Source: a virus
Taxonomy: Duplodnaviria; Caudoviricetes
Length of the DNA: 45,883 nucleotides
Reading direction: 5' to 3' (one strand)
IMG/VR virus record: IMGVR_UViG_3300010362_000005
Coordinates: 1 to 45,883 of that record
The notes beneath the pieces were generated by a model. The model was not told the DNA's origin. It worked only from the letters and a program-made list of their open reading frames with translations, and did not search any database. Shown piece after piece: positions 1 to 45,883 of the stretch. Both the position numbers and the translations under genes were made by a program. The stretch's first letter is position 1, and each line of letters starts with the position of its first letter.

Positions 1-121
1 CGGCGCGGCACCAGCCACACAGACATACGCACAAGGGTCAGCCCAACCGGCTGGCCCTTCGTCGTTCTCGGCACAGCCGTCGCTCTCGCCCACGCTCTCG
101 TCGATGCAGGCCGCGCCCACC
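1..121. repeat. Terminal direct repeat (assembly circularisation overlap), left copy
   Basis: 1-121 is identical to 45763-45883 (cggcgcggcacc...ccgcgcccacc); the join falls inside an in-frame ORF. Confidence 0.97.
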
Positions 122-1234
122 GCCGCGCCGACGGCCGCGCCGCGCATGAGTCTCATGAGCGCGCCGACGAGCGCGCCCGACGTTGGCGCGCAGTACCAGC
201 AGGCGGTCTCGAATGCGTTGGCCGCGCCGTCGCGCTACGACTTGCCGCAGGTGCAGCAGGTGCGCGACGCGCTCACCGCGCAGCTCCAGCAGCAATTCGC
301 TGGCGACTCGCGGCGGCTCGACGAGCAGATGGCGCAGCGTGGCCTCTCGGCGTCGTCGATCGGCGGCGGCTACCAAGGCGATCTGCGCGCGGCACAAGCG
401 ACCGCGCTCGCCAACCTCAACGCGCAGCTCATTCAGGGGCAGGCGGCGACATCGGCCGGCGACCTGGCCGCCTCGCTCGGCGCCGGCGCCCAGCAGCAAG
501 CGCTCGCCCAACAGGCCTTACAGAATCAGCAACAGTTCGGGCTCGCCCAAGGCGCGCTCACGGGCAACTACGGCGGCCAGCAAACGCTCAGCGCGCAACA
601 GCTCGCGCAGCAGGGGTCGCAATTCGGCCAGTCGCTGGCGCAGCAACAATTAGAGAATCAGCAACAGTACGGCCTCGCCCAAGCGCAACAGGCGTTGGCG
701 CAACAGCTCGGCCTCGGGAACCTCGCGAACGCGCAGGCGCAGACCGCGAACCAGGCCGCGCAATTCGGGCAGTCGTTCGGCCAGCAGCAATTAGAGAACA
801 CGCAGCAGTATGGGCTCGCCCAGGCCCAGCAGGCGCTCGCGCAGCAGCTCGGCCTCGGGAACATGAACCTCGACCAGCAGCGCATCGCCAACCAGGCGAA
901 CCAATTCGCGCAGTCCCAGGCGCAGCAGGCCAGCCAGTTCGGGCAGACGTTCCAACGGGAAGGGGCGCAAATGACGTTTGAGCAGAACCGCGCGAACTAC
1001 CAGGACGCGATGAACGCGGCCCTCCAAGCGGGCCAACTGACGGGTATCTACAACGGCCAGGCGACACTGCCCTATCTGCAATGGCAGACGCAGCAAGGGC
1101 AGTTCAATGAAGATCAGATGAACCAAATGCGCATCGCCACCATGCAGAACCAGGCGAACATCCAGATCGCGAACAGCCAGATGAACCAATTCCTCGCGCA
1201 GTGGCTCGCGTCGCAGGGCTACCCAAAGTCGTGA
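104..1234 (+). CDS. 3' part of a Gln/Ala/Gly-rich internal virion (ejection/pilot) protein; true start at ATG 45548 across the join (~482 aa)
   Basis: ATG 45548 has an AGGA RBS and is in frame with position 104 after removing the overlap. Two 47-aa repeats (QFGQS..QQQLEN.QQYGLAQAQQALAQQLGLGN). Position after tail genes is typical of podovirus ejection genes. Confidence 0.7.
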   Translation: MQAAPTAAPTAAPRMSLMSAPTSAPDVGAQYQQAVSNALAAPSRYDLPQVQQVRDALTAQLQQQFAGDSRRLDEQMAQRGLSASSIGGGYQGDLRAAQATALANLNAQLIQGQAATSAGDLAASLGAGAQQQALAQQALQNQQQFGLAQGALTGNYGGQQTLSAQQLAQQGSQFGQSLAQQQLENQQQYGLAQAQQALAQQLGLGNLANAQAQTANQAAQFGQSFGQQQLENTQQYGLAQAQQALAQQLGLGNMNLDQQRIANQANQFAQSQAQQASQFGQTFQREGAQMTFEQNRANYQDAMNAALQAGQLTGIYNGQATLPYLQWQTQQGQFNEDQMNQMRIATMQNQANIQIANSQMNQFLAQWLASQGYPKS

Positions 1235-1248
1235 GTTAGGAGACGCTC

Positions 1249-2613
1249 ATGCCACTGCCACGATTGGGCGGGCTGGGGGCGGGCCTCGGTGGGCTCGCCA
1301 CCGTCTTGGGGCTCGGCTTCGAGGGCTACGCGAAGGACCAAGCGCGGCGCGTCGAGGAGGAGCGCAATCGGAAGAAGGACCTCGCCGATGCGCAAATGCT
1401 CAAGATCCAAATGGCCGAGCACGAGGCCAACACCGAGTCGCGCAAGGCCGCCACGAAGCTCGCGCAGAACAAAGCCCTCATCGAACAAAACGCTTACGCG
1501 CAACTCGCGCAGGACTTCCCCGACCATCCCGACGTCAAGGGCGGCTACATCGAGGGCGGCACGTACAGCGATTCGCTCAAGGCGGCGAAGGCTGAACGCG
1601 CGGCTGGGAAGTCGGTGGCCGTCGCGCTCGCCGCGCTCGGCAACACCTTCCCCAAGGATGCACAGGTGCAGGCCCTCGTCAAAGCCGGCTACCAGCCGGG
1701 AATGACGATGGACTCGCTGAAAGAGGTCTGGGACTCGGCCAACGAGCGCTACAAGCTGGCGAATGCCTATCATCCACCGCCGGCGCAATCCGTCGTGTGG
1801 GTGCACGACGCGACGACGAACACCGATGTGCCGATGTCGAAGGATGCGGTCTTGTCGGCGCCGCCGGGACGCTTCACCAAACCGGGCGGCGCGGGCGCCG
1901 GCGCCTTGAGCAAGCTCCCGGCGCCGCTCGCGTTGCGCGTGGGGCAGTTCGGCGAGATGCTCAAAAAAAGCGACGACCTACGCAAGATCACCGAAGGCCT
2001 CTCGGTCAACGTCGGGCAGTCGGCGGCGCAGGACGTCGCCGAGCATGGGTTCAAGATCGGGGGCCTCGCCGTGCCGGGCTCGCGCGCCGTTGGTTCGTGG
2101 CTGGCGAATCGGTCGAATGATTACGCGACCTATCAAGCGGTCCTGACGCCGTTCGTCACGGCTGCCGCGCATGCGATTGGCGGGGCGCGCGTCAACCAGA
2201 CGCAAATCGACCAAATCCGAAACAGCATCGAAATCAAGCCGGGCGACTCGCCGGAACTGAAGGCGACGAAAGCCAAGAACATGTTCGACCTCATCAACTC
2301 GACCGGCGGCGCGTTGCCGGCCGAGGCGATTGCTGTGCAGGAAGCGCAGATGGACCCCGCGGCGCTGGCCGCGCTGCGCGAGCACGGGTACCGCGGGGGC
2401 GGGCTCGGGGGACAGCAAGAACCGCTGACCGTCGCGCCGCCACCACCGCCGAAGGTGACGGCTGAGTCGACCGCGGCGAAACCGCCGCCGGCGCCCGGCG
2501 CGACGGACGTCACCAAGATGACCGATCGCCAGTTGTGGGACATGAAGGCGCGCACGCCGCAGGGGTTGAAGTGGTTGACCGATCACCACATTCCGCGGCC
2601 GCCGGGTCCATGA
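1249..2613 (+). CDS. Putative ejection/internal virion protein
   Basis: 454 aa; AGGAG RBS; Gly-rich hydrophobic N-terminus followed by coiled coil; synteny with ejection module. Confidence 0.6.
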   Translation: MPLPRLGGLGAGLGGLATVLGLGFEGYAKDQARRVEEERNRKKDLADAQMLKIQMAEHEANTESRKAATKLAQNKALIEQNAYAQLAQDFPDHPDVKGGYIEGGTYSDSLKAAKAERAAGKSVAVALAALGNTFPKDAQVQALVKAGYQPGMTMDSLKEVWDSANERYKLANAYHPPPAQSVVWVHDATTNTDVPMSKDAVLSAPPGRFTKPGGAGAGALSKLPAPLALRVGQFGEMLKKSDDLRKITEGLSVNVGQSAAQDVAEHGFKIGGLAVPGSRAVGSWLANRSNDYATYQAVLTPFVTAAAHAIGGARVNQTQIDQIRNSIEIKPGDSPELKATKAKNMFDLINSTGGALPAEAIAVQEAQMDPAALAALREHGYRGGGLGGQQEPLTVAPPPPPKVTAESTAAKPPPAPGATDVTKMTDRQLWDMKARTPQGLKWLTDHHIPRPPGP

Positions 2614-2620
2614 GGAAAGT

Positions 2621-5600
2621 ATGAAGCGCCTGCCCACGCTCGCGCCGCAGGACCCCGGCCAAGACCCGGGCGAGGAGCTGCTGCGCCGTCGGCGCGCCCA
2701 GCCGGCGCCGAGCGAGGACCCGAACGACCCGGGTGCCGAGCTGCTGCGCCGTCGCGGCGCGGGGACGACGGCACCAGCCCCCGCCGAGGGATTCGGGGGC
2801 AGTGGCACCTCGGGCGCGTGGGGTGACGAGCCGCCGACGTACGACTACGGCGCGACCGATCAGTTCTTGCGCGGCGCGATGCTGCATTGGGACGTCAAGA
2901 CGCGGGCGGCGGTCGACGCGGCATTAGCAAAAATGAAACGGCTCGGCAGCGGCGCCTCGATCGGGACCGAGTACGAGCAACGGAAAGCGGCGATCAACCA
3001 GGCGCGCGCGCAGTGGGAGAGCGCACATCCCGTCGGCAAATACGGTTGGGAAATCGCCGGCGGCCTGGCGCCGATCGTGGCGACGATGGGCGCCGCAGCG
3101 CCAGAGGTGGCCGCGGCCGAGGCAGCACCGGAAACCGCGGTCGCCTTGACGAAGGGCGCGAAGCTCGCGAAGGCTGGGGCGAAGGTTGGCAAAGCGATGT
3201 GGCAGGCGGCCAAGACCGGCGCGAAGTTCGGCGCGGTCCAAGGCGCCGGTGATGCCGAGGGCGGTCCCTTAGACTACGCCCTGAGCACTGGCGGCGGCGC
3301 GTTGCTCGGCGCCGGCACCGGAGCGGCCCTTGTCCCCTTGATCGGCGGCGGCGCGGTATTCGGACGAGCGATCGGCGTCCCCAAGGTGGCGAGCTACGTC
3401 GCGTCGAAGGCGGCCGAAGCGCTGCCCGAGAGTCGCGTCGGAAAGGCGCTCGCCACGTACGCCGCATCGGTTGGCCCCAAGGGCGCCGCGGCGAAGCAGC
3501 TCGCGCCATTCATCGAGACGGACATTGCCACGGGACACGTCGCGCCCGAGGCGCCGAGTGATTTCCCGACGTTGCCGATCGACGTGCAAGGGCCGGCGGT
3601 GCGCAGCGTCGCGCGCGACATCGCGTCCAAGCCAACCGTCGCCGGCGCGCGCATCACGAAAGCGCTCACCGAGCGCGGGCAACGCATGCGCGATGTGGTG
3701 ACGTCGCGACTGGAGCGCGGCACCGGAATGACGCGCGGCGCCGGCGAGTCACTGACGCGCGGGCTCGGCGAGGACGAAGCAGCGCGCGTCGCGGCGAACG
3801 CCGCGGCACAAGGCGACTACGAGACCGCTGTGGCGGCGCGCAAGCTGGAGCTGGCGCGTCGTGCAGCCGAGCCGGAGCCGCCAGCGCCCGACGCCATCGC
3901 GGCGTGGGAAGGCATCACCGGCGGGCCGACGCAACGCAACATTCCGACGTTGCTCGCGCAGCGCCTTGCGCGCTCGCAGACCGCTGCCGAGAACTTCGGC
4001 GCGGCGCGTGCGTCGAGTGTGCCGGTCGAGTCGCCGGCGCTCGATGCGTTGGCTGAGACGGACTTGGGCAAGCTCGCGTTCCGGTTCGGCGAAGAGCAGA
4101 CCGCGCAGCGACGCGCTGCCGGCGAAGCGCTCGGCCAACCGCGTCCAACTCCCACGCCGATCGCGCCCGCAGCACCTGTTGCAGCTCCAGTGTCAGTCCC
4201 CCCTACTACTGTGGCGCCGCCGGCACCGGCGCTCATGACGTCAAACGTCGGCGGCATTCCCGGCGCCTCGGGGCGTGCCGGCCGAGCAATCATGCGCGAC
4301 GGCCAAGCGCTTCCCGTCGAGTATCGCATCGTATCGCGCGCCGACGTGCAGCCGTCCCACGATCCATTCAGCTTCGCGCCCAACCCGGCCTATCCCGAGG
4401 GCGTACAGGGTCGCGACTACTTGCGCAACAAAGGCATTCAGGCGGCCGTGCAGCGGCGCACGCATGAATTCTCGCCGGACATCGCGCTCAACCCGTCCGA
4501 GATGTTGAGCGAAGGTGTGCCGACGATCTTGCCGAACGGCACCGTCGTCGCCGGCAACGAGCGCGCGATGCTCCTCTCACGCGCCGCCGAGCACGCGCCC
4601 GAGCGACACAGCGCCTACGTGGCGCAGCTCAAGGCGCGCGCCGCCGACTATGGCATCGACCCCGCGGCGGTCGATCGTGTGCCGAACCCGATGCTCGTGC
4701 GCGTCCTCGCCGATCCCGCTGAGACCGCGGCGGGTCCCGCGCGCTGGGCAGAGCTGAATCGCTTATCCGATGAAGTCGCGACGAAAGGCAAGAGCACCGC
4801 GGAGGAAGGCGCCGCGCGCGCGGCGTCGCTCATGCAAAAGCCCGAGGCGCTCGCGCGGCTCGCCGACACGCTCGATCCCAACACGACGGTCAACGACTTT
4901 CTCGGCACCGCTGACGGCCGCAAGTTCGTGCAGCAGCTCGTGCACGATGGCGTCATTCGCGCCGACGAGCTGTCACGCCACATCGACGCCGGCGGCGCGC
5001 TCACGCAAGAAGGACGAAACGCCGTGCGGCACATGTTGCTGTCGACGGCCGTCACGCGCCCCGCGGTGTTGCTCGATGCACCGCCGGCGGTGCTCCAGAA
5101 GTTGGAGCACGCGATTCCGTCGATCGTCTCGACGCGCGGCACCAAGTTCGACATCACGTCGCTCACGACCGAAGCGCTCCAGATGCTCGGCGAGGCTCGC
5201 GACCTCGGCATGACGGTGGGCGACCTCGCGTCGCAGCACGGCCTCTTTGGCGACGTCGCGCCACGGTCGCCGATGGCGACGCAGCTCGCACAGTTCCTCG
5301 AAACGAACAAGGCGGGCACGGTCAAGGCGGCGTTTCGGAAGTTTGGCAACGTGGCAAAGGAGACGATCGCGGACGAAGGCAACATGTTCGGGCCGTCCGA
5401 GTTCCAGACGATCCCTGACATTTTCCATGCGTCATTCGGAGGCACGCCAGTCGCTGAGGCACCGCCGGCGATCGGGCTCGCGCCGCACATACCCGTCGCT
5501 CCGCCCGCGCCGGCACCGCCGCCACTCGCGCCAGCAGCCCCGCCAGCGCCCGCGGCGCCGGTAGCGCAACTCCCAACCGCGCCGGCGCCCGTTCGTGCTC

Positions 5601-7045
5601 CAGCGCGCCCGCCAGGCGCCACAGCGGGCGAGCTGCCCGCGCTCGTCGTGCCCACGGGGAAGGTGCCGCCGGCGCCGCCGATGGAAGGCATAAGCCCCGA
5701 GGCGTGGGACCGCGCGCTGCGCACCATGCAGGCGGCCGGCAAGGAAATTCCGTGGAGCGACGCACCCGTCGCCACCGAGGCCGTGCCGCCGGCGGTGCCC
5801 GAACCGCGCGAGTACGATCCCGAGACCATCCACTACGCGAAGCAGTATTTCGCGAAGGTCGCCAAGCTCGGCGTGAACGACGGCCAGGGCGGGAAGCTCG
5901 CGACGCAAGCGCACGGCGCGCTCCGACTCTGGGAAGCGGCGCGCCAAGACCTGCGTGCGAATCCGTTGTGGGCGAAAGCCGACGACGTGTTCGCGAACCA
6001 GTCGCGGCACATCGACATGACAGAGCTGGGCCGGAACCTCACGCACGCGACGCTCGATCCCACGAGCCGGCGCGGCGCGCTCAACACGTCACTCGATGCC
6101 ATCGAGGCGCGCGTCGCCAAGGCGTCGCCGAGTGAGCGCGAAGCATTCCAGTCTGCCGGGCAAGCGTCGATCGCTGACTATTTCCGAAAAGGCGGGTCGC
6201 GCGTGGGGCTCCTCAAGCAGCTCGGCGACCCGACGTCACAGTGGAGCCGGCGCGTGGCGCTCGCGACAGGCGACCCGGAATCGCCGGCGGCGTTCCGTGC
6301 CGCGCTCCTCACACCGTCGCGCCCGATGCCGCCGGAGCTGGCGCCGCTCATCGCACCGCCGGAGGTGGCACTCGCACCAGACGCCGCGGCGCGTCAGCTC
6401 GGGTACGGGGCACTGACGGCGAAGCTCGCGCCGACGGCGAAGCAAGCGGCTGCCGGCCGTTCGCTCCCGAGCATCGAGGCGGCGCGTGCCGCGCTCCCGG
6501 CCGCCGAGGCCCGCGCCGCTCAGCAAGGCCACGCGGCGCGACTGCTCGGCGAATGGGAAGCGGCGAGCCAACGCATCAAATCGCCCGGCCGGTTCTTCGC
6601 GAAGTCGCCCGAGCGATTGCGACAGATCGCGGGCGCGTTCCCCGAGGCCGAGGACGCGACGGCATTCCAAGGGTTCGTCAGCGCCGCCGACGCCGCGCAA
6701 GCACTCAACAACTTTGTCCTCCCCACCAGCGGCTCGGCGACGCAGCCGCGGCAGGCCGTTGCATCCCTGCGCGAGGCGCTCGCGAGTGAGCATCCCATCG
6801 TTGATGAAATGCTCAAGGCGCACACCCTCACGGGCCTGCCGATCCGACTTGTGCGCGGCATCATGCAGGGGAACCGCGACGCGCGCCAACAGGTCATCGA
6901 CGATCTGATTTCGCAGTGGCTCGTCGCACCGGGTGGCGAGCAAGGACTGGAGCAGGCCGCGCGCGCACTCCAAGTGCAGCAGCGGGCGAAGTATCTCCTG
7001 CCGAACGTCACGGGCCGCGTCGGCGCCGTGCTCTCCAATCCCTAG
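2621..7045 (+). CDS. Large ejection/polyvalent protein with internal ddrB-like ParB domain
   Basis: 1474 aa, Ala/Gly-rich. The segment VEYRIVSRADVQPSHD..NPAYPEGVQGRDY..GVPTILPNGTVVAGNERAM..YVAQLKARAADYGI..PMLVRV resembles the ddrB-like ParB domain of polyvalent proteins. Confidence 0.7.
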   Translation: MKRLPTLAPQDPGQDPGEELLRRRRAQPAPSEDPNDPGAELLRRRGAGTTAPAPAEGFGGSGTSGAWGDEPPTYDYGATDQFLRGAMLHWDVKTRAAVDAALAKMKRLGSGASIGTEYEQRKAAINQARAQWESAHPVGKYGWEIAGGLAPIVATMGAAAPEVAAAEAAPETAVALTKGAKLAKAGAKVGKAMWQAAKTGAKFGAVQGAGDAEGGPLDYALSTGGGALLGAGTGAALVPLIGGGAVFGRAIGVPKVASYVASKAAEALPESRVGKALATYAASVGPKGAAAKQLAPFIETDIATGHVAPEAPSDFPTLPIDVQGPAVRSVARDIASKPTVAGARITKALTERGQRMRDVVTSRLERGTGMTRGAGESLTRGLGEDEAARVAANAAAQGDYETAVAARKLELARRAAEPEPPAPDAIAAWEGITGGPTQRNIPTLLAQRLARSQTAAENFGAARASSVPVESPALDALAETDLGKLAFRFGEEQTAQRRAAGEALGQPRPTPTPIAPAAPVAAPVSVPPTTVAPPAPALMTSNVGGIPGASGRAGRAIMRDGQALPVEYRIVSRADVQPSHDPFSFAPNPAYPEGVQGRDYLRNKGIQAAVQRRTHEFSPDIALNPSEMLSEGVPTILPNGTVVAGNERAMLLSRAAEHAPERHSAYVAQLKARAADYGIDPAAVDRVPNPMLVRVLADPAETAAGPARWAELNRLSDEVATKGKSTAEEGAARAASLMQKPEALARLADTLDPNTTVNDFLGTADGRKFVQQLVHDGVIRADELSRHIDAGGALTQEGRNAVRHMLLSTAVTRPAVLLDAPPAVLQKLEHAIPSIVSTRGTKFDITSLTTEALQMLGEARDLGMTVGDLASQHGLFGDVAPRSPMATQLAQFLETNKAGTVKAAFRKFGNVAKETIADEGNMFGPSEFQTIPDIFHASFGGTPVAEAPPAIGLAPHIPVAPPAPAPPPLAPAAPPAPAAPVAQLPTAPAPVRAPARPPGATAGELPALVVPTGKVPPAPPMEGISPEAWDRALRTMQAAGKEIPWSDAPVATEAVPPAVPEPREYDPETIHYAKQYFAKVAKLGVNDGQGGKLATQAHGALRLWEAARQDLRANPLWAKADDVFANQSRHIDMTELGRNLTHATLDPTSRRGALNTSLDAIEARVAKASPSEREAFQSAGQASIADYFRKGGSRVGLLKQLGDPTSQWSRRVALATGDPESPAAFRAALLTPSRPMPPELAPLIAPPEVALAPDAAARQLGYGALTAKLAPTAKQAAAGRSLPSIEAARAALPAAEARAAQQGHAARLLGEWEAASQRIKSPGRFFAKSPERLRQIAGAFPEAEDATAFQGFVSAADAAQALNNFVLPTSGSATQPRQAVASLREALASEHPIVDEMLKAHTLTGLPIRLVRGIMQGNRDARQQVIDDLISQWLVAPGGEQGLEQAARALQVQQRAKYLLPNVTGRVGAVLSNP

Positions 7046-7233
7046 GCCGACGTGTCGAACATGCTCACGAGCAAGAGCAGCAGCGTCGCGGTGAGCAGGT
7101 AGCGCTGCACCGGCGAGCGCGACGTCCACGGCCGTTCGTCTTTCGTCAGCAACGCCCAGCCGCCCACGAGCAGGAAGCAGCCGGCGTAGACGACCATGCG
7201 CCCGCGGCGCATGAAAGGGTCAGGGGCGATCAT
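7042..7233 (-). CDS. Small 2-TM membrane protein
   Basis: 63 aa with two hydrophobic stretches; fills the gap after the large ORF. Confidence 0.35.
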   Translation of the reverse strand: MIAPDPFMRRGRMVVYAGCFLLVGGWALLTKDERPWTSRSPVQRYLLTATLLLLLVSMFDTSA

Positions 7234-7287
7234 GCCGGCAAGCTACGCTCGGGACCGAATGCCCGACACCACTCACCGGAGGACCCT

Positions 7288-7470
7288 ATGAACTTCGTAC
7301 CGCTCATCATCGCGCTCGTCGTGGTGCTCGTCTACATCGCCGCGCTCAAGCTCTTCGGCCCAGCGCCGTCGGCGCAGACGAGCACCATGCTCAACCTCGT
7401 GGTTGGGCTGATCTTGCTGGCGCTCATCATCGCCTCGTTCTGGCCCTTGGTGGCGCGTGTCGAGCACTAG
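7288..7470 (+). CDS. Small 2-TM membrane protein, holin candidate
   Basis: GGAGG RBS before ATG 7288; MNFVPLIIALVVVLVYIAALKLF...LNLVVGLILLALIIASFWPLV; located at end of late operon. Confidence 0.55.
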   Translation: MNFVPLIIALVVVLVYIAALKLFGPAPSAQTSTMLNLVVGLILLALIIASFWPLVARVEH

Positions 7471-7477
7471 CCTCGGG

Positions 7478-7687
7478 TCAGCGATCGTAGAACTCGGCGC
7501 CCCAGCGCTGGAGGAAGCCGCGCGTCGCCGTCATGGGTCGCCACTTCCCGTTGCCGTTCAAGATGCGCCGTATCTCGGCCTCGGTCGTTGGCCGTGGGTC
7601 TTGATTCACCCCGACCCATGACTCGCCGTCGAGCGACGCGAACCAAAAGACGTCGCCCCGGTCAGTGATGCGTGCCGCGTGAATCAT
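7478..7687 (-). CDS. Hypothetical protein
   Basis: 69 aa; start overlaps the stop of the upstream ORF (ATGA). Confidence 0.55.
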   Translation of the reverse strand: MIHAARITDRGDVFWFASLDGESWVGVNQDPRPTTEAEIRRILNGNGKWRPMTATRGFLQRWGAEFYDR

Positions 7688-8250
7688 GCGGCCACTTGCG
7701 CGGCCTGGCGTTCGTAAGCCCGCTGCCGCCGCCGCAGCTTCTTGAGCGCGTTCTCGGCGCGGCGCAGCTTCTTCTCCCAGCGCTCGATGGCCGCGGCAGT
7801 GCGCTCCATCTTGACCGCGCGCGCATCGACCGCCACCGGCGCCGGCTTCGGCGCGCTCTTGAGCTTTCCGTCCAACCAGCCACGCCGGACGACTTCTTTA
7901 ATCATGCGCATTTCGAGCCGCGCGTGCGCAGCGTTGTGGCCGTGCGTGCCGGCGTGCGACTCCCACGTGTGCGACAGTTCGTGCACGAGGTCACGCCAAC
8001 CGCGCCCCGGGTTGACGACGAGCGCGCGGCGCACGCCGTGCTCCTCGCTCTTCACCCACCGCCATCCACTGTAGCGGTTGCCGCTCGTGGCGATGACGGG
8101 ACCGCGCCACGTCGCGCCCGAGACGTAGCGATACAATCGCTTAGCGGCGCGCACCGCCTCCCCTGCCGTGAGCGCGGGGACCGTCTCGGGCCAGGTGGCG
8201 TTGACGCGGCGGTACCATTCCTTTCGTGTGACGCGAGCCATGTGTTGCAA
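7684..8250 (-). CDS. HExxH (zincin-like) domain protein with C-terminal coiled coil
   Basis: WRDLVHELSH...HGH motif; probable start ATG 8241; AT-rich upstream region. Confidence 0.6.
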   Translation of the reverse strand: MQHMARVTRKEWYRRVNATWPETVPALTAGEAVRAAKRLYRYVSGATWRGPVIATSGNRYSGWRWVKSEEHGVRRALVVNPGRGWRDLVHELSHTWESHAGTHGHNAAHARLEMRMIKEVVRRGWLDGKLKSAPKPAPVAVDARAVKMERTAAAIERWEKKLRRAENALKKLRRRQRAYERQAAQVAA

Positions 8251-8697
8251 CCCTCATGAGGAAAGATGAATGATTGATCTTACACCATAAATCTAGTCAT
8301 GAGGACTTTCTAAACTCTGCGAAATCGCATCGTTTGGGCCCGGGCGCCGCTCGATCGCGCCCCGCGGCCGAAAAATTTGGGGGGTTGTGGCGCTTTTGCG
8401 TGTGGTGGCGCGAGACTGTTGCGGGTCCGGCCACACACGAGCGTTTATATGGGAACGCTCATGACCTCAGACCAGGCAGTAACACGTGCGAAAGCGAACG
8501 GTGCACACTTGCTAAGCGGGGCGCCCATGCATACATATCCCAACTACATGGTTGCGCAATCGGCAACCTGCCCCTCCGGCGATGTAGCCGCTCCGTCTGA
8601 AGTGATCGGGAGTGCGCTGTCGCATCGCTGTCGAGCCTGCTGTTCCGAGCCTGCTGTTCCCCCTGGTTTCCCCCAACCCACTCAGAGAGTTCCCCCT

Positions 8698-9210
8698 ATG
8701 CCCTCGACGAAGTACGCCCTTCGGATGACCATGCACCGCGAGCTGGACGCGCAAGCTGTCGGCGAGTTTCTCGACGCGCTCATCGACGATCGCAAGGAAC
8801 ACGTCACGGCCGAAGAAATTGTCGCCGCGGCGCGCAAGCGCGATTGCCCGCTCCACGAGGGCTTCACGTGGAATGATCCCGAGGCCGCGGAGAAGTGGCG
8901 CCGGCACGAAGCGAAGTCGCTTGTGAAAAATCTCATGGTCCAGAAGAACGGAGAAGTGAGTCGCACGCGGGCCTTCGTCTACGTCGCGCACCCGGAGCAC
9001 GATGGCAAGCGCGTGCTTCTGAGCATGCAGTCGGCGCTGGCGCGGCCCGAGTTCCGTGACCAAGTCAAGGCGCAAGTCGTGCGCCGGCTCCAACGCTCGC
9101 TGACGTATTACAGCAACTTGTTCGGCGCCAACCGACAACTGCGCGCGCTCGCGAAGGACCTTGCGAGATTGCAAAAGAAGGCAGAGCGCGAGCTAGCGGA
9201 GGCGCTCTAA
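8698..9210 (+). CDS. Conserved phage hypothetical protein
   Basis: Motif IVAAAR..CPLHEGFTWNDPEAAEKWRRHEAKSLV recurs in phage proteins; start at ATG 8698. Confidence 0.65.
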   Translation: MPSTKYALRMTMHRELDAQAVGEFLDALIDDRKEHVTAEEIVAAARKRDCPLHEGFTWNDPEAAEKWRRHEAKSLVKNLMVQKNGEVSRTRAFVYVAHPEHDGKRVLLSMQSALARPEFRDQVKAQVVRRLQRSLTYYSNLFGANRQLRALAKDLARLQKKAERELAEAL

Positions 9211-10113
9211 ATGCCGGGCATCGTGCAGTTCGCCCCCGACACATTCGGCGCGTGGCTCCAGCGTCGAGGCTTTGAGAGCCTCAAGGCCGTGCCAGCACTC
9301 TACCGCACCGCGGCGCAGCGACTCAACACGGGCGACATCGCGCCCAACTCGCCGATTCTCCCGCGGTTTGCGAGCGAGCTAGGCGTCTCGCTGGAGACGC
9401 TGCAACCGTTCGCGAAAGCAGCGCCGCTCGACGCGCGGTGGGTACAGAAGATCGAAACCCAGCTCGCCAAGGGCACGCTGCCGCGCGGTGCGAAAACGCG
9501 CAATGGGAAAATTGCCAAAAAGCTCAAGGCCAAGGCAAAGGGCCGTCACGGCGGGAGCCGGCACGGGAGCCCGCTCACGCGATTGCTCGTCGAGCAGAGT
9601 GGGATGCCGGTGGCAGCGCTCGGCAAGCAGCTCGGTATCTCGCCGGCCACGATGTCGCGACTCTCTGCCGGGCAGCTCGGGCCCAATCACCCCATCCTGC
9701 CGGCGCTCGCGAAGGCGCTCAAGCTCGATCTGAAAACGCTCACGCGCTACATGCACGGCCCGCGCATGAGTGCGGGGATGGTCAACAAGGCGCGCAGGGC
9801 GCTCGGATCGGCGGCAAAGGCGGCGGCGCGCCACGCACCGAGCCCAGAGGCGCCGCGCGAGGCGACGTCAGCCAAGGCGGCCGCACCGGCGAAGCGCTAC
9901 AACAAGCTGCGCGGGATGTCGCTGGCCTTGCGCGAGGCAACGCGCGCGATGATTGCGACACTCAACGTCGCCACCATGCGCGGCGAGACGCACATGCCAC
10001 CAATCCCGCTGCGCGACCTGTATCTGGTGCTCGTGGATTATCTCGACGCCAAGGGCGTGCGCGACGTGCTCGTCGATCCAAATTTCGCGACCCTGTTCGA
10101 CCCACGGTCATGA
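9211..10113 (+). CDS. Tandem XRE-like HTH regulator
   Basis: Two related segments (RLNTGDIAPNSPILPRFASELGVSLETL; LGISPATMSRLSAGQLGPNHPILPALAKALKLDLKTL) joined by a basic linker. Confidence 0.65.
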   Translation: MPGIVQFAPDTFGAWLQRRGFESLKAVPALYRTAAQRLNTGDIAPNSPILPRFASELGVSLETLQPFAKAAPLDARWVQKIETQLAKGTLPRGAKTRNGKIAKKLKAKAKGRHGGSRHGSPLTRLLVEQSGMPVAALGKQLGISPATMSRLSAGQLGPNHPILPALAKALKLDLKTLTRYMHGPRMSAGMVNKARRALGSAAKAAARHAPSPEAPREATSAKAAAPAKRYNKLRGMSLALREATRAMIATLNVATMRGETHMPPIPLRDLYLVLVDYLDAKGVRDVLVDPNFATLFDPRS

Positions 10114-10126
10114 CGAGAGCCGGACA

Positions 10127-10591
10127 ATGCGACGACATATCTACGTTGGAAATCGGGAGGCCGGTCACGGGACAGGGATACTGGTGACCGTGCGCGAGGA
10201 GGGCGTGCCCGGCTCACTGGTTCCGCTGCCGGTGCGGCTCGACGTTCGCAAGCACAGTCCGACGGGATTCGAGTGGGGCTACGAGGGCAGCGGGCCGGCG
10301 CAGTTGGCGCTCGCGCTGTGCCTGCACGTACTGGAGACTGAGGGCGCCCCGTGGTGGCGCGAGCGCGCCCTGCACTGCTACCAAGACGTGAAGCGATTGC
10401 TCGTCGCTCCGGTGCAGGACAATCAATGGCAATTCACCTCGGAGGACGTGCTGTGGGCCATCCATGATGCCGAGCAGGAACGGCCGCTCGATATGGTCCA
10501 GTGCGACCGGCACGCACTCACGCACCCGTCACGCGCGCTGTGTCCCGACTGTCTGCGCGAGGAGCAGGAGCAGGAGGAAAAACTGTCGTGA
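10127..10591 (+). CDS. DUF6166-like protein
   Basis: Signature VRKHSPTGFEWGYEGSGPAQLALAL. Confidence 0.75.
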   Translation: MRRHIYVGNREAGHGTGILVTVREEGVPGSLVPLPVRLDVRKHSPTGFEWGYEGSGPAQLALALCLHVLETEGAPWWRERALHCYQDVKRLLVAPVQDNQWQFTSEDVLWAIHDAEQERPLDMVQCDRHALTHPSRALCPDCLREEQEQEEKLS

Positions 10592-10845
10592 ACGAGGCGC
10601 GCGAGGACCGGCTCCTCCGCGTGATGGAGCGCGTGACGAACGTGCTCTCGATCGCCGTGCCGGCAACGCTGCTGTTCCTGTGCGTGCTGTGCTACATCCG
10701 ACGCGCCTACGGCCAGGCGCTCTTTCTGCTCGGCGCCACGGTATTCAACGTCGGGAGCACCATGTTTCTCCAGCGTCGCCACGAACGCCGGCGTCGCGAA
10801 TGGGCGGCGAAGCTGCGCGAGCTAGAGGAGATGATGCGCGAATGA
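10588..10845 (+). CDS. Small 2-TM membrane protein
   Basis: GTG start overlaps the previous stop; GGAGG RBS; two hydrophobic helices. Confidence 0.55.
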   Translation: MNEAREDRLLRVMERVTNVLSIAVPATLLFLCVLCYIRRAYGQALFLLGATVFNVGSTMFLQRRHERRRREWAAKLRELEEMMRE

Positions 10846-11081
10846 TCGACGACAACGACACAGATTACGGCGTTGAGCCGGACCAGGCCGTCAGCAAACC
10901 ACCGAAGGGGAAGTTCGTCACTGACTGGAACCTCACCATCACCGTGCGCTGTCCGCGCTGTAAGTCAGGCGTCGAGATGCGCCTCTGGGAATCCGACGAC
11001 GGCGCGTTCGAGGACGAGCAATATCGCTGCGTCAACACCGACTGCGGCCATATGTGGTGGGTTGAATCCAGCGACTACTGA
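10842..11081 (+). CDS. Acidic zinc-ribbon protein
   Basis: CPRC...CVNTDC; ATGA coupling to the previous gene. Confidence 0.6.
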   Translation: MIDDNDTDYGVEPDQAVSKPPKGKFVTDWNLTITVRCPRCKSGVEMRLWESDDGAFEDEQYRCVNTDCGHMWWVESSDY

Positions 11082-11082
11082 C

Positions 11083-11529
11083 ATGGTCATCGGCATCGTC
11101 GGCGCTGAGGCGGCGAAGTTCACAGAGGCGGGCGAGGAGCAAGCGCGCGAAATCATCCACGCGCTGCTCAAAGATCCGGCCGTGTCGTTGATGGTGAGCG
11201 GCGGCTGTCACCTCGGCGGCGCCGACATCTACGCCGAAGAAGAAGCGGAGCTGCTCGGCATCCCGATGCGCATTCACAAACCGAAGCGCCTCTCGTGGGA
11301 CACTGGCTATAAAGAGCGCAACATGCGCATCGCCGAGGACGCCGACATCGTGCACAACATCATCGTGGACGTGCTCCCGAGCGACTTCGGCGGGATGACA
11401 TTCAAGAAGTGTTATCACTGCAACACGACGGCGCACGTGAAGAGCGGCGGGTGCTGGACCGCGAAGTATGCGCAGCGGCTCGGCAAACCAGCCGAGTGGC
11501 ACCTCATCCGAAACTATTCCTCGGGCTAA
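11083..11529 (+). CDS. SLOG-superfamily (YspA/DUF2493-like) protein
   Basis: VIGIVG; VSGGCHLGGADIYAE; YKERNMRIAEDAD; SGGCWTAKYAQRLGKP. Confidence 0.7.
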   Translation: MVIGIVGAEAAKFTEAGEEQAREIIHALLKDPAVSLMVSGGCHLGGADIYAEEEAELLGIPMRIHKPKRLSWDTGYKERNMRIAEDADIVHNIIVDVLPSDFGGMTFKKCYHCNTTAHVKSGGCWTAKYAQRLGKPAEWHLIRNYSSG

Positions 11530-11540
11530 CGGTCTCGCGA

Positions 11541-11714
11541 ATGGGCAGACCAGAGACGAACATTTTGAAACACGTGCGCGCTATCCGGCGAGAGCTGGAA
11601 GATGTCATCACGCCGCGACGGACGTATGCGGCGCTCCAGCGGCGTGTGCTCGCGCGGCTCGACCGCATCGAAGCGCTGTTGCGTAACTTGGACGATCCCC
11701 CCGCGAATGCCTGA
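11541..11714 (+). CDS. Hypothetical protein
   Basis: 57 aa; tiles the operon. Confidence 0.45.
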   Translation: MGRPETNILKHVRAIRRELEDVITPRRTYAALQRRVLARLDRIEALLRNLDDPPANA

Positions 11715-12000
11715 CCACACGCTGATGCTTGTGTGCCTGCCCGTCGTGCCCGGGCTCACGCCAGTGAAAGGCAGCTTCGTTGCGCCGTGCAGTTGTTGCC
11801 CCACGCTCGTGTGGGTCTCGCCCAGCGCAGGGCAGGTGCTCGATCGCGCGGCGATTGTGTGTCCCACGTGTGCCCTCGACGCAGCGCGCGAAGCGAAGCG
11901 CCGCGGCGAGCCGACGCGGTTCGGCGGCTTACTGCCCGGACAGCTCGACGAGCTGCGCGCCGCCGCGCTCGACGCCAGAGATTCCGAGGGCCACGCGTGA
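11707..12000 (+). CDS. Cys-rich hypothetical protein
   Basis: CSCC...CPTC; overlaps both neighbours. Confidence 0.5.
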   Translation: MPDHTLMLVCLPVVPGLTPVKGSFVAPCSCCPTLVWVSPSAGQVLDRAAIVCPTCALDAAREAKRRGEPTRFGGLLPGQLDELRAAALDARDSEGHA

Positions 12001-12293
12001 CGCCCCTGCTCACCCAGGCGACGGGACGGGCGGCAAATCACGATCGGTGCGCGCTGTGCGGCGGCGTGTTCTTCGAGGCCTCGCCGCAGGCGGAACACAC
12101 GCCGGCATTGACGGACGACCAACTGCTGGATGTGCTCCACGCGCTGTCAGTCGGCGAGTACGTCGCGTGGTTCGACGACCAGTATTTGTGCGTCGACTGC
12201 ACGCAGGATCTGAAAGCGTTGCGCTTCGACATGATCGTCGAGCGCCGGCGCGCGCGTCAGGACGGCGAGCGTGCGCGCAGCGAGGACGAGTAA
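11997..12293 (+). CDS. Zn-binding hypothetical protein
   Basis: CALC...CVDC; GTGA coupling. Confidence 0.5.
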   Translation: MTPLLTQATGRAANHDRCALCGGVFFEASPQAEHTPALTDDQLLDVLHALSVGEYVAWFDDQYLCVDCTQDLKALRFDMIVERRRARQDGERARSEDE

Positions 12294-12438
12294 CCGGCGT
12301 CAAACTCCGCGCCCGCGCGAAGTCAATCGGGATTGGCCCTTGGTCCCACGGTCGATTCCCTGGCGCGAACCGGGAGGGGTTGGCATGTTGTGTGCCCCCC
12401 AACATCTCTTTTTGCAACTCCCAACTTCGCGCCGTCCT

Positions 12439-12687
12439 ATGTCCCGCAAGAGCAGCGCGCCTGTCCCGCCCCCGTGCCTGGTCGAGCCACTGCCCCGCGG
12501 CCTATCGTTCGCGCCGTGGGTCGGTCCCGAAGGCGAAGCCGTGCTTCTCGTGATAACCTCGCAGCGCCGGAAACTCACCGAGGTTGTGGTGCCGTGGGGC
12601 GCCAATCGCCTGGAGCTGGAGGACAAGCTCCTCGGGTGGCTCGACGAGGTGGACCCGCCGGCGCGTGAGCCGCTGCGCTTAGCCTGA
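12439..12687 (+). CDS. Hypothetical protein convergent with the repressor
   Basis: 82 aa from ATG 12439, just after an operator-like site at 12409-12425. Confidence 0.5.
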   Translation: MSRKSSAPVPPPCLVEPLPRGLSFAPWVGPEGEAVLLVITSQRRKLTEVVVPWGANRLELEDKLLGWLDEVDPPAREPLRLA

Positions 12688-13059
12688 GCGGCCGCCGCCA
12701 CCGCCGCGGCGTCGGGAGCGCGCCGGCCGTGCGGCCGAGGCCTGTCCCCGGTGTGGCTTTGGGAAGTGCTTCGTCGCGTCGCCGCGCGCGGCCTCGCCGA
12801 AGATAAGCCAGAGCATGCCGCGTTGCTCAGGGTCGACGCTCGCGATCACGGCCAGCTCCTCGGCCAATAGATCGCGACGGCCGCTCTCCATGCGGGAGAC
12901 CTTGGCCTTGTCGTATTTCCGGTCGATGCCGTACGCGAGCAGGTGGCGCCGGAGCAGCTCGGCGAATTCATCGCCATTGATGCCGAGTGCCTCGCGTACG
13001 GCCAAGACGCGTTCGCCGCGACGGATGCGTTGAATGGCTAATTCAGCTTTGATCGACAC
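12679..13059 (-). CDS. cI-like XRE HTH repressor (start uncertain)
   Basis: GERVLAVREALGINGDEFAELL...KAKVSRMESGRRDL...WLIFGE; divergent from a cro-like gene; no S24 peptidase domain visible. Confidence 0.7.
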   Translation of the reverse strand: MSIKAELAIQRIRRGERVLAVREALGINGDEFAELLRRHLLAYGIDRKYDKAKVSRMESGRRDLLAEELAVIASVDPEQRGMLWLIFGEAARGDATKHFPKPHRGQASAARPARSRRRGGGGGRSG

Positions 13060-13172
13060 AAGGCGGAAGGGAAGAGGTCGGCAGGCAGCAAGCACGGATC
13101 GCAACTTGGGGGTTGCGAGTTGGGAATTTCGCAACCATTATCTGCACAAGTCGACATGCACACGGTGCATAA
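13060..13172. promoter_or_regulatory. Lysis/lysogeny switch region with inverted repeats
   Basis: TCGCAAC-N6-GTTGCGA (13099-13118), GTTG-N9-CAAC (13119-13135) and ATGCAC-N3-GTGCAT (13156-13170) lie between divergent HTH genes. Confidence 0.65.
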
Positions 13173-13448
13173 ATGACAATACCGTCCCACTTCTCGTCTG
13201 GCAAGCATGCTCCCTTACCGTCGCGCAAGCAGCGGTTCGGCGCGGCATTAAGACTTGCTAGCCTCACGTATACCAAATGGGCGTCTGACCAGGGCATCAC
13301 GGTTAGCCATCTGAACCTTGTTCTAACAGGTGTTCGAGCAGGCGGCAGGCGACTTAATGCGGCGATCGACGAACTAATTCATCGCTATTTCGCGAAAACC
13401 TCTTCGACAAAACCGCCGCGCAAGCGACCCACTCGGCGGAGCGCGTAA
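13173..13448 (+). CDS. Cro-like HTH protein
   Basis: FGAALRLASLTYTKWASDQGITVSHLNLVLTG; divergent from the repressor. Confidence 0.65.
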   Translation: MTIPSHFSSGKHAPLPSRKQRFGAALRLASLTYTKWASDQGITVSHLNLVLTGVRAGGRRLNAAIDELIHRYFAKTSSTKPPRKRPTRRSA

Positions 13449-13592
13449 GGAAACTCCTGACACTCTGTAACAGTTTGGGTTCGCCGGTCACTCCTTAAAA
13501 GGCGTTGAAAGCATTGGAAGAGGTTGAAGAACGTTTTTAGGGCGCTAAAGAGCTTTAGGAAGTAGTGATTGCCTTGTCGTGAGGACACGCTC

Positions 13593-14129
13593 ATGCCATC
13601 CAGCAGTCTAAAACTCTATGAGATTGTCGAGGCTCGCGACATTCTCGACAAGTGGCTCGAAGAGTCTGAGGGCGAGCTGACGCCAGAGATTGAGGCACTG
13701 CTGGATCATCTCGACGGGAAGGCTGACGAGAAGATTGAACGCGTGGGCCTCTACATCCGGGAGCGACTCGCACAAGCCAAAGCGGTGAAGGAGGAGCGCG
13801 ACCGACTCGACGCGTTAGCGAAACGGGAAGAGCGCGCTGCCGACTCTTTGAAGAGCTACTTAAAGCGCTGCTTAGAAGCGCTTGGCAAGACCAAAGTGCA
13901 CGGACTGCTCGCGACCGTGGCCATTCAACAAAACAGTCAGCCGAGTGTCACCACCGCGCTCACCGCAACCGAGCTGTATGCGCTTGACGAGGCGCGTCCC
14001 TATGTGCGCCGTGTGGAGACCGTCCTTTACTCGCTCGATCGCGAGGCGGTGCTTGCGGCCTGGAAACGGCACGAGCCGCTACCCGAAACGATTAGTGTCG
14101 ACCTGGGCTCGCACGTGCGCATTCGCTAA
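13593..14129 (+). CDS. Siphovirus Gp157-family protein
   Basis: KLYEI...KIERVGLYIRE...KEERDRL...LKSYL...coiled coil, ending HVRIR; GAGG RBS. Confidence 0.8.
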   Translation: MPSSSLKLYEIVEARDILDKWLEESEGELTPEIEALLDHLDGKADEKIERVGLYIRERLAQAKAVKEERDRLDALAKREERAADSLKSYLKRCLEALGKTKVHGLLATVAIQQNSQPSVTTALTATELYALDEARPYVRRVETVLYSLDREAVLAAWKRHEPLPETISVDLGSHVRIR

Positions 14130-14200
14130 ATGACTTGATGGCCTGACTGAATATCACAACACGTTGGTTGCGCAACTCTTCCCTTCACCTAGACTCTCCG

Positions 14201-15337
14201 ATGACGCACGCGTTAGCGCCTACTGACGGCACGGTTGCGGCGACCGTCGCCGACCCGCGGTTGCCGGCCCCGATCAACAAGCGCACGCTGGGCAGTTACC
14301 TCACGCTGATCGAGAACCCCGACACACTCAAGCTCCAGAACCGGCTCGCCGGCGCGTACGACGCCGCGTGTGGGGCGCTCTTAGGCCCGAATGACATTCA
14401 GGTTGAGTCGGGTCGATCGTTCAAGAAGAAAAGCGCCTGGCGCAAGCTCGCGCGCTACTTCGGGATTTCGACCTCGGTCATCGACCATTCGGAGCGCTAT
14501 CTCGTCGACGAGACCACCGGCGAGTCAATCTTTGTCGCGTCGTGCACGGTGCGCGGCACGGCACCGTGGGGGCAGACGACCGACGCGACCGGCGCGTGCG
14601 GCACCGACGAAGAGAGCGGCCGGCGCAAAATCTCGATCGCCGACGCGATTGCGACGGCACAGACCCGGGCCGACAATCGCGCCGTGTCGAACCTCGTGGC
14701 GATGGGCGAAGTCTCGGCTGAAGAGGCGACGCGTGAGGAACGCTCGCAGGGCACCGCCGCAGCGGCCGCCGCCGACATGACGCTCGACGACGCGCGCAAA
14801 GTGCCGTTCCCGTGGCGCACGCCGGAGAAGTACAAGGGCAAGCCGATGGGCGACCTATCGCTGCGCATGCTCGACGCTGTGCTCGCGGCCGTGGAGAAGG
14901 AAATCGAGTCAGCCGGAATGACGCCGCGCCGGAGCGAGCTGCAACGCGCCGCGCAGCTCCTCAAGGCCGAGAAGGAAAAAGAGAAGGAAGCCGAGAAGGC
15001 GGCCAAGGCCGCGGCATCGACCGAGGCCGAGCCGGCCACAGAGCCCAAGCCGCTCGACGCGCTGCACACTGCTGTCCAGAAACTCTTATCGCACCCTGCC
15101 CTGCCGGCGCCGGCGCGCGTGTCCTATCGCGCCTGGTACGGCAACACGAATGACGAGGCGGGACTGCGCGAGCTGATTCACTCGCTCGAATCGTCGATCG
15201 AAGATGCAGCCGAAACGAATCGCGCGAAGATCGCCGACGAGGAAGCCATCGAGGACGCGAAGCTCGCACAGCGCAACGACGGCGACGACGACCGCGGGCA
15301 CTTCCGATTCGCTGGCGACGTCGACGACAATGGATAA
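14201..15337 (+). CDS. Putative single-strand annealing (Rad52/ERF-like) recombinase
   Basis: KKSAWRKLARYFG...ATAQTRADNRAVSNLVAMGEVSAEE; acidic tail; follows gp157. Confidence 0.55.
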   Translation: MTHALAPTDGTVAATVADPRLPAPINKRTLGSYLTLIENPDTLKLQNRLAGAYDAACGALLGPNDIQVESGRSFKKKSAWRKLARYFGISTSVIDHSERYLVDETTGESIFVASCTVRGTAPWGQTTDATGACGTDEESGRRKISIADAIATAQTRADNRAVSNLVAMGEVSAEEATREERSQGTAAAAAADMTLDDARKVPFPWRTPEKYKGKPMGDLSLRMLDAVLAAVEKEIESAGMTPRRSELQRAAQLLKAEKEKEKEAEKAAKAAASTEAEPATEPKPLDALHTAVQKLLSHPALPAPARVSYRAWYGNTNDEAGLRELIHSLESSIEDAAETNRAKIADEEAIEDAKLAQRNDGDDDRGHFRFAGDVDDNG

Positions 15338-15623
15338 GCCGGAGAAGCCGAAACGCGCTCCGCAGTTCTTTACCGTGCCGGCCGGGACGCCGGCCAAGCA
15401 GTGCAAGAGCGAGACGTGCGCCAAGGTGATTTACTGGATCACGACTAAGGCCGGGCGCCGCATGCCCGTCGACTGCGACGTCGAGGGCGGCGTACGGCCC
15501 ACGCCGATCTACGACCCGCGGCAGCTCGACGCGTTCAAGGCCCCGGGGCAGGTGACGCACGATGGCCGCGGTCGATCGCATTTCGAGACCTGTAAGGACG
15601 CGGCACGGTTTCGCGGCGATTGA
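15330..15623 (+). CDS. Small Zn-binding phage protein
   Basis: CKSETC..IYWITTKAGRRMPVD...SHFETC pattern. Confidence 0.65.
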   Translation: MDKPEKPKRAPQFFTVPAGTPAKQCKSETCAKVIYWITTKAGRRMPVDCDVEGGVRPTPIYDPRQLDAFKAPGQVTHDGRGRSHFETCKDAARFRGD

Positions 15624-15739
15624 CGCAAGAGCTTAGTAGAATCGAATTGTGAGGGATTGAATCCGTTGCTTGACGCGAAGTGTGCAGTGGCGTAAGGTTG
15701 GAATAGTTGCAACTCTCAACCCTTTGGAGTCCCCTTCCC

Positions 15740-16009
15740 GTGCCAAGGTCCTCAACCCTCGCTCAGCGATTCGCGAACGTGCGCCAAGAGCCGTCCCACC
15801 CGGTGCCGCTCGCCGAGCGCGGGCGCATGTACTTCCTGCGCGACGTGCAGGAGCTGCTCGGCCGTGACGAGACCGGCGCGTTTCGGAAAAGCCTCTGGTG
15901 GATCAAGAACAACTTTGCGCCGGACGCCAAGCGCAAGCTCGGTCGCGACCCGTATTGGTGGGAAGTCGACGTGCTCCGGTGGCTCGACGAGCAGCGAGGC
16001 GCCCGCTAA
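15740..16009 (+). CDS. xis: Excisionase / AlpA-like recombination directionality factor
   Basis: YFLRDVQELLG...KLGRDPYWWEVDVLRWLDEQ winged-helix pattern; TAATG-coupled to the integrase. Confidence 0.65.
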   Translation: MPRSSTLAQRFANVRQEPSHPVPLAERGRMYFLRDVQELLGRDETGAFRKSLWWIKNNFAPDAKRKLGRDPYWWEVDVLRWLDEQRGAR

Positions 16010-17208
16010 TGGCCGCCGCGCGCAAGAAAGCGATCAAGGATCGTATTGACGTCATCATCCCGGCGACGCCGCCGTGGCGCTTTCAGAAGCGCAGCGGGGC
16101 GACAACGACCGCCGAGCACACCGCGCGAAAGGGACTGCTCAAGCGACTCATTGAGGCGGGGCAACTCACCACGATCAAAGACCTCGCCGACGATCGCATC
16201 ACCTGGGAAGAACTCCGACAGGCCGAGCGCGACAAGCGCATCGGTCGCGACGACCTCGGCGCCGACATCTCGCTCGCGCGTCTGCTGTGGGACGGTGAGG
16301 GCGACGACGACCAGGGGGCTTTTGCGGTCACACTGCCGAAGATGGGCAAGCCCGGGCCCGCCGGCATCCAGACTCGCAAACGCTACGCGCTCGTGTTCGA
16401 CCAACTGCGCACGTACGGCGTCGCGGCCGGACTGTCGCCGAAGTCGCAAGTTCGCGACCTCGCGACCACGAAATGGGCCGCACTGTGGGCCGCGATGGGC
16501 GATCTGTCGCCGGCGTCGCGCAACCATGTGCGCCGGGGCGTGAGTGCCTTCCTGACGCAGTTTCTCGACAACAAGCACCACCCGTATCGACACAAGGTCT
16601 GTAAGGCGCTCGGAGCCAACGAGGACGCGACCGCGGCGGCGCGCGACATTGAGCCGCACGAGGAATGGCCGGTGCTCATGGCCGCGCTCAACGAGGCCGT
16701 ACAGCCGACGGCATTCGTGCTCGCGTTCACGGGCATGCGCATCGCTGAGTACCTCCAGCTCGACGACACGAGCGTGCGGCACGGGTTCATCACCATTCCT
16801 GGCTACAAGGACCCAGCCGCCATTCCCGAGGGGTACGAGGACCTCGTGCGGCAGGCGATCCCCTGCCGGCTCGCACCGGCGCCGGCGCGGCCCGCCGGCG
16901 TCTATCCCGGCGTGCAGTATGACGCGCGCTACAAGAAGATTTACAAGGCGTTCAAGGCCGCCGAGGTCGCGACGGGCATCAAGTGCACGCCGCACTACCT
17001 TCGACATCTGTACGCGGCGGTCGGCGTCGACGAGGCCCCGACGGTCCACGTCCAGCACGCCCTGCGGCACAAGACCCCGGCTATGACCGCCGACTACGCC
17101 AAACGGCGCAGCGCCAAACAGGTCTCCAATGCCGTCGCCGCGGTGCTCGGCCCGGCGGTCGGACTGATGCCCGCCGCGCCCAAACGGCGGCCGAAAAAGG
17201 CGGGTTGA
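16009..17208 (+). CDS. int: Tyrosine integrase
   Basis: Catalytic motifs TGMRIAE, HYLRH, LRHKTPAMTADY; adjacent to attP. Confidence 0.92.
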   Translation: MAAARKKAIKDRIDVIIPATPPWRFQKRSGATTTAEHTARKGLLKRLIEAGQLTTIKDLADDRITWEELRQAERDKRIGRDDLGADISLARLLWDGEGDDDQGAFAVTLPKMGKPGPAGIQTRKRYALVFDQLRTYGVAAGLSPKSQVRDLATTKWAALWAAMGDLSPASRNHVRRGVSAFLTQFLDNKHHPYRHKVCKALGANEDATAAARDIEPHEEWPVLMAALNEAVQPTAFVLAFTGMRIAEYLQLDDTSVRHGFITIPGYKDPAAIPEGYEDLVRQAIPCRLAPAPARPAGVYPGVQYDARYKKIYKAFKAAEVATGIKCTPHYLRHLYAAVGVDEAPTVHVQHALRHKTPAMTADYAKRRSAKQVSNAVAAVLGPAVGLMPAAPKRRPKKAG

Positions 17209-17361
17209 GCATCCTGTAATGAGTGTTTCCGGGTGAGGGAGAAAGTGAGGGACGTGTTCCCATTTCGGGCCATTTCACGCCATTCGGTAACTGCAATGTT
17301 TCTCACGTTTTCCCTCTCAAAACACGAAAGTTGTGAGTTTCGCAACTCGACCCTGGACGAC

Positions 17362-17403
17362 CTTTTAATCCGTAGGTCGCGGGTTCGAAACCCGCCCGGG
17401 TCA
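17362..17403 (+). tRNA. 3' half of tRNA-Lys(UUU) forming the attP common core; not a complete tRNA
   Basis: CTTTTAA anticodon loop, TCCGT, AGGTC, T-arm GCGGG-TTCGAAA-CCCGC, acceptor strand CCGGGTC-A; no D-arm or pairing 5' half upstream. Confidence 0.85.
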
Positions 17404-17407
17404 TACA

Positions 17408-17427
17408 CTTACGCGATTCTGCGTAAG
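17408..17427. promoter_or_regulatory. Hairpin/palindrome just after the tRNA fragment
   Basis: CTTACGC-GATTCT-GCGTAAG; no U-tract, so it may be a protein-binding site rather than a terminator. Confidence 0.4.
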
Positions 17428-17489
17428 GGGGGTGAGGGAGAAAGTGAGGGACCGGCGTCGCACTATTCCCAACTTTTGGGGATTTCTGC

Positions 17490-17702
17490 GTGACGGCGCC
17501 GGTTACTCCCCCCGCCGTCGCCCGCGCCGAGGCCCTGCTCACGAGGGTCATCGCGACCCTGGGCCCGCTCGCGCTGCGCACCAAGGTCACGCTCAAGACC
17601 TCTGAGCTGCGCCTCCTACTCGACACCATCACCGAGGCGCGGCAGGAAGTGCGCTCGCTCGTCGTGCCGCCGAACCGCGCGCACGCGGGGGGCGAACCGT
17701 GA
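17490..17702 (+). CDS. Hypothetical protein
   Basis: 70 aa; GTGA-coupled to the next ORF. Confidence 0.45.
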   Translation: MTAPVTPPAVARAEALLTRVIATLGPLALRTKVTLKTSELRLLLDTITEARQEVRSLVVPPNRAHAGGEP

Positions 17703-17917
17703 GCTGGGCCCTCACCTCGTCCCTCACCTTTCCCCTCACCCCCGGGCAGCTCGTGTCGTGGTGGTACGTCCCGCGGGGCGGCTACGGCGTGGGCTATTTC
17801 GTTGACGGCGTCATCATCGCCGTGCACCAAACACGCGTCACAATCCGGGTGAAGCGCCGCAATGGCGTCGTGGTCGATCGGCGCGTCTCGCCCGCGTCCC
17901 TTCGCCCGAGGCCCTAG
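17699..17917 (+). CDS. Small SH3/KOW-like beta protein
   Basis: PGQLVSW...GVIIAVHQTRVTIRV...RRVSPASL; ends 3 nt before the initiator gene. Confidence 0.5.
   Translation: MSWALTSSLTFPLTPGQLVSWWYVPRGGYGVGYFVDGVIIAVHQTRVTIRVKRRNGVVVDRRVSPASLRPRP
17709..17740 (-). repeat. Three inverted arm-type repeats
   Basis: Minus strand reads GTGAGGGG-AAAG-GTGAGGGA-CGAG-GTGAGGG, with the same 12-bp period as the attP arms. Confidence 0.7.
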
Positions 17918-17920
17918 CCT

Positions 17921-18799
17921 ATGGCCGAACCCTGGATTCGCGTCCACGCCAACATCGCGCATAAGCCAGTGGTGAGTCGCTGCGCCGAAGCGCTCCGTAT
18001 CACGCGCCACGAGGCCATCGGCCTGCTCGTCGAGTTTTGGGGATCGGTGTCCCAACACTCAACGAATGGTGACGTGTCAACTTTCTCCGACGGACAGCTC
18101 GAAGATTGGGCGGGCTGGCACCGACGCCGCGGGGCCTTCGCCGCATTCGTTCGCTCGTCACATATCGACCCCGACGGACGCGTGAAGGAGTGGGACGACT
18201 ACGCCGGCAAGCTGGAGCTACGCCGGGCAACGGAACGCTCCCGGCTCCGCGAAAAGCGTGAACGTGTTCGCCAGCAGTTGCAGAATGTTGGGCGACCGAC
18301 GCAAGATGTTGCGCAACAACCAACCAACAACATGCCAACCGTTGCGCAACCGTTGCCGGATGTTGGTCCCCGCGCGCGCGAACGAAACGAGACGATACGA
18401 GACGATACGGTAACTACTACCACCACCACCGCGCGCGCGGTGGCAGACGCGACCGTCGCGCTGGCCGGACGCCTTGCAACCGACATCGACCGCGAGGCGC
18501 TCGGCGCGCTGCTCGCGCTCGTCCCATCGCCCGTCACGTGGGCGGCCGATCTGTCGGCGTCGCTCGACGGCATGCCGGGCCATATCCTGGCCACACCCGC
18601 GCAGCTCGGCGAGGCGATTCGCGACTACCTCGGCAACGGCGCTGCGGAAAACCCCAACCTGCGCCAAATGCGTCGGTACATCGAGTCAGCGGTGCACCCC
18701 GTGCCACGGCCCTTCCCCAAGCTCGCCGGCGGCGCACGGAATGACACGGCAATCGACGCGGCAGTAGCGCGTCTGGAGGGTCAACATGGCAAGCATTAA
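17921..18799 (+). CDS. Replication initiator (replisome-organiser type)
   Basis: N-terminal WIRVHANIAHKP...IGLLVEFW...EWDDY, basic helix, low-complexity repeat-rich middle; paired with a loader gene. Confidence 0.7.
   Translation: MAEPWIRVHANIAHKPVVSRCAEALRITRHEAIGLLVEFWGSVSQHSTNGDVSTFSDGQLEDWAGWHRRRGAFAAFVRSSHIDPDGRVKEWDDYAGKLELRRATERSRLREKRERVRQQLQNVGRPTQDVAQQPTNNMPTVAQPLPDVGPRARERNETIRDDTVTTTTTTARAVADATVALAGRLATDIDREALGALLALVPSPVTWAADLSASLDGMPGHILATPAQLGEAIRDYLGNGAAENPNLRQMRRYIESAVHPVPRPFPKLAGGARNDTAIDAAVARLEGQHGKH
18277..18430. repeat. Candidate replication origin within the initiator gene
   Basis: Clustered GTTG/CAAC, GTTGCGCAAC palindromes at 18308 and 18341, GANAC/GANAA-like 5-mer run ~18380-18409; lambdoid origins lie inside the initiator gene. 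Confidence 0.5.
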
Positions 18800-19334
18800 G
18801 GCCGTGGGCGTGAGCCTCAAGGTTCTTGGGCGAGCGTTCGCCGGCACGGTCGACGATGCGCGCGTCTCGGTCTACGCCGCGGCGCTGGAGGACCTCACGG
18901 ACGACCAGCTCGCGGTCGCGACGGCGCGCGTCGTCAAGACGCACACCGGCGAGTTCATCCCGCCGCCGGCCGTCATTCGTCGCGCCGTCGGTGCCAATCA
19001 GCCGACCGTCGTCGACGTCGACAGTGTCGTGCGCGCGATTGGCCAGCTCGCGAAGTACAACCCTGCGTCGGGCATGATCTACCCGTCGGTGGCCGTCGTG
19101 CGCGAGGCGCTCGGCGAGGCGGTCGCCTATGCGTACGCCGCCGCCGGCGGCACGCGCATGTTCGTCGAGGACGCGATTGGCGAAGCGATTGCGCGGCGTG
19201 AGTTCCAGAAGGCTCTGGAGCAAGCCGCTACGGCGCCTGGCGCTGCGTTTCGCGTGTTGGGAGTATCACAACCCTCAACCCGGCTCGCGAGCGCGCCAGC
19301 GGGCCTTTTGGGAGCTTCTGCAGATGACACCTGA
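18786..19334 (+). CDS. Helicase loader/inhibitor-like protein
   Basis: VYAAALEDLTDDQLAVATARVVKTHTGEFIPPPAVIR (G39P/lambda P-like pattern); follows the initiator. Confidence 0.65.
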   Translation: MASIKAVGVSLKVLGRAFAGTVDDARVSVYAAALEDLTDDQLAVATARVVKTHTGEFIPPPAVIRRAVGANQPTVVDVDSVVRAIGQLAKYNPASGMIYPSVAVVREALGEAVAYAYAAAGGTRMFVEDAIGEAIARREFQKALEQAATAPGAAFRVLGVSQPSTRLASAPAGLLGASADDT

Positions 19335-20001
19335 CCACCGCCTCCGGCCGGAGCTGCCGGCGCTGCCGCGACGGATCGCTGATTTGCCGGTCGACGCGCG
19401 CGGCTATCCCGTGCCCTGGTTCGTCGAATGGATCGACGGCGTCCCTGAGTTTCGCATCATGGACGGGCGCAAGTTGCGGCGCGCGGTCTCCGAACGGCTG
19501 TGTTGGGTGTGCGGCCAACCGCTGGGCTCTTTCCTCGCGTTCACGATCGGCCCCATGTGCGCCGTCAATCGTGTCTCGGCCGAGCCGCCGTCGCATCGCG
19601 AGTGCTCCATCTTCTCGGCGCGCGCGTGTCCGTTTCTCACACGGCCCCATATGCGCCGGCGCGAGGCAGGACTGCCCGAGGAGGCCGAGGACCCGGGCGG
19701 TGTGGCGATCCGGCGCAATCCCGGCGTCGCGCTCGTGTGGACCACGAAGCGCTACAAGCTCGTTCCCCAACAGGGCGCCTCGCCGTTGTTTCGCATCGGT
19801 GAGCCGACGGACGTGCAAGCATTCGCGCGCGGGCTGCGAGCGACGCCGGCCGAGCTGCGCGAAAGCATCGTCACCGGATTGCCGGCGTTGGTCGACATGG
19901 CCGAGGCCGAAGGGGCCGGGGCCATCAAGGCACTAGAGCGCGAGGTGCGCGCGGTGTGCGAGCTGCTGCGCCTCGATCTGATTCCCTTGCGGGCGGCGTG
20001 A
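19324..20001 (+). CDS. Conserved Cys-containing hypothetical protein
   Basis: RGYPVPWFV...LCWVCGQPL...GPMC...EPPSHREC...ACPFL. Confidence 0.7.
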   Translation: MTPDHRLRPELPALPRRIADLPVDARGYPVPWFVEWIDGVPEFRIMDGRKLRRAVSERLCWVCGQPLGSFLAFTIGPMCAVNRVSAEPPSHRECSIFSARACPFLTRPHMRRREAGLPEEAEDPGGVAIRRNPGVALVWTTKRYKLVPQQGASPLFRIGEPTDVQAFARGLRATPAELRESIVTGLPALVDMAEAEGAGAIKALEREVRAVCELLRLDLIPLRAA

Positions 20002-20103
20002 GGGCCTTGCCAGTCTTGTGTCCGGCGGGCGCAACGATTAGCTGGCACGCGGCGCGCAGTAGGGTGTATGTTTGCACCACCTCACCTTTCCGCGGGCACC
20101 CGT

Positions 20104-20376
20104 ATGAAGATGTCTCTCTTCTCCTTCCTGTTCCGAAGGCATCGCGCGGAGCGCGAACGGGGCTATCAGCTCAAGTCGCAAATCGCCGTGCTGAGTCCCA
20201 AGCAATTCGCGCGAATGTACCGGCTACGCGCAAAGGATGTCGAGTCGGCGATAATCGTTCCGCCGCGGCTCGGGTCGTCTGGCTTTGGTCGTATCGTCAC
20301 CGTGACCAAGCCCGCGGGCCAGCTCGACGTCATCCGAGGCCACACGGGGCGTTCACGGCAGACGGCTAGCAGGTGA
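20104..20376 (+). CDS. Small basic protein (moron)
   Basis: GTGA-coupled to the membrane protein gene. Confidence 0.45.
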   Translation: MKMSLFSFLFRRHRAERERGYQLKSQIAVLSPKQFARMYRLRAKDVESAIIVPPRLGSSGFGRIVTVTKPAGQLDVIRGHTGRSRQTASR

Positions 20377-20849
20377 CCGAGCCGCCGAAAAAGGGCGTCA
20401 CATCGCAAAGCCTCGTCACGTTCACGGGAACGTCGGACGTGCCGGCGCAGCTCGACATCTTGACGAAGTTTCTCGCCGGGCAGGAAAAGGCGAACGAACT
20501 GCGCGAACACGAACTGACGCTCCAGCAGTACAACGCCGAGACAGAGCGGAAAAAAGTCGACACCGCGCACGAGTTTGCCCTCAAAGCGCTCGAAGCCCAG
20601 GCGCAAGACCGCAAGGACGAGCGTCAGATGCAAGCCAAGAACAACCGTGGTGCGTTCTGGGTTTCGCTTCTCGCCGTGCTGGGGTTATTCGGGATCGTCG
20701 GATTCGCGCTGTATGGCAACAAGGACCAGCTCATCATCGAAATTATGCGCATCCTGTTCATCGGCGGCGGCGGTGGCGGGATCGGCTACGCCGCTGGACT
20801 CAAGAAAGGGGCGCGATTAGCAAACTCGCCCGAGGAACCCACGCCTTAG
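20373..20849 (+). CDS. Coiled-coil plus 2-TM membrane protein (DUF2335-like architecture)
   Basis: Coiled coil, then AFWVSLLAVLGLFGIVGFAL and ILFIGGGGGGIGYAAG. Confidence 0.6.
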   Translation: MTEPPKKGVTSQSLVTFTGTSDVPAQLDILTKFLAGQEKANELREHELTLQQYNAETERKKVDTAHEFALKALEAQAQDRKDERQMQAKNNRGAFWVSLLAVLGLFGIVGFALYGNKDQLIIEIMRILFIGGGGGGIGYAAGLKKGARLANSPEEPTP

Positions 20850-21010
20850 TCGTCCATCAGAATTTGTAGATCGCGCGGCTCGATGCTCCAGACATCGACG
20901 TCCTTTGCGCAGTGACGACAGAAGCGCGTGGGCTTCCACAGCACGCCCCACAGCCGGCGGTAGTCGTGCCCGCACTCCAGCTCGTCCCTAATCCACTTCG
21001 GGAGACTCAT
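20846..21010 (-). CDS. 54-aa Cys/His protein (below ORF-track cutoff)
   Basis: Translated by hand: MSLPKWIRDELECGHDYRRLWGVLWKPTRFCRHCAKDVDVWSIEPRDLQILMDD. Confidence 0.45.
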   Translation of the reverse strand: MSLPKWIRDELECGHDYRRLWGVLWKPTRFCRHCAKDVDVWSIEPRDLQILMDD

Positions 21011-21025
21011 ACCGAGGAGAGTGCT

Positions 21026-21235
21026 TCACGGGGCGCGCTTCGTCAACTCGGTCGCGAGCACGAACGCCACGAGCCGCTCGGAGTAGTCGAGCCGCCCCCA
21101 AATCTTTCTGAGCGACGGCGGGATGTTGGCACGCCACGCCTCGGTGTCGTTCCACGGGCCGAGGGCCTTCGTGTGAAAGTCGGGATCAAGATGGCGCGCG
21201 AGGACGACGAGGTCCTCGGGTGGCGTTCTGCTCAT
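21026..21235 (-). CDS. Hypothetical protein
   Basis: 69 aa; ATGA-coupled to hicB. Confidence 0.55.
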   Translation of the reverse strand: MSRTPPEDLVVLARHLDPDFHTKALGPWNDTEAWRANIPPSLRKIWGRLDYSERLVAFVLATELTKRAP

Positions 21236-21447
21236 GGCACGCGAATGGTCTGTGTGCCGACAAACTCGCTCTCCAGCTTGGGCTCACCGTCCTCCAGCAA
21301 CATGGCGATGACTTCGCGCAGGTTGGCGTCCAGCTCTTCGCGCGTCGCGCCCTGGCCGTGCGCGCCGGCGAAGCCGGGCACGTGGCCCACGTAGAGGCCA
21401 GTCTCTGGGTCGCGCTCGACGATGGCGGTGTAAATGTGCACTGTCAA
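21232..21447 (-). CDS. hicB: Short HicB-family antitoxin, no HicA partner
   Basis: YTAIVERDPETGLYVGHVPGFAGAHGQGATREELDANLREVIAMLLE. Confidence 0.88.
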   Translation of the reverse strand: MTVHIYTAIVERDPETGLYVGHVPGFAGAHGQGATREELDANLREVIAMLLEDGEPKLESEFVGTQTIRVP

Positions 21448-21452
21448 AAGCT

Positions 21453-21483
21453 AACGGCCCCCGGGTTCAACCCGAGGGCCGTT
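21453..21483. terminator. Stem-loop, probable terminator after the lipoprotein gene
   Basis: AACGGCCC-c-CGGG-TTCAA-CCCG-a-GGGCCGTT. Confidence 0.55.
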
Positions 21484-21500
21484 GTCGTCGGTGCCACGAG

Positions 21501-21914
21501 CTAGCGGCTGTACACCTGCGCGAACCCGCCGACCACCTCGGTCAACGTGTTGCCGGTGACCGTGCCGGTGTAGTGGTCGCCGTCGCTCGTCGCGAACGAG
21601 ATGATGTTGCCGGCGACGGTCCACGTGCCCGTCTCGCTGACGGCCGAGGTCAGGTTGGGCGTGGCCGTGAAGCTGAACGTTATCACTTCTTGGTAGGTGC
21701 CCGAACGGTCGCCGGTCAGTGTGAGCACCGACGAGCGCGCGATGATCTGCGTGCCGTCAGCGAGAATGAGCGACACGGGCAGCGGCGTGCCGTTGACGGT
21801 GCGCATGGTCCACGAGCCCGAAACTGCTGGCCCGCTCGGCGCGGTGGGAGACTCGCCGCCGCACGCGGCGAGGGTCGCAAGCGCGAGGCCGGCGAAGATG
21901 CTTCGGAACTGCAT
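21501..21914 (-). CDS. Lipoprotein with lipocalin-like beta fold
   Basis: Lipobox LAAC-GG; SGSWTMRTVNGTPLP...ETGTWTVAGNIISF; AGGAG RBS. Confidence 0.8.
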   Translation of the reverse strand: MQFRSIFAGLALATLAACGGESPTAPSGPAVSGSWTMRTVNGTPLPVSLILADGTQIIARSSVLTLTGDRSGTYQEVITFSFTATPNLTSAVSETGTWTVAGNIISFATSDGDHYTGTVTGNTLTEVVGGFAQVYSR

Positions 21915-22000
21915 TGCTGCTTACTCCTAGGTGGGGTGTGTTGGTTGCTGCGTGGGGAACCCGGCGGCGCGCGCAGCTCGCCACCGCTCGGGGACGTGTC

Positions 22001-22645
22001 TTATTTCAGCTCGAAAAGAGTTGTCATCTGAACGTCCGGCCGCTTGAGCACGGAGTCGGTCACCGGGTGGAAAGAGTAGTGCCGCGACCCAGACTTGAGA
22101 TAGCGCAATGCCTGGTTCGTCGGGAAAAACAATCGCGTCAGGAAATTCCCGTTGTTGTTGTCCTCGTGTCCCAGCACCAGTTCGGTCCACTCTCTCTCTC
22201 CAGGCGCCAACTCCGTCTTGTCCTCCGTCTCGACGACGAGGTCAATGTCGTTGAGCATTGGCGCGTCGGTGAGAAAGCTCCCGAACACGCGTACGCGTGT
22301 AACTCGCGCGAGGAACTTCTTGTTGCTGTTGACTTCCTTCACGCGCTCCAGCAGTTCTGCCATTTTTTGCTCAGCCACGGCGCGCGTGAACGATGGCGCC
22401 GCTGACGCGTTGAGCAGCCGGCGACCGGCCTCGGTCAGTCCGTACCAATCGTCCTTCTTTCCAGGCGGGCAATACCTGCTGTCGGGGTCCAGCTCAATAA
22501 GTCCTTCCGCGGTGAGCGCGCCCACGTTCGTGCCGAGCGCGGCAACGTCTGCCGAGTCAAAGCCGACGTGAGCGTTCTTGCGAAACCAGTCGCGTAGCAC
22601 CTTCGCGTTCACGCCCGCGATGGTGGCTTTTGAATCAATGCGCAT
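22001..22645 (-). CDS. wHTH plus minimal nucleotidyltransferase (pol-beta family)
   Basis: VRVFGSFLTDAPMLNDIDLVVE motif; N-terminal LTAEGLIE...YGLTEAGRRL; GGAGG RBS. Confidence 0.75.
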   Translation of the reverse strand: MRIDSKATIAGVNAKVLRDWFRKNAHVGFDSADVAALGTNVGALTAEGLIELDPDSRYCPPGKKDDWYGLTEAGRRLLNASAAPSFTRAVAEQKMAELLERVKEVNSNKKFLARVTRVRVFGSFLTDAPMLNDIDLVVETEDKTELAPGEREWTELVLGHEDNNNGNFLTRLFFPTNQALRYLKSGSRHYSFHPVTDSVLKRPDVQMTTLFELK

Positions 22646-22731
22646 TAGCGCGTCCTCCTGTACTGCATTGTGCTGCTACTCCTTGAAGGGTTGGTCGCCC
22701 GGCGCAACCGCGCACGGGTCGGGTCGTGCGT

Positions 22732-22905
22732 TTATTCGGCGTGCGGGCGTTCGATCGTGCCGTCTGGCAGAATTCTGTAAAGCCACGTTTCCGGCGCGTC
22801 GTTGGTGTAGCTCACGCGCTTGACGCCAAGCTCCGTGATGTAAACCGGACAGTCGTAAGCCCTCGCGAGCTTGAGCGCGTTTTGGTATGGGGTGGCGCGG
22901 GTCAT
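22732..22905 (-). CDS. 57-aa hypothetical protein
   Basis: ATGA-coupled to the HTH gene. Confidence 0.5.
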   Translation of the reverse strand: MTRATPYQNALKLARAYDCPVYITELGVKRVSYTNDAPETWLYRILPDGTIERPHAE

Positions 22906-23135
22906 TCGGCGTGTGGGTGAAAGTGTTTTTCGATTTCGTCGGCGAGCTTCGGGTGCTTGCTCAAGAGCCAGCAGAGGCGAACGAGTGGTTGCCACGTGGG
23001 CGCGCCGGCGAGCCAGTCGCGAAACGATCGGTCGTTGACGCCGAGGACGTCGATTGCGAGCCGTACTTGCGAGCGGCCGGTGGCCTCGACGGCGTCGGCG
23101 AGAATTTGCTGCGTCTCCGTCTTGGGTTTGGGCAT
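22902..23135 (-). CDS. Small HTH regulator (Aca-like candidate)
   Basis: AVEATGRSQVRLAIDVLGVNDRSFRDWLAG...P; lies in an operon whose promoter carries two operators. Confidence 0.7.
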   Translation of the reverse strand: MPKPKTETQQILADAVEATGRSQVRLAIDVLGVNDRSFRDWLAGAPTWQPLVRLCWLLSKHPKLADEIEKHFHPHAE

Positions 23136-23142
23136 TTTTCGG

Positions 23143-23562
23143 TTACCTGGTGGGCACTCCCTCGCACGCCGTGGCGAGCACGGCCTCGATGATTGAGCCG
23201 GGCATCACCGGCACGGGGATGGGTGGGAACATCCCGGTCTCGACGGTGGACCCGGCGGGGGTGTAGGTGGCCCACACGTCCGACGCGGTAGTGCGTTTGG
23301 CACAGTCAAACTCGTTGTGCACGACGAGCGCGTCGTAGTTCTTGCCGAGGCGGTCGCTGATGGGCGTGGCGGTCTGATAGCGAACCCAGGCCGTGACCCG
23401 GCGACCATCTCGCGTCATGGTCGCGGTGTCGACGTAAACGGTCGTGGTGTTCGTGTGACCGACGAGGCTCCAGCGTGCCGACAGCGTGTTCGTCTGCGCG
23501 TGGCCGGCGGTGCCGGCGAGAATGGCGGCCGCGGCCGCGGTGAGGGTGCTACGGGACAACAT
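23143..23562 (-). CDS. Secreted surface-adhesin-E-like protein
   Basis: Signal peptide ending GHA-Q; WSLVG..VYVD..VTAWV..EFDC..Y..G..PGS..AC pattern. Confidence 0.65.
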   Translation of the reverse strand: MLSRSTLTAAAAAILAGTAGHAQTNTLSARWSLVGHTNTTTVYVDTATMTRDGRRVTAWVRYQTATPISDRLGKNYDALVVHNEFDCAKRTTASDVWATYTPAGSTVETGMFPPIPVPVMPGSIIEAVLATACEGVPTR

Positions 23563-23624
23563 GCTAACAACTCCAAAAAGGTGGGACGTGGTGGGATGGC
23601 GGGCCCGGTGCGGGCCCGGTTGGG

Positions 23625-23660
23625 AAGGTAGGCGGGAGGCGCCTAGGTTGCAAGCGCCTA
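23625..23660 (-). promoter_or_regulatory. Sigma70-type promoter with two TAGG-N9-CCTA operators
   Basis: Minus strand TTGCAA-17 nt-TACCTT; palindromes at 23629-23645 and 23644-23660. Confidence 0.7.
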
Positions 23661-23858
23661 ACTGTTTACTGATTCCTCGGTGTCGCGTTTTTCGCGCTCG
23701 CGCAGGATGTCGCGCGCGACCTTGGCCGGTTCGACCGCAAAAATCCAGGCAATGAGGAGCGTCGTTGTGTAGCTCTTGATTTCCTCCACGTCGGTCTCGG
23801 TGGGTTCGTCGTTGTGGGCGATGATGTGGACCGCCTCGCGATAGCTCGCGCGTTTCAT
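23658..23858 (-). CDS. Small acidic hypothetical protein
   Basis: 66 aa, MKRASYREAVHIIAHNDEPTETDVEEI...; GAGG RBS; ATGA coupling. Confidence 0.6.
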   Translation of the reverse strand: MKRASYREAVHIIAHNDEPTETDVEEIKSYTTTLLIAWIFAVEPAKVARDILREREKRDTEESVNS

Positions 23859-24115
23859 GGCTCGCGGTCCTCTGCGAGTGCCGGCGGGCCGTCGACGATT
23901 TTCAGATGCGTCCAATCCTTCGCGCGTGCCGCGCGCATCGCGAGGTCGTTGAAGTCGTCGCGCGCTTGGCGTAGCGCGTCGATGCGTGAGGTCGCTTCGA
24001 CGACCACAACGTGCACGGGAAAGTCGGGGTCGTTGATGCTTGGCGCCGTGCGGCAGGCCGCGACTATGTAGCGTTCGGGGTTGGACATTTTGCGCATGGG
24101 TTGGACGTTTTGCAC
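23855..24115 (-). CDS. Hypothetical protein
   Basis: Up to 86 aa; tiles the minus-strand operon; start uncertain. Confidence 0.5.
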   Translation of the reverse strand: MQNVQPMRKMSNPERYIVAACRTAPSINDPDFPVHVVVVEATSRIDALRQARDDFNDLAMRAARAKDWTHLKIVDGPPALAEDREP

Positions 24116-24151
24116 GGCGCCGGGCCCCGGTGTGGGCCCGGCGGTGAGGGG

Positions 24152-24667
24152 TCAGACCTTGCCGGCGCACACGGGACCGATGCCGCGCGCGACGCTCTTC
24201 GCGTCGGTCAACGTTTTGCCGCACACGCAGCACACGCCGAACTTGAGGCCGAAGGCTTTCGCGTCGTCGACGCTCATGCGGTCGGCGGCCGTGAGCTGGT
24301 GAATGGCGCCGGCGGCGTACGTGAATTCAAACGCGACGGTCTCGTCCGTCTCGGTCAAGCGCCGGCCGCCGATCGGCGTCAACGCCTTGGCGTAAAGACG
24401 CGTCTTGTCCTCGCGCGACGCCTGGACTTTGAAAATGTCGCCGTTGGCCAGGCGATACATGCCGGGCACGATGCCGCGGTCAGCCGGCGTCGCCGTGCGC
24501 ACGGTCGGGCGCGGGAGGCGCATCAGCTCGTCGATGTAGGCGCTCGCGGCGCTCAGGCTCCCGAGGCGGGCGGCGTCGAGCTGCATGGCGCGCTCGGTCG
24601 TGAGGCGGGTCGCAAACGCGACTTGCTTCGGCGAAGCGGGGCGGGTGTCCATCGTGGGGTACGGCAT
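24152..24667 (-). CDS. DUF6011-like zinc-finger protein
   Basis: CCVCGKTLTDAKSVARGIGPVC; N-terminal ASPKQVAFA...ASAYIDEL; GGAG RBS. Confidence 0.75.
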   Translation of the reverse strand: MPYPTMDTRPASPKQVAFATRLTTERAMQLDAARLGSLSAASAYIDELMRLPRPTVRTATPADRGIVPGMYRLANGDIFKVQASREDKTRLYAKALTPIGGRRLTETDETVAFEFTYAAGAIHQLTAADRMSVDDAKAFGLKFGVCCVCGKTLTDAKSVARGIGPVCAGKV

Positions 24668-24722
24668 CGGCGAGTCTCCAGGGTCTCGGGGCGCGAACCA
24701 TTCGCAACCCCTCATGAGAAGA

Positions 24723-24751
24723 ATAATAGGCGCATTAACCCTAGAGCGCAA
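24723..24751 (-). promoter_or_regulatory. Sigma70-type promoter with TAGG-N9-CCTA operator
   Basis: Minus strand TTGCGC-17 nt-TATTAT; operator at 24727-24743. Confidence 0.75.
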
Positions 24752-25574
24752 GCCGGAGCTGCAACTTTGGCTGAACTTTTTTCGGGTAGCTGTAGACGGT
24801 CGAGCCGCCGGCGAGCTGCACGCGTCGGTCCAAGGTCCACACGTATTTGTGATTGCCGGGATGTTGCAGCTTGCGCGTCAACGGCATGACGGCCCGGCGT
24901 AGCCAGTCCATGCGCGCGTCACGATCGGCGCCGGCGCCGAGCTGCTCCACGCCGAAGCGCTCGACGAGGGACGCGACGGCGCCAAGCCAGCCACGTTCAG
25001 CGCCGCGCACCTTTTGCAGCGTGCGCGCGCTCAGGTTCGTGCCGTCGGGCAGGATGTACAGCGTTCGGCGTGTGCCGAGGCCGAGGTAGCGCGCGTTCAG
25101 CGCCTGGTAGACGGTGCCGACATGGCCAGGCATCACCGTTGTGCCGGTGACGCTCGTGCGCTCGATCGGATCGCTAAAACTCACGACGCCGCGGTAGCCG
25201 CCGGCGCGGAGCTGCTCGAAGCATCGCGCGACAAAATACGACTCGGCATTGGCGCCGATTTCGTCGAGCAAGACGAGCCGGCCCAACTCGACGGCGTCGA
25301 GCGGCGCCAGCGTCGCGAACGTGTTCGTGAGCACCTTGTCATTGGCCGGGTGCGAGAACACCGCCACGCCGGCCAGCGCGCCGCGGCGGTAGAGGCCGAA
25401 GCGCTCGCGCGCCGCGGGATAGCTCGCGCTGTAGTGGTGGCGTTCGACGAACGCGCGCGGCGTTGTGTCGTCGTCCATGCGCGCCACGTCAAACTCGCTC
25501 GGCCGGATCGTCTCGCGCGCCGGCCGGTAGCTGGCGCGCCGTTCGCGCCAGCGTTGGCAATGCTCGGCGTTCAT
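24741..25574 (-). CDS. mom: Mom-family (GNAT) DNA adenine-modification protein
   Basis: FVERHHYSAS...GVAVFSHP...VELGRLVLLD..NAESYFVARC...VVSFSDP...GHVGTVYQALNARYLG...HKYVW. Confidence 0.82.
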   Translation of the reverse strand: MNAEHCQRWRERRASYRPARETIRPSEFDVARMDDDTTPRAFVERHHYSASYPAARERFGLYRRGALAGVAVFSHPANDKVLTNTFATLAPLDAVELGRLVLLDEIGANAESYFVARCFEQLRAGGYRGVVSFSDPIERTSVTGTTVMPGHVGTVYQALNARYLGLGTRRTLYILPDGTNLSARTLQKVRGAERGWLGAVASLVERFGVEQLGAGADRDARMDWLRRAVMPLTRKLQHPGNHKYVWTLDRRVQLAGGSTVYSYPKKVQPKLQLRLAL

Positions 25575-25702
25575 CGCCACGACCTCCACGAGTGCCGGAT
25601 TTCCACGTAGGTGGCGTGCCAGGCCCACGCGGCAAGCGCCAGGTAGTAGAGCGCTCCAGCGGCGACCACAATCCAGCCGGCGATATCCAAAGCCAAACGC
25701 AT
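25571..25702 (-). CDS. 43-aa membrane peptide
   Basis: One hydrophobic helix; ATGA-coupled to mom. Confidence 0.45.
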   Translation of the reverse strand: MRLALDIAGWIVVAAGALYYLALAAWAWHATYVEIRHSWRSWR

Positions 25703-25719
25703 TGGCGAATTCCTCGCGG

Positions 25720-26013
25720 TTATTTCTTGAGCGGGAAGCCGAGCACGTGCCCGGGTGCCTCGGGAATACCGCCGAGCCGTGGGCAGCGGTCGCACGCTTC
25801 GCGGTCGGTTTCCTCGTTGTAGAAACCCTCGGGCGGCAGCTTGGCCGCTTGCGTGAGGCCGAGCGCGAGCAGGCGCGCCGGCGGCTCGTGCAGGTTCACG
25901 CTATTGGGCGCCTGGATTTCGCCGCCGCACGTTTCGCAGCGATCGAGGGTAAAGCCGGTGATTCTGCCGGCGGCGTCGACGTGGAAATGCGACCAGGGAA
26001 GTTGTGAGGGCAT
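25720..26013 (-). CDS. Zn-finger hypothetical protein
   Basis: CETC...CDRC; GGAG RBS. Confidence 0.55.
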   Translation of the reverse strand: MPSQLPWSHFHVDAAGRITGFTLDRCETCGGEIQAPNSVNLHEPPARLLALGLTQAAKLPPEGFYNEETDREACDRCPRLGGIPEAPGHVLGFPLKK

Positions 26014-26028
26014 GGGGGTTGGCTCCGG

Positions 26029-26568
26029 TTAGTGGTTGTCGAACACGTGCACGCCGTCGTTGCCGTCGTGCGTCCAGACGTCGCCGCCCAACTCCATGTC
26101 GCGGGCGAATGCCTCGAAGTCGAAGTACCGCGCGACGACGTCCGGCACGCCTTGCAGGTAGCCGCAGTCGTCGACGAGCTGCTCGGCGTAGGCTTCGAGC
26201 GACGAGAAACAGCCGCGGTAGGCGTCGGTGAACGCGTCGACGCTGTCGGCGTCGTTGCCGTTCGCGAGCCACGCCCCGAACGCTTCGCCGTGCTCGCTCA
26301 ATGCGTTGGCAATGGCCGAGACGTTCGCGAAACTCTCGGACTCGCTGAGGCGCACGCCGTGGAATCCCTCGTAATCGTGGATGGCCCAGTCGTTGTCTGT
26401 GTGGCCGCAATTCTCTTGCAGCGCCGCGCGCGTCGCGTCGATGTCGTCGGCGTCGTCCGTGGCGTCGATCCACACGCCATGTAGCCGGCCCTCGTTGTAG
26501 CAGGCGAGGCACGCCACATAGACGCGAATCTCGGCGTCGCTGTCGGTCAGTTTGCTAAAGCAGCCCAT
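26029..26568 (-). CDS. ardA: ArdA anti-restriction DNA-mimic protein
   Basis: RVYVACLACYNEGRLHGVWID...WAIHDYEGF...YRGCF...YFDFEAFARDM; highly acidic. Confidence 0.93.
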   Translation of the reverse strand: MGCFSKLTDSDAEIRVYVACLACYNEGRLHGVWIDATDDADDIDATRAALQENCGHTDNDWAIHDYEGFHGVRLSESESFANVSAIANALSEHGEAFGAWLANGNDADSVDAFTDAYRGCFSSLEAYAEQLVDDCGYLQGVPDVVARYFDFEAFARDMELGGDVWTHDGNDGVHVFDNH

Positions 26569-26633
26569 CGGGTCCTTCCCCTTCGTCGGGTGTTGGTGCG
26601 CGTCGTCGCGCGTATCGTTCGGCGATGAGCGTA

Positions 26634-26662
26634 ATACTAGGCGCTGTAACCCTAGCCCGCAA
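26634..26662 (-). promoter_or_regulatory. Sigma70-type promoter with TAGG-N9-CCTA operator upstream of ardA
   Basis: Minus strand TTGCGG-17 nt-TAGTAT; operator at 26638-26654. Confidence 0.75.
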
Positions 26663-26790
26663 GTAGGCAAGTTGAACTTTTTTCAACTCGGCCGTCGGCG
26701 CCACCGCTCGGGTACAGTCGAGCCCGGTAGGTAGCGAGTTGCACGGTTGTGCAATTGACAACTTGACAAATTGGCGCCATCCTGCGCCGC

Positions 26791-27114
26791 ATGTTCCCGC
26801 AGTGTCTCGACGACGACCGTTGTCCGGCCTGTGAGGCGCCCGAGGCGCACGGCGTCTGCGCGTGGCACTTAGCGGGCATTCTCCCGCAGCTCGCGCGGCC
26901 CTGGTGGGTCTGGCTGATCGGCGTGTCGATCGTGTCACAGCGCCAGGCGCCGCGCGCCAGTGATGCGCCGCTCTCCGTCTCGCCCGAGGCGCTTGCGCAT
27001 GCTGAGCGCCGGCGCCGCTCGCGTCGGCCGCGCAAGTCGCGCGCAGTGGTTCGTGCTCGCCGGCGTGGCGTCAAAGGGCTCGCACGGGCCCTAATGCAAA
27101 CGGCGCCCGTATGA
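26791..27114 (+). CDS. Possible leaderless Cys/Arg-rich protein
   Basis: TTGACA (26755)-17 nt-CATCCT, ATG 7 nt later, no RBS; CPAC...CAWH motif. Confidence 0.35.
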   Translation: MFPQCLDDDRCPACEAPEAHGVCAWHLAGILPQLARPWWVWLIGVSIVSQRQAPRASDAPLSVSPEALAHAERRRRSRRPRKSRAVVRARRRGVKGLARALMQTAPV

Positions 27115-27125
27115 GGGGCGCCGTT
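27099..27125. terminator. Stem-loop between convergent units
   Basis: AACGGCGCCC-N7-GGGCGCCGTT. Confidence 0.6.
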
Positions 27126-27143
27126 GTGGTCTCTCGTGCGTTG

Positions 27144-27431
27144 TCAAAATGGGAGGTCGTCCGCTTCGAGCGCGCCAGCATCGTTCACGAACGTCCACGG
27201 CGGCAACGTCGGCCCCCAATTCTCGGCGACGCGTTCGGCATCGTTGTCGACGATGCGCCATTGCAGCTCGTTGTAATACTCGGGCAGACGCGACATCAGG
27301 ACGTCGAGCCAGGCGCGCGTTTCGGCCGTCGCTTCGACGTGCCAGGGTGTCCAGCCGATGATTTCGTCACGGCCCCCAAAGCGAGGGCCGCGGGCGAGCG
27401 CGACGAAACGCGGCGACGAGTTGCGCAGCAT
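27144..27431 (-). CDS. Small protein with SSB-like acidic tail (DDLPF)
   Basis: 95 aa; GGAGG RBS; C-terminus ADDLPF. Confidence 0.6.
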   Translation of the reverse strand: MLRNSSPRFVALARGPRFGGRDEIIGWTPWHVEATAETRAWLDVLMSRLPEYYNELQWRIVDNDAERVAENWGPTLPPWTFVNDAGALEADDLPF

Positions 27432-27434
27432 GGG

Positions 27435-27596
27435 TTAGCCCTCCGCGGCGGCGAAGTTGACTCGGCCCTCGTCTTTCGCGAGGCAGTCGGTTCCCCAGAG
27501 GTCGAGCGCGACCGCAGCGCATGCCAGGTCATACCAAATCTCGGACTCGGGATTCTTGCGGGCGATCACGGTCAGCGTGCGGGCCAGGTCATGCAT
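27435..27596 (-). CDS. 53-aa protein, first gene of the island (below ORF-track cutoff)
   Basis: GGAG RBS; MHDLARTLTVIARKNPESEIWYDLACAAVALDLWGTDCLAKDEGRVNFAAAEG. Confidence 0.55.
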   Translation of the reverse strand: MHDLARTLTVIARKNPESEIWYDLACAAVALDLWGTDCLAKDEGRVNFAAAEG

Positions 27597-27636
27597 AGCA
27601 GCTCCAACAAAGGGTTAGCGTTTCCTGTTGAGTATC

Positions 27637-27664
27637 AAGATAGGCGCAATAACCCTAGTGTCAA
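27637..27664 (-). promoter_or_regulatory. Sigma70-type promoter with TAGG-N9-CCTA operator, divergent from terS
   Basis: Minus strand TTGACA-16 nt-TATCTT; operator at 27641-27657. Confidence 0.7.
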
Positions 27665-27682
27665 GGGGCAAAAATAAACCAG

Positions 27683-28150
27683 ATGCCGCGCCTTTCTCGC
27701 AACGCCGTCCTGTCCGTGCGCCGCCAACGGTTCGTCGCTGAGTTCATGGTCGACGGCAACGCCACGCAAGCCGCTATCCGTGCAGGCTTTGCACGCGGTC
27801 GAGCTGCTACCGTCGAAGGCGCCCGCCTGCTAGCCAATGCTGACGTGCAAGCCGCGCTAGCCATCGCGAAAGCGGCGCGCGCGCGTCGCCTCGACCTCTC
27901 GGCAGACTGGGTGCTTATGCAACTTGTCTCATTGCATGCGGCGACCGTCGAGCGCGAGCCGGAGACGGCGCGCAGGTGCCTGCGCGACATCGGCGACGGC
28001 CTCGGGATGTTCGTCGAGCGGCACGAGCACGAGTTCCCGCAGCTCAGCGCCGACGAGCGCAACGCACGCGTCGCTGCACTGCTGAGCGCCGGCCGCATGC
28101 GAGCGCTTGCCGCCGGTGCGATCCCGGCCGATGCCGGCCAGAACGAATAA
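27683..28150 (+). CDS. terS: Terminase small subunit
   Basis: RQRFVAEFMVDGNATQAAIRAGF...GARLLANADVQ (Terminase_2 pattern). Confidence 0.9.
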   Translation: MPRLSRNAVLSVRRQRFVAEFMVDGNATQAAIRAGFARGRAATVEGARLLANADVQAALAIAKAARARRLDLSADWVLMQLVSLHAATVEREPETARRCLRDIGDGLGMFVERHEHEFPQLSADERNARVAALLSAGRMRALAAGAIPADAGQNE

Positions 28151-28238
28151 CTAATCCGTAGCCAACCTAGGCTAAGTGGCTATATGACAATGGATTACAA
28201 GACCTTGCGCCTGAGTGGTGAGGGAAATGGTGAGGGAC
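28137..28238 (+). other. Secondary att-like site (core half-sites plus arm pair)
   Basis: TAATCCGTAG at 28152 and GGTGAGGGA-AATG-GTGAGGGAC at 28217; the 65-bp offset equals that in attP. Confidence 0.7.
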
Positions 28239-28432
28239 ACGAGACGGACGACGACGAGCGCGACGACGACGAGCAAGACGAGGAAACCGACGACGTCGAC
28301 GACGAGCCCGAACCCGAGCCGGCGCCGGGCCCCACCCCCACCCCCTACCCCCAAATGACGACGGCGGGGCGTTGGAGTCCCGTGCCCTTCCCGCCTTCCG
28401 CGCATGGGTTACGGAAAGTCGGTCTCGCGTGA
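28184..28432 (+). CDS. Small acidic/Pro-rich protein
   Basis: 82 aa with a D/E tract; stop overlaps terL ATG 28432; overlaps the att-like arm. Confidence 0.4.
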   Translation: MTMDYKTLRLSGEGNGEGHETDDDERDDDEQDEETDDVDDEPEPEPAPGPTPTPYPQMTTAGRWSPVPFPPSAHGLRKVGLA

Positions 28433-30234
28433 TGATTTCTGAATTCGTTCACTCGCATTCACAAATGCTCGCGGTGGAGTTTCTGAGTGCGGAGGAGCGC
28501 ACGGAACTCGACCAGCATTTGGTAGCGCTGACGAGTGGGCGGCCGCATGTGGAGTTTCAGCGGGACCCGGTCGCGTGGGCGCACGTGATGTTGGGAGTGC
28601 CGGCCTACACGATCGTGTGGTCCCTCAATGCGGGATATGGACGCCATGCGTGGGATGGCGACGCCGATCCCTTGGCGCGGTTGTTCGAGGCGGTGCGTGA
28701 CGGGAAGAATTGCGGTGTGGAGTCGGGCACGGGCACGGGCAAGTCGTTTGCGATGGCCGTGCTCATTCTCTGGTTTCTCGCGTGTTACGAAGATTCCAGA
28801 GTGTTCACGTTCGCGCCGAAGGAGGACCAGCTCCGGCTCTTCATCTGGGCCGAGATTCGGAAACTCTGGCCACGCTTTCACGCGCACTTCCCCGACGCCG
28901 AGCTGCTCGATTTGGAAATTCGCATGCGCGGGAACGGCGACAAGACGTGGATTGCGCAGGGCGTGGCGGTCGGGATCGAAGTCGGCGAGGCCGTCAGCAC
29001 GAAGGCCTCGGGCATGCACGCGCAGCACATGATGCTCGTGTATGAGGAAGCGCAGCGGGTGCCGCTTCAAGTGATGGAAGCCGGCGAGAACGCGTGCACG
29101 GCGGCGCACAACTTCCGGGTCGCGATTGGCAACTGCAACAATCGGCTGGACACGTTGCATCGGTTTGCCACCGCGGCGGGGACGGTCCACGTGCGCATGT
29201 CGGCGTTGGATCATCCGAACGTCGTCACGGGCAACGCCGAGCTGATTCCCGGCGCCGTGTCGGGAGAGTCGATCCGGCGCCGGCGCGAGAAGTATGGCGA
29301 GACGAGCCCCGTGTATCAGTCGCGGGTGCGAGGGATTAGCCCCGAACAGGCGAGCGATGCGCTCATTCGGCACGAGTGGCTCGAAGCATCAGCGGTCAGG
29401 TACGAGGCAGGACTGAGGCGCGGCGCGATTTACACGGTGCCGGGGAAGCTCACGGGGAAAGGCGTCGACGTCGCCAACAGTGAGCACGGCGACCGTGCGT
29501 GTATCGTCGATTTCTCGGAGCAGCGCGTCGTGCGTGTGGAGGCGTTCCAGTGTCCTGACGCCAACGCGCTCGGGCGGCAGGTGGTCATGGAGCTGCAAGC
29601 CGCCGAACTCAAGGCTGAGTATTGCGGCATTGACACCATTGGCGTGGGCGCGGGCACGGTGAACGAATGCCGGCGGTTGCGCCAACGCGTGCAAGCGCTC
29701 AACGCATCGTCGCGTCCATTCAAGAATTCTCAGAAGTCGCCAGACGGCGCCACGTATGAGTGGGCCGACGATGCGAACCAGTTCCGGCATTTCCGCGATC
29801 AAGGGTACTGGCAGCTCCGCGAGGACTTTCGACTCGGGCGCATCGACATGGCGCGCGATGACGAGCTGTGGGAAGAGCTGACGGCGCACACGTTCGTCGA
29901 CGAGCCCAAGACGGTGATTGAGCCGAAGGACGAGGTGCGCGCACGCCTCGGGCGTTCGCCGGACAAGGCTGAGGCGTTGATGCTCGGCAATTGGGCGCGG
30001 CGCCGGCGCGCGTGGGTGCCCGAGGTGCACGACGAGTCGACGGGGCTGAGTGAAGGGCACGATCACCGGGTGCGCTTTCGTCGGATGGCGCACGCGCTGG
30101 GTGGCGAGTGGGTGGGGCCCGGTGAGCGGGTCGGAGAGTTGATCGAGGGGAGCGCCGGGGATGGGGACCGCGAGGCAGCGGGCCTCGGCGCTGTCACCGG
30201 CGGCTACACCGACCAACTGCCAGTCGGGATTTAG
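28432..30234 (+). CDS. terL: Terminase large subunit
   Basis: Walker A ESGTGTGKS, Walker B-like LVYEEA, coupling IGN, nuclease GVDVA...IDTIGVGAG...RSPDKAEAL; start approximate. Confidence 0.92.
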   Translation: MISEFVHSHSQMLAVEFLSAEERTELDQHLVALTSGRPHVEFQRDPVAWAHVMLGVPAYTIVWSLNAGYGRHAWDGDADPLARLFEAVRDGKNCGVESGTGTGKSFAMAVLILWFLACYEDSRVFTFAPKEDQLRLFIWAEIRKLWPRFHAHFPDAELLDLEIRMRGNGDKTWIAQGVAVGIEVGEAVSTKASGMHAQHMMLVYEEAQRVPLQVMEAGENACTAAHNFRVAIGNCNNRLDTLHRFATAAGTVHVRMSALDHPNVVTGNAELIPGAVSGESIRRRREKYGETSPVYQSRVRGISPEQASDALIRHEWLEASAVRYEAGLRRGAIYTVPGKLTGKGVDVANSEHGDRACIVDFSEQRVVRVEAFQCPDANALGRQVVMELQAAELKAEYCGIDTIGVGAGTVNECRRLRQRVQALNASSRPFKNSQKSPDGATYEWADDANQFRHFRDQGYWQLREDFRLGRIDMARDDELWEELTAHTFVDEPKTVIEPKDEVRARLGRSPDKAEALMLGNWARRRRAWVPEVHDESTGLSEGHDHRVRFRRMAHALGGEWVGPGERVGELIEGSAGDGDREAAGLGAVTGGYTDQLPVGI

Positions 30235-30253
30235 GAATTTTTGATATTCACAA

Positions 30254-30439
30254 ATGCGACCCAACCCCTACGTCACCTACTTCACGTACGAGCGACTCAC
30301 GGGCCGCAACATCGGCAAGAGCATTGGGCCGGCGAAGAGCGCGAGCTATGGCGCTGAGCCGGACGACGACAATGACGCGATCGAGCCGCGGGGTCTACCC
30401 GTTCCTGGAGCTGCTGCGCATGAGCCAACGCAACCCTGA
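30254..30439 (+). CDS. Hypothetical protein
   Basis: 61 aa directly after terL. Confidence 0.35.
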   Translation: MRPNPYVTYFTYERLTGRNIGKSIGPAKSASYGAEPDDDNDAIEPRGLPVPGAAAHEPTQP

Positions 30440-30677
30440 ACACCATCTTGAGCGCCCGCTCATTCTACATCTCGAACACCTGCGCCTCGCCGATGCGAGC
30501 GATCCGGCGAAGGTGTGGGCGACGCTCAACAAGATGATCGACGCGCTCAACCAGCTCTTGCCCGGGCACAACTTCGTCATCACCGACGACGGGCGCATCG
30601 TCGTGCGCGATGTGGCGCGTGAAAGTCTCGGCCGCGACGAGAACGTGCCCCTCCCTTCTGACAGCGAGGCGCTATGA
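30420..30677 (+). CDS. Hypothetical protein
   Basis: GGAG RBS; ATGA-coupled to the next gene. Confidence 0.55.
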   Translation: MSQRNPEHHLERPLILHLEHLRLADASDPAKVWATLNKMIDALNQLLPGHNFVITDDGRIVVRDVARESLGRDENVPLPSDSEAL

Positions 30678-31039
30678 CCGCCCCACGCGTTCCGATGTTG
30701 CAGCGCAAGCCTGGTGCGGGGGCGGGTGGCCCGCCGGGGCCGGGTGCGAGTCCCAAGATGCCGCCGTTGCCGTTGCCGAGCGCCGCGACGGAGGGAGACC
30801 CGAACGCGCAGGCCGCGCTCATGGCGGCGGCCGCAGCGAACGGCCCGCCACCGGGCGCGCCCCCCGGAATGGGCGCGAACATGACGCAATGCCCGGTGTG
30901 CGGGTGTCAGTTCGATCCGGCCAATCCCGAGGCGACGGCCACGCCCCCGACGGGCGGTGGAGGTGGTGCGCCGCCGCCGGACCTCGCGGCGAAGCTCGGC
31001 GCGATCATGGGCGCCGGTGGGGGCGGTGGAGGCGCGTGA
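30674..31039 (+). CDS. Gly/Pro-rich protein with CPVC motif
   Basis: 121 aa; overlapping start and stop codons on both sides. Confidence 0.55.
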   Translation: MTAPRVPMLQRKPGAGAGGPPGPGASPKMPPLPLPSAATEGDPNAQAALMAAAAANGPPPGAPPGMGANMTQCPVCGCQFDPANPEATATPPTGGGGGAPPPDLAAKLGAIMGAGGGGGGA

Positions 31040-31404
31040 GCAAACGCGAATGGAAGAAGTATCAACGCGACGACGAGCGCAGCTTAGACAGCCCGGTCTC
31101 CGCAGTGATGCCGTCGGGCGCGCCGGCGCTCTACCCGCGCGTGCCATTCACGCCCGAGGCGCACGAGCCGCCCGAGCCCGAGGTGCGCATCGGGCACGAT
31201 CGCTTTCGCGTCACGACGGACGGCGTCGTCGTGTACTACGACGACTACAGCCACACGTGGAAGGTCTCGATTTACCAGCGCGGCATCATCGCGCCGTTGG
31301 CGCATCTCCTCAACGCCGCGCGCGAGCGGGACATCGCCCGCCGCAGCGCACCCCTCAACGCGTCCCTCAACGATCGAATGGAACGAGCAGATGGACCCGG
31401 CTGA
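31036..31404 (+). CDS. Hypothetical protein
   Basis: GGAGG RBS, GTG start. Confidence 0.55.
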   Translation: MSKREWKKYQRDDERSLDSPVSAVMPSGAPALYPRVPFTPEAHEPPEPEVRIGHDRFRVTTDGVVVYYDDYSHTWKVSIYQRGIIAPLAHLLNAARERDIARRSAPLNASLNDRMERADGPG

Positions 31405-31624
31405 ATTCGTGGCGCCGGTCGAGCTGCCGGACGACCAAGTGCCCCTCGTGATGACGGTGCGTCGCGTCACGCTCTCCAACGGGCGCACGATCGAGGTCAA
31501 GGTGATGCGGCGCGAGAACGCGGCGCCGTGGAGTGAGGAGGACGAGTTTGCGCTGCGCATGATTCTCGACGTGGCGTCAGCGATCGGTCTCCCGCGGCCG
31601 CCCAAGCCGGGGCTCGTCTCATGA
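31391..31624 (+). CDS. Hypothetical protein
   Basis: 77 aa; tiles the operon. Confidence 0.5.
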   Translation: MDPAEFVAPVELPDDQVPLVMTVRRVTLSNGRTIEVKVMRRENAAPWSEEDEFALRMILDVASAIGLPRPPKPGLVS

Positions 31625-31908
31625 CGCCGGGTGAAAAGGCGGCCATCATCGACAGGCACTCCATCATGTCGCCGCCGGCCGACGATCCGATCACGCTGGG
31701 GCCGGTCGACGCGGCCTACGTGACAATGATCGAGGGCGAATACCAGGCGGCGGTGCAGAACGCGCAGCAGCTCCGGCTCGCGCGCTTTCAAGTCGTGATG
31801 AAGGCGCACGGCATTGCCGACGGCGCGACCGTGACGGTGCTGCCGGCCGAGAACGGTCGACCGATGCAGCTCCAAGTCGGCGCGCCCCCAGCCAACGGAG
31901 CGCGGTAG
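31621..31908 (+). CDS. Hypothetical protein
   Basis: 95 aa; ATGA coupling. Confidence 0.55.
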   Translation: MTPGEKAAIIDRHSIMSPPADDPITLGPVDAAYVTMIEGEYQAAVQNAQQLRLARFQVVMKAHGIADGATVTVLPAENGRPMQLQVGAPPANGAR

Positions 31909-31910
31909 GG

Positions 31911-32507
31911 ATGTTCCCGCGCGTGCGTCCGTTGACGCCGTGGGAAGCATCGGCCACGCTCAGCAACACCGGCATCGCGGCCGACCTTCCGAACACGGCG
32001 AAGCTCGACCGGCTCACGTATCTCGAATCGGTCGTGGCGAACCTGTTGCTCGGGCAGCCGGCGACGTTGGGGCTCGCGGCACTGCCGGCAGTCAAGGCGG
32101 TGCGTCGCTTCGCCGCGACACAGCTCGACGTGTGCGCCGAGCCGGGCGACTTCACCGGCGCGCACTTCGTCGCGTTCACGGTCGACGACATCCCGCCTGA
32201 CGTGGACGACGGCGGCGATTACCCGACCGGCGTGCTCGCGACGCGCACCGCCGCTGAGATGGTTGCTGAGCTGCCGCACGTGAAGTCGGGCGATGCGTGG
32301 CTCGTGCTCGTGACGAACGCGACGAAGCGGCCGTTCGCGCTCTGGCCGGGACACGGCGTGCGCCTCGGCGTGTCCGGCATCGCTGGCGCCGAGATTCCCC
32401 CAGGCAGCGGGCAGCTCTTTCTCGTGACGGTAGCGTCGCTCACGTCAATCACGTTCGCTCCGCTGCTGAGCGGCGCGACACTCCCGGCAGGAGTGACGGC
32501 ACCGTGA
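31911..32507 (+). CDS. Possible virion decoration-like protein
   Basis: C-half TRTAAEMVAEL..GDAWLVLVTN..LWPGHGV..FLVTV resembles beta-rich phage structural proteins. Confidence 0.45.
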   Translation: MFPRVRPLTPWEASATLSNTGIAADLPNTAKLDRLTYLESVVANLLLGQPATLGLAALPAVKAVRRFAATQLDVCAEPGDFTGAHFVAFTVDDIPPDVDDGGDYPTGVLATRTAAEMVAELPHVKSGDAWLVLVTNATKRPFALWPGHGVRLGVSGIAGAEIPPGSGQLFLVTVASLTSITFAPLLSGATLPAGVTAP

Positions 32508-32701
32508 CCAACCCGCGCCGTCCCTCAGCATTCGGTAAGCGCACCACGCTGACGGACGACTATGTGGAAGTCCTCAAGGGCGACGAACCGCCCAGCTATT
32601 GGTCGCGGCTCGCGCACGAGGGCCGGTTTCCCGAGGGCGTCAACGGTGACGACCCGCGCATTCAAGAGATTCTCGCGCAACGGTTCCCCAAGGCGGGCTG
32701 A
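32504..32701 (+). CDS. Hypothetical protein
   Basis: GTGA coupling; 65 aa. Confidence 0.45.
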   Translation: MTNPRRPSAFGKRTTLTDDYVEVLKGDEPPSYWSRLAHEGRFPEGVNGDDPRIQEILAQRFPKAG

Positions 32702-32717
32702 TGCCATCGGTCAAGTC

Positions 32718-33149
32718 ATGACGCCAGAGACGAGTGCTGTCGTCGTCGCGATCGGTCGCGCGCTCGTGTGGCTCGCGATCGTGCTCGTGGCACGCAACGC
32801 GCTGCAACTCTGGATTCGCTTCAAGGAGGACCAGGCGGCCATCGAGCGCGCCCAAGGGCGTCCTTCGCTCGAAAAGTTGGGAGTTGCGCAACCCGTGCCA
32901 CGTGGCACATCTGAGGAGGCGCGGGAGCTGCTCCGGGGGAATCGTGAGCGACTGTCGGCGTTGTCGCGGCCCGGCGACGTCGTGATTCCCGACGACTTGG
33001 AAGCGCACTGCGGGCAGTGGGAAGATGGTTGGGCGCGCGAGGACGAACGCTCCGCGGTGCGCTCGAAGTTCGTCGAGCTGTACGACGGCGACGCCGCGGG
33101 CACATGGCAACGCGTCCGGCGCGCCGTCGGCATCGGAGAGCTGCCATGA
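32718..33149 (+). CDS. Protein with N-terminal membrane anchor
   Basis: AVVVAIGRALVWLAIVLVA followed by a soluble domain. Confidence 0.55.
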   Translation: MTPETSAVVVAIGRALVWLAIVLVARNALQLWIRFKEDQAAIERAQGRPSLEKLGVAQPVPRGTSEEARELLRGNRERLSALSRPGDVVIPDDLEAHCGQWEDGWAREDERSAVRSKFVELYDGDAAGTWQRVRRAVGIGELP

Positions 33150-33523
33150 CCTCCCGGTACGCGTCGACGTTTCCCGTGCTGAATGGCCCGCACGGCGGTG
33201 ATTGGATCGAGGCGCCGCCCGGCACGCAGGCCGGCGCCGCGGTGGCCGTGGGCTTCTCCGGTCCCAGGGGCATGCGGTACGCCGTGTATGTGTTGATCGA
33301 GGTTCCCGAGACAGAAGCGCAAGGGGAGCGTGGTCCTCGCGCCGCGCCTGAAACCCTGGAAAGGGAAACCCTTGCGTCGAGCGAACCGCCGGCCGAGGTG
33401 CGCCCCAAGAAGCTCGGGCTCGCGTTCGTGCGCTCGTGGCTCACGCCGGCCGAAGCGCAGCGGCACGTGCAGGAAATCTCGCTCGTGACGAACGTGGCGC
33501 GCGAAGTCGCCGAGTCGAACTGA
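33146..33523 (+). CDS. Hypothetical protein
   Basis: GGAG RBS; ATGA coupling; PVLNGPHGG motif. Confidence 0.5.
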   Translation: MTSRYASTFPVLNGPHGGDWIEAPPGTQAGAAVAVGFSGPRGMRYAVYVLIEVPETEAQGERGPRAAPETLERETLASSEPPAEVRPKKLGLAFVRSWLTPAEAQRHVQEISLVTNVAREVAESN

Positions 33524-33524
33524 C

Positions 33525-34088
33525 ATGAGCGCCCCTGCTCTCACCATCCAAGGCCGCGTCGTGAGGCTGACCGCCGACGACGTGCGTGCCTGCTACATGG
33601 GCGGGTGCGAGCGCAATCTCGACGCCGTGATTAACCGGCGCGCCGGCGGCGGCCGTGCGACCTATGGCGGCTGGGAGGACAACATTCGCGGTGCGTCCGG
33701 TGAGCTGGCGGTGTGTCGCGCACTCGGCCTCACGTGGGACCCGACCATCGGGCGCGTCAACGCCCCGGACGCCGGCCCGTACCAAGTGCGCACCACGCAT
33801 TACGACGACGGACACCTCATTCTGCGCAAGGAAGAGGTGAGGACCGATCAAATCTTCATACTCGTCACGGGCTTTGTCTTTGAGTTCACGATTCGCGGCG
33901 GGCTCATTGCGCGGCACGGCGAACGCGCGATCTGGTGGCGGAAGTACGACCTGAAAACCGGCAAGTACCGCCCCGCCTATTTCGTCCCGCAGGATGCGCT
34001 GCTCCCCCTGGAGGACCTCGGCATTGCGCCCGTTGACCGCTCTCGTGTCCCGGAAGTTGGGAAATTCCCAACTTTGACACGTGGATAA
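33525..34088 (+). CDS. Restriction-endonuclease-fold (PD-(D/E)xK-like) phage protein
   Basis: GASGELAVCRAL...PD...YQVRTT...FILV...YFVPQDALLP. Confidence 0.5.
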   Translation: MSAPALTIQGRVVRLTADDVRACYMGGCERNLDAVINRRAGGGRATYGGWEDNIRGASGELAVCRALGLTWDPTIGRVNAPDAGPYQVRTTHYDDGHLILRKEEVRTDQIFILVTGFVFEFTIRGGLIARHGERAIWWRKYDLKTGKYRPAYFVPQDALLPLEDLGIAPVDRSRVPEVGKFPTLTRG

Positions 34089-34108
34089 GTGGACATCGTG
34101 TTGAAAGG

Positions 34109-36511
34109 TTGCGGGTTGAGACGTTCGTGACCACGCCCGTCGCGCCGCCCATGCTCGCCATGACCGACTTGCCGCTCACCGATGCGGTCATGCGCGACCT
34201 GTTCGGTCCAGAGGCCGAGGTAGGGCCGTCGGGCGACCCGCAGCGCGCAAACGAAGTCACGGCCCCTAACCTGCCCGAGACCGATGACCTCGTCGAACCG
34301 ATCGAGCGCTATCGCGCGCTCATGGCCGCACTCTACGGCTCGGATTTCCCGCTCATCGACGCGTTCGATCGCTTGACGAGCGAGGACCCCGCGTTCGCCG
34401 CCGAGGGCCGCATGCCGACTCTGGAGCAAATGCTCCCGCTCACCGAGGCGAGCGCGTGGGCGACATGGGTGCGCGGCCGCTGGACCTATCACGCCGCGGC
34501 GGTGCAGCAGCACCTCTACCTCGTCGCGCGGAACCGGCTCTTTCGCGCCGGCCACCAGTGGGTCTCGTCGCGCGGCAACGGCCCGTGGACGACGCCCACA
34601 CGGCCGGCCGAGACCGCGCGCGTCGTGCACAACGTCATCGGCCCCGCGCTCGACCAGCGCATTCAGGTCATCACCGAGCAGCGGCCGTCGTTTCAAGTCG
34701 ATCCCTCGGCACTCTCGCCCGACGAGAAGCGCAAGGCCGAAGGCCGGCAGCAAGCATTAGAGTTTCAGTACGACGGCCAGCACATGCAACAGATGACCCA
34801 GGAAGCGAGCTACTGGGCCGGCACCGACGGCGTCGCCTTCTGGGAAGTGTACTGGGACCGCGACGCCGGCCCGTGGGACCAGCGCATGAGCGCCACGGGC
34901 GCGAAGAAGCCGCTCGGCGATTTGCGCACTAAGACGCGCCGGTGCGACCAAGTGCGCGTGAGCGCCAACGCGACGTCGACCGAGCCGCCCTACTACCTCA
35001 TGGTGCGCGACGTCATCCCCGAGACCGAAGCCGCCTACGTGTACGGCGCCTCGGGCGTGCAGCCGGGCGCCACGCAGCGCGGCGCGCAGCACGACGATCG
35101 GAGCGACGCGCCGGCGGGCCAAGGCGACTCGGGCTCACCGAGCTGGGTGCTCACGCAGACGATCGTCGGCGAAGGCTTTCGCATGTCGAACGTGAACACG
35201 GTCGAGCGATTCACGATGTACGTCGATCGGCACCCCGATGTGCTGCCGGAAGGGCTCCAGCTCACCGTGCTCGATCACTCCGTCGTGTGGGGCCCGGGCG
35301 AGCTGCTCTTTGGGATGATCCCCGTGGTGCCCGTGCGCGATGGCTCGACCGACCCGTCGTTCTACCCGCGGCCGATCATGGAGCAGTGGGTCGCGCCGCA
35401 AATGCGCATCAACGCCGCGCTCTCGCTGTGGGTGAATTCGGTGCGCGTCAACTCCGGCGGCCGCTTCCTCGCCAAGCCGGATGCGGTGTCACGTGAGACC
35501 TTCATGGGCTCGGGCCTCTCGATCATCGAAGTCGAAGCGCCCGGGCCGATCGGCGAAGCGCTTCAGCCGGTGCAAGGGTTCTTGGTCGGGCCCGACGTCA
35601 AAGACTTGATCGCATTCGACACGAAGGCCTTCGAGGACATGTCGGGCTACAACGACGTGTCCCGTGGCCAGGTCTCGAACGAGACCGCCACCGCGGTGGC
35701 CGCCGCCAACGAGCAGATCACGCGTGTGTTCACGCCGCCCGTGGCCGCCGTCGCCAACGCCATGACGATCTGGGCGAAGGTCAACCTCGCCGGCATGGCG
35801 TGGGGCTACGACATCCCGCGCGACGTGGGCGCCGTCGGTGCCGATCGACCAGACTTGGCCCGCGCGCTCTCGGCCAAAGACTTCGAGGGCCCGTCCACGG
35901 TCATCGTCGACGCCGAGAAGATGCTCCCGATGCCCAAGGTGTACCGGCTCCAGATCATGGACGACTGGTTCAACCGCGGGCTCATCTCGGGCCAGCAGTA
36001 CATGCGCAACGTGAAGTTTGGGTCCTTCAAGAATCTCTCAACACCGGACGAGGACCAAGACGCGCGCGCGAAACGGATCGCCGACGCGATTCGGAACGGG
36101 CAACAGCTCCCGATGGCTGACCCGGCCGACCCGAACGCCGCCGCGATGACGGCGCAGCTCGCGTCGCAACCGCTGGCAATTCGCTGGAGCGACAACGAAG
36201 CGATCCATCAAGACGTGCTGGAACGCGACATTCTGCTGCACGACGACTTGGACGCCGCCATCATCGACGAAGCGTCCAAGCGCTGGAAGCTGCTCGCCGC
36301 CCAAGCCGCTTTGAAAGGCGGCGCGATGGGCGGCGGCGCACCCGCAGGACCCGGAGGACCGCCCGCGCCGGGCGGCGGTCCACCCGAAGGCGCACCACCC
36401 GGCGCTGGCCCTGTTGCTGGCCCCATGACCGCACCGCCCGGCCCACCACCGCCGGCGCCAGTCCCCGCAGGGGGACCGCTCGCGTCGCCCGGGATGACCG
36501 TGGCTCCCTAG
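34109..36511 (+). CDS. Portal protein (podovirus type)
   Basis: ~790 aa; GHQW..VVHNVIGP..; FEDMSGYNDVSRG..ETATAV; precedes scaffold and capsid; start may be 34127 or 34151. Confidence 0.85.
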   Translation: MRVETFVTTPVAPPMLAMTDLPLTDAVMRDLFGPEAEVGPSGDPQRANEVTAPNLPETDDLVEPIERYRALMAALYGSDFPLIDAFDRLTSEDPAFAAEGRMPTLEQMLPLTEASAWATWVRGRWTYHAAAVQQHLYLVARNRLFRAGHQWVSSRGNGPWTTPTRPAETARVVHNVIGPALDQRIQVITEQRPSFQVDPSALSPDEKRKAEGRQQALEFQYDGQHMQQMTQEASYWAGTDGVAFWEVYWDRDAGPWDQRMSATGAKKPLGDLRTKTRRCDQVRVSANATSTEPPYYLMVRDVIPETEAAYVYGASGVQPGATQRGAQHDDRSDAPAGQGDSGSPSWVLTQTIVGEGFRMSNVNTVERFTMYVDRHPDVLPEGLQLTVLDHSVVWGPGELLFGMIPVVPVRDGSTDPSFYPRPIMEQWVAPQMRINAALSLWVNSVRVNSGGRFLAKPDAVSRETFMGSGLSIIEVEAPGPIGEALQPVQGFLVGPDVKDLIAFDTKAFEDMSGYNDVSRGQVSNETATAVAAANEQITRVFTPPVAAVANAMTIWAKVNLAGMAWGYDIPRDVGAVGADRPDLARALSAKDFEGPSTVIVDAEKMLPMPKVYRLQIMDDWFNRGLISGQQYMRNVKFGSFKNLSTPDEDQDARAKRIADAIRNGQQLPMADPADPNAAAMTAQLASQPLAIRWSDNEAIHQDVLERDILLHDDLDAAIIDEASKRWKLLAAQAALKGGAMGGGAPAGPGGPPAPGGGPPEGAPPGAGPVAGPMTAPPGPPPPAPVPAGGPLASPGMTVAP

Positions 36512-36546
36512 TTCGCACATAGGCGAACGCTCAATAGGAAACTGAT

Positions 36547-37800
36547 ATGACTGCCATCGCGCCCGTCGCTCCCGACGGGGCCTCGACCGCGCCCGCCACT
36601 CCCGTTGCCCCAGCGGCACCCGCCGCGCCGGACTTCGAGGGGCTGGATGCGATGGAGCGCACGATCGCGCAGACGATGCACGAGTCGCGCGAGCTGTTGG
36701 CCGAGGACAAGCCGATCACCGATCGGCCCCGCGATCCGAAAACCGGCCAGTTCGTGCCGCGCGCGCACGCCGAGGCCGGCTGGAACGTGGTGCCGGACGT
36801 TCCGTCGCCAGAGAGCGAAACGACCGAAACACCGGCAGACATCGTCGCGCCCGAGGGGCATGTCATTCCCAAGGCGCTCGACGCCTCGAAAGTGCAAGGG
36901 TTCCGCGTCCTCGATGCCGAGGGCGAAATCGTCCCGCCAGACCTCACGTTCGAGGTCAATTTCCGCGGGCCGAACGGCGAGAACCAGCCGCGCCTGCTCG
37001 ACGTTCCCAAACTCGTGAACTACGCCCGCATGGGCGTCTACAATCACGAGCGTGAGCAGCAAGCGGTCGCCGTGCAGCAGCACAACACGCAGCTCACGAG
37101 TCAAGTCGCGCAGTACGACCAAGCGCTCCGTCAGATGCAGCAGGAGCGCGCGCTGTTGTTGTCGGACCCGGACTATCTGCTGAAGCAGCTCGCGCTGTAC
37201 GAGCAGCAGAACACGCCGGAAGCGCGCGCGCAGCAGGAGCGCGAACAGCTAGAGCAGCAACGCCAAGCACTCGCCTACCAGGCCGCCGGCCAGGAGAACG
37301 AGCGCTACATGGAGCAGAAGCTCGAGCCCGCGCTCGACTTCATCGCCAAGACGTATCCGAACGTCACGCTCCAAGACTTGGCCGAGCAGCTCGTCCGACT
37401 CGCTGAGCCCTACACCGTCCAAACGCCCTTCGGGCCAATCATCAACCCGCAGGCGCATCCACATATCGCGCAGCTCGTCGTGCAGCAGCTCGCACCGTGG
37501 GCCGAACAACGGCACATGGCGATGGAAGAGCGCTTCAGCGCCGCGCGCGCACCGACGGCCCCGCCGGCAGCAGCACCACCCGCCGCCACGCCGCCGTCTC
37601 CCGCACCACCAACTCCGTCGAACGCCGAGCTGCAAGCGCGTGCGCAGCGTGCGCGGCGCATGGCCACGGCGACGACCAAACCGCCGGGTGGGAACGGCGC
37701 GACGCCGCAGGGCGCGTCTCCCCCCACGCCTCCGACCAGCAATCGCGACCTCCAAGACTTCATCGTGGGTCGCGCGCTTGCTCAAACGCGCGGCGGGTGA
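36547..37800 (+). CDS. Capsid scaffolding protein
   Basis: RPRDPKTGQF motif, Gln-rich coiled coil, Pro-rich tail; between portal and capsid. Confidence 0.75.
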   Translation: MTAIAPVAPDGASTAPATPVAPAAPAAPDFEGLDAMERTIAQTMHESRELLAEDKPITDRPRDPKTGQFVPRAHAEAGWNVVPDVPSPESETTETPADIVAPEGHVIPKALDASKVQGFRVLDAEGEIVPPDLTFEVNFRGPNGENQPRLLDVPKLVNYARMGVYNHEREQQAVAVQQHNTQLTSQVAQYDQALRQMQQERALLLSDPDYLLKQLALYEQQNTPEARAQQEREQLEQQRQALAYQAAGQENERYMEQKLEPALDFIAKTYPNVTLQDLAEQLVRLAEPYTVQTPFGPIINPQAHPHIAQLVVQQLAPWAEQRHMAMEERFSAARAPTAPPAAAPPAATPPSPAPPTPSNAELQARAQRARRMATATTKPPGGNGATPQGASPPTPPTSNRDLQDFIVGRALAQTRGG

Positions 37801-37826
37801 CCGCTGGCGCAGTGAGAGAACCCTAA

Positions 37827-39155
37827 ATGCCGGCTCCAACCCTCATCACCGATGCAGACCTCTCGGGTCTGCTCAAGAATCTCTACAACAACTTCCGGCT
37901 CTACGCGCAGAACACGGTCTGCCCGTTTCTCGCGCAGTTAGAGAAAGCGAACACCAAGACCGTGCGCTGGGGTGGCAACGGCGCCTTCTGGGACGTCGTC
38001 GTCGGACGGCCGTCGGGCGCCACGTGGTCGCAGGGCGGCTTCTTCCCGCCCGACACGTTCGCCGCCGAAAAGCAGGCGTCGACCGGCGTTGCGCGCGGGT
38101 ACGCGACACGCCAGATCGACGGGCTCCTCAACCTCGGCACGATGTCCAAGGACGCCGCGTTTGAGAAGATTCTCAACAAGACGTACAAGGAAATTCGGAG
38201 CGCGTGCCGCCTGCTGATGCAGGGCGCGCTGCACGGCGCCGGGAACGGCGTGCTCGCGGCCGTCGCCACCGTCACCGACACCACGCACATCGTCGTCACC
38301 AGCCCCTACGGCGTGGCCGGCGCGGGCCAAGGCGCGCTCTTGTTGGCGCCGGGCGACTTCATCGCCGTGCGCGATGTCACGGGCGCCACGCTGCGCGGGA
38401 AGGCGTCGATCACGGCCATCACGGCGGTGTCGGCGACGAGCCCGAACGCGACGCTCACGTTGTCGTCGGCGGTCGCCGGCATGCTCGCGACCGATGTCAT
38501 CGTCAAGGCGACGACCTCGGACGACGCCTGGACCGGCACGCCCGGCACCGGCGTTCCGAATGGCCTCATCAACATCACCAACCGCGGCGGCGCGTACCCG
38601 AATCTGCACGGGCTGGGCGCCGGCACGTGGCCCATTTGGGATTGCGTGCGCATGGTCGCCGGCACCGACACGCCGAGCGTCACCGCGCCGACCGAGGACG
38701 ACATCTGGCAAATGATCCGTCGCGCCGCGAACTGGAGCGGCGAGGACGCGATGCTCCAGCCCGATGAATTCATTCTCATGATGGGCCCGGGCATGATGCA
38801 GCAAATCATGAAATCCCTCTCGGGCCAGCGCCGATTCACCGCCGAGGAGTTCAGTAAGAAGATCAAAGGCGGCTATCGCGCGCTCGAAGTGTGCGGGCTC
38901 CCCGCGTTCGAGGACTACTACACGCCGGCGGGCACGATCTACCTCGTGCACAAGTCGTCGATCGCGTGGGTGGACGCCAAGGATTGGTCGTTCATCGAAT
39001 TCGAGGGCTCCGGCCAATGGCGGTGGATTCAAGGGCGCGACGCGTTCGAGACGACCTATGGGTCGTACGTCAACATCGCCACGCTCGTGCGGAACCCGCA
39101 CGCCTCGATCACCGGCTACACCGACACCACGTACTACACGCACGTCTCGCGGTAA
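37827..39155 (+). CDS. Major capsid protein
   Basis: 442 aa; LSGLLKNLY N-arm, beta insertion domain, PNGLINI, C-terminal NPHASITG; followed by a hairpin. Confidence 0.85.
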   Translation: MPAPTLITDADLSGLLKNLYNNFRLYAQNTVCPFLAQLEKANTKTVRWGGNGAFWDVVVGRPSGATWSQGGFFPPDTFAAEKQASTGVARGYATRQIDGLLNLGTMSKDAAFEKILNKTYKEIRSACRLLMQGALHGAGNGVLAAVATVTDTTHIVVTSPYGVAGAGQGALLLAPGDFIAVRDVTGATLRGKASITAITAVSATSPNATLTLSSAVAGMLATDVIVKATTSDDAWTGTPGTGVPNGLINITNRGGAYPNLHGLGAGTWPIWDCVRMVAGTDTPSVTAPTEDDIWQMIRRAANWSGEDAMLQPDEFILMMGPGMMQQIMKSLSGQRRFTAEEFSKKIKGGYRALEVCGLPAFEDYYTPAGTIYLVHKSSIAWVDAKDWSFIEFEGSGQWRWIQGRDAFETTYGSYVNIATLVRNPHASITGYTDTTYYTHVSR

Positions 39156-39174
39156 ATCGCGCGCTCACAACGCC

Positions 39175-39202
39175 ACGGGCCCGGGCTCCACGCCGGGCCC
39201 GT
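39175..39202 (+). terminator. Stem-loop after the capsid gene
   Basis: ACGGGCCCGG-N8-CCGGGCCCGT; weak U-tract. Confidence 0.6.
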
Positions 39203-39229
39203 TGACATTCCCCTCATTCGAGAACTGCA

Positions 39230-39631
39230 ATGGCTGACTACAAGATTTGGACGGTGTGTCCCGCCGGCACAGTGCCGTCCCTCGACGCCGCACTCGACGC
39301 CTTCGCGTGGCGCATTGGGACGCCCGAGGTCCCGGCGAAGCCGGCGATCCCAGGCGACCCCACCGCGGTGCCCCCGGTGCCAGACACCCCGGCCGTGCCG
39401 GCCGTCCCGGCAACGCAGGGCACGCCGTCAGAGGACGACGAAAAAGGCGTCGCCATCAAAACGGCGGCGGCCGAGCAGGGCTACGCGCAGCGCCGAATTC
39501 TCAAAGCCGTGTTCGACCTCATCGCCCCGGCCATGACGCCGCTGCCGCCGCTCCCCCAGCCGCCGGCCGCTGACGGTTCGACGGTTGCCGCGCCGCAGGC
39601 GGCCGCGCCAACCTTTGAGAGCGTGCCGTGA
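39230..39631 (+). CDS. Pro-rich putative virion protein
   Basis: (PxV)n triplets PEVPAKPAIP...PAVPAVPAT. Confidence 0.6.
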   Translation: MADYKIWTVCPAGTVPSLDAALDAFAWRIGTPEVPAKPAIPGDPTAVPPVPDTPAVPAVPATQGTPSEDDEKGVAIKTAAAEQGYAQRRILKAVFDLIAPAMTPLPPLPQPPAADGSTVAAPQAAAPTFESVP

Positions 39632-40083
39632 GCGTGCGGCCCGAGCTGCTCATCCGAGGGCTGGACGAGGTCCCGCTCCCGCCCTCGGACCTCCTCGCGG
39701 AAATCGAGCGCCGGTGTCCCGGCGCTGGCTTGCTCTACACGCGCGTGAGCTGGGCCATCACGCTCAAGTGGCGCGAGGACGACCCGCGCCGGCGCTTCAT
39801 CCAGTCCGGCGAGATGCAGCCGCACGGCGACTTCGACGTGGTCGGGCACTTGCCCGTCACGTGCTCACTCGACGAGGCGCCGGCGTTGATCGAACGCGAA
39901 TTAAAGAATTGGCCCGAGGACGCGTTCAGGGATCTGCGCACCGCAATCAATCAGTGGAACGACGTCGGGCGCGAGGCGGCCGTGGAAGAAAAAGTGATGG
40001 GCGAAGTCTGGAACGACATCGACAAGGGCCCGGGCACCGCGCGCGGCGCTGACGGGAAGTTCAAGCCGAAGCCCAAGAAATGA
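39628..40083 (+). CDS. Hypothetical virion-module protein
   Basis: 151 aa; coupled on both sides; ends RGADGKF, a motif like that in the scaffold. Confidence 0.6.
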   Translation: MSVRPELLIRGLDEVPLPPSDLLAEIERRCPGAGLLYTRVSWAITLKWREDDPRRRFIQSGEMQPHGDFDVVGHLPVTCSLDEAPALIERELKNWPEDAFRDLRTAINQWNDVGREAAVEEKVMGEVWNDIDKGPGTARGADGKFKPKPKK

Positions 40084-40790
40084 ACCGCAGCGAGTTCGTC
40101 ACCGCCGTCGCGGCGTATCTCGACGGCGAGGGATCGAATCGGTGGACGCCGCGGCTGGTGCTCGACATGGGCGGGATGGTCATGACCAACGAGTGGTCAG
40201 ACATCCTGAACCAGAACAAGGCCGCGCGCTGGGCGATGCGCTCCGTCATCACGGACGCGCAAGGCCAAGTGCCGTTCTCGGCACTCGACAAAGTGGCGCC
40301 GCCGCCGCCGGGCACGGGTGTCCCCCCAGGCGACGACACGGCCGAATACTTCTATCGCGTCATCGGGGGCTTCACCGATGGTGCGCGCGTGTGGGGCGAG
40401 GTCACCGCTGACGAGCTCCCGGCGGCCGTGCTCGCCGGCGCCCTCGTGCCGATCGTGCCGTGCTTCGTCCAGACCGGCGAGATGTTCCAGCTCTTGCCCG
40501 CCATCCCCGGGCAGTTGCTCTCGGTCGCGGTGAGCCACACACCGCCCACGATCGCGCAGCTCGCGGGTGACCTGTCGACGATCCAATTCCCGCGGGGCTA
40601 TGAGTATATCCTAGTCTGGGTCACGGCGGCGACGCTCTTGATGAAGGGTGGCGCCGAGTCGCAGGCCGCGGCCGACTTGTTCTCGCTCGCCGACGGCGCG
40701 CGCAAGAACATGCTCGGCGACATCGCGCGCCGGACGACGGCCCCGACGTTCGCCGCGTTCAGTGACGCGGCCGGAGATTGGGCCGGGTAA
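40080..40790 (+). CDS. Head-tail adaptor
   Basis: MNRSEFVTAV...FPRGYEYILVWVTAA..LMK pattern; position after capsid. Confidence 0.7.
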   Translation: MNRSEFVTAVAAYLDGEGSNRWTPRLVLDMGGMVMTNEWSDILNQNKAARWAMRSVITDAQGQVPFSALDKVAPPPPGTGVPPGDDTAEYFYRVIGGFTDGARVWGEVTADELPAAVLAGALVPIVPCFVQTGEMFQLLPAIPGQLLSVAVSHTPPTIAQLAGDLSTIQFPRGYEYILVWVTAATLLMKGGAESQAAADLFSLADGARKNMLGDIARRTTAPTFAAFSDAAGDWAG

Positions 40791-40792
40791 CG

Positions 40793-42367
40793 ATGTCCCC
40801 GCTCATGATTGCGTCGCGGCCGTTGGTCGTGTCGCAAGGCCGGCCGCAGGTTGGCGACGAAGAAACACGGTTCGCCGGCGGGCTCAATATCGTCTCGGCC
40901 GACGACGCGCTCGGCGCCGATCAATTCCGACGCGGCGAGAACGGTCGCCTCACGATCTTCGGCGCGTTCCAAAAGCGCGGCGGCACACAGCGCACCGCGC
41001 CCGCCTTGGTCGCCGGCTCGCCGATCCAGAACGGTCAACCGTGGGCCCCGGGGACCGGCGCGAAACAGACGCTCGTTGCGGTGAACGGCACGCTCTTCAC
41101 CACGACCGGCTACACGCCGTTCCCGCTCACGTGGACGCAGCGCGGCGCGGTGCAGGCGCTGTCGCCGATCGTCGCGCCGTGGTTCACGCCGTTTATCTCG
41201 AACCTCGGCACCGAGTGCGTCTACATCGCCGACGGCGGCGCGCTCAATAAGTACCAAGCCAACGCACTCGTGACAAACCTCGCCGGCACGCCGAATTGCA
41301 CCGTGCTCGCGGCGCACAACGAACGCCTGTGGGGCGCCGGCGATCCCGCGTTCCCCGATTCTCTCTTTTACTCAGGGTTGAACGACGGCGATTCGCTCGG
41401 CGTGGGCGCCGCCGGCGGCGGGCAAATCATCGTGCGCACGTTCGGCGCGGAGAAGATCATCGGCCTGCGCTCGCTCGGCACGTCGCTCATGATCTTGCAC
41501 ACGCGCGGGGTCTCGCGGCTCACCGGCTACGGACAATCGGACATCTCGGTGCAGCCGGCGGGCATCACGCGTGACGTGGGCACGGTGGCCAAGTTCTCGC
41601 CGCTCGTCGTTGACAATTTGCTCTACTTCGTCAGTGACCGCGGCCTGTATGTGGCGAGTGAGCAGGACGTCGCGCCCGTGAACACGCCGGATCGACCGGA
41701 CCCGCTGTCGATCTATCTGCCGGCTATGAGCGCGGCGAACCTCGCCGCGATTCGCCTCACGCTCAACCGCGGCACGCGCGAGCTGATGATTCACGTGCCG
41801 GGCTACGGCATTTTCCTTTATCACACAATACTCAAAGCGTGGGCGGGGCCGTGGACCGACGGGTATCTCTCGCCGGAGACGACCGCGCTGTTCGAGTCGT
41901 ACAACGAGAACGACTATCCGATCGTGCTCGCCGGCGACGCCTCGGGCTTCGTGTCGGAGACGGATCGGCCCGGCGTCTTTCGCGACAACGTCGCACCCGA
42001 CGGCACCGGGGGCTCAGCCATCTCGATGACACTCAAGTGCCGCCGCCTCTACGCCGGCGACCCGCACGTCTCCAAAGCGTGGCGCAACGTCTATGTGCTC
42101 GCGGCGCTCGCCGGCTCCAAGTCGACGACCGTGACGTGCACGTCGGAGACCGTGAGCGACGCGCACCAGCTCGACCCGTCGAACGTCGGCACGTGGGGGT
42201 TCGGCACGTGGGGCACGGGCACGTGGGGCGCGCTCAACCAAGTGAGCTACGAGGAGCCGATGGCCGGCACCGGCTACTTCCAAGACGTGTCGATCACGGA
42301 CGCCGGCGAGGCGCTGCCGGTGTTCAGCCAGGTGCGCGTGCGCGGGTTCCTGCTCGGGCGTCGGTGA
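40793..42367 (+). CDS. Tail nozzle / tubular protein B (P22 gp10-like beta-propeller)
   Basis: FAGGLN...KRGG...HNERLW...LFYSG...IIGL...LYFVSDRGLY; GTWG x3 near the C-terminus. Confidence 0.75.
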   Translation: MSPLMIASRPLVVSQGRPQVGDEETRFAGGLNIVSADDALGADQFRRGENGRLTIFGAFQKRGGTQRTAPALVAGSPIQNGQPWAPGTGAKQTLVAVNGTLFTTTGYTPFPLTWTQRGAVQALSPIVAPWFTPFISNLGTECVYIADGGALNKYQANALVTNLAGTPNCTVLAAHNERLWGAGDPAFPDSLFYSGLNDGDSLGVGAAGGGQIIVRTFGAEKIIGLRSLGTSLMILHTRGVSRLTGYGQSDISVQPAGITRDVGTVAKFSPLVVDNLLYFVSDRGLYVASEQDVAPVNTPDRPDPLSIYLPAMSAANLAAIRLTLNRGTRELMIHVPGYGIFLYHTILKAWAGPWTDGYLSPETTALFESYNENDYPIVLAGDASGFVSETDRPGVFRDNVAPDGTGGSAISMTLKCRRLYAGDPHVSKAWRNVYVLAALAGSKSTTVTCTSETVSDAHQLDPSNVGTWGFGTWGTGTWGALNQVSYEEPMAGTGYFQDVSITDAGEALPVFSQVRVRGFLLGRR

Positions 42368-42383
42368 CCATGAGGAGACGCAA

Positions 42384-44396
42384 ATGACCATCGGGCTCGT
42401 TGGCCAAAACCAAATCACGACGTTCACGAGTCCCGTCAACGGCACGAGTCCGATCGACGCGAACGTCGTGCGCGGCAACGACAACACGAGCAAGACGGCG
42501 TTCAACGTCCACGACTCGGACGCCACGGTCCATCTCCAAAGCTCGCTCGCCTCGGCGCGCCCGCCGGCCGGCGTGCCGGGGCGCAAGTGGCTCGACTCGG
42601 ACACCTATCGCCTCTACTACGACGACGGCGCGGTGTGGCACGAGTTGGCCTACATCGGCGGCGGCGGGCCCGCCACGATCAACGGCAAGCTCACCGTCAA
42701 TGGCGACGTGCAGGCCGAGCGCAATCTCATTGCGCAGGGACCGGACAATCTCGCGACCGGCGTCATTCTCGCCAACAAGGTCGGCACGAGCACGCGCTGG
42801 TATCTCTCGACCGACGGCACGCCGGAGGGCGCGAGCGACGCCGGCGAGAATTTGGTGCTCGGTGCGTACTCGAATGCGGGAACGCTCATCGACCAGCCCA
42901 TTGGCATCGAACGGAAGGCGGGCGGGACGATCTTGGTGAAGCGACCCGTCAATCTGCTCGGCACATTGAACGTGGCCGGCAGCGTCGTGTTCAACCCGAA
43001 TCTCACCGTCGGCCTCACCGAAGCCGTCAGCCATTACATCTTTCTAAATTCGACCAATACCGCGGGCGTCGTGTTCCAGCATGACGCCACCAACAAATGG
43101 GTGATGGGCCGTGCCGTCGCCGTGGCTGGCGACGATTTCCATTTGTACAATTCTGCGCTCGGCACGCTGGCGATGGCCGTCAGTAGCGCGAACAACACCG
43201 TGACGTTCGCGGGGCCTGTTGTCATCGGCACTGATCCGGGCGGCGCGCGCCTCCTGCGCGTCGGCGGCGGCGCACTGTTCACCCAGCGCGTGACGGTGCA
43301 GGGCACAATCGCTACCGACACCGCCGCCGATTTCCAGAATTCGAGTTCGACGGGCTATGGCGTGTACGTGCTTGGTGGGAACACCACGAACTATGCTTTC
43401 GAGGTTCGTGATTATACAAACGCTCTGTTGTTCACAGTGAACGGCACGAGGGTGAGTAGCCCCCTCGACATCTCGGCGCTGACCTACAGCATCAGCGGGC
43501 AACCCTTCGCGCGTGCCGATCCAACCTATACGATCCTGCGCGCACCCGATGGCAATAGCTGTTTCCTCATCGGCGGGCCTGGTGACCCAACCAACTACTA
43601 CTACAACACCAGCCACTCATTCCGAAATCGTGCATCCACGGTGACCTACGCGATCTTATCGCAAGGCTCCCTCAACATATACAACACGAGCCCTACTCAA
43701 CTGCAACTGAACGCCCAGAACTCAGGGGGATCAGCACAACTGCTGTTTGCGAGTGGAGCCAGTAACACGCAGCGGTGGCTGGTCGGCATCAACGCCTCCA
43801 TCGGCTCGGACAATTTCGAGATTATGGATGCCGTCAGCGGCGTCGCGATGATTCGCGGGGTGCCTGGGTCGCGTCAGTGCAATCTCTCGTCGAACGCACC
43901 AGGTGGGTATGCCTGGTCGTGGAGCAATACGGGGGCGTCTCAACCCTACGGGTTGAACATGATATTCCCGAATGCCGCGCCGAACAACGCCACACAGGAC
44001 TTCCTGCATTTCAATGACAGCGTGGGGAATCGGGGTCAGTGGTATAGCAATGGCGGCATCGCCAACTACCAGGCGAACAACGTCAACTTCTCCGACGCCA
44101 CGCTGAAAGCCGTGGGCGCGGTGCTCGACCCGCGCGTGTGGTGGGACCGGCTCGCCGCCATTGAGATTCGCGCATTCAAGTATTTGGATCAGACGCACGA
44201 CGACGACAACATCGGGTTGATCGCGCAGCAGGTCCAGGCCGTCGCGCCCGAGCTGGTCGATGAAGCGATTCCAGCGACCGAGACATCGCCCGCGCTGCTC
44301 GGCGTCTATACAGCCGATCTGTTCCACGCGCATATCGCCGTCACGCAAGAACTCCAACGACGCGTGCTCGCGCTCGAAGCCAAGCTCCTCCAATAA
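42384..44396 (+). CDS. Tail fibre/spike with C-terminal intramolecular chaperone (peptidase S74)
   Basis: Beta-rich body; FSDATLK...IGLIAQQVQAVAPELV...TQELQRRVLALE. Confidence 0.85.
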   Translation: MTIGLVGQNQITTFTSPVNGTSPIDANVVRGNDNTSKTAFNVHDSDATVHLQSSLASARPPAGVPGRKWLDSDTYRLYYDDGAVWHELAYIGGGGPATINGKLTVNGDVQAERNLIAQGPDNLATGVILANKVGTSTRWYLSTDGTPEGASDAGENLVLGAYSNAGTLIDQPIGIERKAGGTILVKRPVNLLGTLNVAGSVVFNPNLTVGLTEAVSHYIFLNSTNTAGVVFQHDATNKWVMGRAVAVAGDDFHLYNSALGTLAMAVSSANNTVTFAGPVVIGTDPGGARLLRVGGGALFTQRVTVQGTIATDTAADFQNSSSTGYGVYVLGGNTTNYAFEVRDYTNALLFTVNGTRVSSPLDISALTYSISGQPFARADPTYTILRAPDGNSCFLIGGPGDPTNYYYNTSHSFRNRASTVTYAILSQGSLNIYNTSPTQLQLNAQNSGGSAQLLFASGASNTQRWLVGINASIGSDNFEIMDAVSGVAMIRGVPGSRQCNLSSNAPGGYAWSWSNTGASQPYGLNMIFPNAAPNNATQDFLHFNDSVGNRGQWYSNGGIANYQANNVNFSDATLKAVGAVLDPRVWWDRLAAIEIRAFKYLDQTHDDDNIGLIAQQVQAVAPELVDEAIPATETSPALLGVYTADLFHAHIAVTQELQRRVLALEAKLLQ

Positions 44397-44420
44397 CACT
44401 TCGCATCGAGGACCACGGTC

Positions 44421-44759
44421 ATGGCAATTAGCACTTCAGCATTAGCGAATCTCTTGGGCCGCGACCAAACCTTCATCGGTCGGGTCGCGAGCACCCTCTG
44501 CGTTCAAGCAACGACGGTCTTGAGCGAGCAAGGGGTCGGCGCAACGCATCCCCAGCGGGCTGCCTACGCGCAGCGCGCCATCCAGAATCCAACGGGCTTG
44601 GCAGCCCTCGCGGCCCCGTATCTCGCGGGCTCCACCAACGTCGTCGGCACCATCACCATCGAAGATGCCGGCGTCACCACCTCCGTCACCGACGCCGCGC
44701 TTCTCTCCCAGATCGCATCGAGCTGGGACGCGCTCGCGGGCATCGACAGCGGGAACTAA
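44421..44759 (+). CDS. Small tail-associated protein
   Basis: FIGRV...HPQRAAYA...TDAALLSQIASSWDALAG; GAGG RBS. Confidence 0.6.
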   Translation: MAISTSALANLLGRDQTFIGRVASTLCVQATTVLSEQGVGATHPQRAAYAQRAIQNPTGLAALAAPYLAGSTNVVGTITIEDAGVTTSVTDAALLSQIASSWDALAGIDSGN

Positions 44760-44778
44760 CCGCGATTAGGAGACTCTC

Positions 44779-45528
44779 ATGAGCTGGCTGTCGAGTTTCT
44801 GGAAGCACAACCGGAACTTCATCGGCAACGCCCTCAAGAACGTCTCGCCGGCGGCGTTCTTGATTCCGGGCGTGGGGCCGCTCGCTGCCGCGGGCCTCGC
44901 CGGCGCCGGCTCGGCGCTCGGGCGCGGCATCCAAGAGGGCGCCAACTTCGGTGACATCGTCCGGCAGGGCGTGCAGGGGGCCGGCCAAGCCTATCTCGGC
45001 GCGCGACTCACGGGCGGCCAAGGCAACTCGCTCCAGCGACTCAAGAATCTGTTCACCGGCGGCAGCGGCGGCTCGCCCGCCGCGCAGTCGGCGCGCGCCG
45101 TCGCGCAAAACGCGGGCAAGGTGCCGGAGATTTCTTTCACGCCCAGCTCGGCGGCTGGGGGAGGCGCGACGGCTGGCACTGCGGGCGAGTTGCCGGGGCT
45201 CTCCGTCACGCCCTCGGCGATCACGATGCCAGCGCCCGCCGCCGCACCGCTCCCCGGCGCGGCCGCCAATGCTCTCGGTGGCGCACACGGCGCGTCAGCC
45301 TTGAACCAGGCGCTGGCCTTCGCGAAGGCCAATCCGATGGCCGTCGCGCTGGGGCTCCAAGGCGCGGGCCAGCTCTCGCAGATCCCGCTCCAGCGCGCGC
45401 AACAACGGCAGATCGACTTGGAGAACACGCAACGCCAACAGGAAATCGAGCGGCAGCGCGCACGGGATGAAGCGCTCGCCCCGCTCTGGAAGCTCTTCGA
45501 GGCACGCCTTCGTGGGCAGTACACGTAA
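44779..45528 (+). CDS. Gly/Ala-rich pilot/ejection protein
   Basis: MSWLSSFWK..LIPGVGPLAAAGLAGAG; C-terminal coiled coil; AGGAG RBS. Confidence 0.65.
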   Translation: MSWLSSFWKHNRNFIGNALKNVSPAAFLIPGVGPLAAAGLAGAGSALGRGIQEGANFGDIVRQGVQGAGQAYLGARLTGGQGNSLQRLKNLFTGGSGGSPAAQSARAVAQNAGKVPEISFTPSSAAGGGATAGTAGELPGLSVTPSAITMPAPAAAPLPGAAANALGGAHGASALNQALAFAKANPMAVALGLQGAGQLSQIPLQRAQQRQIDLENTQRQQEIERQRARDEALAPLWKLFEARLRGQYT

Positions 45529-45547
45529 CGGTTTTTAGGAAACGCTC

Positions 45548-45883
45548 ATGGCCGACCTCGGCACCCTGCCCTCGACGCGCATTCTGGCGAATTCGCCGGG
45601 ATCGACGCAGAACCGGCGCCGCGGCCCGTATGCGGGCGCGTGGGGCCGCGCTGGGTCCACGCAGCAACAGACGCCGCAATCCGGCGGCGCGCCGCCACAG
45701 CCGCAGACGTTCGCGCAAATGCAACAAGCGGGGCTCGCGCGACCCGCCCCGCCGCCTCCGGGCGGCGCGGCACCAGCCACACAGACATACGCACAAGGGT
45801 CAGCCCAACCGGCTGGCCCTTCGTCGTTCTCGGCACAGCCGTCGCTCTCGCCCACGCTCTCGTCGATGCAGGCCGCGCCCACC
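45548..45883 (+). CDS. 5' part of the Gln-rich ejection protein (continues through the join to 1234)
   Basis: MADLGTLPSTRILANSPG... is open to the window end and in frame with ORF 104-1234. Confidence 0.75.
   Translation, partial: MADLGTLPSTRILANSPGSTQNRRRGPYAGAWGRAGSTQQQTPQSGGAPPQPQTFAQMQQAGLARPAPPPPGGAAPATQTYAQGSAQPAGPSSFSAQPSLSPTLSSMQAAPT
45763..45883. repeat. Terminal direct repeat, right copy
   Basis: Identical to 1-121. Confidence 0.97.

Follow-up and report, generated by a model that had tools for sequence, protein, structure and literature searches.

Organization of the locus

The window, that is, the whole stretch of 45,883 nucleotides analysed here, is a complete circular phage record with a 121-nt end repeat and a unit of 45,762 bp. 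The 59 ORFs scanned include genes for both terminase subunits (terS and terL), portal, capsid, tail-fibre, replication initiator, ArdA and Mom proteins and a single integrase, which is of the tyrosine type (Int). The best relative of Int in named genomes belongs to a Gemmatimonadaceae MAG and the terL profile matches four of 401 genomes of Gemmatimonadaceae, which together point to a Gemmatimonadota bacterium as the likely host. Int and attP lie inside the early operon (13173–19334), with an excisionase (xis) candidate on one side and the initiator on the other, so that integration would part the replication genes from the early promoter. A second site resembling attP (site 2) is located between terS and terL. 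The relevant features are as follows.

15649–15666, plus strand: single arm repeat followed by a half-core, AATCCGT, upstream of xis-int
15827–16009, plus strand: 60-aa gene directly before int, likely excisionase (xis candidate), with a 54% identical homolog before int in locus L007
16009–17208, plus strand: tyrosine integrase (PF00589)
17232–17253, plus strand: attP left arm pair, with no counterpart at site 2
17357–17404, plus strand: attP core ACGAC-CTTTTAA-TCCGT and 3′ half of tRNA-Lys(UUU)
17402–17452, plus strand: attP right side, with CA-N5-TTAC box (+33) and arm pair (+62)
17709–17740, minus strand: inverted triple of arm repeats at the start of a 72-aa ORF before the replication initiator, with no counterpart at site 2
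27683–28150, plus strand: terminase small subunit terS (PF03592), presumed to contain pac
28143–28147, plus strand: site 2 left core half-site ACGAA, within the last terS codons (ACGGA on the host tRNA-Lys side and in L128)
28148–28154, plus strand: site 2 7-bp overlap TAACTAA, starting with the terS stop codon (CTTTTAA in attP, TTAGCAA in L128)
28155–28161, plus strand: site 2 right core half-site TCCGT(AG), the same in attP and L128
28184–28432, plus strand: 82-aa acidic, proline-rich ORF over the box and arms, its stop overlapping the terL start
28188–28198, plus strand: site 2 CA-N5-TTAC box, at +33
28217–28238, plus strand: site 2 arm-type repeat pair, 12 bp apart, at +62
28330–28380, no strand assigned: C-rich repeats followed by GGCGGG..TTGGAGTC
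28432–30234, plus strand: terminase large subunit terL (phrog_2)

Integrase, attP and arm-type repeats

The catalytic residues of Int are intact: R245, H330, R333 and Y364 are invariant and H355 is nearly invariant in alignment A1. The structure model has a pLDDT of 84 and lambda Int gives the best fold matches, with an E value of only about 1e-3; the modelled N-terminal strands and helix suggest an arm-binding domain. The 60-aa xis candidate has no Pfam match.

The repeat GTGAGGGA occurs eight times in the window against a chance mean of 0.84, a count reached in none of 100 shuffles; TAATCCGTAG alone, with two matches, is not significant (two were reached in seven of 100 shuffles). Arm pairs spaced by 12 bp flank att in many Int-family loci and vary with the Int, and among the 25 Int-family loci listed (two of these being duplicates and one the window itself), GTCCCACAGT, TCCCTCAC and AGTCCCGC are examples of pairs found repeatedly next to tRNA junctions. 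Locus L007 has a 36%-identical Int, after which come the CTTTTAA anticodon loop found also in attP, the tRNA half and then host DNA, with a different 12-bp-spaced pair. On this basis the overlap is equated with the 7-bp anticodon loop of tRNA-Lys (17362–17368 in attP, corresponding to 28148–28154 in site 2). A C-terminal V[RW]xxVR, which is a reading of the arm pair, is found at the protein level in 15 of 20 Int homologs and, together with the spaced pairs beside the tRNA junctions, makes it very likely that the repeats are arm-type sites.

Three features had been overlooked in the initial annotation: the inverted triple at 17709–17740, the arm and half-core at 15649–15666 and the acidic ORF at 28184–28432. 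In a co-occurring relative, the triple carries one change among those listed, at a degenerate position. The arm and half-core may be a site of Int autoregulation. They stand (15649–15699) just upstream of a weak TTGACG-17-TAAGGT pair before xis-int, which falls below the scan threshold; in genome G001, no comparable arm was found upstream of int.

Anatomy of site 2

Positions 17351–17452 and 28137–28238 align without gaps at an offset of 10,786 bp and share 55 of 102 positions, as the initial annotation had reported. Its finer counts also read as the alignment does: seven of ten positions in the left core flank, ten of 15 in an intermediate block and an arm pair 65 bp from TAATCCGTAG in both attP and site 2. 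It had correctly counted five mismatches next to the core, but only four of these lie inside the 7-bp overlap (the anticodon loop). The best other ungapped placement of the attP 102-mer on either strand of the window gives 46 identities, and a chance origin was rejected on this difference and on the excess of GTGAGGGA. A pure coding repeat, with Gly-Glu-Gly encoded twice, was discarded because it leaves the non-coding core unexplained; a tRNA or other RNA gene was likewise rejected (ARAGORN 0, Rfam 0 at E<=1, folding z-scores of −0.3 to +1.1).

Site 2 comprises two inverted core half-sites around a 7-bp overlap (ACGAA in the window or ACGGA in L128, 7 bp, TCCGT), followed by the box and the arms, with 28 bp replacing the tRNA stem at unchanged length. 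The CA-N5-TTAC box, which we take to resemble an IHF site, is present at +33 in five sites and is a candidate site for a bending protein between core and arms. The arm repeats are at +62 in attP, site 2 and L128. The same layout is seen at the host junctions of two host-integrated Int-family elements at tRNA-Lys (L136 and L150), with ACGGA-CTTTTAA-TCCGT, the box again at +33 and an arm end displaced by no more than 1 bp, and was absent from the four other Lys junctions compared. A pattern built from these same sites, and thus partly circular, matched two of 396 genomes (L136 and L150); the reversed control matched none. The left half-site of site 2 is closer to the ACGGA of the host tRNA side than to the ACGAC of attP. 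This correspondence with the L136 and L150 junctions indicates that site 2 is an attL mimic with a host-type left half-site, in agreement with the earlier description of it as attL-like; neither a left arm pair nor a distal inverted triple is present there. The overlap differs from that of attP at four of seven positions in both phages, so site 2 is not a conventional attL of this prophage.

Site 2 occupies the first intergenic place after terS, 232 bp from the terS centre. The 82-aa ORF that begins within it has no usable Atlas or Pfam match; its 5′ part is in frame in L128 (51% identical) and its 3′ part is frameshifted. The block at 28330–28380 is kept as DNA in L128 (430–495) across this frameshift, in another reading frame, and is possibly a packaging-related cis element or the terminase cut region.

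Conservation and distribution

A metagenome scan gave three loci: L129 (the window's own record), L128 (terL 92%, with 69% DNA identity over the terS–site region, and hence the closest relative) and L130 (terL 67%). The comparison with L128, which covers the terS–site–terL region and not its int, is the single instance in which conservation and spacing in a close relative, called for by the initial annotation, could be examined: all elements of site 2 are present at the same spacing, and the core ACGGA-TTAGCAA-TCCGT forms a perfect palindrome (ACGGATT-AGC-AATCCGT). Positions of site 2 that equal attP are kept in L128 in 49 of 55 cases and the others in 24 of 47 (Fisher p=2e-5, the test treating positions as independent within a single phage pair). 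The non-coding part behaves likewise (13 of 14 and 8 of 19, respectively; p=0.003). The two overlaps differ from each other at three of seven positions and each differs from attP at four of seven, the first base always being changed and the terminal AA spared. In L128 the terS stop and the core are displaced by one base against each other, which means that the core sequence is not dictated by the protein. The TerS protein P0144 ends in Thr-Asn-stop, which is compatible, at the protein level, with the left core. These counts, from one pair of phages, indicate that site 2 is under selection, as the initial annotation had proposed.

The same comparison bears on whether site 2 could be a relic, either the attL scar of a helper-embedded satellite or an old attP duplication, partly kept by the acidic ORF. 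The arms encode Gly-Glu-Gly twice and the ORF is in frame there in both phages, the arm motif is common to related Ints, the insert is lineage-specific, and satellites are described as integrating into prophage late genes, terminase included (PMC10111431, in part). However, conservation follows likeness to attP in the non-coding part as well, a Gly-to-Arg change leaves the GTGAGGGA repeat intact, the L128 site is nearer to the window's attP (60 of 102) than is the window's own site (55 of 102), and neither a matching attR nor a second integrase was found. We consider a relic unlikely.

At 16 of 19 other terL loci, a terS-sized ORF (presumed terS) abuts or overlaps terL with no such site between them, so the gap and its insert are specific to this lineage; of the remaining three, upstream DNA is missing at one, other genes intervene at another and the third is L128 (L021, L027 and L155 were left out of the survey as partial and L169 was read separately). 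Three relaxed core-plus-arm patterns found no further carrier of site 2 among the viral contigs, and none of 391 family genomes gave a match. When the arm pair alone was sought, it turned up at 100 loci; a weak terL match accompanied it at one of these and an Int match at none. Among the 25 of 274 INPHARED matches listed, none was to Int and those to terL stayed below 30%. In G002 and G070, which carry another integrase at tRNA-Leu, arm pairs occur only at att; G003 has a distant Int without an att pair, and G585 and G685 have no family Int. The relatives and genomes scanned have no established copy of this Int and are not fair tests of the absence of site 2. Site 2 was found in two phages, both belonging to one assembly set. 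Runs X2 and X3 contain a relative, whose kinship to the phage of L128 is not established, in which the attP region persists with an altered left flank. In L130 (6900–7010), repeated TCCGTA[AG]/CTACGGA motifs resembling the Int core precede an HTH gene upstream of terS and are probably operators of that gene.

Contig evidence on recombination

Recombination was assessed in assembled contigs, which drop rare forms, principally from run X1, a possible source of the window. A contig from X1 (26955–28842) spans site 2 unbroken and without differences at a depth of 43.9, and the binned depth shows no step across 17.4–28.1 kb. No attP/site-2 hybrid appears among the 27 of 176 joints and 18 of 34 loose ends listed. 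Neither the split junctions, among the rows listed, nor the coverage step over 17.37–28.15 kb that the initial annotation had suggested looking for is therefore seen in these data, and abundant splitting of the genome in this sample is unlikely. One listed joint, from 27213 to 17336, was taken as a short chance match and is absent from the second listing. The depth of 43.9 over terS–terL compares with 30.5–38.3 in five contigs to the left, one other left contig having 43.8; the difference is too weak to place pac.

These observations weaken the two options in the initial annotation that involve recombination of site 2 with attP or attR despite the mismatches, namely resolution into circles of 10,786 and 34,976 bp, or excision without the replication–terS module, which would leave pac on the chromosome. 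The direct orientation gives an excision-type geometry, with site 2 as attL and the P arm of attP as attR, and the terminal AA is common to all three overlaps. IntDOT of CTnDOT, which like this Int uses a 7-bp overlap, needs only one or two identical bases, on one side, by the first cut (PMC2817482, in part). For IntDOT, however, mismatched sites are the normal reaction, whereas the normal target of this Int keeps a fully identical overlap: the family junctions preserve the 7-bp loop, though tRNA function would require that anyway. The first overlap base of site 2 is mismatched in both phages, the contig, depth and joints listed show no trace of such exchange, and neither product would be able to complete a lytic cycle alone. 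Recombination of this kind is accordingly the least probable of the readings considered; it and a relic fit the data less well than the two readings set out below.

Proposed function of site 2

The sequence comparisons indicate that site 2 is a second site of the phage's own integrase, attL-shaped, selected and with a private overlap. Half-sites, box and arms are kept while the overlap drifts away from that of attP, so the site behaves as though it were its own partner. We therefore favour, with a probability of about 0.4, a reading that the initial annotation had overlooked and that suits the drifting overlap best: site 2 would be a self-by-self site comparable to loxP of phage P1, placed after the presumed pac, at which Int circularizes terminally redundant DNA. 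A self-by-self reaction makes no new junction, which fits the unbroken contig.

In P22, pac lies in the centre of terS and packaging is directed towards its 3′ end (PMC8575938, in part), and a headful amounts to 102–110% of the genome (PMC9006064, in part). If packaging here likewise starts from a pac in terS and runs rightwards, a copy of site 2 would be present at each end of the DNA in first-headful particles, the terS–terL gap being the nearest non-coding place downstream of a terS-centred pac. After injection, Int expressed from the early operon could, together with a host factor that bends DNA, build an attL-type complex on each copy. Lambda-type exchange requires identical overlaps (PMC4880445 and PMC1807965, both in part). 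The identical overlaps of the two copies would let strand exchange finish and yield a unit circle, and dimers, in which copies of site 2 also meet, would be resolved in the same way. An overlap unlike CTTTTAA would block completed recombination with attP, attL, attR and the host tRNA gene, leaving the overlap free to drift between phages. Such a single enzyme would serve two orthogonal site pairs, with tRNA-Lys integration/excision and Cre-like self-circularization separated only by the 7-bp overlap, an extension that we put forward tentatively. The ArdA–Mom block adjoins terS on the left, from where it would be early to reach the cell if the end packaged last is the first to leave.

Several points count against circularization at site 2. 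In lambda, Int-bound cores alone do not give stable synapsis, with which Xis helps (PMC4880445, in part), and the gain would be confined to first headfuls. The conserved block at 28330–28380 could be the cut region, and if the packaging cut fell to the right of site 2, each particle would receive a single copy. A Gp157/Gam-like gene is present and a neighbouring 378-aa early protein (14201–15337) gives weak leads to annealing proteins (Sak/Rad52, scores of 0.85–0.86), so the phage may circularize by homologous recombination; relatives, moreover, manage without site 2. No Pfam match was obtained for the 378-aa protein, and those nearest to it in the Atlas are phage proteins without a name.

The sequence pattern expected under circularization, in which core, box and arms are conserved and the overlap is heterologous, is equally predicted by a complex that does not recombine. 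In this reading, a looped assembly of Int and a host factor would prevent read-through beyond terS, into terL and the structural operon, or the loading of terminase, or would serve as an attR decoy; the block would last until excision and replication titrate Int, and the foreign overlap would prevent recombination. Further Int-type motifs stand before xis-int (15649–15666) and before the initiator (17709–17740), and if packaging preceded excision, it would begin about 10.5 kb from attL and the replication module would be lost. A tRNA-targeting tyrosine integrase, KplE1 IntS, can repress transcription through att sequences, but there a core mutation left repression unchanged (PMC2951348, in part), so repression by itself need not conserve a spaced core. 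The KplE1 site is also a true attL over the int promoter, whereas site 2 is 11 kb from int and its core is kept. A simpler place for a transcription gate would be before terS, and no terminator-like site was found between terS and terL. We regard such a gate or decoy as doubtful, though less so than a relic; it and circularization at site 2 are not mutually exclusive.

Comparison with known systems

Site 2 differs from a conventional attL, from a Cre-lox site and from a helper-embedded satellite, and most likely works like loxP. In P1, a tyrosine recombinase joins two identical sites from one head after infection, and lox sites with identical spacers recombine whereas those with unlike spacers hardly do so (PMC2841073, in part). 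Cre serves a plasmid prophage as a dedicated, arm-less recombinase, whereas the candidate here is the chromosomal integrase of the phage, acting at a site with box and arms; the 59 ORFs scanned hold no dedicated recombinase of the loxP type. The natural position of loxP is near pac. Lambda attL (B-O-P′) shares with site 2 the core half-sites, the 7-bp overlap and the arm sites, and has a bending-protein site where site 2 has its candidate box (PMC4880445 and PMC1807965, both in part). Recombination of attL with attL is represented in lambda by the bent-L pathway of the laboratory; to our knowledge, lambda has no second internal attL with a different overlap. Helper-embedded satellites (HE-PICI) also have integrase sites in prophage late genes, including terminase (PMC10111431, in part), and bring their own integrase, an attL–attR pair and cargo genes, whereas here a single site, bearing the arm motif of the phage itself, separates terS and terL, both of which are intact. 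In the full-text literature searched, with few subscription papers covered, no description was found of a phage's own integrase site between terS and terL, or of such an integrase circularizing the injected DNA.

As far as we know, the prevailing assumption is that a phage carries one site for its integrase, and a second selected site with a private overlap implies that the integrase has another job. Circularization at site 2, if true, would give attL × attL recombination a natural role, unite the strategies of P1 and lambda in one enzyme and provide an integrase with built-in orthogonal sites. A gate would tie packaging to excision and bear on how prophages limit lateral transduction. If one enzyme does carry out both reactions, Int would, through the extra Int-type sites before xis-int and the initiator, coordinate the whole cycle. 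Sites of this kind leave no junction in assemblies and would escape att finders that seek identical cores.

Other features of the window

The int/att layout of the window recurs in L001 (828–2220) with an unrelated integrase at tRNA-Leu, the G070 prophage being listed alongside. A 39-nt repeat is present in three copies (24714–24752, 26625–26663 and 27628–27666), which lie where the DUF6011 and ArdA genes begin and ahead of the ORF at 27431. On the minus strand, the repeat has the form of a sigma-70-like promoter, with a spacer common to the copies; these three promoter-like copies belong to the ArdA–Mom block, point left and likely mark one regulon of early anti-defence genes. An accessory block on the minus strand (21026–23562) holds HicB-like, lipocalin-like, nucleotidyltransferase-like and adhesin-E-like genes. 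A 1474-aa protein with a ddrB-like ParB domain is encoded at 2621–7045, at the position of a podovirus ejection protein.
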